Source: an uncultured Elusimicrobiaceae bacterium (GTDB lineage Bacteria; Elusimicrobiota; Elusimicrobia; Elusimicrobiales; UBA9959). Taken from it: a stretch of 47,976 nucleotides of DNA. Positions 1-47,976 of the stretch are shown here, in pieces. The stretch spans positions 1 to 47,976 of the forward strand of contig CAZPMW010000006.1 in NCBI GenBank assembly GCA_964587805.1, written 5' to 3'. The position numbers and the translations under genes were made by a program. The notes under the pieces are model-generated. The model did no database searches. It worked only from the letters and a program-made list of their open reading frames with translations, and was not told where the DNA came from. The number at the start of each line of letters is the position of its first letter. The stretch's first letter is position 1.

Positions 1-54
1 TGCCCCTGCGGCTCAGGCAAGAAATATAAAAAATGCCACGGGGTTAACGGGTAA
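1..54 (+). CDS. secA: 3' end of a SEC-C motif protein, most likely preprotein translocase SecA (partial)
   Basis: Frame 1 reads CPCGSGKKYKKCHGVNG-stop (TAA 52-54), the canonical SEC-C Zn-binding tail. Not in the ORF track. Other SEC-C proteins cannot be excluded. Confidence 0.75.
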   Translation, partial: CPCGSGKKYKKCHGVNG

Positions 55-63
55 AGGATAAGG

Positions 64-1590
64 ATGAGGGATAAAGGAAGGAAGTTTTCCCTTTTCAACG
101 CCTGTGCGCTGCCGGTCCTTTCCTCCATTCTGCTGGTACTAAGCTACCCTAAATTCGACCAGGGCTGGCTGGCCTGGTTTGCCCTCGCGCCGCTCTCTTT
201 AGCGATCTGGAGAGCGAAAGCCCTTAAACATGCGGCGCTGGCCGGCCTTGCGGCCGGCTTCTTTTTTTACGCCGGCATCCTGTACTGGATATATCCGACC
301 ATGCGCGCCGGAGGGGTCAGCGCGCCGTTTTCGGCTTTCGGCCTTGCGGCCTTAAGCCTGCTGATGTCGGCAGAATTCATAGCCGCGTCAGTTTTCGGGT
401 TTTACATCAAAAGGGCCGGCGCCGGGATCTGGCCGTACATCTTCGCTCTCGGCTGGGCCCTGATGGAATACGGGAAAGTGCTGCTGAGTCAGAAGGCGGT
501 GTGGTTCCCGTGGTTCATGCTGGGTTATACCCAGTGGGAATATACTCCCCTCATACAAATAGCGTCCCTGACTGGCGTGTACGGCCTCAGCGCGGCCGTC
601 TGTTTTACAGGGGCTCTCGCGGGCACGCTTCTTCTTCCGGGAGGAGGCTCACTGAAGAAAGCGCGGCGCCTCGCGCCTGCTCTGGCAGTCTTCGCTCTGA
701 TCTGGCTTTATGGCCGGTATGAGCTTGAGAACGCCTCCGCTCTGCCGCCGTCGGGGTACATCGACGCCGTCCTGCTTCAGCCGTGCGTCAGCCTGTACGA
801 TAAGTGGAACCCTGAAAAAGCCCGTGGGATACAGGATAAAATAGAGGCGATGCTGAGCGGCCTTAATGCACCCGATCTGATCCTGTGGCCGGAGAACGCC
901 CTGCCAGGCTGGATAGACGACCCGGCATATTCCGGCTGGCTTAAGCGCCTGTCCGCAAAAAACAAAAGCTGGAACCTGGTGGGCTCTGTCTCGCGCGGAG
1001 ACGGCCGGCATGTCTCCGCCTTTCTGCTTAACGAGGAAGGAGAGATAACTGCTTCCTACGATAAAAGGCGGCTGGTGCCGTTCGGCGAATATGTTCCGGG
1101 GCGGGATTTTCTGGGGACGTTCATTGCGCCGGTGGCTTCTCTGGGGGAATTCTCGGAGGGCGCTTTGAAGCAGAAGTTATTCGCGCTTAAGGGGCGCAGG
1201 CTGGGCGGGGCCATCTGCTACGAGTCGGTTTTCCCATACCTGTTCACCGCCGATGTTAAAGCGGGCGCGGATGTTTTTTTTAATATCACCAACGACGGCT
1301 GGTACCTGGATACGGCCGCGCCGTACCAGCATTTCCTCGTCAATATATTCCGGGCCGTAGAAACCCGCCGCGCCGTGATGCGCGCCGCCAATAACGGCAT
1401 CTCCGCTGTCATAGACCCCTGGGGACGCGTGCTTGCGAAGAAAAACCTGAATGAAGCCGGCGCGCTGACTGTCCGCGTGCCTGTCTACGCCGACGCGGGC
1501 CTGACCTTTTATACCTCCAGCGGGCAATGGTTCATCTGGTTTTGCGCGCTGGCGGCGGCGGCTTTCCTGCTGGCAGTCATCCTTATATAA
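64..1590 (+). CDS. lnt: Apolipoprotein N-acyltransferase
   Basis: N-terminal TM helices with FPW..LGY, and a nitrilase-fold triad in WPEN (E), YDKRRLVPFGEY (K) and ICYE (C); also NITNDGWY and RAANNGIS. Confidence 0.95.
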   Translation: MRDKGRKFSLFNACALPVLSSILLVLSYPKFDQGWLAWFALAPLSLAIWRAKALKHAALAGLAAGFFFYAGILYWIYPTMRAGGVSAPFSAFGLAALSLLMSAEFIAASVFGFYIKRAGAGIWPYIFALGWALMEYGKVLLSQKAVWFPWFMLGYTQWEYTPLIQIASLTGVYGLSAAVCFTGALAGTLLLPGGGSLKKARRLAPALAVFALIWLYGRYELENASALPPSGYIDAVLLQPCVSLYDKWNPEKARGIQDKIEAMLSGLNAPDLILWPENALPGWIDDPAYSGWLKRLSAKNKSWNLVGSVSRGDGRHVSAFLLNEEGEITASYDKRRLVPFGEYVPGRDFLGTFIAPVASLGEFSEGALKQKLFALKGRRLGGAICYESVFPYLFTADVKAGADVFFNITNDGWYLDTAAPYQHFLVNIFRAVETRRAVMRAANNGISAVIDPWGRVLAKKNLNEAGALTVRVPVYADAGLTFYTSSGQWFIWFCALAAAAFLLAVILI

Positions 1591-1592
1591 GT

Positions 1593-2513
1593 ATGCCGAT
1601 CCCGATAGTCTTTTCCGGAAAATACACGCTTAAGAGCAGCGGCCATGTCTTCAGGACCGGCAAATTTGAAGCGGCGCTGAAGATTCTTTTGAAAGAGGGG
1701 ATAATCAAGCGCCCAGATATATTGGAGCCCCGGCTGCCGTCAAAAGCCGACCTCCGGCTTGCGCATTCCCCGGCCTGGGTTAAAAAAATACTGGACGGAG
1801 CGCTTACGCGCCGCGATATGGCGCGCGCGGAGCTGGAGGTCACAGCGGAGATGCTGGAGGCCCACCTGCTGAGCGTGGGCGGCACCATTTTGGCCGCCCG
1901 GTTGGCGCTGGATACCGGCCTCGGCGTGCATTGCGGCGGAGGGGCCCACCACGCCTTCTCCGGCCACGGCGAGGGCTTTTGCCTTCTCAACGACATCGCG
2001 GTGGCCGTGAACAAGATGCGCGCTGAAAAGCGGATCAGGCGGGCGCTTATTGTAGACCTGGACGCGCACCAGGGCAACGGCACGGCCGGGATATTTCGCG
2101 GCGACAGGGATGTTTTCACTTTTTCAATGCATCAGCGCGGCATCTACCCGGAGCGCCGGGAGCGCAGTTCGCTGGACCTTGAGCTGCCGGCCGGCGCGGG
2201 AAACGCGGCCTACCTCAGGCTGCTCAAGGCGAACCTTCCCGCGGTTATCCGGAGGGCGCGGCCGGACCTCGTGCTCTACAACGCCGGGGTGGATGTCTAT
2301 GAGCATGATGCGCTGGGCGGGCTTAAGCTTACGGCCGCCGGGGTGCGCAGGAGAGATGAAACGGTTTTCAGTGAATGCTTCGGTCGGAAGGTTCCCACGG
2401 CCCTTGTCCTCAGCGGCGGCTATGCGGCCAGACTCTCCGATACCGCGCGCCTGCACGCCAATACGATCAAGGCCGCCATCCGGCTGAAAGGCAGAGGAAG
2501 CTCCCTCCTGTAG
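1593..2513 (+). CDS. Zn-dependent histone deacetylase-family deacylase (HDAC11/AcuC-like)
   Basis: GGAHHA, GFCLLND, DLDAHQGNG, YNAGVD and LSGGY motifs. Start moved to ATG 1593, 2 nt after the lnt stop. Confidence 0.9.
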   Translation: MPIPIVFSGKYTLKSSGHVFRTGKFEAALKILLKEGIIKRPDILEPRLPSKADLRLAHSPAWVKKILDGALTRRDMARAELEVTAEMLEAHLLSVGGTILAARLALDTGLGVHCGGGAHHAFSGHGEGFCLLNDIAVAVNKMRAEKRIRRALIVDLDAHQGNGTAGIFRGDRDVFTFSMHQRGIYPERRERSSLDLELPAGAGNAAYLRLLKANLPAVIRRARPDLVLYNAGVDVYEHDALGGLKLTAAGVRRRDETVFSECFGRKVPTALVLSGGYAARLSDTARLHANTIKAAIRLKGRGSSLL

Positions 2514-2528
2514 GAAAATTGCGCCAAC

Positions 2529-2619
2529 CGGGCCTTGGTGCCCATATTGCATATAGGCCTTAAGGCCTACACAGGCATAGGTCCTTTGGCCTTGCCTTTT
2601 GTCAATAATGCTGTAAACT
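2529..2619 (+). promoter_or_regulatory. Three phased 16-bp palindromic boxes plus sigma70-like promoter of clostripain gene 1
   Basis: CGGGCCttggTGCCCA (2529), perfect TAGGCCttaaGGCCTA (2554), TAGGTCctttGGCCTT (2578); TTGCCT 2592-2597, 16 bp, TAAACT 2614-2619. Confidence 0.55.
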
Positions 2620-2668
2620 ATCATATGCCCGACAGGGGCGCAGCCATAAAGTACAGGAGGAAGCACGG

Positions 2669-3940
2669 ATGTTTAAAAAACTCATCATGACCGCTCTCGC
2701 GATGTCTATGTCGGCCTCGCTCTGCGCGTTCAACTTCGATAACCCAGGCAGCAATAACTTCAAAGAAGAGATTTCAAACATTGAAGTCGCCGCCCCCGTT
2801 CAGTCCCCCGCGACAGTGAATGAGCAAGCCGTAAAAGAATGGACCATCATGGTCTACGTCAACGGCAAGAACAACCTGGAAAAATACGCTCTGCTCGACA
2901 TGAACGAGATGGAGATGATAGGCTCCTCCGACAAAGTGAATATCGTAACCGAAGTGGGCCGCATGGCAGGCTTCGACTCATCGGAAGGCGACTGGGTCGG
3001 CACGCGCCGCTATTTGGTCCAGAAGGACAATAACCCCGCGGCGATAACTTCGCCTGTGCTGCAGGACCTGGGCAAGACGGATATGGGCGATTATAAGCAG
3101 GTTATAGCTTTCGGCAAGTGGGCCAAGGCTAACTATCCCGCGAAGAAGTACATGCTCATTCTCTGGAACCACGGCGCCGGCTGGGTCAAGAGCCGCGCCA
3201 ATATCAATAAGGGCATTTCCTACGATGATGAAACCGGAAATCACCTCAACACCCCTCAGCTGGGCCTGACGCTTAAGGAAATCGGCGGCGTGAATGTCTA
3301 CGGTTCGGACGCCTGCCTTATGCAGATGCCGGAAGTGAACTATGAGATCAAGGACTATGTGGAATATATAGTCGGATCTGAAGAGACCGAGCCCGGTGAC
3401 GGCTATACCTATAACACCTTCCTGGGCCCGATAGTGGCAAACCCGGCCATGACCTCCGAAGAGGTTGGCAAACAGACTGTTAACGCCTACGCCGACCACT
3501 ACGCGAACCTGGGTCAGGGCGCCACCCAGAGCCTGCTCAAAATGTCAGCCATGGACGGTTTCGTGGGTCAGGTCAACAGCTTCGTCGCCACGACCATAGC
3601 CGCCGGCGAGAAAGCGCTGGTCAAGAGCGCGCTAGCCAAGGCGCAGAGCTATGCCTACGCGGACAATAAAGACATGTGGCATTTCCTCAGCCTCTACGCG
3701 GCTTCCTCAGCCAACCCGGAAGTGAAAGAGAAGGCGGCGAGCCTGCAGAGCTATCTGAAAGATACGCTCATCGTCCTTAACCGGACCTCCGGCAAGTACG
3801 CCGGCAAGAGCATGGGGCTGTCGGTCTATCTGCCCACCGCTACTCTCCCCAGCGCTTACAATGAGCTCGCATGGGCAAGGGCGGCGCAGTGGGACGAGTT
3901 CATCAAATGGTACCAGACCAAGGATCCGTCTAATCCCTGA
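2669..3940 (+). CDS. Secreted clostripain-family cysteine peptidase (C11), paralogue 1
   Basis: Signal peptide; WTIMVY..G.NNLE, WNHGAGW (catalytic His), DACLM (catalytic Cys), GSEETEPG; SD GGAGG. Confidence 0.9.
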   Translation: MFKKLIMTALAMSMSASLCAFNFDNPGSNNFKEEISNIEVAAPVQSPATVNEQAVKEWTIMVYVNGKNNLEKYALLDMNEMEMIGSSDKVNIVTEVGRMAGFDSSEGDWVGTRRYLVQKDNNPAAITSPVLQDLGKTDMGDYKQVIAFGKWAKANYPAKKYMLILWNHGAGWVKSRANINKGISYDDETGNHLNTPQLGLTLKEIGGVNVYGSDACLMQMPEVNYEIKDYVEYIVGSEETEPGDGYTYNTFLGPIVANPAMTSEEVGKQTVNAYADHYANLGQGATQSLLKMSAMDGFVGQVNSFVATTIAAGEKALVKSALAKAQSYAYADNKDMWHFLSLYAASSANPEVKEKAASLQSYLKDTLIVLNRTSGKYAGKSMGLSVYLPTATLPSAYNELAWARAAQWDEFIKWYQTKDPSNP

Positions 3941-3977
3941 AGATGATCGCGGACTGAGACAGCGGATGCAACAGTAA

Positions 3978-4012
3978 AAGAGGGCCGGCCAGAGAGCCGG
4001 CCCTCTTAATTT
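3978..4012 (+). terminator. Intrinsic terminator hairpin
   Basis: 12-bp stem AAGAGGGCCGGC / GCCGGCCCTCTT with a 6-nt loop and an AT-rich tail. Confidence 0.75.
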
Positions 4013-4038
4013 ATAAATGGTAAGGCGCCCTGCCGCTT

Positions 4039-4107
4039 TAGGTCCATTTGCTTCGCCAGCCATGGGCCTTTCGTCCCTTGTCGCGTGCCGGAAGCGGGAG
4101 CTAAACT
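4039..4107 (+). promoter_or_regulatory. Two phased palindromic boxes plus promoter of clostripain gene 2
   Basis: TAGGTCcattTGCTTC (4039) and TGGGCCtttcGTCCCT (4063), 24 bp apart; TTGTCG 4078-4083, 18 bp, TAAACT 4102-4107. Confidence 0.5.
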
Positions 4108-4162
4108 ATATACAGATAGTACACGCGGTGCGCCGGACAAAATCACGCAGGAGGAGTAAACT

Positions 4163-5437
4163 ATGCTTAAGAAGCTTGCGCTGGCAGTGGTCGCGCTGTT
4201 TTCTATGGGCCGGATGGCCTCGGCGGAGTTCAACTTAAGCAGCTTCAGCGTGAACGACCTGAAGGCGGAGATCTCCGGTGCGGATGTGCCGGTTCCGGCT
4301 CCCGCCGCAGGCGAAGCGCAGGCGGCGCCAGTTAAAGAATGGACCATCATGGTGTATATCAACGGTAAGAACGATCTGGAAAAATACGCCCTGCTCGACA
4401 TGAATGAGATGGAGATGATAGGGTCCTCGGATAAGGTTAACATCGTTACGGAGGTGGGCCGTATCGCCGGCTACGATTCATCCGATGGCGACTGGGTGGG
4501 CACGCGGCGCTATCTGGTGCAGAAGGACGATAATGCTTCCGTGGTAACTTCCCCGGTGGTGGCGGATCTGGGAAAGACGGACATGGGCGATTATAATCAG
4601 GTTATAGCGTTCGGCAAATGGGCTAAGGCCAACTACCCGGCCAAAAAGTACATGCTCCTCCTGTGGAACCACGGCTCCGGCTGGAGCAAAAGCGTCGTCA
4701 GTATCACAAAAGGCATCTCCTATGACAATGAGACCGGTCATCATCTTAATACGCCCCAGATGGGCCTGGCTCTTCAGGGGATCGGCGGCGTTAACGTTTA
4801 CGGCTCTGACGCCTGCCTGATGCAGATGCCGGAGGTGGACTATGAAATAAAACCCTATGTGGAATATATCGTGGGCTCCGAAGAGACCGAGCCCGGTGAC
4901 GGCTATACATATAATACCTTCCTCGGGCCGATAGTGGGCAATCCCTCCATGACAGCGGAAGAGCTTGGCCGGCAGGCGGTAAGCGCCTACGCCGACCACT
5001 ACGAGAGCCAGGGCCAGGGCGCCACGCAGAGCCTGCTGAAAGCGTCCGCTCTGGACGGGTTTGTGGGCCTGGTCAACGAGTTCGTGAACGCGGCAATGGC
5101 CAGCGGAGAGAAAGAGCTGATTAAGCGCGCCGTTTCACAGGCGCAGAGCTACGCGGTGGCGGATAATAAGGATCTGTGGCATTTCCTCAGTCTGTACGCG
5201 GCTTCTTCCGCCAGCCTGGAGGTAAAAGCTAAAGCGGGGAACCTGCAGAGCTATCTGACCGGTAAGCTGGTGGTCTATAACCGCGCCTCAGGTAAATACT
5301 CCGGCAAGAGCAAGGGACTCTCCGTTTACATGCCAGGGAGTTCTATGAACGCCGCCTACGGCGAACTAGCCTGGGCGAGAGCCTCATATTGGGATGAATT
5401 CGTTGGCTGGTATCTCGGCGCGCAGATGCCCTACTAG
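4163..5437 (+). CDS. Secreted clostripain-family cysteine peptidase (C11), paralogue 2
   Basis: Colinear and highly similar to 2669..3940; WNHGSGW and DACLM intact; signal peptide; SD GGAGG. Confidence 0.9.
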   Translation: MLKKLALAVVALFSMGRMASAEFNLSSFSVNDLKAEISGADVPVPAPAAGEAQAAPVKEWTIMVYINGKNDLEKYALLDMNEMEMIGSSDKVNIVTEVGRIAGYDSSDGDWVGTRRYLVQKDDNASVVTSPVVADLGKTDMGDYNQVIAFGKWAKANYPAKKYMLLLWNHGSGWSKSVVSITKGISYDNETGHHLNTPQMGLALQGIGGVNVYGSDACLMQMPEVDYEIKPYVEYIVGSEETEPGDGYTYNTFLGPIVGNPSMTAEELGRQAVSAYADHYESQGQGATQSLLKASALDGFVGLVNEFVNAAMASGEKELIKRAVSQAQSYAVADNKDLWHFLSLYAASSASLEVKAKAGNLQSYLTGKLVVYNRASGKYSGKSKGLSVYMPGSSMNAAYGELAWARASYWDEFVGWYLGAQMPY

Positions 5438-5469
5438 AGGCTTCGGCGGAGATAAGCGGCAAAAAACGC

Positions 5470-5506
5470 AAAAAAAGGGCCGGCTATTCAGCCGGCTCTT
5501 TTTTTT
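5470..5506. terminator. Bidirectional intrinsic terminator
   Basis: A7-GGGCCGGCT-attc-AGCCGGCTC-T8 between convergent genes. Confidence 0.85.
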
Positions 5507-5526
5507 GTGAGGATTGGATTTAAACG

Positions 5527-6459
5527 CTATTTGAGCTTAGCCCTGAAATAAGCCACGGTTTTGCGCAGGCCCTCTTCCAGAGAGACTTTCGGGACCCAGC
5601 GGAGGTCTTTGCGGGCGCGTGAGATATCAGGCCTGCGCACCTTGGGGTCGTCCTCGGGCAGCGGTTTGAATATGATGCGTGACTTGCTGCCCGTGGCGGC
5701 CTTCACCATCTCCGCCAGTTCCAGCAGGGTAAGCTCGCGCGGGTTGCCGATGTTTACCGGCTCATTGATGCCGCTCCTGAGCAGGCGGTAAATGCCGTCT
5801 ATAAGATCCGAAACATAGCAGAGGCTGCGCGTCTGGCTGCCGTCGCCGTAAACCGTGATGGGCTTATTTTTAAGCGCCTGAACCATGAAGTTCGGCACGG
5901 CGCGGCCGTCTTCCAGGCGCATATTGGGGCCGTAAGTGTTGAAAATGCGCACAATGCGGACCTGCATGCGGTGATAGCGGTGGTAGGCCATGGTCATGGC
6001 CTCGGCGAAGCGCTTCGCCTCGTCGTATACGCCGCGCGGCCCTATGGGGTTAACGTTGCCCCAGTAGCTTTCACGCTGCGGGCTTACCAGCGGGTCTCCG
6101 TAGACCTCGGAGGTGGAGGCTATCATGAAAACGGCTTTCTTTGCTTTCGCCAGACCCAGGGCGGTATGCGTTCCAAGAGCCCCGACTTTCAGCGTCGGAA
6201 TCGGGTACTTGAGGTAGTCTATGGGGGATGCCGGGCTGGCGAAATGCATAACGGCGTCCAGCTTGCCCGGCACGTGCAGGAAATGGGTCACATCGTACTT
6301 GATAAACTCGAATTTCCCGGTCTTAAAAAGGTCCTGTATATTGTCTATGCTGCCGGTAATGAAATTATCCAGCCCCACGACCGTATGGCCCTTGTTCAGC
6401 AGATACCGCGATAAATGACTGCCCAAAAAGCCGGCCGCCCCGGTAACTAATATCCTCAT
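5527..6459 (-). CDS. UDP-glucuronate decarboxylase (UDP-xylose synthase), extended SDR
   Basis: [53 protein letters not shown] and [10 protein letters not shown] are UXS-type motifs. Confidence 0.9.
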
Positions 6460-6484
6460 TTTATTTACACCTCTGTTTGGTCAT

Positions 6485-6558
6485 GTGAATAGTAAATCGT
6501 AAGTAGTAAGCAAACAGGGAATTACTGAACTGTTTACGATTAACAACCCACGATTTAC
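6485..6558. repeat. Inverted pair of degenerate heptamer tandem arrays
   Basis: GTGAATA-GTAAATC-GTAAGTA-GTAAGCA (6485-6512) faces TGTTTAC-GATTAAC-AACCCAC-GATTTAC (6531-6558); GATTTAC is the reverse complement of GTAAATC. Confidence 0.65.
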
Positions 6559-6563
6559 GCTGG

Positions 6564-7895
6564 CTAGTGCCGCCCTACCGACTTATACGTAAAGCCCAGC
6601 TCGCGCATTTTTGCCGGAACATAGAGGTTGCGGCCGTCTATCATGATGGGATGCTTAAGCAGGGTCATGACTTTTTTAAGGTCCAGCTTCGCGAACTGCG
6701 CCCATTCGGTCACCAGACAGACGCAGTCGGCGCCTGCCACGCAGTCATAGGGGTCCTTGGCGAAATAGATCCCCTTGATAACCTGTCTGGCGTTATCCTG
6801 TGAAACCGGGTCATAGGCCCGTACTTTAGCGCCCAGTTTAGTGAATTCGGCTATGATATCTATGCTGGGTGCGAACCGCATATCGTCCGTCTCGGGCTTG
6901 AAAGCCAGGCCCAGCATCGCTACCGTCTTGCCTTCCAGGTTCCAGAGCTCGTCCTGCACTTTCCTTACGATCCACATTTTGGCGTTTTCGTTTATGTCCT
7001 TGACCGCTTTAAGCAGCTCGAAATCATAGCCCTTGCGGTGGCTGAGCCAGTAGAACGCCTCCAGGTCCTTGGGGAAACAGAAACCGCCGAAGCCGATGCC
7101 GGCCTTCAGGAAGCTCATCCCTATCCTTTTGTCCAGGCCCATGCCTTTAGCCACCATCTCCACGTCGGCGCCGGTTTTTTCGCATACGGCGGCGACCGCG
7201 TTTATGAAGGATATCTTGGCGGCTAGGAAGGAGTTAGAGGCGTGCTTGATGAGCTCGGCGCTTTTTACGTCGGTGAAAAGCAGGGGCGCGCCTTTAATCG
7301 GGCTGTAAATCCTGCGCATCAGGGCCTCGCACTGCTTGCTGGGGCAGCCCAGCACCACGCGGTCAGGCTTGAGAAAATCTCCTACGGCCGTGCCTTCGCG
7401 CAAAAATTCCGGATTGGACGCCACGTCGAACGGGATATTCTTTTTGTTATGGCGCAGAACTGTTTTGTTGATCCATTCGCAGGTCTCCACCGGTACTGTG
7501 GATTTCTCCACTATCACGGTGTAGTCGCTCATGTTGTTCGCTATCTCCTCTGCGACCTTTTCAATGGCGGAGAGATCCGCGGAGCCGTCTTCGCGCGGCG
7601 GAGTTCCGACAGCTATAAAAACGGCTTCGGCGCGGTGGCCGCCATGGTGCATGCCGTTCTTTATGGAATTGGAGAAGAACAGCTTTTTCGCCTTCACGTT
7701 CTTTCGCACCAGGCGCTCAAGGCCGTCCTCGTAGATCGGCATGACGCCTTTCTCAAGCATGGCTATTTTTTTGGGGTCGGAGTCCACGCAGACGACGCGG
7801 TGCCCCAGCTCAGCCAGGCAGGTGCCGGACACCAGCCCGACATAGCCGGCGCCGATCACGCAGATATCAGCTCTTTCATTCTTGGTCTTTTTCAT
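6564..7895 (-). CDS. ugd: UDP-glucose 6-dehydrogenase
   Basis: GAGYVG, IAVGTP, KSTVP, SNPEFLREG, GFGGFCFPKD (catalytic Cys) and GLAFKPETDDMR. Confidence 0.95.
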   Translation of the reverse strand: MKKTKNERADICVIGAGYVGLVSGTCLAELGHRVVCVDSDPKKIAMLEKGVMPIYEDGLERLVRKNVKAKKLFFSNSIKNGMHHGGHRAEAVFIAVGTPPREDGSADLSAIEKVAEEIANNMSDYTVIVEKSTVPVETCEWINKTVLRHNKKNIPFDVASNPEFLREGTAVGDFLKPDRVVLGCPSKQCEALMRRIYSPIKGAPLLFTDVKSAELIKHASNSFLAAKISFINAVAAVCEKTGADVEMVAKGMGLDKRIGMSFLKAGIGFGGFCFPKDLEAFYWLSHRKGYDFELLKAVKDINENAKMWIVRKVQDELWNLEGKTVAMLGLAFKPETDDMRFAPSIDIIAEFTKLGAKVRAYDPVSQDNARQVIKGIYFAKDPYDCVAGADCVCLVTEWAQFAKLDLKKVMTLLKHPIMIDGRNLYVPAKMRELGFTYKSVGRH

Positions 7896-7914
7896 TTGTA
7901 TCCTCCGGATGTTG

Positions 7915-9111
7915 TTATTGTGCCGCTGTGCGGCCGTCCGGCCCGCAGGCGGACGCCGCGGACGCTATCTCGCGCGCCAGGGCCAGCTCGCAGGCGCGCT
8001 TCTTCTCGGCAAGGCCCAGGAAATAAATTGCGATAAAAACCAGCAGCAGCCCCAGCCAGTCTTCTTTTTCCGGCGGCTTCGCCGCCATCAGCAGGAACAC
8101 GATAAGCGTCGCTATTGTTCCGGCGACAAGAGAGGTGAGGCGGTTTACCAGCCCCGCGAAAGTGGCGGTGCGGCCCTTGAACATAAACAGAAATACCGAG
8201 AAAAAAGCGCCCGCTCCGTAGGGAATACCAACCATGGCGGCTTTAACCCAGTCCTTATGCGGCAGGGAGAACGCGCCCTGGAAATTTGCGGCGAAATCCT
8301 TCGGGTTCGTCAGGTCCGGGGTCATGAACAATATCACGGCTATCGTGGCGAGTATCATCGTGACGCTGGCGGAGAGCTGCTCTACTGCGAAGAAGCCCTT
8401 GTTATCGTAGGGCACGCCCTTGGTCCGCGTGTTCTTGAAATAATTCATGATGTAAATGCGGATGGCGTAAGCGATGATATAGGCGGTCAAAATGGTCATA
8501 GCCGCTGCGTTGTTCACGAAGTCAAAGTCCCCCGGCTTGACGTAATACAGCTTCAGGCTCACGGCGCCGAGCGCGAACACAACGGCCGCGTTCTCCTGCC
8601 AGTAGACCTTCTTGGTCAATATGCCCTGGTAGATCTGGACGGCGTCTATAAGCCGGCTTATTACGATTATGCTCGCCCGCATGATTATCATCGCCACCAT
8701 GACCGAGATGGGCAGAAGGTACATGAGCGTCGTGGTCGGGATGACTACCGCGGTGCAGACTCCGGACGGTATGATATAGAGGAATTCCTTCGGGAAGGTC
8801 AGGCCGAGCATCGTGATCTTCCCCTGTGATTGGAACCGGTACCATTTCCAGCCTATTACCAGCGTGACGCAGAAAAAACTGGAAAAAAGTGTGGAATAGA
8901 CCAGGTACGGCACGTCGCCCATCGCTGGATACCCGGGCGCGGTGTTCATGAAATATTTTGGCGCAATGCCGGTCAGTATATAGGTGGCGAAATAGGCGAA
9001 AGCCAACTGCAGCAGCCTTTCCGTGGTGCCGTCCTGGGCTTTTTGCGTGAAAACCGCCCTCATTGTTTTTATCATGGTTTCCGGCGGACCGCTATCGTCC
9101 GATATCCGCAT
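7915..9111 (-). CDS. Uncharacterised polytopic membrane protein (about 10 TM, DMT-like topology)
   Basis: About ten hydrophobic segments in two similar halves; co-oriented 19 nt upstream of ugd. Start uncertain (9111 or an internal Met). Confidence 0.75.
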   Translation of the reverse strand: MRISDDSGPPETMIKTMRAVFTQKAQDGTTERLLQLAFAYFATYILTGIAPKYFMNTAPGYPAMGDVPYLVYSTLFSSFFCVTLVIGWKWYRFQSQGKITMLGLTFPKEFLYIIPSGVCTAVVIPTTTLMYLLPISVMVAMIIMRASIIVISRLIDAVQIYQGILTKKVYWQENAAVVFALGAVSLKLYYVKPGDFDFVNNAAAMTILTAYIIAYAIRIYIMNYFKNTRTKGVPYDNKGFFAVEQLSASVTMILATIAVILFMTPDLTNPKDFAANFQGAFSLPHKDWVKAAMVGIPYGAGAFFSVFLFMFKGRTATFAGLVNRLTSLVAGTIATLIVFLLMAAKPPEKEDWLGLLLVFIAIYFLGLAEKKRACELALAREIASAASACGPDGRTAAQ

Positions 9112-9175
9112 ATACTATAAATTAACTGCCGCCTCTCACAAGGACGCGAGTCCTGCTAAAAGGTATAATTTATAT

Positions 9176-10075
9176 ATGGGGAAATTCTTTTTAGGAAAAA
9201 AAAGGCTGGCCGATATCGGCCTGGTGTATTGCGCGGCAGTTTGGGGCTCTACCTTCTTTATAGTAAAGGGCGCGCTGAATTCCGTCGATCCGGTGGCGCT
9301 GGTCGGGCTGCGGTTCCTGATCGCCGCGCTGCTTATGCTGCCCTTTGCCGTCAGACACGCCAAACTTAACTCCTGGTTGAAACAAGGTTTTGTCCTCGCC
9401 CTGATCCATGCCGCGCTTTATCTCACCCAGACCCTCGGCCTGGTCTATACCTCAGCCTCCAATTCCGGATTTATCACGGGATTGTTTATAATTTTCATAC
9501 CGCTTCTGATGTTTTTCCTGCGCGGCGAGAAGCCGGGCCCTCTTCAGGGCGTTTCCGCGGGGCTGGCTATTCTGGGTCTGTGGCTGCTGACGGGCGGAAC
9601 AGGAGGGCTCAACCGGGGCGATCTGCTTACTCTCGTGGCGGCCGCCACCTATGCGGCGCATGTGGTGTTTACAGATAAGTACACCAAGGCCGGGGCCGAT
9701 CCGCTGATGCTGGCTTTCCACCAGTTCTGGATCATCGCCATTATTTCCTTTGTGCTGGTCTGGGTTACCGGCAGGCCGCTGACCGTGTCGGCTACGGGGA
9801 CGTGGTGGGTGATAGGGTTCCTGGCCGTGTTCCCAACGCTCACGGCTTTTTATGTGCAGGCGCTTGCGCAGAAAGAATCAGCTCCGTTCAGGGTCGGCCT
9901 GATTTTTACGCTGGAGCCGGTGTTCGCCGCGGCCTTCGCCTGGACCATCGGCGGGGAAAGCTTTTTGCCGGCTAAAGCCATCGGAGGCGCGCTTATAGTC
10001 GCCGGCATGCTGTCTGGAGAGCTATCCGGGCTGTACTCCGGACGCGTTGCGGAAAAAGAGGCATTGCCGGTCTGA
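9176..10075 (+). CDS. EamA/DMT family transporter
   Basis: VWGSTF, LRFLIA, SNSGFITGL, GDLLTL and FTLEPVFA in two EamA repeats. Start reassigned to ATG 9176, 6 nt after TATAAT 9164-9169. Confidence 0.9.
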   Translation: MGKFFLGKKRLADIGLVYCAAVWGSTFFIVKGALNSVDPVALVGLRFLIAALLMLPFAVRHAKLNSWLKQGFVLALIHAALYLTQTLGLVYTSASNSGFITGLFIIFIPLLMFFLRGEKPGPLQGVSAGLAILGLWLLTGGTGGLNRGDLLTLVAAATYAAHVVFTDKYTKAGADPLMLAFHQFWIIAIISFVLVWVTGRPLTVSATGTWWVIGFLAVFPTLTAFYVQALAQKESAPFRVGLIFTLEPVFAAAFAWTIGGESFLPAKAIGGALIVAGMLSGELSGLYSGRVAEKEALPV

Positions 10076-10097
10076 ACGGGACAACAAGGAGCTTAAA

Positions 10098-11306
10098 ATG
10101 CGCCAAATAATTGCGTTAATGTTTTTATTCGCCTGCGCGCCGGCGCTTAGGGCAGCCGAGATAGAATTTGTAGAGAGCGTGCCGGAGGAAACCGTTTACG
10201 GCTCGACACTGACGGCGCGGCCGGCTTCCGTTTGGATAGACATGATAAACGGGTCGTCAACAACCCTGGATTTTGAACAATTTTATATCGCTGACAAACC
10301 GGGCGAGGCGCTTGAGCCGGTTCTGGCTGCGGTGAAGGCGGCGGCCAAGCGCGGCGTTAAAGTGCGCTTTATAGTCGAAAACGGCATGATGAAGGAAACG
10401 GCAAAAGCCCTTCCGGGGCTGAGGCTGGAACCGAACGTGGAAGTAAGGATAATAAATTTCAGGAAGATCGCGGGCGGCGTGCAGCATGCGAAGTTCTTTA
10501 TCGCTGACGGGCGCGAGGTATACGTGGGCAGCCAGAACTTCGACTGGCGCTCGCTGAGTCAGATACACGAAACCGGCGCGCGCATAACAAGCGCCAGGGC
10601 GGCGCGCGATTTCGGCGCTGTTTTTGAGGCCGACTGGTCCATGGCCGGCGGCGCGGACCACAAGGCGACGCTGTCGGCGAAAACGGAGCAGCCGCTCAAC
10701 GCCGAAGATCCCGAGGCCGCTTCCGTGCGCGGAGAGCCGGTCAGCTACAGTCTCGCTTTCAGTCCGGCCGGTTCCATTCCTCAAGGTTTCGACTCAGAAC
10801 TGGACGCCATGCTGAGGCTCATAAAAGGCGCGAAGAAGTCCATCCATGCCCAGGTCATGACCTATTCCCTGTACGGGCACGGGAAAAAGAAAAGGTGGGA
10901 GATACTCGATAAGGCCCTGCGCGCCGCCGGCCGGCGCGGAGTCAGGGTGGAGCTTATGTTCGCGGATTGGTCCATGGGGGGGAAGTCCGACAAGGATATA
11001 AAAGCGCTTTCGCGCGCGAAGAATATCAGCGTCAAAATCTCAACTCTCCCGCTGCCCAGCCGCGGTTTCGTGCCGTTCTCCCGCGTGGATCACTGCAAAT
11101 ACCTGGTCTTCGACGGAAACAAAGCCATGCTGAGCACTTCCAACTGGGCCGCCGACTATTTTCTGGAGACCCGCGGCGCGGCGCTTATTGTAGAAGGCGC
11201 CGCCGGCGCCTCTACGCTAGAGGATATTTTCCAGCGTTCCTGGACCGGCCCCTACGCCGCGCCGGTGGATCCCGCCAAGGACTACCAACCCGTCAAAAGA
11301 ATGTAG
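10098..11306 (+). CDS. Secreted phospholipase D-superfamily enzyme (PLD3/poxvirus K4-like)
   Basis: Signal peptide; two HKD motifs (HAKFFIAD..YVGSQN and HCKYLVFD..STSN); VESVPE; SD AAGGAG before ATG 10098. Confidence 0.85.
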   Translation: MRQIIALMFLFACAPALRAAEIEFVESVPEETVYGSTLTARPASVWIDMINGSSTTLDFEQFYIADKPGEALEPVLAAVKAAAKRGVKVRFIVENGMMKETAKALPGLRLEPNVEVRIINFRKIAGGVQHAKFFIADGREVYVGSQNFDWRSLSQIHETGARITSARAARDFGAVFEADWSMAGGADHKATLSAKTEQPLNAEDPEAASVRGEPVSYSLAFSPAGSIPQGFDSELDAMLRLIKGAKKSIHAQVMTYSLYGHGKKKRWEILDKALRAAGRRGVRVELMFADWSMGGKSDKDIKALSRAKNISVKISTLPLPSRGFVPFSRVDHCKYLVFDGNKAMLSTSNWAADYFLETRGAALIVEGAAGASTLEDIFQRSWTGPYAAPVDPAKDYQPVKRM

Positions 11307-11342
11307 AAGGGGACGTTGTTTACTTAATGACTATTTAGCAGA

Positions 11343-11426
11343 CAAAAGACTGGGGTCAAAAGACTGGGGTCAGGTCTTTACTTTTGACTTCTTCACCTAA
11401 GGTCAAGAATCAAGACCTGACCCCCA
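11343..11426. repeat. REP-like palindromic element with a 14-bp tandem duplication
   Basis: GGGGTCAGGTCTT (11366-11378) and AAGACCTGACCCC (11412-11424) form a perfect inverted repeat with inner TTGAC/GTCAA pairing; CAAAAGACTGGGGT occurs twice at 11343-11370. Confidence 0.75.
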
Positions 11427-11435
11427 TCTGGGCAT

Positions 11436-11572
11436 TTTACTCATGGGGGGGATTAGGGCTATAATATGGATACCCTAATGGGAGTGAGGCAAACTGGGGA
11501 GTTTTCGGGATTTTATCCAGAAAACAGGCGAAAGTAATGCGACAGTACGCTGTCGGGGTCCTGTGTTACGAT
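11436..11572 (+). promoter_or_regulatory. recA promoter region with two candidate promoters and operator-like palindromes
   Basis: TTTACT-18 bp-TATAAT (11436-11465); extended -10 TGtTACGAT (11564-11572); CGACAG-N4-CTGTCG (11540-11555). Confidence 0.45.
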
Positions 11573-11655
11573 ATATAGGAAAGGACCGGCAGCGGATACG
11601 GATTTTTGCGTTTCCCGCCGCGATGCCGGCGAAAATACGAACGGAGGACAAAACA

Positions 11656-12747
11656 ATGGCAGCAATGGATAAAGAAGGTAAAGACAAAGCTTTGGAAATG
11701 GCTCTCTCGCAGATAGAGAAGAGCTTCGGCAAGGAAGCCATAATGCTTCTGGGCGAAAAGTCGTCCAGGATAAAGATAGAGGCCCTGCCCACCGGCGCGC
11801 TGTCGCTGGACCTGGCGCTCGGAATAGGCGGCCTGCCGCGCGGCCGCGTTATCGAGGTTTACGGCCCCGAGGCCGGCGGAAAGACCACCCTGACCCTGCA
11901 TATCCTGGCCGAAGTCCAGAAGCGGGGCGGCACGGCGGCCTTCATAGACGCCGAACACGCGTTGGACCCGATGTACGCGCAGCGCCTCGGCGTGAACATA
12001 GATAATCTCCTGATTTCGCAGCCGGACTCAGGCGAGCAGGCGCTGGAGATAACCGAGAAGCTGGTCCGCTCTGGCGCGGTTGACCTGATAGTCATAGATT
12101 CTGTGGCGGCGCTTGTCCCAAGGGCCGAGATCGAGGGCGAGATGGGTGACCAGCATATGGGCCTGCAGGCCAGGCTGATGAGCCAGGCCCTGCGCAAGCT
12201 CACTTCCATCATGGCCACCACCAAGACCACGGTCATTTTCATCAACCAGCTCCGTCACAAGATAGGCGTGATGTTCGGCAGCCCCGAGACCACGCCGGGT
12301 GGTCTGGCGCTTAAGTTTTATTCTTCCGTGCGGCTGGATATCCGCAAGACCGAGACCATCAAGCAGGGCGACGTGGTGACCGGCGCGCGCATCCGCGTTA
12401 AAGTAGTGAAGAACAAGGTTGCCCCGCCTTACCGCCAGGCCGAATTCGAAATGGTCAACGGCGTAGGCATCTCAGTGGAAGGCTGCGTCCTGGACATGGG
12501 CGTCGAGACCGGTTTGATAGAAAAAGCAGGCACCTGGTTCATATACAAGACCGAGCGCATGGGACAGGGCCGTGACAATGCTAAGTCCTGGCTGAAGCTG
12601 AACGCCGATAAATATAAGGAAATTGAGGCCGAACTGCGCTTCCGCTTCCTGAACCCGGGCGTGGTCCTGCCGGTTGATAAAGCTGACGGGAAAACTGAAG
12701 AGAAGCCGGAAAAGAGCGAGAAAAAAGAAAAGGCCGCGAAGAAGTAG
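11656..12747 (+). CDS. recA: Recombinase A
   Basis: GPEAGGKTT Walker [27 protein letters not shown] and [14 protein letters not shown]; SD GGAGG 11643-11647. Confidence 0.99.
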
Positions 12748-12768
12748 TGTTCGTGCGGCCATCCCACG

Positions 12769-13734
12769 ATGAGAGAACTGGCTTCTGATTTCCACAGGTA
12801 TCTCACGCTAGAACGGGGCCTGAGCAGGAACACCTGCCAGGCCTACGCGGGGGACCTTAACGCTTTTCTGGGCCATTGCGAGGAGCTGGGGATCGAACCG
12901 CTGAAGGCCGACTCCCACGTTATAGAGGAATATCTTTGGAAGCTCAAGTCGGAGAGCAAGCTTAAAAGCTCTTCCATATTCAGGAAAACGGAAGCGCTGC
13001 GCTCTTTTTACCGCTTCCTGATGCTGGAGGGCCGGACGAACTCCGACCCGACGCGCAATTTTAAGGCGCCACGGATGCTCCAGCGCGTTCCGAAATTCCT
13101 GTCCGGCCCGGACATGGAGAAGCTGCTCAGCTATCCCGCGCGCGACAATTTCGTCCGTATGCGGACCGTGGCGGCCATAGAGCTGTTGTACGCGTCCGGT
13201 CTGCGCGTTTCCGAACTGCTGGGCCTGCGCCTGGAAGCGGTAAATCTTCAGCAGGGCTGGCTGCGCGTTTTCGGCAAAGGGGCCAAAGAGCGCATGGTGC
13301 CGGTTCACCGCACGGCTCTGGAGACCCTGGGCAAATATATGGAGTTGCGCCAGGCGAAGTTCGGCGGTCCGGCGGGCCAGCCTGACCAGAAGCACCGGGC
13401 GGACAAACCTGGTCCCCGCAGGAAGCCGCCGGCGGCCGGGAGAAGCGCGGATGTTTCCGTGGCCGCGGAGATCTTTCTGAACCGCTGGGGCGGGAAGTTA
13501 AGCCGGGTTCAGCTCTGGAAAGATATCCTCAGGCTGGGCAAGGAAGCGGACGTGCAGGTTCACCCGCATCTGTTCCGCCACACTTTCGCCTCGCATCTTG
13601 TGCAGGCGGGGGCCGATCTGCGGTCTGTGCAGGAAATGCTGGGGCACGCGAGCCTTAACACCACCCAGATCTATGCTCATGTGGAGAAGTCGGGAGTAAA
13701 GGCCGCGCACGACAAATTCCATCCGGATAAATAA
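12769..13734 (+). CDS. xerD: Tyrosine recombinase XerD (XerC/D family)
   Basis: ERGLS.NT..AY..DL, LYASGLRVSEL, GKGAKERMVP, HLFRHTFASHL and LGHASLNTTQIY. Confidence 0.85.
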   Translation: MRELASDFHRYLTLERGLSRNTCQAYAGDLNAFLGHCEELGIEPLKADSHVIEEYLWKLKSESKLKSSSIFRKTEALRSFYRFLMLEGRTNSDPTRNFKAPRMLQRVPKFLSGPDMEKLLSYPARDNFVRMRTVAAIELLYASGLRVSELLGLRLEAVNLQQGWLRVFGKGAKERMVPVHRTALETLGKYMELRQAKFGGPAGQPDQKHRADKPGPRRKPPAAGRSADVSVAAEIFLNRWGGKLSRVQLWKDILRLGKEADVQVHPHLFRHTFASHLVQAGADLRSVQEMLGHASLNTTQIYAHVEKSGVKAAHDKFHPDK

Positions 13735-13737
13735 AAT

Positions 13738-15288
13738 ATGATAGACGAACGCGACGATGTTTTCGACTCTAAAATAACGCTGCATGACCGGCATCGGTTC
13801 GAGATCAAGCTGGATATGGACCTGGGCCTTGCCGCCCGCCCGGCATACGAGCTGGAAAGTTATTTTTTTGTGCCGCGCGCGCTTAATATCAGCCCGCGCA
13901 CATATACGAAAGAGGACTTTTACAATAGCAACCAGCGCTACATACGCTTCAAGACGCCCAGGATCAGCCTGTCCAAGCTCTGCGACCCGGAGCTCTCCAC
14001 TTCGCCGCTAAACCGCGTGAAAGACAATCTCTCCCGTATCCTCTCGGGTTCACAGGATACCGGGTTGGTCAACCAGGTCTACGACGAGTTCAAGCTGCTG
14101 GGCTGCGTGATCAGGGGAGAGATCCGGGACCATGTCAAGAGCCTTACGGCGGAACTTGCGGCCAGCGCCGCGCGGCCGGAAGAAAGCGGCGGGAAAGTGT
14201 TCCACGGAGAAAGCTTTACCGCTTTTCTCTCGGACCTGAAGCGCCTTATCGACACGATACACGTCCTTAAAGCGGAGGTCATGGACCCCGCGGTGCCGGT
14301 CAGGCTCAAAGACACCTATAAATTCCTTGACGAATATCTGAGCCTGATCATTGAGGAGTATCTGACGCCCTTGCTTGCGGTCCTGCGCGGGAGCAAGGCG
14401 GTTCTATCCGGTTTAAACGGCATTGAGGCGGATCTGTCCGCGCTGGTGCTTTCCCAGAGCCGTTACCGCGCGGCCATGGGATACCCGTCCATTCTCAGGG
14501 ACGGCGACAGCAACGAGGTCCTTATCTACCGGCGCGGCGTGCTTAAAAAATTTATCTACAGCGTGCTCTATCTTAAGACCGAGGTGGACGAATGGCAGGC
14601 CGCCACGCAGGTCGTGTTCGGCCTGGCTGCCGGGTTAGCGATGCTGTTCGCGGTGATGGCCGCTATCTACGCCCAAAGCCGCTATACCATGAACAGCGTG
14701 CCGTTCGTGGTGGTGATAGTGACCAGCTATATCTTTAAAGACCGCATCAAGGACTGGCTTAAACACCTGTTTTCCAGGAACCTCACACGCTGGTTTTCCG
14801 ACCGCGAGATAAAGATACTGGATCCGATCGATTCAAAAAAGATAGGCGTTCTTAAGGAAGCTTTCACTTTTATCACGGGAAAAGACGTGCCGCCGGATAT
14901 CGCGCGTTTTCGCAGTATTGATAACATCACATCCATAGACGAGGACGGCAATCCTGAGCGTGTTTTTAAATATAAAAAAGAGATAACGCTGTATCCCGGC
15001 CAGATCCTCAGGGCGCACAGCCGCCGCAAAGATCTCAATGATATCATGAGGTTCAATATAAAGGATTTTATCACGCAGGCCGACGATTCCAGCGTGGATT
15101 ATCAGTACGCGGACCCGGACACCGGCAGAATCCGCTCCGTCCCCTGCGCGCGGGTCTATCATCTTAACATGATCCTTAAATATTCATACTCCGCCGCTCA
15201 GGGACAGGAGAAGGTTCATTACGACCGCATCAGGATAGTCCTGAACAAAGAGGGCCTGGTCCGGCTGGAAGACGTGAAATTGTTCTGA
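13738..15288 (+). CDS. Hypothetical protein with a central 2-TM hairpin
   Basis: 516-aa ORF starting 3 nt after the xerD stop; two hydrophobic helices at about aa 290-335 between soluble domains. Confidence 0.8.
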   Translation: MIDERDDVFDSKITLHDRHRFEIKLDMDLGLAARPAYELESYFFVPRALNISPRTYTKEDFYNSNQRYIRFKTPRISLSKLCDPELSTSPLNRVKDNLSRILSGSQDTGLVNQVYDEFKLLGCVIRGEIRDHVKSLTAELAASAARPEESGGKVFHGESFTAFLSDLKRLIDTIHVLKAEVMDPAVPVRLKDTYKFLDEYLSLIIEEYLTPLLAVLRGSKAVLSGLNGIEADLSALVLSQSRYRAAMGYPSILRDGDSNEVLIYRRGVLKKFIYSVLYLKTEVDEWQAATQVVFGLAAGLAMLFAVMAAIYAQSRYTMNSVPFVVVIVTSYIFKDRIKDWLKHLFSRNLTRWFSDREIKILDPIDSKKIGVLKEAFTFITGKDVPPDIARFRSIDNITSIDEDGNPERVFKYKKEITLYPGQILRAHSRRKDLNDIMRFNIKDFITQADDSSVDYQYADPDTGRIRSVPCARVYHLNMILKYSYSAAQGQEKVHYDRIRIVLNKEGLVRLEDVKLF

Positions 15289-15325
15289 AGGTGATTTTCG
15301 CGGGGGCTGGAGAGGAGTCCTGAAT

Positions 15326-16435
15326 ATGGAAATACAAGCTGTCGGCATTCTCAGTGCCAATACCGTGGGCACCGGCCTCGCCGAGATCTGCCTGAAGCAC
15401 GGCTATCAGGTGCGCATCTACGACAATTTCAAAGACAGCCTCAATGTGGCTCTGGCCAAAATACGGTGGGCCATGTGTCAGGCCGGGAAGGAAGAGCTGC
15501 TGGCCAATATCGAGGGAGTGCAGGATCTTTCCAGATTTAAGGGCGCCGATATCCTCATAGAGACTATGGCGCAGGACCTGGAGGCGAGGCGGCAGGTTTT
15601 TCTGAAGCTGAAGGATTTTACCGACCCCGGCTGCATTACCGCGGCGTTATGCGCCGTGCAGCCTTTAAAGGCGCTGCTTGAATACACGGACCTTCCCAAG
15701 GACAGGACGATCGGTTTAAATTTCGTGAGGCCGGTGCGCTCCAACACTTTAGTCGAACTGGTCCGGCTGGATTCCACAAAGGACGAATCCCTTGAGGCCG
15801 CTTTAAGCCTGCTGAGGAAAATAGAGAAAGTGCCGGTGCTGGTAAAGGACAACCCGGGCCAGATAGTAGAGCGGCTGCTCAGGCCGCTTATCCTCAGCGC
15901 CTTTCGGCTGCTGGAGGCCGGCAAGGGGAGCCCGCGGGAAATTGACGCAGCTTTCAGGGCTGTGGGCGGGATGTCCGCCGGCCCGCTGGAAGCCGCTGAC
16001 TTTATAGGCTTAGACCGGGATTATAAGTCGACTCAGGATATTTATGAAGCGCTGGGCAAGCCGGAGCGGCTGGCCCCATCCGCTATGGAGCTGCGCCTGG
16101 TTCAGTACGGCCAGCTGGGCAGAAAATCCACGATAGGCTTCTATATCTACGAGGACGGGCAGATCGTGGGAGAGAACCCGATACTCTCCAACGTTGTCAA
16201 ATATCTCGGGCTTAAAAAAGTGTCTAAAGAAGAGATCTTCTCGGAAATTATGCGGCCGGTTATAGAGGAGGCCAGGCTGCTGGCTTCGGAGATAATGGCC
16301 TCAGAGCGCGATATCGAGACCGCGATGAAGCTGGCGATGAACTGGCCCAAGGGACCTTTTGCCTACGGCCGCGAACTAGAGAGCCTCTTCGTAAAGAAAC
16401 GCGTGACCGAGTTCGATAACCTGGACGCCTACTAA
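15326..16435 (+). CDS. 3-hydroxyacyl-CoA dehydrogenase-like protein with degenerate NAD-binding and catalytic motifs
   Basis: Colinear with Hbd/PaaH (VKD.PG.IV.R, GP...D.IGLD, G.LGRK..GFY.Y, and a partial second C-domain WPKGPF), but the key residues are substituted. Confidence 0.8.
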   Translation: MEIQAVGILSANTVGTGLAEICLKHGYQVRIYDNFKDSLNVALAKIRWAMCQAGKEELLANIEGVQDLSRFKGADILIETMAQDLEARRQVFLKLKDFTDPGCITAALCAVQPLKALLEYTDLPKDRTIGLNFVRPVRSNTLVELVRLDSTKDESLEAALSLLRKIEKVPVLVKDNPGQIVERLLRPLILSAFRLLEAGKGSPREIDAAFRAVGGMSAGPLEAADFIGLDRDYKSTQDIYEALGKPERLAPSAMELRLVQYGQLGRKSTIGFYIYEDGQIVGENPILSNVVKYLGLKKVSKEEIFSEIMRPVIEEARLLASEIMASERDIETAMKLAMNWPKGPFAYGRELESLFVKKRVTEFDNLDAY

Positions 16436-16449
16436 GCCCTAAAATTGCT

Positions 16450-17517
16450 TCAGCTTTTGACTATCTCGCCGTCCACGCCGAAAATATAAGAGATTAGCGC
16501 GGCCCTGGCCCACATCCCGTTGCGCTCCTGCCGCCAGAAGACGGCCCGGGGGTCTTCATCCACGGAAACCTCGATCTCGTCGCGCCGCGGCAGCGGGTGC
16601 ATTATTACGCAGCTTTTCTTGATAAGCTTCAGATGTTCGGCTTTGAAATGGAACGGCGAATAATCCACCGCCTTTGATTCTCCGGCTTTGTCGTGTTCGT
16701 CCTGTATGCGCGTCATGTATATGGCGTCGGCCTCTCCCATGACGGACCTGAAATCCTCGGTTTCCATGAAGGGCATGTTGTGGCGTTTGAGGAAATCCAG
16801 AATATCGGCTTCCATCCGGAATTGTGCGGGTGAGACGAAACACAGCGAAATATTCTTATAGTTCCGCATCAGGTACGTGAGCGATCGCACGGTCCTGCCG
16901 CGCTTCAGGTCCCCGACCATAACGATCCTTTTATTGTCCATGTCGCCGTTAAAACTGCGGTACAGGGTGTACATGTCGAGAAGCGCCTGGGTCGGATGCT
17001 GATCTTTGCCGGACCCGCCGTTTATGATCGGCACCGGCCGGTTCGTGCGGTTCATGAGCCAGGCGGTCTTTTCCACAAAGCCGGGAGTAGGGTGGCGCAT
17101 TATTATCATGTCCACGTAGCTGGAAAAGGTGCGAACAGTGTCCTCCGGGCTTTCCCCTTTAACTTCCGAAGAGGTGGATGTGTCGCGTATCTCTGAGGTT
17201 TTGATGCCGAGAATATGGCAGGCGTTCAGGAATGAGAGGAAGGTCCTGGTGGACGGCTGGACAAAATATAGCATGGCGCGCGCGTGGGAAAGGAGGCTGC
17301 CGGCATAGTTCATGCCCTCCTTTTTCCGGGTGAGCCGGCGCAGGGCGTCGGTGGTTTCAAACAGATGGGTCAAAAGACCGCGGTCCAGCTGCTGGGCGAA
17401 AAGACAGTCGTAGAGCCTTCCGTTTTTGGCGAAAAAAGGCAATTTTTCCGAAATGCCTTTCTTGTAAAATCCATCCCAGTCGGAGCTTACGCTTGTCATT
17501 TCCTGGCTTCTTTCCAT
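16450..17517 (-). CDS. pyrB: Aspartate carbamoyltransferase catalytic chain
   Basis: PSTRT..SF, KGES.EDT, QHPTQALLD, GDLKRGRTVRSL, TRIQ.E and MHPLPR; SD AAGGAG; -10 TATAAT at 17560-17555 on the minus strand. Confidence 0.92.
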   Translation of the reverse strand: MERSQEMTSVSSDWDGFYKKGISEKLPFFAKNGRLYDCLFAQQLDRGLLTHLFETTDALRRLTRKKEGMNYAGSLLSHARAMLYFVQPSTRTFLSFLNACHILGIKTSEIRDTSTSSEVKGESPEDTVRTFSSYVDMIIMRHPTPGFVEKTAWLMNRTNRPVPIINGGSGKDQHPTQALLDMYTLYRSFNGDMDNKRIVMVGDLKRGRTVRSLTYLMRNYKNISLCFVSPAQFRMEADILDFLKRHNMPFMETEDFRSVMGEADAIYMTRIQDEHDKAGESKAVDYSPFHFKAEHLKLIKKSCVIMHPLPRRDEIEVSVDEDPRAVFWRQERNGMWARAALISYIFGVDGEIVKS

Positions 17518-17609
17518 AGCTGTCTCCTTTTTGCCTGGCGGCTTGCGTCTCTCGATTATACGAATTATGCCGGTGAGCCGGTAATCAGTGGCAGGACCTC
17601 TGCCGTTTA

Positions 17610-18380
17610 TTATTGTGTCACCAGTGAGGCCTTTTCCCGGGCGTCCGCGCTGCGCGGGGTCCTGCCCGCCCAGTATCTGGACTGGCCGGCGTCCAGGTGG
17701 ATAAAAGCGGCCTCCTGATAGCGGCCGACTCCCCCGGCGCGCATTTCTATGGCGTACGACGCCACCTGGTCGGGGCTGTAGCCAGGGACCCGGATATCGG
17801 CAGCCCAGCCCAGCATATGCAGGCTGCGGCGGGCCGCTCCCGGCACCAGCCCGTTAAGCCTCGGCGTTCGATAGCCGCTTAAAAGAATAATACCCTGATT
17901 TCCGAACCGGTCCTCTACGGCGTCCAGCAGCTCTACCAGCCTGACCGCGACCGGGGTTTCCCGGCCGGTGAGGCTGCAGCGCATGAGGCGGCCTATTTTG
18001 GCGAGAGCGGCCTGATTGTAAGCGCCGTTCCGGCCGCGGTAGCGGACGGTCAGTCGCTCTCCGGTGTTCTGGCGGGTTAAGGAGAGAATGCCGTTGCCGC
18101 CAAGGTTTACCGGCTTCGGCGGATGGGCCAGCGCGCCGCTTATGAAGATATAGGTCTCGGGATCGCCTTCTTCCAGTTCGACCACTTCGGCCTCGGTAAC
18201 TTCCGGCGGAGCCGGCATATCATTGACCATGGAAGACAGGCGGTCCATCAAGGCAGAGGCGTTTATTTCAGATTGTGCGCGGACGCCGGGGCAGATCAAA
18301 AGAAAGATCAGAACGGAGAGGCATGCGGCGCGCTTCATAGGTGCAGATCCATCGCGGGCGGACGACTTGACGACAGACAT
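17610..18380 (-). CDS. YcbK/DUF882 (MepK-like) peptidase M15A family protein
   Basis: SGYRTP, SLHMLGWAADI and FIHLDAG Zn-ligand motifs; signal peptide. Start 18380 or 18338. Confidence 0.85.
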   Translation of the reverse strand: MSVVKSSARDGSAPMKRAACLSVLIFLLICPGVRAQSEINASALMDRLSSMVNDMPAPPEVTEAEVVELEEGDPETYIFISGALAHPPKPVNLGGNGILSLTRQNTGERLTVRYRGRNGAYNQAALAKIGRLMRCSLTGRETPVAVRLVELLDAVEDRFGNQGIILLSGYRTPRLNGLVPGAARRSLHMLGWAADIRVPGYSPDQVASYAIEMRAGGVGRYQEAAFIHLDAGQSRYWAGRTPRSADAREKASLVTQ

Positions 18381-18545
18381 CTGTTTACCCTCTTTTCCGG
18401 TTCGGCGGAGCACCTTGAAAATAAAATAAACAGTATCCGCTTTTGATATTATAATGTAAGAGACGGCGTTTTAGCAATGTCCCGTGAGGGGAGGAACAAG
18501 AGACGGGAGAGGCCAGTCTGAGGCGTCCGTCTGTTTCAGGATATC

Positions 18546-19442
18546 ATGCATAATCACAATCACGCGCACGGACACGCGGAGAGGCGCAGCATTACAGCGG
18601 CTTTAGTCGTAACGGTTTTTATTGCCGCTGTGGAAGCGGCCGGCGGCCTGCTAACCGGCAGCATGGCGCTTCTCAGCGACGCCCTGCATATGCTCACCGA
18701 CTGCACCGGCCTGGCGATAAGCTATTTAGCCTCGAAACTGTCCGTGATAGCCCCGGACGACCGGCGCAGCTTCGGCTACCGCCGCATTGAAGTGGTGGCG
18801 GCCCTGGTCAACGCCCTGCTCCTATGGCTGGTTTCCGGCTTCATGCTGCGCGAGGTGTATGAGCGTTTTCTGAATCCAGTGAGCGTGCTCTCTAAGCCCA
18901 TGATGATAGTGGCGGTTATAGGCCTGGGCGCCAATATCCTTTCGGCCTGGTTCCTGCTGGCCCACAAAGATAAAAACATCAATATACGCGGTGCTTTCCT
19001 GCACGTGGTGAGCGATATGGCCGGCTCCGTGGGCGTAATAATCGCCGGCGCCGTTATCTATTTTACCGGCTACTATCGGATGGATACTTTGGTGTCCCTG
19101 GCCATCATAGCCCTGATCCTGTACAGCTCCACCCGGCTGATGCTGGAAACTTTCCATATCCTGCTGGAGGGCACCCCCACCGGTATGGACCTTAAGGAGG
19201 TGCGCGCCGCGCTCGCCGGCCTCCCTGGCGTGAGCGGCGTGCACGAACTGCATGTATGGAGCCTCACGGCCGGGTTCAACGCCATCAGCGCGCATCTGGT
19301 GGTGAAAGAGAAGGACCTTTTTGAGCGGGTGCTGAAGGACGCCACTTGCGCCGCCGCCTGCAGGTTCAATATCAGGCACTGCGCGTTTCAGGTTGAAAGC
19401 GAGCCGGTTGAAAACTCTTCCTGCGATATCTGTAAACACTGA
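18546..19442 (+). CDS. Cation diffusion facilitator (CzcD/ZitB-like) metal exporter
   Basis: His-rich N-terminus; SMALLSDALHMLTD, FGYRRIE, AFLHVVSD and HELHVWSL. Confidence 0.93.
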   Translation: MHNHNHAHGHAERRSITAALVVTVFIAAVEAAGGLLTGSMALLSDALHMLTDCTGLAISYLASKLSVIAPDDRRSFGYRRIEVVAALVNALLLWLVSGFMLREVYERFLNPVSVLSKPMMIVAVIGLGANILSAWFLLAHKDKNINIRGAFLHVVSDMAGSVGVIIAGAVIYFTGYYRMDTLVSLAIIALILYSSTRLMLETFHILLEGTPTGMDLKEVRAALAGLPGVSGVHELHVWSLTAGFNAISAHLVVKEKDLFERVLKDATCAAACRFNIRHCAFQVESEPVENSSCDICKH

Positions 19443-19461
19443 AAAGCCCGCGCCGAGAAGC

Positions 19462-20028
19462 TTAGCGCAGGCTCTCCGCGCTGCCTGCGGCACCGGGCTG
19501 CCACTTTTCAAAAAACCGGTCAAGGGAGGCCGCGCGGCCTATCGGAAAATGAAAAAACCGTATTGAAAGCTGTTTTCCTGCCTGCTCTTTTGGTTCCTTG
19601 TCCACATAGGCTTTCCACATCGCCGCCACAAGGCCTGTCCTGTCGGCGCCGGCCCTGCAATGGATTAATATCGGCCGCGGCGCGGAATTAAAAACCTTCA
19701 GTAAGTTTGTTACGCTTTTTTCGCTGGGTTCCGATTTTGCCGACAAAGGGACGGAATAATACGCCAGCTGATGTTCGGCGCTTATTTTTATTTCCTCCAC
19801 GTACCAGGAGGAACCGGCGGAGTCATTGCGAAGGTTGAGGATGCTTTTTATGCGGTGTTTTTTAATGTAATGCTCCAGTTCGTCCCTGTCCAGCTGCGCG
19901 GACCGGTACGCGCTTCCGGGCGTGATGGCGTAGAAGTTACCTTGCTCGGCAAAATAAAGAGAGTACGCCGCGTACAGGACCAGCAGCACCGAAAGAGCTT
20001 TAAGAGATATTTTTAATTTGCGTGACAT
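19462..20028 (-). CDS. Membrane-anchored protein tyrosine/dual-specificity phosphatase family protein
   Basis: CX5R loop HCRAGADRTG; YRSAQL and ILNLR; N-terminal TM. Confidence 0.88.
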   Translation of the reverse strand: MSRKLKISLKALSVLLVLYAAYSLYFAEQGNFYAITPGSAYRSAQLDRDELEHYIKKHRIKSILNLRNDSAGSSWYVEEIKISAEHQLAYYSVPLSAKSEPSEKSVTNLLKVFNSAPRPILIHCRAGADRTGLVAAMWKAYVDKEPKEQAGKQLSIRFFHFPIGRAASLDRFFEKWQPGAAGSAESLR

Positions 20029-20235
20029 AGTTTTATCCCCGCGCCAGCGGAGATCCTTAGAGGCATTCCGGCTCGCGAATGCTCTGGCAACTCATCCCGG
20101 CCGGACGGCGCCGGACGCGCGCTGTCTAAATTATAGCTTTTCCCCGGCCCGGGCCTGCCGGGGATATTTAGCCGCGGGAATAGTCAGCTTCACGTTATTG
20201 CTATAATACCCGCGGTATTCATTAAGGAGGTTTGT

Positions 20236-20586
20236 ATGTCTCAGGATGAGATTGTTCTGAAATCGGGGCTGAAGTATATAGATATTGAGGCAGGCAGCGG
20301 GCCAGCCGCGGTCAGCGGCAAAGCGGTGACGGTCCATTATACCGGGACATTCCCCAATGGTAAGAAATTTGACAGCTCCCTGGACCGCAACGAACCGTTC
20401 ACTTTCAAGCTGGGCGCGGGGCAGGTTATAAAAGGCTGGGATGAAGGCGTCTCCGGCATGCGGATCGGCGGGAAACGCAGGCTCCTTATCCCTTCGGCCC
20501 TGGCTTATGGGAAGCGCGGCGCTGGAAATGTGATCCCGCCAGACGCGGAGCTTTGCTTCGAAGTGGAATTGCTCGGAGTGGAATAA
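20236..20586 (+). CDS. FKBP-type peptidyl-prolyl isomerase
   Basis: [24 protein letters not shown] and IPP.A.L.FEVEL; SD AAGGAGG; TATAAT 20202-20207. Confidence 0.96.
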
Positions 20587-20609
20587 CGCCGTAAAGGCAG
20601 GCGGCGGGG

Positions 20610-21089
20610 CTATTTACCGAAGGCTATATCGCCAAGCATTTCGCCCAGATACTGCTTATCGGTTTCATCGAAATGGTCCGGCTTCTCGCTGTCCGCGTCA
20701 AAGACGGCGATCACTTTTCCGTTCCTGATGACCGGCACCACGATCTCGGATCTGGATAAACTGTTGCAGGCAATATGTCCCGGGAATTTTGTGACGTCCG
20801 GCACCAGTACCGTTTCCATCCGCTGCCACGCCGCTCCGCAAACCCCGCGGCCCCTGCGGATGCGAGTGCAGGCCACAGGTCCCTGAAACGGGCCCAGCAC
20901 CAGTTCTTCTTCCCTGACCAGATAAAATCCCGCCCACAGCCAGCCGAACTGCTCTTTCAGAGCCGCAGTGATATTGGCCAGATTGGCGATCAGATCGGTT
21001 TCGCCTGCCGTCAGGGCTTTTAGCTGCGGCAATAAAGCGCTGTATTTTTCCGCTTTAGTTCCTGTGTATATCGGTATATCCTCTGTCAT
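20610..21089 (-). CDS. msrC: Free methionine-(R)-sulfoxide reductase (GAF domain, YebR-like)
   Basis: WAGFY, LGPFQGPVAC, GRGVCG, FPGHIAC and SRSEIVVP. Confidence 0.92.
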   Translation of the reverse strand: MTEDIPIYTGTKAEKYSALLPQLKALTAGETDLIANLANITAALKEQFGWLWAGFYLVREEELVLGPFQGPVACTRIRRGRGVCGAAWQRMETVLVPDVTKFPGHIACNSLSRSEIVVPVIRNGKVIAVFDADSEKPDHFDETDKQYLGEMLGDIAFGK

Positions 21090-21249
21090 AATCGCTGGCA
21101 GCTCCGCTCCGGGTGGCCGTTAAGGAATATTATAACGTTAGCAGGCGTATCCGCGCAACCTGCCGGTCCGATCCCCGGGCACTTCGGTATTTTTTCGGGA
21201 TTCGCTCCGGCGTTTGCTGTAGGATATATACAGGCAGGCGGGCGGGATT

Positions 21250-21399
21250 ATGACCACAATAAACGAGACGGCAGCCAAAGAGTTTAAGGTCTGGATGACG
21301 GCCACCATCGGCCTTATAAAGGACGGCAAGATGGGCGCCACCACGGCAAGGGCTGAGCGCATCAAGGCCGCGCTGGCCTACACCCGAAAAGTGAGATGA
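21250..21399 (+). CDS. Putative 49-aa small protein
   Basis: MTTINETAAKEFKVWMTATIGLIKDGKMGATTARAERIKAALAYTRKVR; host-like codons; -10-like TAGGAT at 21220; own downstream terminator. Below the ORF-track cutoff. Confidence 0.55.
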   Translation: MTTINETAAKEFKVWMTATIGLIKDGKMGATTARAERIKAALAYTRKVR

Positions 21400-21421
21400 G
21401 CTACGGATTGTCGGCATGCCG

Positions 21422-21455
21422 AAGGGCCGGCCTGTAACCCGGGCCGGCCTTTTTA
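21422..21455 (+). terminator. Intrinsic terminator
   Basis: AAGGGCCGGCC-loop-GGCCGGCCTT followed by a T-run. Confidence 0.7.
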
Positions 21456-21581
21456 CTGCCAGCCGGGCTCGGGCCCGCTCTCTTTCGGGCCTGATAACTG
21501 TTACAATTGTTCATATTTGAGCCGCAGCCGGTCTGGATAAATTTTTTCGCGCGGCTGATTTTATTTTTTCAGGAGGACGCC

Positions 21582-22121
21582 ATGGAGCAGGTTATTCTGG
21601 ATGTTCGTGAGCAGGATGAATTCGCGGCCGAGCATGTGCCGGGGTCCATCTGGGTGCCGCTCTCGCAATTCAATCACTTTGCCCCCGGGGTCCTGCAGTC
21701 CCTGGTCGGCCGGCAGGTGCTGCTCATGTGCCGGAGCGGCAGCCGCGCGCGGCTTGCGGGTGAGCAGATCGATAAACTCGGTTTCAAAGGACAGATAGAA
21801 ATTTCCGTATTCGAGGGAGGGATACTGGAGTGGGTCAGGCAGGGGCGCCCCGTAGTTACCCGGAAGGCCGCCCATTTGTCCATACTGCGCCAGGTGCAGC
21901 TGATCGCCGGCCTGATAGTCCTGGTCTCCTCACTGCTAAGCGTTTACGCTGACCCGCGGATCGTATGGGCGGCGGCGTTCGTAGGGGCGGGTCTGACCTT
22001 TGCGGGTCTTACCGGATTCTGCGGACTCGCCCAGTTGCTTGCCGCCATGCCCTGGAATAAAACCAGGCCCGATAACGAAGAAGAGCTTTGCCGGGTAAGC
22101 CCTAAGTCCCCCGGTTGCTGA
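21582..22121 (+). CDS. Rhodanese plus DUF2892 membrane sulfurtransferase (YgaP-like)
   Basis: LDVRE.DEF..EHVPGS and CRSGSRA; C-terminal RQVQLIAG...GLTGFCGLA.LL..MPWN; SD AGGAGG. Confidence 0.9.
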   Translation: MEQVILDVREQDEFAAEHVPGSIWVPLSQFNHFAPGVLQSLVGRQVLLMCRSGSRARLAGEQIDKLGFKGQIEISVFEGGILEWVRQGRPVVTRKAAHLSILRQVQLIAGLIVLVSSLLSVYADPRIVWAAAFVGAGLTFAGLTGFCGLAQLLAAMPWNKTRPDNEEELCRVSPKSPGC

Positions 22122-22128
22122 CCAGGTG

Positions 22129-22539
22129 TCAGTCAGTGCCGCGCCGCGCTGTTTTAATATCGGAGCGGCGCTTTTTGCTTTCAAGGCGGCGCCGTCTGGA
22201 TGACCGGGACGGTCTAGTGGGCCTTCTGTATTTCGGGGGGAGAAGCGCGCGTTCAATCAGGTCCAGCAGCCTGGCGCGCGCGGCCTTCCGGTTCTGTTCC
22301 TGCGTGCGGTGTTCGCTGGCGGTTATCAGGATGTCTCCGTCCGCGGTCAGCTTGGACCCGGCCAGCAATTTAAGCCTCTCCTGCGCCGCGCAGGGCAATC
22401 CGGACAGCCAGGGGGAAAAGCGGAGCTGTACGGAGGTGGAGACTTTATTCACATTTTGTCCGCCGTGCCCTCCGGCCCGGATAAATTTCTCCTCAATGGA
22501 ACCTGGCGCCGGGAAAAAACCGCGGATATCATCAGCCAT
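22129..22539 (-). CDS. arfB: Alternative ribosome rescue peptidyl-tRNA hydrolase
   Basis: GGHGGQNVNKV, HRTQEQNR and a basic tail RRPTRPS..RRLESKK..K..R. Start reassigned to 22539. Confidence 0.93.
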   Translation of the reverse strand: MADDIRGFFPAPGSIEEKFIRAGGHGGQNVNKVSTSVQLRFSPWLSGLPCAAQERLKLLAGSKLTADGDILITASEHRTQEQNRKAARARLLDLIERALLPPKYRRPTRPSRSSRRRRLESKKRRSDIKTARRGTD

Positions 22540-22644
22540 ATATCTGTATATTACAAAAATCCGGGAGGCTCCGTGCTTCCTAGGCTCATCCGGTTGATTT
22601 GCCTGGCCGGATATTAATACCATACTTCAACGGATGGAGGAACA

Positions 22645-23832
22645 ATGGACCTTAAACAACTCAACACGGCCGTTTTAAAACACAGGAAGGAGATGATCGC
22701 TTTTGCGCGCGATCTTATACGCATCCCGAGCTTCTCCATGCAGGAAGGAGCCTTGGTGGAGCGCATCAAAAAAGAGATGATTAAGGCCGGCTTTGACAAG
22801 ATCAAGATAGACGCCATGGGCAACATCATAGGCTTCATCGGCAGCGGGAAAAAGAAGATCATGGTGGATGCCCACATCGATACCGTCGGCATAGGCGACA
22901 AGACAGCCTGGAAGATAGATCCGTTCGGGGGCGTGATAAAAAACGACGTCATTTACGGCCGGGGCGCCACAGACCAGAAACTTTCAATGGTTTCCATGGT
23001 ATACGCCGGCAAGCTGATAAAGGAGCTGAAGCTGTCCGGCGATTATACCTATATAGCCGTGGGCTCGGTGATGGAGGAGGATTGTGACGGCTTGCCGCTG
23101 CTGCATATCATTAACAAGGAAAAGATCAGGCCTGATTTCGTAGTGCTGACCGAACCGACCAATCTGGCGGTCTACCGCGGGCACCGCGGGCGCATGGAGA
23201 TAAAGGTGGTAACTAAGGGCCGTTCCTGCCACGCTTCAGCTCCGGAGCGGGGCGATAACGCCGTGGTTAAGATGTCTGAAATAATACAGCAGATCACGGC
23301 GCTTAACAAAAAACTCAAGAATGATAAATTCCTGGGCAAGGGAACCGTAGCCGTCACCTCGGTAGAGTGTAAAACCCCGTCACTGAACGCCGTGCCGGAC
23401 GAATGCACCGTCTATCTCGACAGGCGCCTTACGCTCGGAGAGACGCTCAGGTCTTCCGTGAACGAGATAAAGCGCCTGCCTGCGGTAAAAAAGACCGGCG
23501 CGAAAGTGGAAGTGCTTTACTACGACGCCACGGCCTGGACGGGTCTGAAGGTGGGGCAGGAGAAGTATTTCCCGACCTGGGTGCTTCCGGCAAATCATAA
23601 GCTGGTGCAGGCGGGCGTGAAAGCGGGCAGGATAGCGCTGGGCAAAAACCCGGTGGTGGACAAATGGGTGTTTTCCACCAACGGCGTGGCGACCGCCGGC
23701 AGGCTGAAGATCCCGACCATCGGCTTCGGCCCGTCAAATGAGATTTACGCGCATACCGTAAAAGAGAATATGCCGGTGTCCGACCTGCTGACCGCGGCCG
23801 TCTTCTACGCCGCCATACCCCAATACCTGTAG
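22645..23832 (+). CDS. ygeY: YgeY-family M20 metallo-amidohydrolase
   Basis: DAHIDTVG, GRGATDQ, EEDCDG, YRG.RGRMEI, CHASAPERGDNA, FLGKGT, YFPTW, W.FSTNGV and GFGP..E..AH, as in E. coli YgeY. Confidence 0.9.
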   Translation: MDLKQLNTAVLKHRKEMIAFARDLIRIPSFSMQEGALVERIKKEMIKAGFDKIKIDAMGNIIGFIGSGKKKIMVDAHIDTVGIGDKTAWKIDPFGGVIKNDVIYGRGATDQKLSMVSMVYAGKLIKELKLSGDYTYIAVGSVMEEDCDGLPLLHIINKEKIRPDFVVLTEPTNLAVYRGHRGRMEIKVVTKGRSCHASAPERGDNAVVKMSEIIQQITALNKKLKNDKFLGKGTVAVTSVECKTPSLNAVPDECTVYLDRRLTLGETLRSSVNEIKRLPAVKKTGAKVEVLYYDATAWTGLKVGQEKYFPTWVLPANHKLVQAGVKAGRIALGKNPVVDKWVFSTNGVATAGRLKIPTIGFGPSNEIYAHTVKENMPVSDLLTAAVFYAAIPQYL

Positions 23833-23866
23833 CCCTGAAATTGGAACGCAATAATCCTTTCCGGAA

Positions 23867-26098
23867 ATGCACATGACCACAGCGGGAGTCGCTCCCTCCA
23901 AGTCAGACAAAATAGAATGGTCCGATGCGTGGGGCGGGCTCGCGGCCATGCTGGTCGCTTTGCCCTCCGCAATAGCTTTCGGCGTGGCGATGTACGCCCC
24001 GCTCGGGCCAGGCTTCGCTGGAGCGGGAGCGCTTGCCGGAGTGCTGGGGACCGTGGCTATCGGGCTGATCGCCCCGGCGCTGGGGGGAGCCCCGCGCCTT
24101 ATCTCCGCCCCCTGCGCGCCGGCGGCGGCCGTCATGGCCGCGCTTTGCGCGGAACTGATAAGCGGAGGCGCGCCCGCCGAGCGCGTTATTGTCTCCCTCG
24201 CTTTAGTCGGTCTGTTCTCAGGCCTCCTGCAGACCATCTTCGGCGCGCTCGGCGGAGGGCGGCTGATCAAATACATTCCCTATCCGGTGGTGGCGGGCTA
24301 CATGAGCGGCGTCGGTTTAATGATAATGCTGAAACAGGCCGGCCCGTTCTTCGGGCTTGCGAAGGACGGCGGGACGCTCGCCGGCCTGCTTTCTCCAGCC
24401 TCCTGGCAATGGCCCGCGCTTAGCGTCGCCCTTGTCACCGTTTTGGTCACGCTCTGGGCTCCGCGCCTCACCAAACGGGTGCCGGCGTCCATACTCGGCC
24501 TCGCGGCCGGGATTCTGACGCATTTGGCCGCCGGCCTTTTGCGTCCGCAACTGCTTGCGCCGTTCGCTAATCCGTTCATTATCGGAGAGATCTCCACCAG
24601 CCCTGGCGCTGTTTTTAAAGGGATTGCCGCCAATTTCAGCGCGTTATCCATGCTGGGGCCGCATGATGTGTTTATGCTAGCGGGCCCTGCGCTCACGCTG
24701 GCGGTGCTTCTTTCGATCGATACTCTTAAAACCTGCGTGATCACGGATTCTATCGTCCGCTCGCGTCATAATTCTAACCGTGAGCTCGCTGGCCAGGGCG
24801 CCGGCAATATCGCTTCAGCGATGTTTGGCGGCATGCCGGGAGCGGGCACTTTAGGCGCGACCATGGTAAGCCTGGCGAGCGGCGGGCAAACCCGCGGCGC
24901 CGGCTTCCTGGAGGGCGTGTTCGCCCTGGTCGCGGCCCTCGTTCTTGGCGGCGCGATCGGGCGTATCCCGCTCGCGGCCCTGGCCGGATTATTGGCGGTG
25001 GTGGGCGCGCGGATGATAGACCGCTCCAGTCTGCGGCTTGCGCTGCGGCGGGCCACCATGCTGGATTTTGCAGTGGTAGTCTCGGTCGCCGGAACCGCGC
25101 TCATGGCGGATCTCATCATCGCCGCGGGTGTGGGGATAGCCCTCTCCATGCTCCTGTTCATCCGCGAGCAGATGCACAGCAGCGTGGTTCGGCGCAAAAC
25201 GACCGGGGCTGAGATATCCTCAAAGCAGCAGCGCCTGCCGCGTGAGCGCGAGGCGCTGGCGGCGCGTGGAGGAGAAACGCTTGTGGTAGAGCTGCAGGGC
25301 AGCCTCTTCTTCGGCACAACCGACCAGCTTTTTTCTGAAATAGAGAATGAGATGCGCTCGTGCAGGCGCCTCATCCTGGATATGCGCCGCGTAACGTCGG
25401 TCGATTTCACGGCCGCGCATATGCTGGCGCAGGTGGGCGAGACTCTGGCCGAATGCGGGGGCTCGCTTGCTTTTTCCCATCTGCCTCCGAGTCTGCCCAC
25501 CGGGCAGGACCTGGTCGCTTACCTCAGGCATATGGGGCTGACGCGCCGCGGCGGAGGAGGGCGGGTTTTCGAAACGCTTCACGACGCGCTTGAATGGGCG
25601 GAGGATCGTGTTTTGGACGAGGCGGGCATGGAGCGACCGGAGGCCGGGGAGCTGCTCGATCTTGCCAGGATAGATTTTTTGCGCGAGCTGGACCCCGCCT
25701 CCCTGGCAGGGCTGCGCGCGGCTTTTGTAGAGCGCAGGGCCGCTGCCGGCGCATCTATCTTCCGCCGCAAGGGGGAGGGAGATGAACTGTTCCTCATACG
25801 CCGCGGGTGCGTGCGCGTGGTTCTGCCGCTGAAGGACACGCACAGACATCATCATCTCGCCGTTTTCGGCCCCGGCGATTTCTTCGGGGAAGTCGCTTTC
25901 CTGACCCGCAAAGCGCGTACGGCCGACGCCATAGCTCTGAGCGATGCAGACCTTTATGTCATCACCCGGGCGGCCTTCGATGAGATCTCGCGCGTCACTC
26001 CCGCAGTCAGCGCGGCGTTCTTTCAGCGCCTGGCCACCGTTGAAGCTCTGCGGCTGCGCGATGCGGACAGGGAATTGCGCCGCCTGCAGGACAGCTGA
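23867..26098 (+). CDS. SulP/SLC26 anion permease with STAS and cNMP-binding domains
   Basis: VALPSAIAF, IPYPVVAGY and NRELAGQG.GN; STAS LQGSLFFGT..DMRRV..VD; cNMP cassette FFGEVAFL...RTADA. Confidence 0.92.
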   Translation: MHMTTAGVAPSKSDKIEWSDAWGGLAAMLVALPSAIAFGVAMYAPLGPGFAGAGALAGVLGTVAIGLIAPALGGAPRLISAPCAPAAAVMAALCAELISGGAPAERVIVSLALVGLFSGLLQTIFGALGGGRLIKYIPYPVVAGYMSGVGLMIMLKQAGPFFGLAKDGGTLAGLLSPASWQWPALSVALVTVLVTLWAPRLTKRVPASILGLAAGILTHLAAGLLRPQLLAPFANPFIIGEISTSPGAVFKGIAANFSALSMLGPHDVFMLAGPALTLAVLLSIDTLKTCVITDSIVRSRHNSNRELAGQGAGNIASAMFGGMPGAGTLGATMVSLASGGQTRGAGFLEGVFALVAALVLGGAIGRIPLAALAGLLAVVGARMIDRSSLRLALRRATMLDFAVVVSVAGTALMADLIIAAGVGIALSMLLFIREQMHSSVVRRKTTGAEISSKQQRLPREREALAARGGETLVVELQGSLFFGTTDQLFSEIENEMRSCRRLILDMRRVTSVDFTAAHMLAQVGETLAECGGSLAFSHLPPSLPTGQDLVAYLRHMGLTRRGGGGRVFETLHDALEWAEDRVLDEAGMERPEAGELLDLARIDFLRELDPASLAGLRAAFVERRAAAGASIFRRKGEGDELFLIRRGCVRVVLPLKDTHRHHHLAVFGPGDFFGEVAFLTRKARTADAIALSDADLYVITRAAFDEISRVTPAVSAAFFQRLATVEALRLRDADRELRRLQDS

Positions 26099-26101
26099 AC
26101 G

Positions 26102-27481
26102 ATGAAACGCGCCCGCACCAAAAAAGCGGAGCCCCTCGTCAGGGAGATTCCCTACGCGGAGCCGGTTAGCCTGGCGGCGCGGCTCGCCGGGCAAAAACAT
26201 CTTACCCTGCTGGACAGTTCCATGCGCCATCCGCTGCTTGGGCGCTATTCCTATCTGTCCTGTGACCCTGTCGCCTCGCTCATTGTCCGCGACGGAGTGA
26301 CGACCTGGAACGGGAAGACCAGGGCCGCACCGGCGCTGAGCGCGCTGGACAAAATTCTGGCTGAGAATCGCACCGTGCACCTGAAGGGGCTGCCGCCTTT
26401 TCAGGGCGGGTTTATGGGCTATATCGGCTATGAATTCGGCCGGGTTCTGGAGCCGCGCGCCCGCATGCCAAAATGGCCTGCCCTGTGTCCGGAGCTCATG
26501 CTGCATCTATACGATGTGGTCGCGGCGTTCGACCATAAACGGAAGAGGGCCTTTATCGTATCGACAGGGCTTATGGGCCGGGATGCCGCCGCCAGGGCGG
26601 ACCGCTTTGAAAAAATGTTGTCGGCGGATCCGCCGCCTCCGGGGCTTGGAGTGATAAAGGGATGGCGCTCTAATTTCACGCGGGCGCGGTTCGAAGCCGC
26701 CGTGAAGCGGACGATCGGCTATATTTTAGCAGGCGATGTTTTTCAGGCCAATATCTCGCAGCGCTTCAGCGCCCCCATACCGGATAAATTCGACGCCTTC
26801 TCTTTCTATCGCCGGCTGCGCGCGGTGAACCCGGCGCCTTTTTCCGCGTTTTTAGATTACGGCGTGCTTGCCGTCGCCTCAAGCTCTCCGGAACGGCTTG
26901 TCAGTTTTGACGGCCGTTTCACGGAGGCCCGCCCAATCAAAGGCACGCGCCGGCGGGAAGCCGACCCGATGCGGGACGCGGCGCTTACCGCCGAGCTGCT
27001 GGCGAGCGGCAAGGACCTGGCGGAGAACGTAATGATAGTGGACCTTCTGCGGAACGACTTCTCGCGGGTCTGTGACCCGGGGTCCGTCACCGTCCCGGTC
27101 CTGTGCGGGCTGGAGAGCTATGCGTCAGTTCATCATCTTACCTCGGTAGTCAGAGGCCGGCTGTCGCTGAACCGTACGCGCGGAGATCTGCTGGGAGCCT
27201 GCTTTCCGGGAGGCTCCGTCACCGGCGCGCCGAAGATCAGGGCGATGGAAGTGATCGGGGAGATAGAAAAATGTCCGCGGGGAATTTATTGCGGCTCTAT
27301 CGGCTTCATCGGGGCGAGCGGCCCGATGGATTTCAATATAGCTATCAGAAGCGTTATGTTCGCGGACGGCGCAGCAAATTTTCAGGGCGGCGGCGGGATC
27401 ACGGCGCGCTCCGAACCGGCCGCTGAGTATGAGGAAACTCTTGCGAAGATCGAGCGGGTCCGTGAGGCTTTTACCCGATGA
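26102..27481 (+). CDS. pabB: Aminodeoxychorismate synthase component I
   Basis: PFQGG..GY..YE, SSSPERL, RPIKGT (PabB-type Lys), KD.AENVMIVDLLRND and FPGGSVTGAPK. Confidence 0.9.
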   Translation: MKRARTKKAEPLVREIPYAEPVSLAARLAGQKHLTLLDSSMRHPLLGRYSYLSCDPVASLIVRDGVTTWNGKTRAAPALSALDKILAENRTVHLKGLPPFQGGFMGYIGYEFGRVLEPRARMPKWPALCPELMLHLYDVVAAFDHKRKRAFIVSTGLMGRDAAARADRFEKMLSADPPPPGLGVIKGWRSNFTRARFEAAVKRTIGYILAGDVFQANISQRFSAPIPDKFDAFSFYRRLRAVNPAPFSAFLDYGVLAVASSSPERLVSFDGRFTEARPIKGTRRREADPMRDAALTAELLASGKDLAENVMIVDLLRNDFSRVCDPGSVTVPVLCGLESYASVHHLTSVVRGRLSLNRTRGDLLGACFPGGSVTGAPKIRAMEVIGEIEKCPRGIYCGSIGFIGASGPMDFNIAIRSVMFADGAANFQGGGGITARSEPAAEYEETLAKIERVREAFTR

Positions 27482-28035
27482 TCCTGATAATTGATAATCA
27501 CGACTCTTTCGTGTACAATATCGCGCGCTACTTTGAGGAGCTGGGCGCGCGCACGCGCGTGAGACGGCATGAGGAGCTTTCCCGGATCGACCTTAAGATG
27601 ACCGCCATGGTTATATCTCCTGGACCCTGCGCGCCGCGAGAAGCGGGCCGCTCTATGAGCCTGCTGCGCCGCTTCTCCGGGCGGGTGCCGATCCTGGGCG
27701 TCTGTCTGGGGCATCAATGCGTGGGAGAGGCTTTTGGCGGAAAAGTAGTCCGCGCGAGACGGCCGCTGCACGGCGACTCTTCGCGCATCTTTCATAACGG
27801 AAGCGGACTTTTCGCCGGGATACCGGACGGATTCAGGGCCGGCCGCTACCATTCCCTGATAGTGGAAGAGGCAGGCGCTGACCTGGAAGTTACGGCGCGC
27901 TCGGAGGAGGGTGAGATCATGGCTTTAAGGCACCGGTCGCAGCCGACCTATGGGGTGCAGTTCCATCCTGAGTCAATTCTTACGGAGCATGGCTATGACC
28001 TTCTTCGCAACTTTCTGAAGGAAGTGAAAGTATGA
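27478..28035 (+). CDS. pabA: Aminodeoxychorismate/anthranilate synthase glutaminase component II
   Basis: IDNHDSF, SPGPC.P, GVCLGHQ, RYHSL and QFHPES; ATGA overlap with pabB. Confidence 0.9.
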   Translation: MILIIDNHDSFVYNIARYFEELGARTRVRRHEELSRIDLKMTAMVISPGPCAPREAGRSMSLLRRFSGRVPILGVCLGHQCVGEAFGGKVVRARRPLHGDSSRIFHNGSGLFAGIPDGFRAGRYHSLIVEEAGADLEVTARSEEGEIMALRHRSQPTYGVQFHPESILTEHGYDLLRNFLKEVKV

Positions 28036-28892
28036 AAGTACGGTTCGCCGGGCAGGATTGCCCCGGCTATCTGCCTATGGACCCGGGAGAGCGGGGGCTG
28101 TTGCTTGGGGACGGCGTTTTTGAGACCATTCTGGCGCTCGACGGAAGGCCGGTCTGGCTGCCCGATCACCTGGACCGCCTGCTGGCCGGCGTTTCAGTTT
28201 TTGGCCTGAAGGCTGAGAGGACGCAGCTGGAACGGGAAGCCCTCGCGGTAATCGGCCCTGAGCCGGGAATTATTCGCCTGACCGTTATGCGCGGCGCGGG
28301 CCCCCGCGGCCTGGCGGCCGGCGGCCCGCAGGCGGCGCCGGTTCTGGCTACTTTCTACCCGTTGCCCGCCGCCACGATCCGCGCACCGGTGCGGCTTGCG
28401 GTTTCTTCCGTGCGGCGCAACGAGGGCTCTCCCGCGGCGCGCCTTAAAACTCTTTCGTACGCGGACAATATCCTGGCTGCCCGTGAAGCTGTTTCGCGCG
28501 GAGCCGACGACGCCCTGATGCTGAATAATGCCGGAAGCGTGGCATGTGTCAGCGCGGGGAATATCTTCGCTATCAGTGGCTCAAAGCTCCTCACCCCGCC
28601 CTGCTCCGACGGTGTCCTGGCCGGTATCGCGCGCAAGCATATCCTGGCGTGCGCCGGCCGGCTTGGCCTGGACCCGGCCGAAGGGCCGTTGAGGGTGGAA
28701 GATCTGACTGCGGCCGACGCTGTCTTTATGACCAACAGCCTGCGGCTGGTCAGCCCCGTTACGGAGCTGGACGGGGTCGCTCTTAAGCGCAAAGCCGGCG
28801 CTGTTATTGAGCGGATATTCGCTGAGTTATGCAAAAGCGTGCTTTCAGAGACGGGCCGTGATCCGCGGAGCCTTGCGGCGCCAGGTATTTAA
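28032..28892 (+). CDS. pabC: Class IV PLP enzyme, probable 4-amino-4-deoxychorismate lyase
   Basis: RGLLLGDGVFET, LKTLSY, L.GI.R and TNSL; coupled to pabA. Confidence 0.75.
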   Translation: MKVRFAGQDCPGYLPMDPGERGLLLGDGVFETILALDGRPVWLPDHLDRLLAGVSVFGLKAERTQLEREALAVIGPEPGIIRLTVMRGAGPRGLAAGGPQAAPVLATFYPLPAATIRAPVRLAVSSVRRNEGSPAARLKTLSYADNILAAREAVSRGADDALMLNNAGSVACVSAGNIFAISGSKLLTPPCSDGVLAGIARKHILACAGRLGLDPAEGPLRVEDLTAADAVFMTNSLRLVSPVTELDGVALKRKAGAVIERIFAELCKSVLSETGRDPRSLAAPGI

Positions 28893-28992
28893 TGGCCGCG
28901 GCCCCGGCGCATTATAGAGTAGCCGCGGAAAAGTGATAAAATAACCAGACAGGCGCAGTATCTGATATTTCAGGCAGGAGGCTTAGCCGTTT

Positions 28993-30006
28993 ATGAAATC
29001 AATGCTCAGAGGAAAGGATTGGATCGAAACAGTGGACTGGACCAAAGAGGAGCTGGAAACGGTTCTGGAAGTGGCTAAATACCTTAAAATAAAATTTTCC
29101 CTGGGAGAGGCGCACAGGATACTGCAGGACAAGACCCTGTTTATGATGTTCTTCGAGCAGTCTACGCGCACCAGAAATTCCACCGAGGCCGCCATGACCC
29201 AGCTGGGAGGCCACGCCCATGATCTGACCCCGGATAAGATGCAGATATCCCACGGTGAGACGCCTAAGGATACCGGTAAGGTGCTTTCCCGCTACGGCCA
29301 CGGGGTCGCAATCCGCAACTGCTTCTATGGAACCGGAAATAAATACATACGCGAAGTCGCCAAAGAAGCCGATATCCCGGTCACTAACCTTCAGTGCGAC
29401 GTCGACCATCCCTGCCAGTCCATCGCCGACCTTATGACCATGCAGGAAAAATTCGGCACTAATCTCAAAGGCATGAAATGCGTGGTCTCCTGGACCTACG
29501 CCCCGGCATACGCCCGTCCGCTCTCGGTACCACAGGGCCTTATCACTCTGTTGCCCCGCTTCGGCGTGGATGTGACGCTGGCTTACCCGAAAGAGTTCAA
29601 CCTTATACCGAGAACCATGGACGACGCGCAGAGGTTCGCCAAAGACACCGGCGCAAAATTCAAGGTTACTCACAATATGGACGAAGCGTTCAGGGGCGCG
29701 CACATCGTTTATCCAAAATCCTGGGGCTGCCATCAATATCTGAAGGATATTAATGTGCCGGAAGCCGACAAGAAAGACACCGGCATGAAGATAATCGCCA
29801 AGAATAAGAACTGGGTCTGCACCGAAAAACGCATGAAGCTGGCGCATAAGGACGCCGTTTACATGCACCCGCTTCCGGCAGACCGCGGCGCGGAAGTGGA
29901 GGACGCCGTGATAGACGGGCCCCAGAGCGTGGTTTTCGACCAGGCCGAGAACAGGCTGCACACGGTCAAGGCCATCCTCGCGCTGATCATGGGCGGCAGA
30001 CCGTAG
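28993..30006 (+). CDS. YgeW-related carbamoyltransferase (ATCase/OTCase family)
   Basis: STRT, QISHGET, NLQCDVDHPCQ, PLSVPQG, YPKSW, HPLPADRG and QAENRLH; own extended -10 TGaTAAAAT 28934-28942 and SD GGAGG. Confidence 0.85.
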   Translation: MKSMLRGKDWIETVDWTKEELETVLEVAKYLKIKFSLGEAHRILQDKTLFMMFFEQSTRTRNSTEAAMTQLGGHAHDLTPDKMQISHGETPKDTGKVLSRYGHGVAIRNCFYGTGNKYIREVAKEADIPVTNLQCDVDHPCQSIADLMTMQEKFGTNLKGMKCVVSWTYAPAYARPLSVPQGLITLLPRFGVDVTLAYPKEFNLIPRTMDDAQRFAKDTGAKFKVTHNMDEAFRGAHIVYPKSWGCHQYLKDINVPEADKKDTGMKIIAKNKNWVCTEKRMKLAHKDAVYMHPLPADRGAEVEDAVIDGPQSVVFDQAENRLHTVKAILALIMGGRP

Positions 30007-30056
30007 CGCCCGCTTTTTACCGGGCCCGCCATACGGGTCCGATCCGGCCCCTGTCT

Positions 30057-30095
30057 CCGGCGCGGGACGGGCCTGCGCTGTCCGCGCCGGTTTTT
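30057..30095 (+). terminator. Intrinsic terminator-like hairpin
   Basis: CCGGCGCGG(G)AC / GTCCGCGCCGG followed by TTTTT. Confidence 0.6.
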
Positions 30096-30129
30096 ATTGT
30101 AATAGTCGCCAGCACCTTGTGGAGGCAGC

Positions 30130-31239
30130 ATGAAACGGATAAGAATATTCGCTTTTGGCGGAAATGAAGTGTCACCAGCTGGGCTTAAGGATCCCGGGAC
30201 CGGGAAAAGCATCAATCCGGATATAGCCATGCAGTGGCAGCGCACGGCTGAGACCGCAAAGCTCGTGGCGGACATCTTCGAGAAATATCCCGACGACCTT
30301 TACGTCCTGACACATGGGAACGGGCCGCAGGTGGGCAATGTGCTTATGCGCGCGGAGCTGTGCCGGGACACCCTCCCGCCCCTGCCCCTGGACGTATGCG
30401 TCTCTGACACCCAGGGAGCCATGGCCTATATGCTCGCCGAGCTGAATAACGAGCTGAACATCCGCGGCATCGACAATATAGTTACCGGAATAGTCACGCA
30501 GGTGGTTGTTGACAAAGACGATCCGGATTTTAAGAATCCGTCCAAATACATCGGACCCTCGTATTCCGGGGAAGAGGCTGAAAAGCGCACCAAAGATAAC
30601 GGCTGGGTGATGAAACTTTATAAAAAAGACGAAAAAGGCGCCGATATCTGGCGGCGCGTGGTTCCTTCTCCCGTGCCATCTGATATCGTTGAGATAGACG
30701 CTATCGAGGCGTTGCTGGCGAAGGGGATAGTCCCGATAACTGTAGGAGGCGGCGGTATCCCGGTGCGGGAAGTCACCCCGGAAATCAATGCCGGCGCCGA
30801 AGTATACCACTGCAACTACGGCGTGCGGTTCTCCAAAAAACATAAGCCCGGTTCAAAACCGCTCAAAATGTACACCGGAGTTGAGGCAGTTATAGACAAG
30901 GACCTGGCGTCCGCCCTGCTGGGCACGATGCTCCTGAAGCGCGCGAAGACGCGCGGGGAGGAACTGGAGGTCACGCTTACGATATTTACCGGCGAGGACG
31001 GCGCCAAGCTGAACTACCAGAAGCCGGGTCAGACCGACCTGCGCAAGCTTACCCTTGCGGAGCTGGAAGAGCTTTACTCGCGCAAGCCCTGCCCGTTTCC
31101 GCCAGGCAGCATGGGGCCGAAGGTAAAAGCGGTCATAGAATTCCTGAAGGGCGGCGGTCATGCGGCGTTCATCACCAGGACAGATCTGTTCGACGAGACT
31201 TTAAGCGGCCGGGCCGGCACCACGGTGGTGCGCGGATAA
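30130..31239 (+). CDS. arcC: Carbamate kinase (ArcC/YqeA family)
   Basis: AFGGN, THGNGPQVG, P.K.IGP, WRRVVPSP.P, GGGGIPV, EAVIDKD and GSMGPK. Confidence 0.92.
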   Translation: MKRIRIFAFGGNEVSPAGLKDPGTGKSINPDIAMQWQRTAETAKLVADIFEKYPDDLYVLTHGNGPQVGNVLMRAELCRDTLPPLPLDVCVSDTQGAMAYMLAELNNELNIRGIDNIVTGIVTQVVVDKDDPDFKNPSKYIGPSYSGEEAEKRTKDNGWVMKLYKKDEKGADIWRRVVPSPVPSDIVEIDAIEALLAKGIVPITVGGGGIPVREVTPEINAGAEVYHCNYGVRFSKKHKPGSKPLKMYTGVEAVIDKDLASALLGTMLLKRAKTRGEELEVTLTIFTGEDGAKLNYQKPGQTDLRKLTLAELEELYSRKPCPFPPGSMGPKVKAVIEFLKGGGHAAFITRTDLFDETLSGRAGTTVVRG

Positions 31240-31245
31240 AGGTTT

Positions 31246-32484
31246 ATGAAAAAGATCAAGACATTGCAGTGTATAAATTGCGGCAGGGATCACAAGCTTG
31301 CCGAAGTGAAGTACACCTGCGCTTCATGCGGCGGAAATCTTCAGGTTATTTACGATTATACCCTCATAAAAAAACGCCTCAATTACGAGGTTTTAAAGGA
31401 TAACCACGACCGGACGCTATGGCGGTATATGGATATTCTGCCGCTTTCGGGGTTTAAAATGATCCCGCCGGTGCAGGTCGGCTGGACGCCTCTTTACAAG
31501 GCGGAAAGGCTCGGCTCCGGAGTCGGGGTTCCCAACCTTTATATAAAAGACGACGGGCGCAATCCCAGCGCTTCTTTCAAGGACCGCGCCAGCGCCGTGG
31601 TAATAGCCAGGGCGCGCGAGCTAAAGGAAAAAGTTGTGACCTGCGCTTCCACGGGCAACGCCGCCTCCTCCCTGGCCTGCCTTACCGGCAGCCTGGACCT
31701 GAGGACTGTTATCTTTGTTCCGGAAACCGCGCCGGCCCCCAAAGTGGCCCAGCTGTTGGTATTCGGCGCCACAGTGATCATGGTCAAAGGAACTTACGAC
31801 GCAGCCTTCGACCTTTGCCTGAAGGCAGCGGCTGAATACGGCTGGTACAATCGCAGCACCGGGGTGAATCCCTTTACACGCGAGGGCAAGAAAACCTGCG
31901 CGTTCGAGATCTGTGAGCAGATGAAGTGGGAAACTCCGGACAAGGTGTTTGTTCCGGTGGGCGACGGCAATATTATAAGCGGAATGTGGAAGGGATTCGT
32001 GGAGTTCCACCGTCTGGGCATCATAGAAAAACTTCCGCAGATGATCGCGGTGCAGGCTGAAAAATCAGATGCCGTGAAGAGGGCTTTTGAATCGGGGGGG
32101 GACATCCAGCCGGTTTCCGGAGAGACCGTCGCCGACAGCATTTCCGTCAGTACTCCGCGCGACGGCATGGCCGCGGTACTGGCTATTCGCGACTCGCAGG
32201 GGTTCGCCCTTACCGTCACCGACGCGGAGATCCTGGCGGCGATACCCGATGTAGCCAGGGGTTCCAACGTTTTCGCCGAGCCGGCGGCCGCCGCCACTTA
32301 CGCGGGTCTTAAAAAAGCCGTAGCGGAAGGCAGAGTGAAGGATAACGAATCCGTGGTTCTGCTTATAACCGGGAACGGGCTGAAAGATATTGCCAGCGCC
32401 ATGAGATCTGCCGGCCAGCCCTTCGTTATCCAGCCGGATATGGCTGAGCTGCGGAAGCTGGTCGCGTTAAATAAGCTGGCGTAG
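31246..32484 (+). CDS. Threonine synthase-like fold-type II PLP enzyme (function may differ from ThrC)
   Basis: N-terminal CxxC..CxxC; NPSASFKDR (PLP Lys), ASTGNAA, PVGDG, EPAAA and TGNGLKD. Confidence 0.8.
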   Translation: MKKIKTLQCINCGRDHKLAEVKYTCASCGGNLQVIYDYTLIKKRLNYEVLKDNHDRTLWRYMDILPLSGFKMIPPVQVGWTPLYKAERLGSGVGVPNLYIKDDGRNPSASFKDRASAVVIARARELKEKVVTCASTGNAASSLACLTGSLDLRTVIFVPETAPAPKVAQLLVFGATVIMVKGTYDAAFDLCLKAAAEYGWYNRSTGVNPFTREGKKTCAFEICEQMKWETPDKVFVPVGDGNIISGMWKGFVEFHRLGIIEKLPQMIAVQAEKSDAVKRAFESGGDIQPVSGETVADSISVSTPRDGMAAVLAIRDSQGFALTVTDAEILAAIPDVARGSNVFAEPAAAATYAGLKKAVAEGRVKDNESVVLLITGNGLKDIASAMRSAGQPFVIQPDMAELRKLVALNKLA

Positions 32485-32548
32485 CTCCGCTTCATGAGCT
32501 TTGGCTGTGAATTTAACCGGCGCCGGAGCTGATCGCGGAGCGCGCAAG

Positions 32549-32568
32549 GCCCGGGGGTATTCCCGGGC
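32549..32568. terminator. Hairpin between convergent genes
   Basis: GCCCGGG-ggtatt-CCCGGGC; no clear U-tract. Confidence 0.4.
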
Positions 32569-32595
32569 GTTCAAAATATAATCCTATAAGAGAGT

Positions 32596-34158
32596 TTAAA
32601 GCGGCAGGACGATGGTAAAAGCAGAGCCCTTCTGCAGCTGGGACTTGGCGTAAACGCTGCCCCCGTGTATTTCCGCTACTTTTTTAACGAGGGCTAGGCC
32701 CAGCCCCCAGCCTTCCACCTGGCCGGTGAAAGAGGCTTCCACCTGATAGAATTTGTTAAAGATGTTGGCTATCTCCTCACCGGGGATGCCGGGGCCGTTG
32801 TCTCCCACCGAAATAAGAACATGTCCGTCCTTGGCCTGCGCCGAGAGGATTACCAGCTTGTCCTTATTGGGGTTGAACTTGACCGCGTTGTCCACAAGGT
32901 CTTTTAAAGCGTTTATAAGCATCGCCTTGTCGGCGTTTACTTTAAGCGGCTCCGGCATGACCACCTTGAACGTAAGAGAGGGTACGTCCTGGAAGCGAAG
33001 TTTTATAAGCTTTACCGTTTCGCCCAGCAATTCGGTGATGTCGCACTCGGTCTTGTTCAGGCCTGTCTTGTCCAGATTGTCTATGGTCACAAAATCCAGC
33101 AGGCTGTCCACCAGGGCGGATAGCTTGGCTCCCTGCCCCATAATGGTGGCTGCGGATTTTTTTACCAGCTCCGGCAGATTCTTGGAGGCGGCTTCATCAT
33201 TGAGTATCTGGGAATAGCCGTTGATAGAAGCCAGAGGAGTTTTGAATTTATGTGACATAAGGGACAGGACGTTCCTGGCCATGCACTCCTCTATCTTCTG
33301 GGCCGTCACATCCCCCAGTATCCAAAGCCAGCCCTCCATTGTGGAGTTGCCTTCTTTGTCTTCCGTGCGGAGCTTGATAGCTGAGCCGTCCAGATACAGC
33401 TTCTTGGGCTTCTCGCGCATGACTTCGAAGCGGACCGCCGGAGAATCCGACTGCATTATCTGGTCGACAGGCGGCTTCACTGAAAAATTCTCCAGCGCCT
33501 GGCGGATATCGGAGAAATGGAATTTCTCGTATTCCAGGTAAAGCCTGGCGGATTGATTAAGTAGGAGTATTTCGCCGTCGGGGTTGGTCAATACCGCCCC
33601 TTCCTTGATGCGTTTGAATACTATCTCCAGTTTGCGCTTCTCTTCCTTTACTGAAGAGAAGAGCCTGGAGTTCTCTATGGCGATGGCCGCCTGCGAAGCG
33701 AAGGCCTCGAAATTATTTTTATCCGCGTCCACAAAATCGCCATCCGCCTTGTTTATGGCCTGGACCACGCCTATCACCTTACCCTTGATTATCATGGGAC
33801 AGGTCAGGAGCGCGCGTGTCTCGAACCCGCTCTTGTTGTCAACTTTCCTGGCGTGCCGGGGATCGCTGGTGACGTCGTTTATGATAAGGGAGCGCCCTTC
33901 CTTGGCGCAGGTCCCGGCGATGCCCTCGCCGATTTTGAAGCGCATTTTTTGTACGTCTTCCGGCAGGCCTAAGGCGACGTCGAAATAAAGCTCCTGGGCC
34001 TTTTCATCCAGCAGGTACAGGGACGCCCTCTCGGCGCCCACAACGCGCGAGGCAAGGCGCATGATGGTAAGGAGGAGTTCGGAGATATCAAGTTTAGAGG
34101 ATAAAAGCCTGGAGACCATCACCAGCATCTCTAGGCTTTCCTGTGACTGCATTGTCAT
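32596..34158 (-). CDS. Soluble GAF-PAS sensor histidine kinase
   Basis: GAF domain (GEGIAG, GVVQAINK), PAS-like middle, H-box SHKFKTPL, N-box DNAVKF, DNGPGI and GLGL; no TM segments. Confidence 0.9.
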   Translation of the reverse strand: MTMQSQESLEMLVMVSRLLSSKLDISELLLTIMRLASRVVGAERASLYLLDEKAQELYFDVALGLPEDVQKMRFKIGEGIAGTCAKEGRSLIINDVTSDPRHARKVDNKSGFETRALLTCPMIIKGKVIGVVQAINKADGDFVDADKNNFEAFASQAAIAIENSRLFSSVKEEKRKLEIVFKRIKEGAVLTNPDGEILLLNQSARLYLEYEKFHFSDIRQALENFSVKPPVDQIMQSDSPAVRFEVMREKPKKLYLDGSAIKLRTEDKEGNSTMEGWLWILGDVTAQKIEECMARNVLSLMSHKFKTPLASINGYSQILNDEAASKNLPELVKKSAATIMGQGAKLSALVDSLLDFVTIDNLDKTGLNKTECDITELLGETVKLIKLRFQDVPSLTFKVVMPEPLKVNADKAMLINALKDLVDNAVKFNPNKDKLVILSAQAKDGHVLISVGDNGPGIPGEEIANIFNKFYQVEASFTGQVEGWGLGLALVKKVAEIHGGSVYAKSQLQKGSAFTIVLPL

Positions 34159-34171
34159 TAGGTCGTTCCGG

Positions 34172-35059
34172 TCAGCGAAAAAACACCTGAATTAACAATC
34201 TGAAATAATTCTCGCCTGTCGCTCCATTGATTCTATAAAAATTATAAGCGAAGTCAAAGGTGGAATATCCGCTGGGATTAAATTTAATGCCGCCCAAAAT
34301 TGAATCAGCGTCCCCTGTGCTTCTGAAGGATATTCTACTAAATCCCGCGTAAAGATAGCTATCGTAGCCCGGGGCCATGCTCCGGGCGAATTGCGCGCCC
34401 GCTGTCCATTTAGGAAGGGCGGTTACCTGTCTGAACGTGCCCATATTGGCCAGCTCGCCGTGGTCCATGACGGGATTTATGCTGTCGGGGCCCGGGTTCC
34501 GCGTCGGATTGGAATTGCGTGAGGTCCCGGTTTTGGAAAAGCCGGCGGCGGAGACCTGGAAAAAGAACTGCTTGTAATAGATCTTCTCCATCTGAACTTC
34601 GAAGGCATTCTCGGAGAAGGTTTCGCGCCCCGCGGGTCCGGAGGGGGAGAGCAGCGGCGTTTGCTGGCGCGCAACCGCTCCGGAAAGGGTCAGGTGCAGG
34701 CGGCTTTCCTCCGTTTCTTCCTGGAGCGGGAACAGCGCATATAGTTTGGCGCCGCGCGCGCTGGATCCGGTGCCGGAGGAGGCCGGATAGATGAACGGTT
34801 TCATGGAGATCGCAAGGTTGCGCCTGGAATACATCACCGGCGTACGAAAGGCATAGGCTTTTTTCAGGCCATGGTCCCGGTCCTTGTAAAAAGAAGCGTT
34901 AGCGCCGCCCATGAACGCGGGCGATACCCTGGTAAAAACGGACAGTGATTCCCGCCGGAAGCTTCCGGAGCCGAAGGAATAGTCATTTTCCGCCCACCAG
35001 GCCGTGTGAGCGGCAGCCGGCAGCAGAAGAAGGGCCGCGCAAAGGAAGGTTTTTACCAT
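34172..35059 (-). CDS. Exported hypothetical protein, possible outer-membrane beta-barrel
   Basis: Signal peptide; alternating aromatic-rich strands; C-terminal YFRLLIQVFF. Confidence 0.6.
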   Translation of the reverse strand: MVKTFLCAALLLLPAAAHTAWWAENDYSFGSGSFRRESLSVFTRVSPAFMGGANASFYKDRDHGLKKAYAFRTPVMYSRRNLAISMKPFIYPASSGTGSSARGAKLYALFPLQEETEESRLHLTLSGAVARQQTPLLSPSGPAGRETFSENAFEVQMEKIYYKQFFFQVSAAGFSKTGTSRNSNPTRNPGPDSINPVMDHGELANMGTFRQVTALPKWTAGAQFARSMAPGYDSYLYAGFSRISFRSTGDADSILGGIKFNPSGYSTFDFAYNFYRINGATGENYFRLLIQVFFR

Positions 35060-35252
35060 GATATGCCTGGCATGACAAAATTATATTATATATCAACGCT
35101 CTTTAGAGCGGCTCTGCGGGCCTTCAGGCTGCAGGCCGCTGCCGCGGCGGTTTTTATATAATTAATCGGCGCCGTTCATTTATTAAAACGCCGTTCGTAA
35201 ATCTCGCCGAATTTAGGGAAAGCCTGCATTTGAATAAGCTGTGATTCTGGCA

Positions 35253-35282
35253 TTGAAAAGGAAGGCGCGTAATAGGTAAACT
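35253..35282 (+). promoter_or_regulatory. Sigma70-like promoter of guaB
   Basis: TTGAAA-18 bp-TAAACT, followed by a short leader with GAGAGG. Confidence 0.55.
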
Positions 35283-35301
35283 TTACAGAGAGGTGACTTG
35301 A

Positions 35302-36759
35302 ATGCTTCAGGACAATATCCCTTCCGGCCTTACTTTTGACGATGTTTTGCTGCTGCCTGCCAGGTCTGCCGTGCTCCCCAGAGAGACGGATCTTCGCACG
35401 CGGCTTACGCGCTCGATAGAACTCAATATCCCGCTCGTTTCTGCGGCTATGGATACCGTCACTGAATCCGCGCTGGCGATAGCGATGGCGCGCGAGGGCG
35501 GTATAGGCGTAATCCACCGCGCGATGCCGCCCCTGCAGCAGGTGCAGGAGGTGGAGAAGGTCAAGAAGAGCCAGAGCGGGATGATAGCGAATCCCATCAC
35601 CGTTTCTCCGGACGAGACGCTCGGGGATGCCCTGGAGCTGATGCGAAAACACGGGATCTCCGGCCTGGTGGTAATCGCGCGGGGGCAGCTAGCCGGGATA
35701 CTGACAAACCGGGACCTTCGCTTTGCCCGGGATCTGTCCCGGAAGGTGTCCTCCGCGATGACGAAGAAGCTGGTGGTGGCGAGGGCCGGCACTACGCTGA
35801 GGGAGGCGGAGAAAATACTTCACGAACACCGCATCGAGAAGCTGCCGCTCGTCGACAGAAATCACCATCTGAAGGGACTTATAACCACGCGAGACATACT
35901 TAACAGCAAGCAATATCCGTCGGCGTGCAAGGATAAGGCCGGGCGCTTGCGGGTGGGCGCGGCCATTGGCGTGGGCGAGGCGGGAGTGGGGCGGGCCAGA
36001 GAGCTTGTGAAGGCGGGGGCCGACGTCATTTTTCTGGATACTGCGCACGGTCATTCCGAATCCGTGATACGCACGCTGAAGGCGGTCAAACGCGCCTGTG
36101 AAGTTGACGTTGTGGCGGGCAATGTCGCCACATACGAGGGGACGCTGGACCTGATAAAAGCCGGAGCGGACGCTGTGAAAGTCGGCATCGGCCCCGGATC
36201 CATCTGTACGACACGCATAATTTCCGGAGTCGGAGTCCCGCAGCTCACCGCTATCAGGGACTGCTGCCGCGCCGCGGCAAGGCGCGGAGTGCCGGTGATA
36301 GCGGACGGCGGTATAAAATTTTCCGGAGACATCACAAAGGCGATAGCAGCCGGCGCGGACAGCGTGATGCTTGGTACGCTGCTGGCCGGCACTGAAGAGG
36401 CTCCGGGAGACATGATTCTTTACCAGGGGCGCAGCTATAAGGTTTACCGCGGTATGGGCTCAGTTGGAGCGATGGCCGCCGGCTCAAAGGACAGGTACGG
36501 CCAGCAGGGCGTGGAGAAGGATAAGCTTGTGCCCGAGGGGATAGAGGGGCAGGTCGCCTATAAAGGCGCGGCCGCAGACGTGGTCCATCAGCTTTCAGGC
36601 GGCCTGCGTTCAGGCCTGGGATACTGCGGCTGCCGCGACCTCGCGGCCTTAAGGAAGAAGGCCCGCTTCGTCCGGATTTCACCGGCCGGTCTGAGGGAAA
36701 GCCACGTTCACGATGTGAAAGTTACCAAGGAAACCCCCAACTACGCCCTGAACGAATAG
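35302..36759 (+). CDS. guaB: IMP dehydrogenase
   Basis: [16 protein letters not shown], a CBS pair, [16 protein letters not shown] and YRGMGS. Confidence 0.98.
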
Positions 36760-36912
36760 CGCGTGAGCGGCACGCCCGGCCGCCGCCTTGACCGCCGGGA
36801 GCAGATAGAGGCGAGCATCCCTGACGGGCGAGAGCTTTTGCGGCAAACTTTCCCGTAATTTGTTAGAATCTAGTTAAATACGGAGTAGGTTATTCCAGCA
36901 TCAGCACGGAAC

Positions 36913-38445
36913 ATGGACCAGATACTGATCCTTGATTTCGGCAGCCAATATACGCAACTCATCGCCAGGCGTCTGCGCAGCCTGCGTGTTTATTGCGAAA
37001 TACTTCCTTTCCATACTTCAATAGAGGATATTCTCTCACGGAACCCTAAAGGAATTATCCTTTCCGGCGGGCCATCCAGCGTTTACGACCGTAAGGCGCC
37101 GACGCCGGACCCCGCGGTCTTTACTTTGGGCCTGCCTGTGCTGGGAATCTGCTACGGCATGCAGTTGATGGCGCGCGAGATGGGCGGCAAAGTGCGCAAG
37201 GCGCTGAGGCGCGAATACGGCCTGTCAAAACTGCGTCTCCGCGGAGAATCAAACCTGTTTAAGGGCGTATCCGGTGAATTCAGCGTCTGGATGAGCCACG
37301 GCGACGAAGCGAAGACGGCGCCGTACGGTTTCAGTGTCACAGCCGGAACATCCGACGTGCCTGTGGCGGCCATGGAAAGCGCGGAGCGCGGCCTTTACGC
37401 TGTGCAGTTCCATCCCGAGGTCTACCATACCGAAAACGGCGAAAAGATCCTCCGCAATTTCGCGCGCGGCATCTGCCGCTACCGGGAGCGCTGGACCCCG
37501 GTCTCGTTCCTGGGCGGGACCATCGCCTCCATAAAGAAGCAGATCGGAGGGAAACGCGCCATCTGCGCCCTGTCGGGCGGGGTCGACTCTTCCGTTGCGG
37601 CGGTGCTGGCTTACCGGGCCATAGGCAGGAACCTGCTGTGTATTTTTGTGGATACCGGTCTGCTGCGCCATGGCGATCGCGACCGCATGGAAGAAGTCTT
37701 CCGGAAGAAATTCCGTTTCAACCTGAAAATAGTTGACGCCTCCGGGATATTCCTGAGCCGGCTGAAAGGGGTGACCTCCCCGGAAAAAAAGAGAAAGATA
37801 ATCGGCCATACCTTTATAGAGGTCTTCGAGCGCGAGGCCCGGAATATTAAAGGGGCTAAATTTCTGGTTCAGGGCACTCTTTACCCGGATGTCATAGAAT
37901 CTGTTTCCGTGAAGGGGCCATCGGCTGTTATTAAAAGCCATCACAATGTGGGCGGCCTGCCGGAGAAAATGGGTTTCGAACTGGTGGAGCCGCTGAGGTC
38001 GCTCTTTAAGGATGAGGTCCGGGAACTGGGCAGGAGCCTGAAGATCCCGGAGGCTATCCTTATGCAGCACCCTTTTCCCGGCCCGGGGCTGGCCATCAGG
38101 ATATTGGGCGCAGTGACGCCCGGAAGGCTGGATACCCTGGGCAGGGCGGACCTTATCATGCGGGAAGAAATACAGGCTTTCGGCTGGTACCCGAAAATCT
38201 GGCAGGCATTCTGCGTGCTGCTGCCGATCAAAACCGTCGGCGTTATGGGTGACGAAAGATCGTACGAGGACGCCATTGCCGTGCGCTGCGTAAGCTCCGT
38301 AGACGGTATGACCGCAGACTGGTCCAGGCTGCCCTATGACCTTATGCAAAAGATATCTTCCCGCATAGTCAGCGAGGTAAGGGGCGTTAACAGAGTGGTG
38401 TACGATATTACCTCCAAGCCGCCCGCGACCATAGAGTGGGAGTAG
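36913..38445 (+). CDS. guaA: GMP synthase (glutamine-hydrolysing)
   Basis: DFGSQY, GICYGMQ, QFHPEV, SGGVDS, IKSHHNV and KPPATIEWE; extended -10 TGtTAGAAT 36861-36869. Confidence 0.98.
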   Translation: MDQILILDFGSQYTQLIARRLRSLRVYCEILPFHTSIEDILSRNPKGIILSGGPSSVYDRKAPTPDPAVFTLGLPVLGICYGMQLMAREMGGKVRKALRREYGLSKLRLRGESNLFKGVSGEFSVWMSHGDEAKTAPYGFSVTAGTSDVPVAAMESAERGLYAVQFHPEVYHTENGEKILRNFARGICRYRERWTPVSFLGGTIASIKKQIGGKRAICALSGGVDSSVAAVLAYRAIGRNLLCIFVDTGLLRHGDRDRMEEVFRKKFRFNLKIVDASGIFLSRLKGVTSPEKKRKIIGHTFIEVFEREARNIKGAKFLVQGTLYPDVIESVSVKGPSAVIKSHHNVGGLPEKMGFELVEPLRSLFKDEVRELGRSLKIPEAILMQHPFPGPGLAIRILGAVTPGRLDTLGRADLIMREEIQAFGWYPKIWQAFCVLLPIKTVGVMGDERSYEDAIAVRCVSSVDGMTADWSRLPYDLMQKISSRIVSEVRGVNRVVYDITSKPPATIEWE

Positions 38446-38476
38446 GGGATAAGGATTAAGGATAAGGGATAAAGGG
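38446..38476 (+). repeat. GGGATAA-type short tandem repeat
   Basis: GGGATAA-GGATTAA-GGATAA-GGGATAA-AGGG right after the guaA stop; a related array lies at 55-84. Confidence 0.6.
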
Positions 38477-38504
38477 TGCTGCGGGAGTCAAGGGGGAAAG
38501 ATTT

Positions 38505-38957
38505 ATGCTTGATGTGATATTTGACCTGATAAAAAGGGCCATGGAAAGAGATGAGAAAAGCAGAAAGTTCTCGGTAACTTTAGCCGACAGCTATCTGCGC
38601 AGGATCAGCCGTTTTCAGGACCAGCTGGTTCTGCTTGGCATTTTTCTTAATTTTTCCGCCGCGGGTTTTGTTCTGGTTCTGTGCGGAGGATTCGCCCGCT
38701 CTTGTGCATCAGGCATTATCTCCGGCCTTGGAATGTTTTCCGTCAACCTCCTGCTGGCAAAGCTTTATTCCAACGAACATCTGACCACCAAGCTGCTGTT
38801 CGCCAGGTATCCGGAGCTGGAGCTTATTATGGTGGGCGATAAAAGCTGGAGCAATTTCAGGGTTCTGGCCGGAGCGTATAAGTGCGTACAGGCCGGCTGG
38901 ATATTATTCGCCGCCCTCCTCACTGGTTCGTCGGTGGCCGGCTGGTTAGGCATGTAG
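38505..38957 (+). CDS. Hypothetical membrane protein (about 3 TM)
   Basis: 150-aa ORF with SD-like GGGGGA, filling the guaA-purC gap; no family recognised. Confidence 0.65.
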   Translation: MLDVIFDLIKRAMERDEKSRKFSVTLADSYLRRISRFQDQLVLLGIFLNFSAAGFVLVLCGGFARSCASGIISGLGMFSVNLLLAKLYSNEHLTTKLLFARYPELELIMVGDKSWSNFRVLAGAYKCVQAGWILFAALLTGSSVAGWLGM

Positions 38958-38976
38958 GCCCGTGCAAGGGGGAACC

Positions 38977-39870
38977 ATGATCTATACTGTCAGGGACCTG
39001 GAGCTTATTCATAAGGGCAAAGTGCGCGACCTCTACGCGGTCGGGGAGCGCTACCTTCTTATCGTAGCCACGGACAGGCTTTCCGCTTTTGACTTTGTTC
39101 TGCCCACCGCGATCCCGCGCAAGGGAGAGCTGCTTACCAAAATCAGCCTTTTCTGGTTCAATAAGACGCGGCACATAATCGGGAACCATGTGGTCTCATC
39201 CGACCTGACCGAGATAAGAGAGCGCGTGCGCTCGGTTACGGGCGCGCGTACGCTGACGGACGAATATTTTAACGGCCGCTCCATGCTGGTGCATAAGGCC
39301 AGGCGCGTAGATTTTGAATGCGTGGTCCGCGGGTATATTACCGGCTCCGGCTGGAAAGAATATCTAAAGAGCGGAAGCGTCTGCGGGATAGCCCTGCCGC
39401 CCGGCCTGCTGGAGGCGCAGAAGCTTGCGGAGCCGATATTCACCCCGACCAGCAAGGCGGACATAGGACACGATGAGAACGTGACTTTAGGGGACATGGC
39501 GGCGGCGCTCGGCCCCGCATTGGCGGAGGAGCTGCGGGCCGCAAGCCTGGCCCTGTACAAATTTGCCGCGGATTACGCCGCAGGGAAAGGAATTCTGCTG
39601 GCGGATACCAAGTTCGAGTTCGGAATTCTTGACGGCAAACTGATTTTGATAGACGAAGCGCTGACCCCCGATTCCTCCAGATTCTGGGACGCCGGCGCGT
39701 ACAGGCCAGGCTCTAGCCCGGAGAGCTATGATAAGCAATTCGTGCGCAACTGGCTGGAAGGGTCCGGCTGGGACAAGATTTCTCCGCCGCCAGCCCTTCC
39801 GGAAGATGTGGTCAGGAAAACGGTGGAAAAGTATAATCAGGCCCTGGAAAAACTGACCTCGGAGAAGTGA
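38977..39870 (+). CDS. purC: SAICAR synthetase
   Basis: GKVRDLY, TDRLSAFD, ECVVRGY, ADTKFEFG, DEALTPDSSRFW and DKQFVR. Confidence 0.97.
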   Translation: MIYTVRDLELIHKGKVRDLYAVGERYLLIVATDRLSAFDFVLPTAIPRKGELLTKISLFWFNKTRHIIGNHVVSSDLTEIRERVRSVTGARTLTDEYFNGRSMLVHKARRVDFECVVRGYITGSGWKEYLKSGSVCGIALPPGLLEAQKLAEPIFTPTSKADIGHDENVTLGDMAAALGPALAEELRAASLALYKFAADYAAGKGILLADTKFEFGILDGKLILIDEALTPDSSRFWDAGAYRPGSSPESYDKQFVRNWLEGSGWDKISPPPALPEDVVRKTVEKYNQALEKLTSEK

Positions 39871-39871
39871 G

Positions 39872-40351
39872 ATGCTCATAGAGATCTGGACCAAGGACAA
39901 ATACGCGGAAAACGAGGAAAAAGAGCTGAGCGAAAGGCTTTCCCGCGCCGGGCTGGATGTTAAGACCGCAAAGCTGTCCCGCCTTTATAACGTTGACGCG
40001 CCCTGGACTAAAATGGATTTCGGCCGCCTTGCGGACGGGCTGCTTGCGGACCGGATCACGGAGCGCCGTTCCCTCGCAAGACGCCCCGGCCTCGGGGACA
40101 TGTACCGGGTGGAGGTCTGGCTGAAAAAGTCAGCGACCGACGTGATAGGCGAAAGCGTGAAGGAAGCGATACATGACATGCTGGGCAGGGCGCCGTCCGG
40201 CGTCCGCTTCGGGCGGGCATATTACCTGGCCGGCCGCGGTTCCCGGAAGCCAGCGCACCCGCGCGCAAGGGCCGCATACGCGCTGAAAATAAGGGCGGTC
40301 GTAGCCAAAACACTGGCGAACGAGATAGTGCAGACGTTTACCGTCGAGTGA
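39872..40351 (+). CDS. purS: FGAM synthase PurS-like subunit (two PurS-like repeats)
   Basis: VEV.LK..ATD..GESV..AI and LAN.IVQ.F; lies between purC and purL. Confidence 0.75.
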   Translation: MLIEIWTKDKYAENEEKELSERLSRAGLDVKTAKLSRLYNVDAPWTKMDFGRLADGLLADRITERRSLARRPGLGDMYRVEVWLKKSATDVIGESVKEAIHDMLGRAPSGVRFGRAYYLAGRGSRKPAHPRARAAYALKIRAVVAKTLANEIVQTFTVE

Positions 40352-40367
40352 CGCTGGCGGGACCTTC

Positions 40368-42749
40368 ATGAAAGAGCTGTTCTCCAAATTTACCTCTCTG
40401 GACGAAAAGGAGCTTGTCAGGCTGGACAAGGCCTATGGCTGGTCGCTCAGCGCCGCCGAACTTAAGCAGGCGCGCGATTATTTCCTGAGGTCCGGGCGCG
40501 AGCCTTTCCGCGGAGAGCTTGAATCGCTGGCCCAGACCTGGTCGGAACACTGCAAGCATAAGACTTTTTCGGGCCCGGTCCGGTTCCGCAGCGGCAAGAA
40601 GATCAAAAAATACAGAAATCTTTTCAAGGAGACAATCGTCCGGGCCACCAGAGAGCTTAACCGGCCCTGGTGCCTGTCGGTCTTCAAGGATAACGCCGGC
40701 ATTGTTGAATTCGGCGCGGATAAAAAGTGGGGCCTGGCTTTCAAGGCGGAGACGCATAACCATCCCTGCGCCGTAGAGCCTTACGGCGGAGCGGAGACCG
40801 GGGTAGGCGGGGTTATACGCGACATACTCGGAGTGGGCCTGGGCGCTAAGCCGGTTTTGAACACTGATAATTTTTGTTTCGGCCGGCTGGATTCCAAGAC
40901 GGCGCTGCCTAAGAATGCCCTGGGCGCGCAGCGGATCTTCCGCGGAGTTGTGGAAGGCGTGCGGGATTACGGCAACCGCATGGGCATTCCTACCGCCGCC
41001 GGCGGCATCTATTTCGACGACGGCTATCTCCTTAATCCGCTCGTCTATGTAGGCTGCGCCGGACTTATCCCGACCGATAAGATAGAAAAATGCGTGCGCC
41101 CCGGGGACCTGATAGTTTCCATAGGCGGGCGCACGGGGCGGGACGGCATACACGGCGCCACCTTCTCCTCCGCGAATATAGACGAGGAAACCTCGGCGTC
41201 AGCCGTGCAGATAGGCCACGCCATAAACGAGAAAAAGGTGCTGGATGTGATCATGCGGGCCCGCGACCGGGGCCTGTACGGCGCGTTGACAGACTGCGGG
41301 GCCGGAGGCTTTTCTTCTGCCATAGGTGAGCTTGGCTCGGAAACCGGGGCCCGCGTGCGGCTTGAGAACGCCAGACTGAAAGACACGCGCATAGAGCCAT
41401 GGGAAATATGGGTGTCAGAATCCCAGGAGCGCATGATCCTGGCAGTGCCGCCAAAAAAGCTGTCCGCGCTGGAGGACATACTGAACTCCGAGAACTGCGA
41501 ATACTGCGTCCTGGGTGAGTTCACCTCCGACAGCCGGCTGCTGGTGACTTTCAACAGCGATATAGTGGCGGATCTGCCGATGGACTTTCTGCACGGAGGA
41601 GTGCCGAGCGTGGAAAAAGCGGCTGTCTTCCGCCCGCCGGTCGTTTCGCGCCGGTCCCCGAAGGCGCGCAGGCCGCATCTCAGGACGCTGGAGGCGCTGC
41701 TGGCCCATCCGAATATCTGCTCCCGCCATTCTGTCATCACCCAGTACGACTACGAGGTGCAGGGCGGAACGGTAATAAAGCCTCTGCAGGGTAAGCACGG
41801 GGACGGACCGGGAGACGCCGCGGTGATCTGGCCTCATTCCGCTACCGGCGACGCTGAAGACCACGCGGGGTTCGCCGTGGCGCACGGCTTCAATCCGGCC
41901 GCGGGCAGACAGGATCCCTACCTTATGGCGCTGTATGCCGTGGATGAGGCCGTGCGCAACCTCCTCTGCGCGGGGGCCGAGATCTCAAGGACGGCGCTCC
42001 TGGATAATTTCTGCGCGGCAAGCCCCGGCGATCCGAACGTGATGGGCGGGCTGGTGCTGGCCGCCGAGGGCTGCTACGACGCCGCCATCGCTTATGGCGC
42101 GCCGTTTATTTCCGGCAAAGACAGTTTTTATAATCAATCCAGGGACGCGTCGGGGAAAGATTATCCGATCCCGCTCTCGCTCCTTATTTCGGCCGTCGCC
42201 CCGGTGGCGGATGTGCGGCTGGCCATTACAGGCAATTTCAAGGAAGCAGGAAACCCGCTCTATCTCGCCGGCGTCAGCCGGAAAGGCATGGGCGGATCTG
42301 TTTATAACGAAATTCATTACTCAGGTGACAATTATCTGTGTCCTTTGGATATGAAGGCGGCCGTCAGGCTCTACGGCGCGCTGCTTAAGGCCATTAAAGC
42401 GGGCTGCGTGCCGGCCGCGCATGACGTTTCGCAGGGCGGTCTGTCCGTAACACTGGCCGAGATGGCGTTCTCGGGAGGGTTGGGCGCCGAGATTGAGCTT
42501 TCTGGCTCCTCATCCGAGAAGGGCATCTCCGAACTGGAATTGCTGTTCGGCGAGTCGCCCTCCCGCCTGGTAGTGGAGGTGAGAAAGGAAAAAGAAAAGG
42601 AATTCCTGAGGCTGGTAAAAGGACTGCCGGTCAAAAAAATAGGCTTCGTGCGGGAGAGCGCGGAGCTGGCCGTCAGGCTGGGCGGAAAACTGCTTTTAAA
42701 AGAGGATATCTTCGCTTTAAAGCGAAATTGGAAGCGCGACCTGCTTTAG
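40368..42749 (+). CDS. purL: FGAM synthase subunit PurL
   Basis: QTWSEHCKH, KAETHNHP, GA.TGVGGVIRD, DCGAGG, SESQERM, FISGKDS and HDVS.GG. Confidence 0.97.
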   Translation: MKELFSKFTSLDEKELVRLDKAYGWSLSAAELKQARDYFLRSGREPFRGELESLAQTWSEHCKHKTFSGPVRFRSGKKIKKYRNLFKETIVRATRELNRPWCLSVFKDNAGIVEFGADKKWGLAFKAETHNHPCAVEPYGGAETGVGGVIRDILGVGLGAKPVLNTDNFCFGRLDSKTALPKNALGAQRIFRGVVEGVRDYGNRMGIPTAAGGIYFDDGYLLNPLVYVGCAGLIPTDKIEKCVRPGDLIVSIGGRTGRDGIHGATFSSANIDEETSASAVQIGHAINEKKVLDVIMRARDRGLYGALTDCGAGGFSSAIGELGSETGARVRLENARLKDTRIEPWEIWVSESQERMILAVPPKKLSALEDILNSENCEYCVLGEFTSDSRLLVTFNSDIVADLPMDFLHGGVPSVEKAAVFRPPVVSRRSPKARRPHLRTLEALLAHPNICSRHSVITQYDYEVQGGTVIKPLQGKHGDGPGDAAVIWPHSATGDAEDHAGFAVAHGFNPAAGRQDPYLMALYAVDEAVRNLLCAGAEISRTALLDNFCAASPGDPNVMGGLVLAAEGCYDAAIAYGAPFISGKDSFYNQSRDASGKDYPIPLSLLISAVAPVADVRLAITGNFKEAGNPLYLAGVSRKGMGGSVYNEIHYSGDNYLCPLDMKAAVRLYGALLKAIKAGCVPAAHDVSQGGLSVTLAEMAFSGGLGAEIELSGSSSEKGISELELLFGESPSRLVVEVRKEKEKEFLRLVKGLPVKKIGFVRESAELAVRLGGKLLLKEDIFALKRNWKRDLL

Positions 42750-42791
42750 CCGGGAGATTGCGTCAGCGCGGAGTGATTGAAAATTTCATCC

Positions 42792-43535
42792 ATGAAAAAA
42801 CCTAGAGCGATAATACTGAGGGGCACCGGAACCAACTGTGACATTGAGACCGGAAGCGCGTTCAGCTATGTGGGCGCGGAAGCGGACCTGGTCCACATCA
42901 ACGAGCTGCTTGCCGGGAAAAAGAAGGTCATGGATTACGACATTATGGCCTTCCCCGGCGGATTTTCATACGGGGACGATATCTCAGCCGGCAGGATCTT
43001 TGCCGTCAAGATGGCAAGGCTGGCCGGGGATTTCGGCGCGTTTATAAAAGGCGGCAGGCCGGTTATCGGCATATGTAACGGCTTCCAGATACTGGCGCGG
43101 ACCGGCTTCCTGCCGGAGAACCGGGGCGACGCCCAGCTCTCGACCCTTTACACCAATGACTGCGGCCACTTCCTCGCAAAATGGGTGAAATTTAAAGTAA
43201 ATAAGAACAGCCCCTGCATCTTCACCAAAGGTCTGCCGGACGAGATAGAGCTGCCGATAGCGCACGGCGAGGGGAAGTTCATAATGGAGGACAAGAAGGC
43301 CCTGGGGAGACTTCTTAAAGCTAACCTCCACGCTCTTACCTACGCCGATAATCCGAACGGCTCGATGTGCGATATCGCCGGAATAACCAACGGAAGCGGC
43401 ACCTGCTTCGGCCTTATGCCGCATCCGGAGCGGAATTTCTTTTCCTGCCAGCACCCGGACCGTACGCCGGCCGCGAAGAACGCCCTGGCGGCGGGGTGCG
43501 AGTTTTTCAGAAACGCTGTCGAGTACGTGCGATAA
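42792..43535 (+). CDS. purQ: FGAM synthase glutaminase subunit PurQ
   Basis: GTNCD, PGGFSYGD, GICNGFQIL, AHGEG and MPHPER. Confidence 0.97.
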   Translation: MKKPRAIILRGTGTNCDIETGSAFSYVGAEADLVHINELLAGKKKVMDYDIMAFPGGFSYGDDISAGRIFAVKMARLAGDFGAFIKGGRPVIGICNGFQILARTGFLPENRGDAQLSTLYTNDCGHFLAKWVKFKVNKNSPCIFTKGLPDEIELPIAHGEGKFIMEDKKALGRLLKANLHALTYADNPNGSMCDIAGITNGSGTCFGLMPHPERNFFSCQHPDRTPAAKNALAAGCEFFRNAVEYVR

Positions 43536-43547
43536 AAGGAATGGCTT

Positions 43548-44897
43548 ATGTGCGGAATATTCGGAGTCACCGATAATAAAAGCGCCTCGCGGCTCGTTTA
43601 CATCGGGCTTTTTACCCTGCAGCATCGCGGGCAGGAAAGCGCAGGCATCGTGGCCGACGACGGCTCACGCCTTGTTCCACACACCTCCATGGGGCTGGTG
43701 AACGAGATCTTTTCAAAAGACGTGCTGGATGCGCTTAAGGGGCGCGGCGCCATCGGCCATATCAGGTACTCCACCTCCGGGTCCAGCGATATCAAGAACG
43801 CGCAGCCTCTTTTCTTCAACTCCTCCCTGGGCCCGCTGGCGGTGGCCCATAACGGCAATCTGACAAACGCGGACCGGCTGCGCGCTGAGCTTCAGAAGGA
43901 CGGCGCCATTTTCCAGTCCACAACCGACAGTGAGATAGTTGTGCATTTGATGGCCAGGAACCGCGGGAAGGATCTTGAAAGCACCATCGCCAGGAATCTT
44001 CCGTTTCTGGAGGGCGCGTATTCGTTCCTGTTTTCTGCGCCCGGCAAAGTTATAGCCGCCAGAGACCCCGGCGGTTTCAGGCCGCTGCTGATGGGAAAAA
44101 TGGGCTCTTCATATATTTTCTCCTCCGAGACATGCGCGATAGACGTGGTCGGAGGCAAAACTATAAGGGAAATAGAGCCGGGCGAGATGGTGGTGATTAA
44201 AAAAGGCAAGCCTGTGTTCAGGCGTTTCGCCAAGGCCGCGCCGTTCACGCGCTGTATATTCGAGCAGGTTTATTTTGCCAGGCCGGATTCCGTTATCGCC
44301 GGCAGGGACGTCCAGTCTACCCGCTATGAGATAGGCGCTATGCTGTCGCGCGAAATGAAGAACGTAAGGGCCGATATCGTTTCGGGCGTGCCGGATTCCG
44401 GAACAGCTTACGCCCTGGGTTTCGCCAAAGAGTCAGGGCTCAGATACCAGACGGTGCTCATGCGCAATCACTATACCGGCCGCTCTTTTATACAGCCGGA
44501 CCAGGCCCTGCGGGAATTCACGGCCCAGCTCAAGCTGGCCCCTATCCGCGGCGTGATCAAAGGCAAGTCCATCATTCTTATAGACGATTCGCTCGTGCGC
44601 GGCACCACTTCCCGCAAGATAATAGCGAGCATCAAAAAAGCGGGCGCTAAAAAGGTGTATATGGCCATAGCCTCTCCGGCCATAGTATCCCCGTGCTACT
44701 ACGGCATAGACACTCCGACCGGCAAGGAGCTTATCGCCAACGCCATGACCCCGGAGCAGATACGCAGGTATATAGGAGCCGACGGTCTTTATTATCTTTC
44801 GCTTGAAAGTCTTGTGGCCGCCTGCGGAAACGGCGCGGACAGGCATTTCTGCTCCGGCTGTTTCACCGGTAAATACCCTGCTAAACTTAACCATTAA
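43548..44897 (+). CDS. purF: Amidophosphoribosyltransferase
   Basis: N-terminal MCGIFG, QHRGQE, HNGN, YFARPDS and DDSLVRGTT; Fe-S Cys in PCYYGID and CSGCF. Confidence 0.98.
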   Translation: MCGIFGVTDNKSASRLVYIGLFTLQHRGQESAGIVADDGSRLVPHTSMGLVNEIFSKDVLDALKGRGAIGHIRYSTSGSSDIKNAQPLFFNSSLGPLAVAHNGNLTNADRLRAELQKDGAIFQSTTDSEIVVHLMARNRGKDLESTIARNLPFLEGAYSFLFSAPGKVIAARDPGGFRPLLMGKMGSSYIFSSETCAIDVVGGKTIREIEPGEMVVIKKGKPVFRRFAKAAPFTRCIFEQVYFARPDSVIAGRDVQSTRYEIGAMLSREMKNVRADIVSGVPDSGTAYALGFAKESGLRYQTVLMRNHYTGRSFIQPDQALREFTAQLKLAPIRGVIKGKSIILIDDSLVRGTTSRKIIASIKKAGAKKVYMAIASPAIVSPCYYGIDTPTGKELIANAMTPEQIRRYIGADGLYYLSLESLVAACGNGADRHFCSGCFTGKYPAKLNH

Positions 44898-44921
44898 CCC
44901 TGCAGCATGAGGAGCCCGGAC

Positions 44922-46247
44922 ATGAACGTATTGCTGATAGGAGGCGGCGGGCGCGAGCACGCTCTCGCCTGGAAGCTGAAGCAAAGCCCTCTCCTGAAAA
45001 CGCTTCACGCCATCCCGGGTTCCGCGGCTATCGCGGAACTGGCGCATTGTCCTCCCATAGCTCAGGGCGATTCAGACGCCATCCTCGCCTATGCCGCAGC
45101 GAATAAGATATCTCTGGTAGTTATAGGGCCGGAAGAGCCGCTGGCCAATGGGCTGAGCGATCTTCTGACGGCCGGCGGGTTCAGGGTTTTCGGCCCGTCC
45201 CGAAAAGGGGCGATGCTGGAGGCCTCCAAGCAATTCGCGAAAGAATTCATGGACCGGCACCGCCTGCCCACGGCCGGGTTCAATATCCTGTACGAGGCCG
45301 GATACGCCAGAGAGAAAATAAAGGAAAACAGAAAATATCCCCTGGTGATCAAAGCCGACGGCCTCGCCGCCGGCAAGGGAGTGCGTATCTGCCGGGACGA
45401 AGCGGAAGCTCTCCGCGCGGTGGAAGATTTCATGGAAAAGCGGATTTTCGGCTTTTCCGGCGCGAAGATCCTGATGGAAGAGTTCCTTACGGGGAAGGAG
45501 GCCTCCGTCATGGCTTTCGTGGCCGGCGGATCCTATCTTATGCTGCCGGTCTCGCGCGATCACAAGCGGCTTCGGGACGGGGATGAGGGGCCCAATACCG
45601 GGGGTATGGGCGCCGTCGCTCCGGTAGAGCTGGACGCAAAGGACGAGGAAATTATTAAGACCGAAGTTCTTGAGCGGTTCATGGAGGGGATAAAGAAGGA
45701 CGGGATACCTTTCTGCGGAATCATCTACGCCGGCCTGATGCTTACGCCTGCCGGCCCGAAGGTCCTTGAATTCAACGTGCGTTTCGGAGATCCCGAAACC
45801 CAGTGCCTGCTGCCGCTCCTGGACGTGGACCTGCTGGAACTTTTCATCGCTTGCGCAGAGGGCCGGCTGGAGGGAAAAAAGATGAAGTTTTCCGGCGCCT
45901 GCGCGGCGGTGGTGCTGAGCGCGAGAGGATACCCGGAGGCTCCGGAAAAAGGGCATGAAATAAGCGGCCTTGACGCATTGCCCGACGATGTGCTGATTTT
46001 TCACTCCGGCACTATAAAAGAAAACGGAAAATTTGTGACCGCCGGCGGCCGTGTTCTGGCCGTGTCCGCCAAAGCCGCCACGCTGGAAAAAGCCAGGGAA
46101 AAAGCCTGCTCCGCAGCGGGCACAATAAAATTCGAAGGCATGCATTACCGGAAAGATATCGGGGCCGCGCAGGCTGCGGCTCACAGGAGTTTTACCCCGG
46201 TTCCGTTTAAGAAAATAGACATCGAACACGGGGCCCCGGGAAATTGA
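44922..46247 (+). CDS. purD: Phosphoribosylamine-glycine ligase
   Basis: GGGGREHAL, GPE.PL, KADGLAAGKGV, GPNTGGMG and EFNVRFGDPE; SD AGGAG before 44922. Confidence 0.98.
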   Translation: MNVLLIGGGGREHALAWKLKQSPLLKTLHAIPGSAAIAELAHCPPIAQGDSDAILAYAAANKISLVVIGPEEPLANGLSDLLTAGGFRVFGPSRKGAMLEASKQFAKEFMDRHRLPTAGFNILYEAGYAREKIKENRKYPLVIKADGLAAGKGVRICRDEAEALRAVEDFMEKRIFGFSGAKILMEEFLTGKEASVMAFVAGGSYLMLPVSRDHKRLRDGDEGPNTGGMGAVAPVELDAKDEEIIKTEVLERFMEGIKKDGIPFCGIIYAGLMLTPAGPKVLEFNVRFGDPETQCLLPLLDVDLLELFIACAEGRLEGKKMKFSGACAAVVLSARGYPEAPEKGHEISGLDALPDDVLIFHSGTIKENGKFVTAGGRVLAVSAKAATLEKAREKACSAAGTIKFEGMHYRKDIGAAQAAAHRSFTPVPFKKIDIEHGAPGN

Positions 46248-46278
46248 ATCCCTTAATAATTTAATGTATTATGTCCGT

Positions 46279-46542
46279 ATGCGGAGTTCGCTTTCAGTCT
46301 TATTGTTCCTGCTTCTTGCCTTTACCGTTTTTGCGGAGACTGGCCACAATCATATAGAGACCTGTGACGCTCCCTGCCCCGCTGTCTGTTTAAGCAGTTC
46401 CTGCGGGGCGTATTGCGACAGTCCCGGCTTGAAAGGTTCTGTGGCTCCCGCTGCGCCTGAAATGCCGGCGATATGCTGCTTTGAGACTGTTTCTGTGCCC
46501 CGTCTTTTAGAAGACGAAATATTCCATCCACCCGCTGTTTGA
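46279..46542 (+). CDS. Small exported Cys/His-rich protein ending IFHPP (CzcI/DUF2946-like leader)
   Basis: Hydrophobic N-terminus, HNH..C..PC..C...C...C and a C-terminal IFHPPAV; lies directly upstream of the TolC gene. Confidence 0.65.
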   Translation: MRSSLSVLLFLLLAFTVFAETGHNHIETCDAPCPAVCLSSSCGAYCDSPGLKGSVAPAAPEMPAICCFETVSVPRLLEDEIFHPPAV

Positions 46543-46634
46543 ACTCCATCAATTAAACTTCCGTTATAATACTTTGCCCGACGCGCGTGCTTATGCGTCC
46601 TGTTAACCTAATGTATTTAGCCTTTGGAGGCCGT

Positions 46635-47873
46635 GTGAAAAAGTTTTTCCATGTGTTTTTCCTTACATCGTTAGTTTCAACGCCTGGCTTTTCCGCTATG
46701 GAAGGCCTAAAGGCCGCGGAGCTGACTTTGGCCGGCGTAATAGATGAAGTCAAAGCAAATAATCCTTCCATAACGGCGGCTAAGCGGCAATTAAACCTGC
46801 TGGAAGCCGATATAACGATGAACTCGGCTTACCCGAATCCCGGTATCGAAATAGAGAAGTCGGCTTCCGGGGATTCAAAAGGGTATGAGGTTAAGGTTGC
46901 GCAGCCAATGTCTCTCACCCGCAGGGCGGGTAAGGCCGGGGCTGTGGCGCAGGCCGTTTTTGAGGCGGCAAAAAAAGAACTGGCGGCTTTAGAGAATCTT
47001 ACGCTCAGCGCGGTTCGCAAAGCCTGGTATGCCCTGCGCATCGCCAAAGAACGCCGAAATTTTGAGGAAACGAACCTTAAATTCTCAATGGATATACTTA
47101 ACAAGATCGAGATGCGGCTGCAGACCGGAGAAGCGGGCAACGCCGACTTGGCCAGGGCTAAAGTGGAAACGTCCCGCAGCGGTTACCACCTGCAGGAGGC
47201 CGAAACCATGTTGAGCGCGGCGGCCGGCGAACTAAACGGCCTCATGGGCCGCAGACCGGACGAGCCTCTTAATATATCTGAGAACGGCGGTTTCAGCCTG
47301 ACACCCGCCCCGCCCGCCATTGAACCTCTTGATAAGTATACCGAGCTGGCTCTTGTCCGGCGCGATGAATTCAGCGCGCTTGCGTTTAACGGGAAAGCGG
47401 CTGATCTGTCTGTGGCTTTGGAAAAGGGCAAACGTCTGCCGATGCCTGAACTTGGTTTTATATACGGGAGCGATAGCGGTTCAGGCTACTCCAAATTATT
47501 CATAGGGCTGGAGCTGCCTATCTGGTACAACAATAAAGGTGAAATCAAACGGGCGTTGGCTCGAAGGACAGTTTTGAATTATGAGGCAAAACGTCTGGAA
47601 TTGCAGATACGGGGTGAAGTTTACGGCGCGTGGCTGGATCTGGATCTTGCGCAAAAACGTCTTGTGAGCGCTAAGCAAACAGTTTTCCTGCTTAATGACC
47701 TCAGAAGAACGGCGTCGCAGGATTACTTATCCGGCAAAATAGAGCTCACTGCGTTTTATGAGACTAACCGTGTATTCCTGGAAGAAAATGTAAATTATCT
47801 TGATGCTTTGAAGGAATATTACGAGAAAAACGCGCAAATGGATGCCGTGATAAATAGTCGGGAGGAAAAATGA
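46635..47873 (+). CDS. TolC/CzcC-family outer-membrane efflux protein
   Basis: Signal peptide; two OEP repeats (ANNP.I, YPNP, LP.P.L, LPIW..N.G.I); GTG start after GGAGG. Confidence 0.88.
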   Translation: MKKFFHVFFLTSLVSTPGFSAMEGLKAAELTLAGVIDEVKANNPSITAAKRQLNLLEADITMNSAYPNPGIEIEKSASGDSKGYEVKVAQPMSLTRRAGKAGAVAQAVFEAAKKELAALENLTLSAVRKAWYALRIAKERRNFEETNLKFSMDILNKIEMRLQTGEAGNADLARAKVETSRSGYHLQEAETMLSAAAGELNGLMGRRPDEPLNISENGGFSLTPAPPAIEPLDKYTELALVRRDEFSALAFNGKAADLSVALEKGKRLPMPELGFIYGSDSGSGYSKLFIGLELPIWYNNKGEIKRALARRTVLNYEAKRLELQIRGEVYGAWLDLDLAQKRLVSAKQTVFLLNDLRRTASQDYLSGKIELTAFYETNRVFLEENVNYLDALKEYYEKNAQMDAVINSREEK

Positions 47874-47976
47874 AGAATCTGATTAACCTTTTAATGGCAG
47901 CGAGCATGATGGGCTTGGCCGCCTGCGGAGAGAAGACTCCCGGCGCGGCGGGTGAAAAGGCGCAGACTGAAACTGA
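47870..47976 (+). CDS. Lipoprotein N-terminus, probably an RND periplasmic adaptor (CzcB-like); partial
   Basis: MKNLINLLMAASMMGLAAC with lipobox LAAC; ATGA overlap with the TolC stop; runs off the window. Confidence 0.6.
   Translation, partial: MKNLINLLMAASMMGLAACGEKTPGAAGEKAQTET

Follow-up and report, generated by a model that had tools for sequence, protein, structure and literature searches.

It was only in 2025 that work on E. coli and Clostridium resolved the anaerobic breakdown of urate, and from it comes the chemistry of YgeW, YqeA, YgeY and YgeX on which we draw below (PMC12507026; bioRxiv 10.1101/2025.04.24.650524). The E. coli version is encoded by ygeW-ygeX-ygeY-hyuA-yqeA together with ygfK-ssnA-ygfM-xdhD, and its logic is one of phosphorolysis followed by substrate-level formation of ATP. 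According to PMC12507026, the Clostridioides difficile variant uses UacY, an amidohydrolase, in place of YgeW and UacX in place of YgfK, thereby providing a precedent for single steps being filled by unrelated or distant enzymes in different lineages; it also describes distribution surveys that take any PF00291 protein near SsnA for YgeX and any PF00185 protein for YgeW. The arginine deiminase pathway shares with these routes a carbamoyltransferase running in reverse with phosphate, followed by a carbamate kinase that yields ATP.

Here we analyze a window, namely the whole stretch of 47,976 nucleotides, from an Elusimicrobiales MAG of 209 contigs that is 96.4% complete, such that absences from this source genome are not proof. 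We propose that a region of this window probably codes for the lower half, in which ATP is formed, of the reductive (2,8-dioxopurine) route of uric-acid breakdown, with a carbamoyltransferase (CT) of a different subfamily and a threonine synthase (ThrC)-like enzyme in the place of YgeX. The relevant features are:

16450..17517, minus strand: PyrB-like aspartate carbamoyltransferase (TIGR00670, 251.4 bits against a cut-off of 237)
22645..23832, plus strand: YgeY-family M20 hydrolase (NF009555, 548.4 bits against a cut-off of 321; TIGR03526, 545 bits)
23867..26098, plus strand: SulP-family permease with fused STAS and cyclic-nucleotide-binding domains (Pfam Sulfate_transp, STAS, cNMP_binding)
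26102..28892, plus strand: pabB (26102-27481), pabA (27478-28035) and a pabC-like gene (28032-28892), coding for aminodeoxychorismate synthase and lyase (Chorismate_bind, GATase, Aminotran_4; NCBIfam PabB/PabA/PabC-type matches)
28993..30006, plus strand: short YgeW-related CT, 337 aa (OTCace_N and OTCace domains)
30130..31239, plus strand: carbamate kinase (CK), 369 aa (arcC, 248.2 bits; alignment to solved CKs)
31246..32484, plus strand: ThrC-like fold-type II PLP enzyme, 412 aa (PALP, 247.9 bits)

The ThrC-like gene starts 6 nt past the stop codon of the CK gene, and a scan of positions 22000-33000 for promoters and terminators gave no signal that defines transcription units. An earlier note on this DNA had described the YgeY, CT, CK and PLP-enzyme genes as co-oriented within 10 kb; all four do lie on the plus strand where it placed them, but they do not form an uninterrupted run, as four further co-oriented genes, coding for the SulP-STAS-cNMP transporter and PabB, PabA and PabC, stand between YgeY and the CT. 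For comparison we used 80 loci from more than 10 phyla that contain an orthologue of the window CT, each scored over a 10 kb neighborhood, along with 12 extra loci and a phylum sample of 151 Elusimicrobiota genomes. A SulP gene between YgeY and the CT is found only in the window and in one of the 80 loci (L009), and L010, with a CT 95% identical to that of the window, has no pabBAC at the equivalent point. This SulP-pabBAC block, inserted between YgeY and the CT, is a passenger and does not belong to the module.

The YgeY assignment is borne out by its NF009555 score, and the protein is 52% identical to E. coli YgeY. The CK falls below the arcC cut-off (TIGR00746, 248.2 against 358 bits), with its match split in two stretches, because residues 214-248 form an insertion of about 35 aa that is peculiar to its lineage. 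On either side of this insertion, at residues 37-213 and 249-367, the protein aligns to the Pyrococcus furiosus CK (1e19), and it aligns likewise to 1b7b and 2e9y; it keeps the motifs THGNGPQVG, GGGGIPV, VIDKDLA and GSMGPKV and is 33% identical to E. coli YqeA. On balance of this alignment and the retained catalytic motifs against the sub-threshold arcC score, the protein is probably a carbamate kinase.

The CT scores below every NCBIfam cut-off (YgeW NF005538, 251.7 against 453; TIGR03316, 233.5 against 500; OTC TIGR00658, 250.5 against 280.85; AOTC, 232.5 against 288) and its relatives are named ornithine or N-acetylornithine carbamoyltransferase in databases. Compared with E. coli YgeW, the knotted carbamoyltransferase, it shows 37% identity and is shorter (337 versus 396 aa), since YgeW has three insertions within the chain and an extension at its C-terminus that are missing here. 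It displays the YgeW motifs QIxHGE, QCDxxHP, WxYxPSYxxPxSVPQ and YPKSW, and has KSWG and MHPLPAD where OTC has its motifs SMG and HCLP. In a phylogenetic tree it groups with YgeW in a clade of 32 rows (SH-aLRT 100), away from the ArgI-like and PyrB-like enzymes, and within this superclade the short CTs form a clade of their own (SH-aLRT 90), as befits the earlier description of a YgeW-signature transferase of a different subfamily. The source genome has just two carbamoyltransferases, this one and the PyrB-like enzyme. That the transferase might be an ordinary anabolic OTCase, which would have undone the earlier interpretation, is at odds both with its placement in the YgeW clade and with the lack of any match in the source genome to E. 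coli ArgG, ArgH, ArgB, ArgC and CarB used as queries. The two forms also share a gene neighborhood: sister genera have one or the other, and in four of the 12 extra loci, all from such genera (L122, L124, L131, L133), a canonical YgeW that is 63-69% identical to the E. coli protein occurs near a CK and a ThrC-like gene. L122 and L124 are the closest of these to the window (76-81% identity for CK and 76-83% for the ThrC-like protein). We infer that the short form has the same function as YgeW.

The ThrC-like protein is the only ThrC-family member of the source genome and scores above cut-off with two NCBIfam models for threonine synthase (TIGR00260, 234.3 against 167.1; PRK08197, 309.6 against 303). 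Its predicted structure (pLDDT 92) has threonine synthases as its best fold matches, and the fold search recovered only these and other fold-type II enzymes. With the short bacterial threonine synthases 2zsj, 2d1f, 6cgq and 1uim it shares 33-36% identity, the same fold (target-normalised TM-score 0.84-0.86), the PLP lysine motif SFKDR and ASTGN. It differs from them in an additional N-terminal CxxC...CxxC ribbon of about 58 aa, in its position within a separate clade of 45 rows (SH-aLRT 99 against canonical ThrC), in replaced motifs and in the lack of a homoserine pathway in its genome. Thus, NSxNPxR[IL]EGQKT is changed to [ST]xxxNPxx[RV]EGKKT and VGNAGN to VGDG[NC], both motifs being replaced in all 33 ThrC-like rows shown, whereas they are invariant in the three canonical paralogues and three solved ThrCs used for comparison. 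The altered residues presumably function in phosphate binding in canonical ThrC; in the Elusimicrobia subclade an Arg occurs one position after the canonical Arg (NPFTREG), and therefore phosphate binding by the ThrC-like enzyme may persist. As for the homoserine pathway, a search of the source genome with the Homoserine_dh profile found no homoserine dehydrogenase (control positive in 14/14 genomes), both types of homoserine kinase remained under cut-off (thrB, 56 against 168; TIGR02535, 20.5 against 446), and E. coli ThrB had no match; the E. coli ThrC query is uninformative, being too distant to detect even the ThrC-like gene of the window.

Canonical YgeX, sought elsewhere in the source genome, is absent: NF006058 has its best match in the ThrC-like gene, with 50.8 bits where 276 are required, and E. 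coli YgeX as query detects this gene alone (26% identity over 174 residues). YgeX is equally absent from the 80 CT loci (0/80) and from the Elusimicrobiota sample (0/151), and no YgeX over cut-off was found in five genomes from other lineages whose ThrC-like gene is linked to such a cluster. YgeX/DpaL and the ThrC-like protein are both fold-type II PLP enzymes and occupy the same place in pathway gene clusters, but they belong to different families. Two HMM screens recovered CysK and an operon TrpB as the other fold-type II PLP enzymes of the source genome, and HMM screens of this genome yielded no further candidate for the last step. We infer that the ThrC-like enzyme performs the YgeX step, in line with the earlier idea of a non-orthologous lyase, of which the chemistry of this enzyme is the conjectural part. 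In the searchable literature we found no mention of YgeX being replaced by a relative of threonine synthase: neither threonine synthase nor ThrC occurs in the accessible text of PMC12507026 or bioRxiv 10.1101/2025.04.24.650524, nor threonine synthase in that of PMC2276186, and among the papers listed from 2025 onward on dioxopurine, yanthine or diureidopropionate none indicates such a replacement by title or abstract.

A separate survey of the ORFs beside the ThrC-like gene in six loci (L060, L064, L073, L078, L081, L087) recovered an additional PALP protein only in L073, where a 332-aa protein occurs with RidA and DUF6917; this protein has no match in the source genome, the other 79 CT loci or the 12 extra loci.

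We then considered the pathway genes outside the window, as the earlier note had recommended a genome-wide search for ygeX, hyuA, ssnA, ygfK, xdh and selD. This recovered SsnA, Xdh subunits, a YgfK/PreA-like reductase and a hydantoinase, spread over contigs C59, C45 and C26, whereas ygeX was not found and selD had no match over cut-off in the source genome. SsnA, on C59, scores 533 bits against a cut-off of 444 and lies beside genes for Xdh-type Mo, FeS and FAD subunits, an XdhC-type factor, MocA and a 776-aa fusion of GltD/YgfK-N with PreA; the D-hydantoinase, on C26, scores 403 against 393. The two halves of the module are located on different contigs.

Contextual information from the 80 CT loci indicates that the four families of the window are linked well beyond Elusimicrobiota. 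Within 10 kb of the CT we found CK in 49 loci, YgeY in 44, the ThrC-like gene in 32, Xdh in 26, SsnA in 15 and HyuA in 12, as against none with arg or thr genes; at least one more urate-pathway gene is present in 72, the other eight all being truncated loci. YgeY is directly upstream of the CT in 37/80, and at least one of SsnA, HyuA, Xdh and Mo-cofactor genes is present in 35/80. Among the 44 loci with full flanks the counts are 30 for CK, 28 for YgeY and 27 for the ThrC-like gene, and a contiguous ThrC-like/YgeY/CT run is common among linked loci of many phyla. The grouping of these genes exceeds chance, and the linkage anticipated for relatives is thus observed across more than 10 phyla. 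In the phylum sample, SsnA is over cut-off in 25/151 genomes, every one of which (25/25) has the ThrC-like gene, and the short CT occurs in 12/151, all of them SsnA-positive.

In light of the E. coli and Clostridium chemistry, the preferred reading can be set out as follows. An upper half comprising the Xdh-type molybdoenzyme, the YgfK/PreA-like reductase, SsnA and the hydantoinase would deliver 2,3-diureidopropionate. The YgeW-related CT would cleave one ureido group with phosphate to give carbamoyl phosphate, which CK would use with ADP to form ATP, and YgeY would hydrolyze the other ureido group to leave 2,3-diaminopropionate. From this the ThrC-like PLP enzyme, rather than YgeX, would remove the beta-substituent, yielding pyruvate and ammonia. 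The source genome shares with E. coli the YgeY, a YgeW-related CT, CK, SsnA, hydantoinase and Xdh-type subunits, and on this reading the logic of phosphorolysis and ATP formation too, and differs in the ThrC-like enzyme for YgeX, the short CT, the 776-aa reductase fusion, the dispersal of the genes over several contigs and the failure to find selD; in C. difficile the replacements concern the reductase and the enzyme that first cleaves a ureido group, in this genome the last, PLP-dependent step. The earlier inference that the organism runs the same or a related ureido pathway is strengthened by the missing YgeX, the conserved linkage, a CT that is no OTCase, and SsnA, Xdh and hydantoinase elsewhere in the genome.

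A further role, not exclusive of the above, would be for the CT and/or a reversed CK to supply carbamoyl phosphate to the nearby PyrB-like enzyme for pyrimidines, which we regard as possible though rather doubtful. CarB was not found in the source genome or in 19/21 genomes of its family (control positive in 14/14), PyrB-like and PyrF are present, and the distance from a PyrB-like gene to the CT is no more than 10 kb at five loci of Elusimicrobia (L014, L016, L019, L027, L037) and 11.5 kb in the window; however, the E. coli PyrE query had no match, the PyrB linkage is restricted to one lineage, and CarB is present in two family members. We assign the PyrB-like enzyme tentatively as a possible consumer of carbamoyl phosphate in this CarB-less genome.

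It is unlikely, but deserves weight, that the CT, CK and YgeY act in the urate pathway while the ThrC-like protein is no YgeX substitute but a lyase or synthase whose specificity is broader or simply another, acting in serine/threonine deamination, as a phospho-lyase or in threonine synthesis from salvaged precursors; its adjacency to CK would then reflect operon history, with the diaminopropionate step performed by another enzyme or the product excreted. The two threonine synthase cut-offs that it passes are in keeping with this, and two PALP-family screens of the source genome found no IlvA/TdcB-type dehydratase, leaving a niche for a general deaminase. Moreover, the ThrC-like gene is kept in 23/126 SsnA-negative Elusimicrobiota genomes, comprising 22 small genomes of one family and G123, which has the CK and ThrC-like pair without SsnA or the short CT. 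At the SsnA-negative loci L126 and L127 its annotated neighbors are unrelated genes, and tblastn found no pathway genes near it in L128 and L129. Because these 23 genomes keep the gene, its role is not tied to urate alone and may extend beyond it; G071, likewise SsnA-negative, has two homoserine dehydrogenase genes, so that the protein could be a threonine synthase there. Against this stand its presence in every SsnA-positive Elusimicrobiota genome with YgeX in none of the 151, its linkage to the CT in 32/80 loci of many phyla, the want of another last-step candidate in the source genome, and the absence of homoserine dehydrogenase from that genome and from four of five relatives tested. Furthermore, of the five genomes from other lineages mentioned above, four have a separate ThrC elsewhere over the TIGR00260 cut-off (the fifth scores 166.1 against 167.1), these copies being at most 36% identical to the ThrC-like protein of the window.

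Far less probable is that the CT and CK degrade a non-purine ureido compound (citrulline, carbamoylputrescine or oxalurate), in the manner of the arginine/agmatine deiminase pathways or the oxamate transcarbamylase route, with YgeY nearby by coincidence. This would fit the database names of the CT relatives, a CT that is under the YgeW cut-off and scores equally as OTC (250.5 versus 251.7 bits), and the ArgI-like OTCase that adjoins the CK and ThrC-like pair in G127. The YgeW motifs in place of SMG and HCLP and the position in the YgeW clade speak against it, as do the YgeY, CK, ThrC-like, SsnA, HyuA, Xdh or Mo-cofactor genes at 72/80 CT loci. The arginine deiminase pathway proper was rejected, as the arginine deiminase family is absent from the source genome, the CT lies outside the OTC clade and the neighbors are purine-pathway genes. 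Finally, a housekeeping set, in which a carbamate kinase happens to lie between an anabolic ornithine carbamoyltransferase and the cell's own threonine synthase, as might be suggested by the sole OTC-like and sole ThrC-family genes of the genome and by the core genes around the module (recA, xerD, guaBA, pur), is scarcely credible and was rejected: no arg, hom or thrB genes were found (E. coli ArgG, ArgH, ArgB, ArgC, ThrB and CarB without match; homoserine dehydrogenase absent, homoserine kinase below cut-off), and both the CT and the ThrC-like protein fall outside the canonical clades.

Returning to the urate pathway, we posit, with a confidence that stops somewhat short of even, that the ThrC-like proteins constitute a new family, derived from threonine synthase and at present given that name by annotation models, that performs the last, pyruvate-forming step of urate degradation, as a diaminopropionate/albizziin lyase, in Elusimicrobiota and at least 10 other YgeX-less phyla, and that the module also feeds pyrimidine synthesis with carbamoyl phosphate in a CarB-less lineage. 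If a ThrC relative does perform this step in many environmental phyla, then the criteria of the distribution surveys merge two enzyme families. Many genes labelled threonine synthase or ornithine carbamoyltransferase would then be misnamed, skewing predictions of amino-acid prototrophy, and there would be a new PLP reaction specificity to characterize.

The earlier note had grouped a YgeY, a YgeW-like carbamoyltransferase, a carbamate kinase and a PLP enzyme into one co-oriented stretch, and ORF listing together with profile scans confirmed this four-gene group, its coordinates and its shared + strand. The genes of the window that bear on the argument are the following:

16450-17517, -, PyrB-like ATCase
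22645-23832, +, YgeY (NF009555, 548.4 bits against a cut-off of 321)
23867-28892, +, SulP-STAS-cNMP permease, then pabB, pabA and pabC (four genes between YgeY and CT)
28993-30006, +, short YgeW-related carbamoyltransferase (CT), 337 aa, with both OTCace domains and under every NCBIfam cut-off (YgeW 251.7/453, OTC 250.5/280.85, AOTC 232.5/288, PTC 221.2/500)
30130-31239, +, carbamate kinase (CK), 369 aa (arcC 248.2/358, the match split in two stretches)
31246-32484, +, ThrC-like PLP enzyme, 412 aa (PALP 247.9 bits; PRK08197 309.6/303)

The four SulP/pab genes, co-oriented with the module, were absent from that earlier account; the permease is fused to STAS and cyclic-nucleotide-binding domains, and pabB, pabA and pabC follow downstream with overlapping or 4-nt junctions. 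Because YgeY directly precedes CT with no gene between them in L010, a locus whose CT is 95% identical, and because, among the 80 CT loci described below, no others than the window and L009 have the block between YgeY and CT, this interruption is a recent passenger insertion. In L010, three other unrelated ORFs separate CT from CK. Core chromosome makes up the remainder of the window (lnt, recA, xerD, the PyrB-like gene, guaB, guaA, purC, purL, purQ, purF and purD), where two tandem paralogous genes (2669-3940 and 4163-5437, +) match clostripain weakly (62-66 bits, cut-off 550). The sub-threshold profile scores of CK result from an insertion of about 35 aa (residues 214-248) relative to the solved kinases: it aligns to 1e19, 1b7b and 2e9y, to the first of these in two pieces (residues 37-213 and 249-367), and keeps the motifs THGNGPQVG, GGGGIPV, VIDKDLA and GSMGPKV. 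Kinases from the closer Elusimicrobia loci are 62-91% identical to it.

We then examined gene neighborhoods at 80 CT loci from species genomes, retrieved with an alignment of CT homologs, with flanks of up to 10 kb, and mapped by tblastn with eight window proteins and 31 E. coli proteins. Their CTs are 58-97% identical to that of the window and derive from Elusimicrobiota, Verrucomicrobiia, Wallbacteria, Riflebacteria, Cloacimonadota, Armatimonadetes, several families of Bacillota, Latescibacterota, Krumholzibacteriia, Atribacterota, Chloroflexota, Gemmatimonadota, Thermoplasmata and others. The linkage of the families proposed in the earlier note holds in these relatives: CK recurs near CT in 49 of the 80 loci, YgeY in 44 (directly upstream of CT in 37) and the ThrC-like gene, at no less than 43% identity and 70% coverage, in 32. 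Xdh subunits occur in 26, SsnA in 15, HyuA in 12, and YqeB, YqeC or MocA likewise in 12; neither YgeX nor any arg, thr or car gene was found in any of the 80. At least one pathway gene is present in 72 loci, the remaining eight all being truncated (1.7-16 kb), and the 44 loci with full flanks contain CK in 30 cases, YgeY in 28, the ThrC-like gene in 27, Xdh in 21, SsnA in 13 and HyuA in 10. Two loci have further neighbors. In the Halothermothrix urate cluster (L064) a serine hydroxymethyltransferase gene (11074-12333, +) lies directly downstream of CT. In an Atribacterota locus (L073; 5765-7576, +) ThrC-like/YgeY/CT is immediately preceded by genes for a RidA-family protein, a DUF6917 protein and a second PALP enzyme of 332 aa, a trio that was found neither in the window's own genome nor in the remaining 79 CT loci or 12 additional loci. 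In the window, as in most loci checked for a PLP partner, no second PLP enzyme accompanies the ThrC-like one.

The description of CT as a carbamoyltransferase with a YgeW signature but of a different subfamily proved accurate. In a 48-sequence tree the short CT sequences group by themselves (23 rows, SH-aLRT 90), and this group unites with canonical YgeW (5 rows, 100) and two more module-linked CT groups in a 32-row clade (SH-aLRT 100) standing apart from ArgI-like and PyrB-like enzymes. The alignment shows that it shares with YgeW the motifs QIxHGE, QCDxxHP, WxYxPSYxxPxSVPQ and YPKSW, where E. coli ArgI has different residues, whereas it lacks three insertions and the C-terminal extension of YgeW. 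That the short CT does the job of YgeW is best supported here by the interchange of transferases within one neighborhood: sister genera of the same family have canonical YgeW where the window lineage has the short CT. In G091 and G119 this YgeW (68-69% identical to that of E. coli) lies near a CK and a ThrC-like gene (76-81% and 76-83% identical to those of the window), and G022 and G066 have the same arrangement. In G037 (L130, 6244-13929) and G112 (L132, 4872-10172) two or three other CT paralogs accompany the CK and ThrC-like pair, in the latter without YgeY; phosphate may be used in these loci to cleave both ureido groups. At L123, in the genome of one sister genus (G127), the CK and ThrC-like pair has as its divergently oriented neighbor (4908-5909, -) an OTCase of ArgI type with 65% identity to E. 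coli ArgI.

Databases label the short CT subfamily ornithine carbamoyltransferase, and the ThrC-like enzyme shares 33-36% identity with solved threonine synthases. The own genome is a 2.40-Mb MAG of 209 contigs, 96.4% complete, with the window as contig C6; close homologs of its CT come from Elusimicrobiales MAGs, and absences reported for it carry the caveat of a draft MAG. ArgG, ArgH, ArgB, ArgC, CarB, ThrB and DapB were not found in it with E. coli queries at E <= 1e-4, nor was homoserine dehydrogenase (control positive in 14 of 14 genomes), and neither type of homoserine kinase scored over its cut-off. Therefore, with the draft-MAG caveat, this genome has no arginine pathway requiring an OTCase and no O-phosphohomoserine route requiring a threonine synthase. 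Arginine deiminase family members were likewise not found in it. It encodes two carbamoyltransferases, CT and the PyrB-like enzyme, and a single ThrC-family gene, the ThrC-like gene of the window, the second match (21.9 bits) being CysK. CarB was likewise not found in 19 of the 21 genomes of the family (control positive in 14 of 14), PyrB-like ATCase and PyrF are present in the own genome, and PyrB-like genes lie less than 10 kb from CT in L014, L016, L019, L027 and L037; CK or this catabolic CT may be a source of carbamoyl phosphate for pyrimidines.

Queries from the E. coli urate cluster matched YgeY (52%), YgeW (37%) and YqeA (33%) inside the window by tblastn. The ssnA, xdh and hyuA genes, reported missing from the window in the earlier note, are present elsewhere in the genome: SsnA (34%), YqeB, MocA, a GuaD-like gene and Xdh pieces on contig C59, XdhABC-like genes on C45 and a HyuA-like gene (35%) on C26. 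Profile scans of C59 and C26 recovered SsnA on C59 (533 bits, cut-off 444), Xdh-type Mo, FeS and FAD subunits, an XdhC-type factor, MocA, an 8-oxoguanine-deaminase-like protein and a D-hydantoinase (403 bits against 393). Directly upstream of SsnA on C59 (L089, 7847-10177, +) lies a gene whose 776-aa product fuses a GltD/YgfK-N-like flavoprotein part to a PreA/DHODH-like one and resembles a hybrid between the two known dearomatizing reductases, YgfK and UacX. No selD scored over its cut-off in the own genome (best 57 bits against 125), although its SsnA and Xdh-type genes are of a kind associated with selenium-dependent hydroxylases. No ygeX was found either: the YgeX model scores highest on the ThrC-like gene, with 50.8 bits against 276, and the E. 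coli YgeX query retrieved by tblastn solely a 26% match to the same gene.

The predicted model of the ThrC-like protein (23 clade members; pLDDT 92, pTM 0.92) has threonine synthases as its top fold matches. A 52-sequence tree places all 45 ThrC-like proteins in a single clade (SH-aLRT 99); 33 of them are linked to the short CT, and the remaining 12 come from Elusimicrobiota that lack it. Three canonical ThrCs fall outside this clade, as do four further ThrC-family paralogs of the same genomes. One subclade unites Elusimicrobiota, Riflebacteria and Atribacterota (28 rows, SH-aLRT 100) and the second Bacillota, Latescibacterota, Krumholzibacteriia and Gemmatimonadota (16 rows), with a Verrucomicrobia sequence beside it. 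Common to the clade are an N-terminal CxxC...CxxC ribbon, S[FLY]KDRAS and ASTGNAASS. Where canonical ThrCs have NSxNPxR[IL]EGQKT and VGNAGN, in contrast, these proteins have GWYNR followed by xxxNPxx[RV]EGKKT, and VGDG[NC]. The canonical Asn-Ser and Arg presumably hold the substrate phosphate in the Thermus enzyme; no Arg occupies the canonical or shifted position in the second subclade, and the Elusimicrobia subclade has it shifted by one residue. From these residues we infer only that losing the canonical Arg and acquiring an invariant Asp (D240) would fit a beta/gamma substituent that has changed from anionic to neutral or cationic. Among five genomes with a cluster-linked ThrC-like copy (those of L060, L064, L078, L081 and L030), four have a second ThrC elsewhere over the TIGR00260 cut-off, and the fifth has one that reaches 166.1 bits against 167.1; none of these other copies exceeds 36% identity to the window protein, compared with 43-50% for the cluster-linked ones, and YgeX exceeded its cut-off in none of the five genomes. 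A further ThrC-family paralog group without the canonical motifs was seen at L102, L103 and L104 (G002, G004 and G003), 31-32% identical to the window protein and in two cases with a similar N-terminal Cys ribbon; matches at 34-39% resembling these paralogs occur in many Elusimicrobiota.

Across a sample of 151 Elusimicrobiota genomes, which are relatives of one another so that the counts are non-independent, the ThrC-like protein (at least 45% identity, match starting within the first 8 residues) is present in 48, the short CT in 12, SsnA over its cut-off in 25 and YgeX in none (control positive in E. coli only). Every genome with the short CT (12) or with SsnA (25) also has the ThrC-like protein. 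It is also kept by 23 of the 126 SsnA-negative genomes, namely 22 small ones (1.2-1.7 Mb) of one family and G123, which speaks against a strict tie to the urate pathway. At two SsnA-negative loci (L126, L127) its neighbors are unrelated (nusB, DNA ligase, oxaloacetate decarboxylase), and tblastn found no pathway genes at two others (L128, L129). Of five Elusimicrobiales genomes with it as their sole ThrC-family gene, G091, G119, G016 and G075 are without homoserine dehydrogenase, and G071 has two copies.

According to the main texts of PMC12507026 and bioRxiv 10.1101/2025.04.24.650524, HyuA yields 2,3-diureidopropionate, one ureido group is removed by YgeW with phosphate, YqeA turns the carbamoyl phosphate into ATP, YgeY removes the other ureido group, and YgeX converts diaminopropionate to pyruvate and ammonia. 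YgeY, a YgeW-like CT and CK are encoded in the window, and the remaining step requires a PLP enzyme whose amino-acid substrate has a nitrogen substituent at the beta position. Because, among the PLP enzymes of this fold found in the genome, only the ThrC-like protein is uncommitted, the others being CysK and TrpB, we propose that it would be the terminal lyase of the urate pathway, acting on diaminopropionate, or on albizziin with loss of urea. The reading of the locus as a ureido pathway with a different carbamoyltransferase subfamily and a non-orthologous lyase is supported by the linkage, the missing YgeX and the SsnA, Xdh and hydantoinase genes of the same genome.

The terms "threonine synthase" and "ThrC" are absent from the same two texts, and the former also from the 2008 SelD paper (PMC2276186); our search of the literature, with most subscription journals outside its scope, found nothing relevant linking threonine synthase to ssnA or ygeY. 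The neighborhood scoring described in the main text of PMC12507026 recognizes YgeX by PF00291 and YgeW by PF00185, criteria that would lump both variants. The pathway itself is already known; what differs here is a short sister subfamily of YgeW and a ThrC-derived family that stands in the place of YgeX, and the module of the window is a new variant of the known urate pathway.
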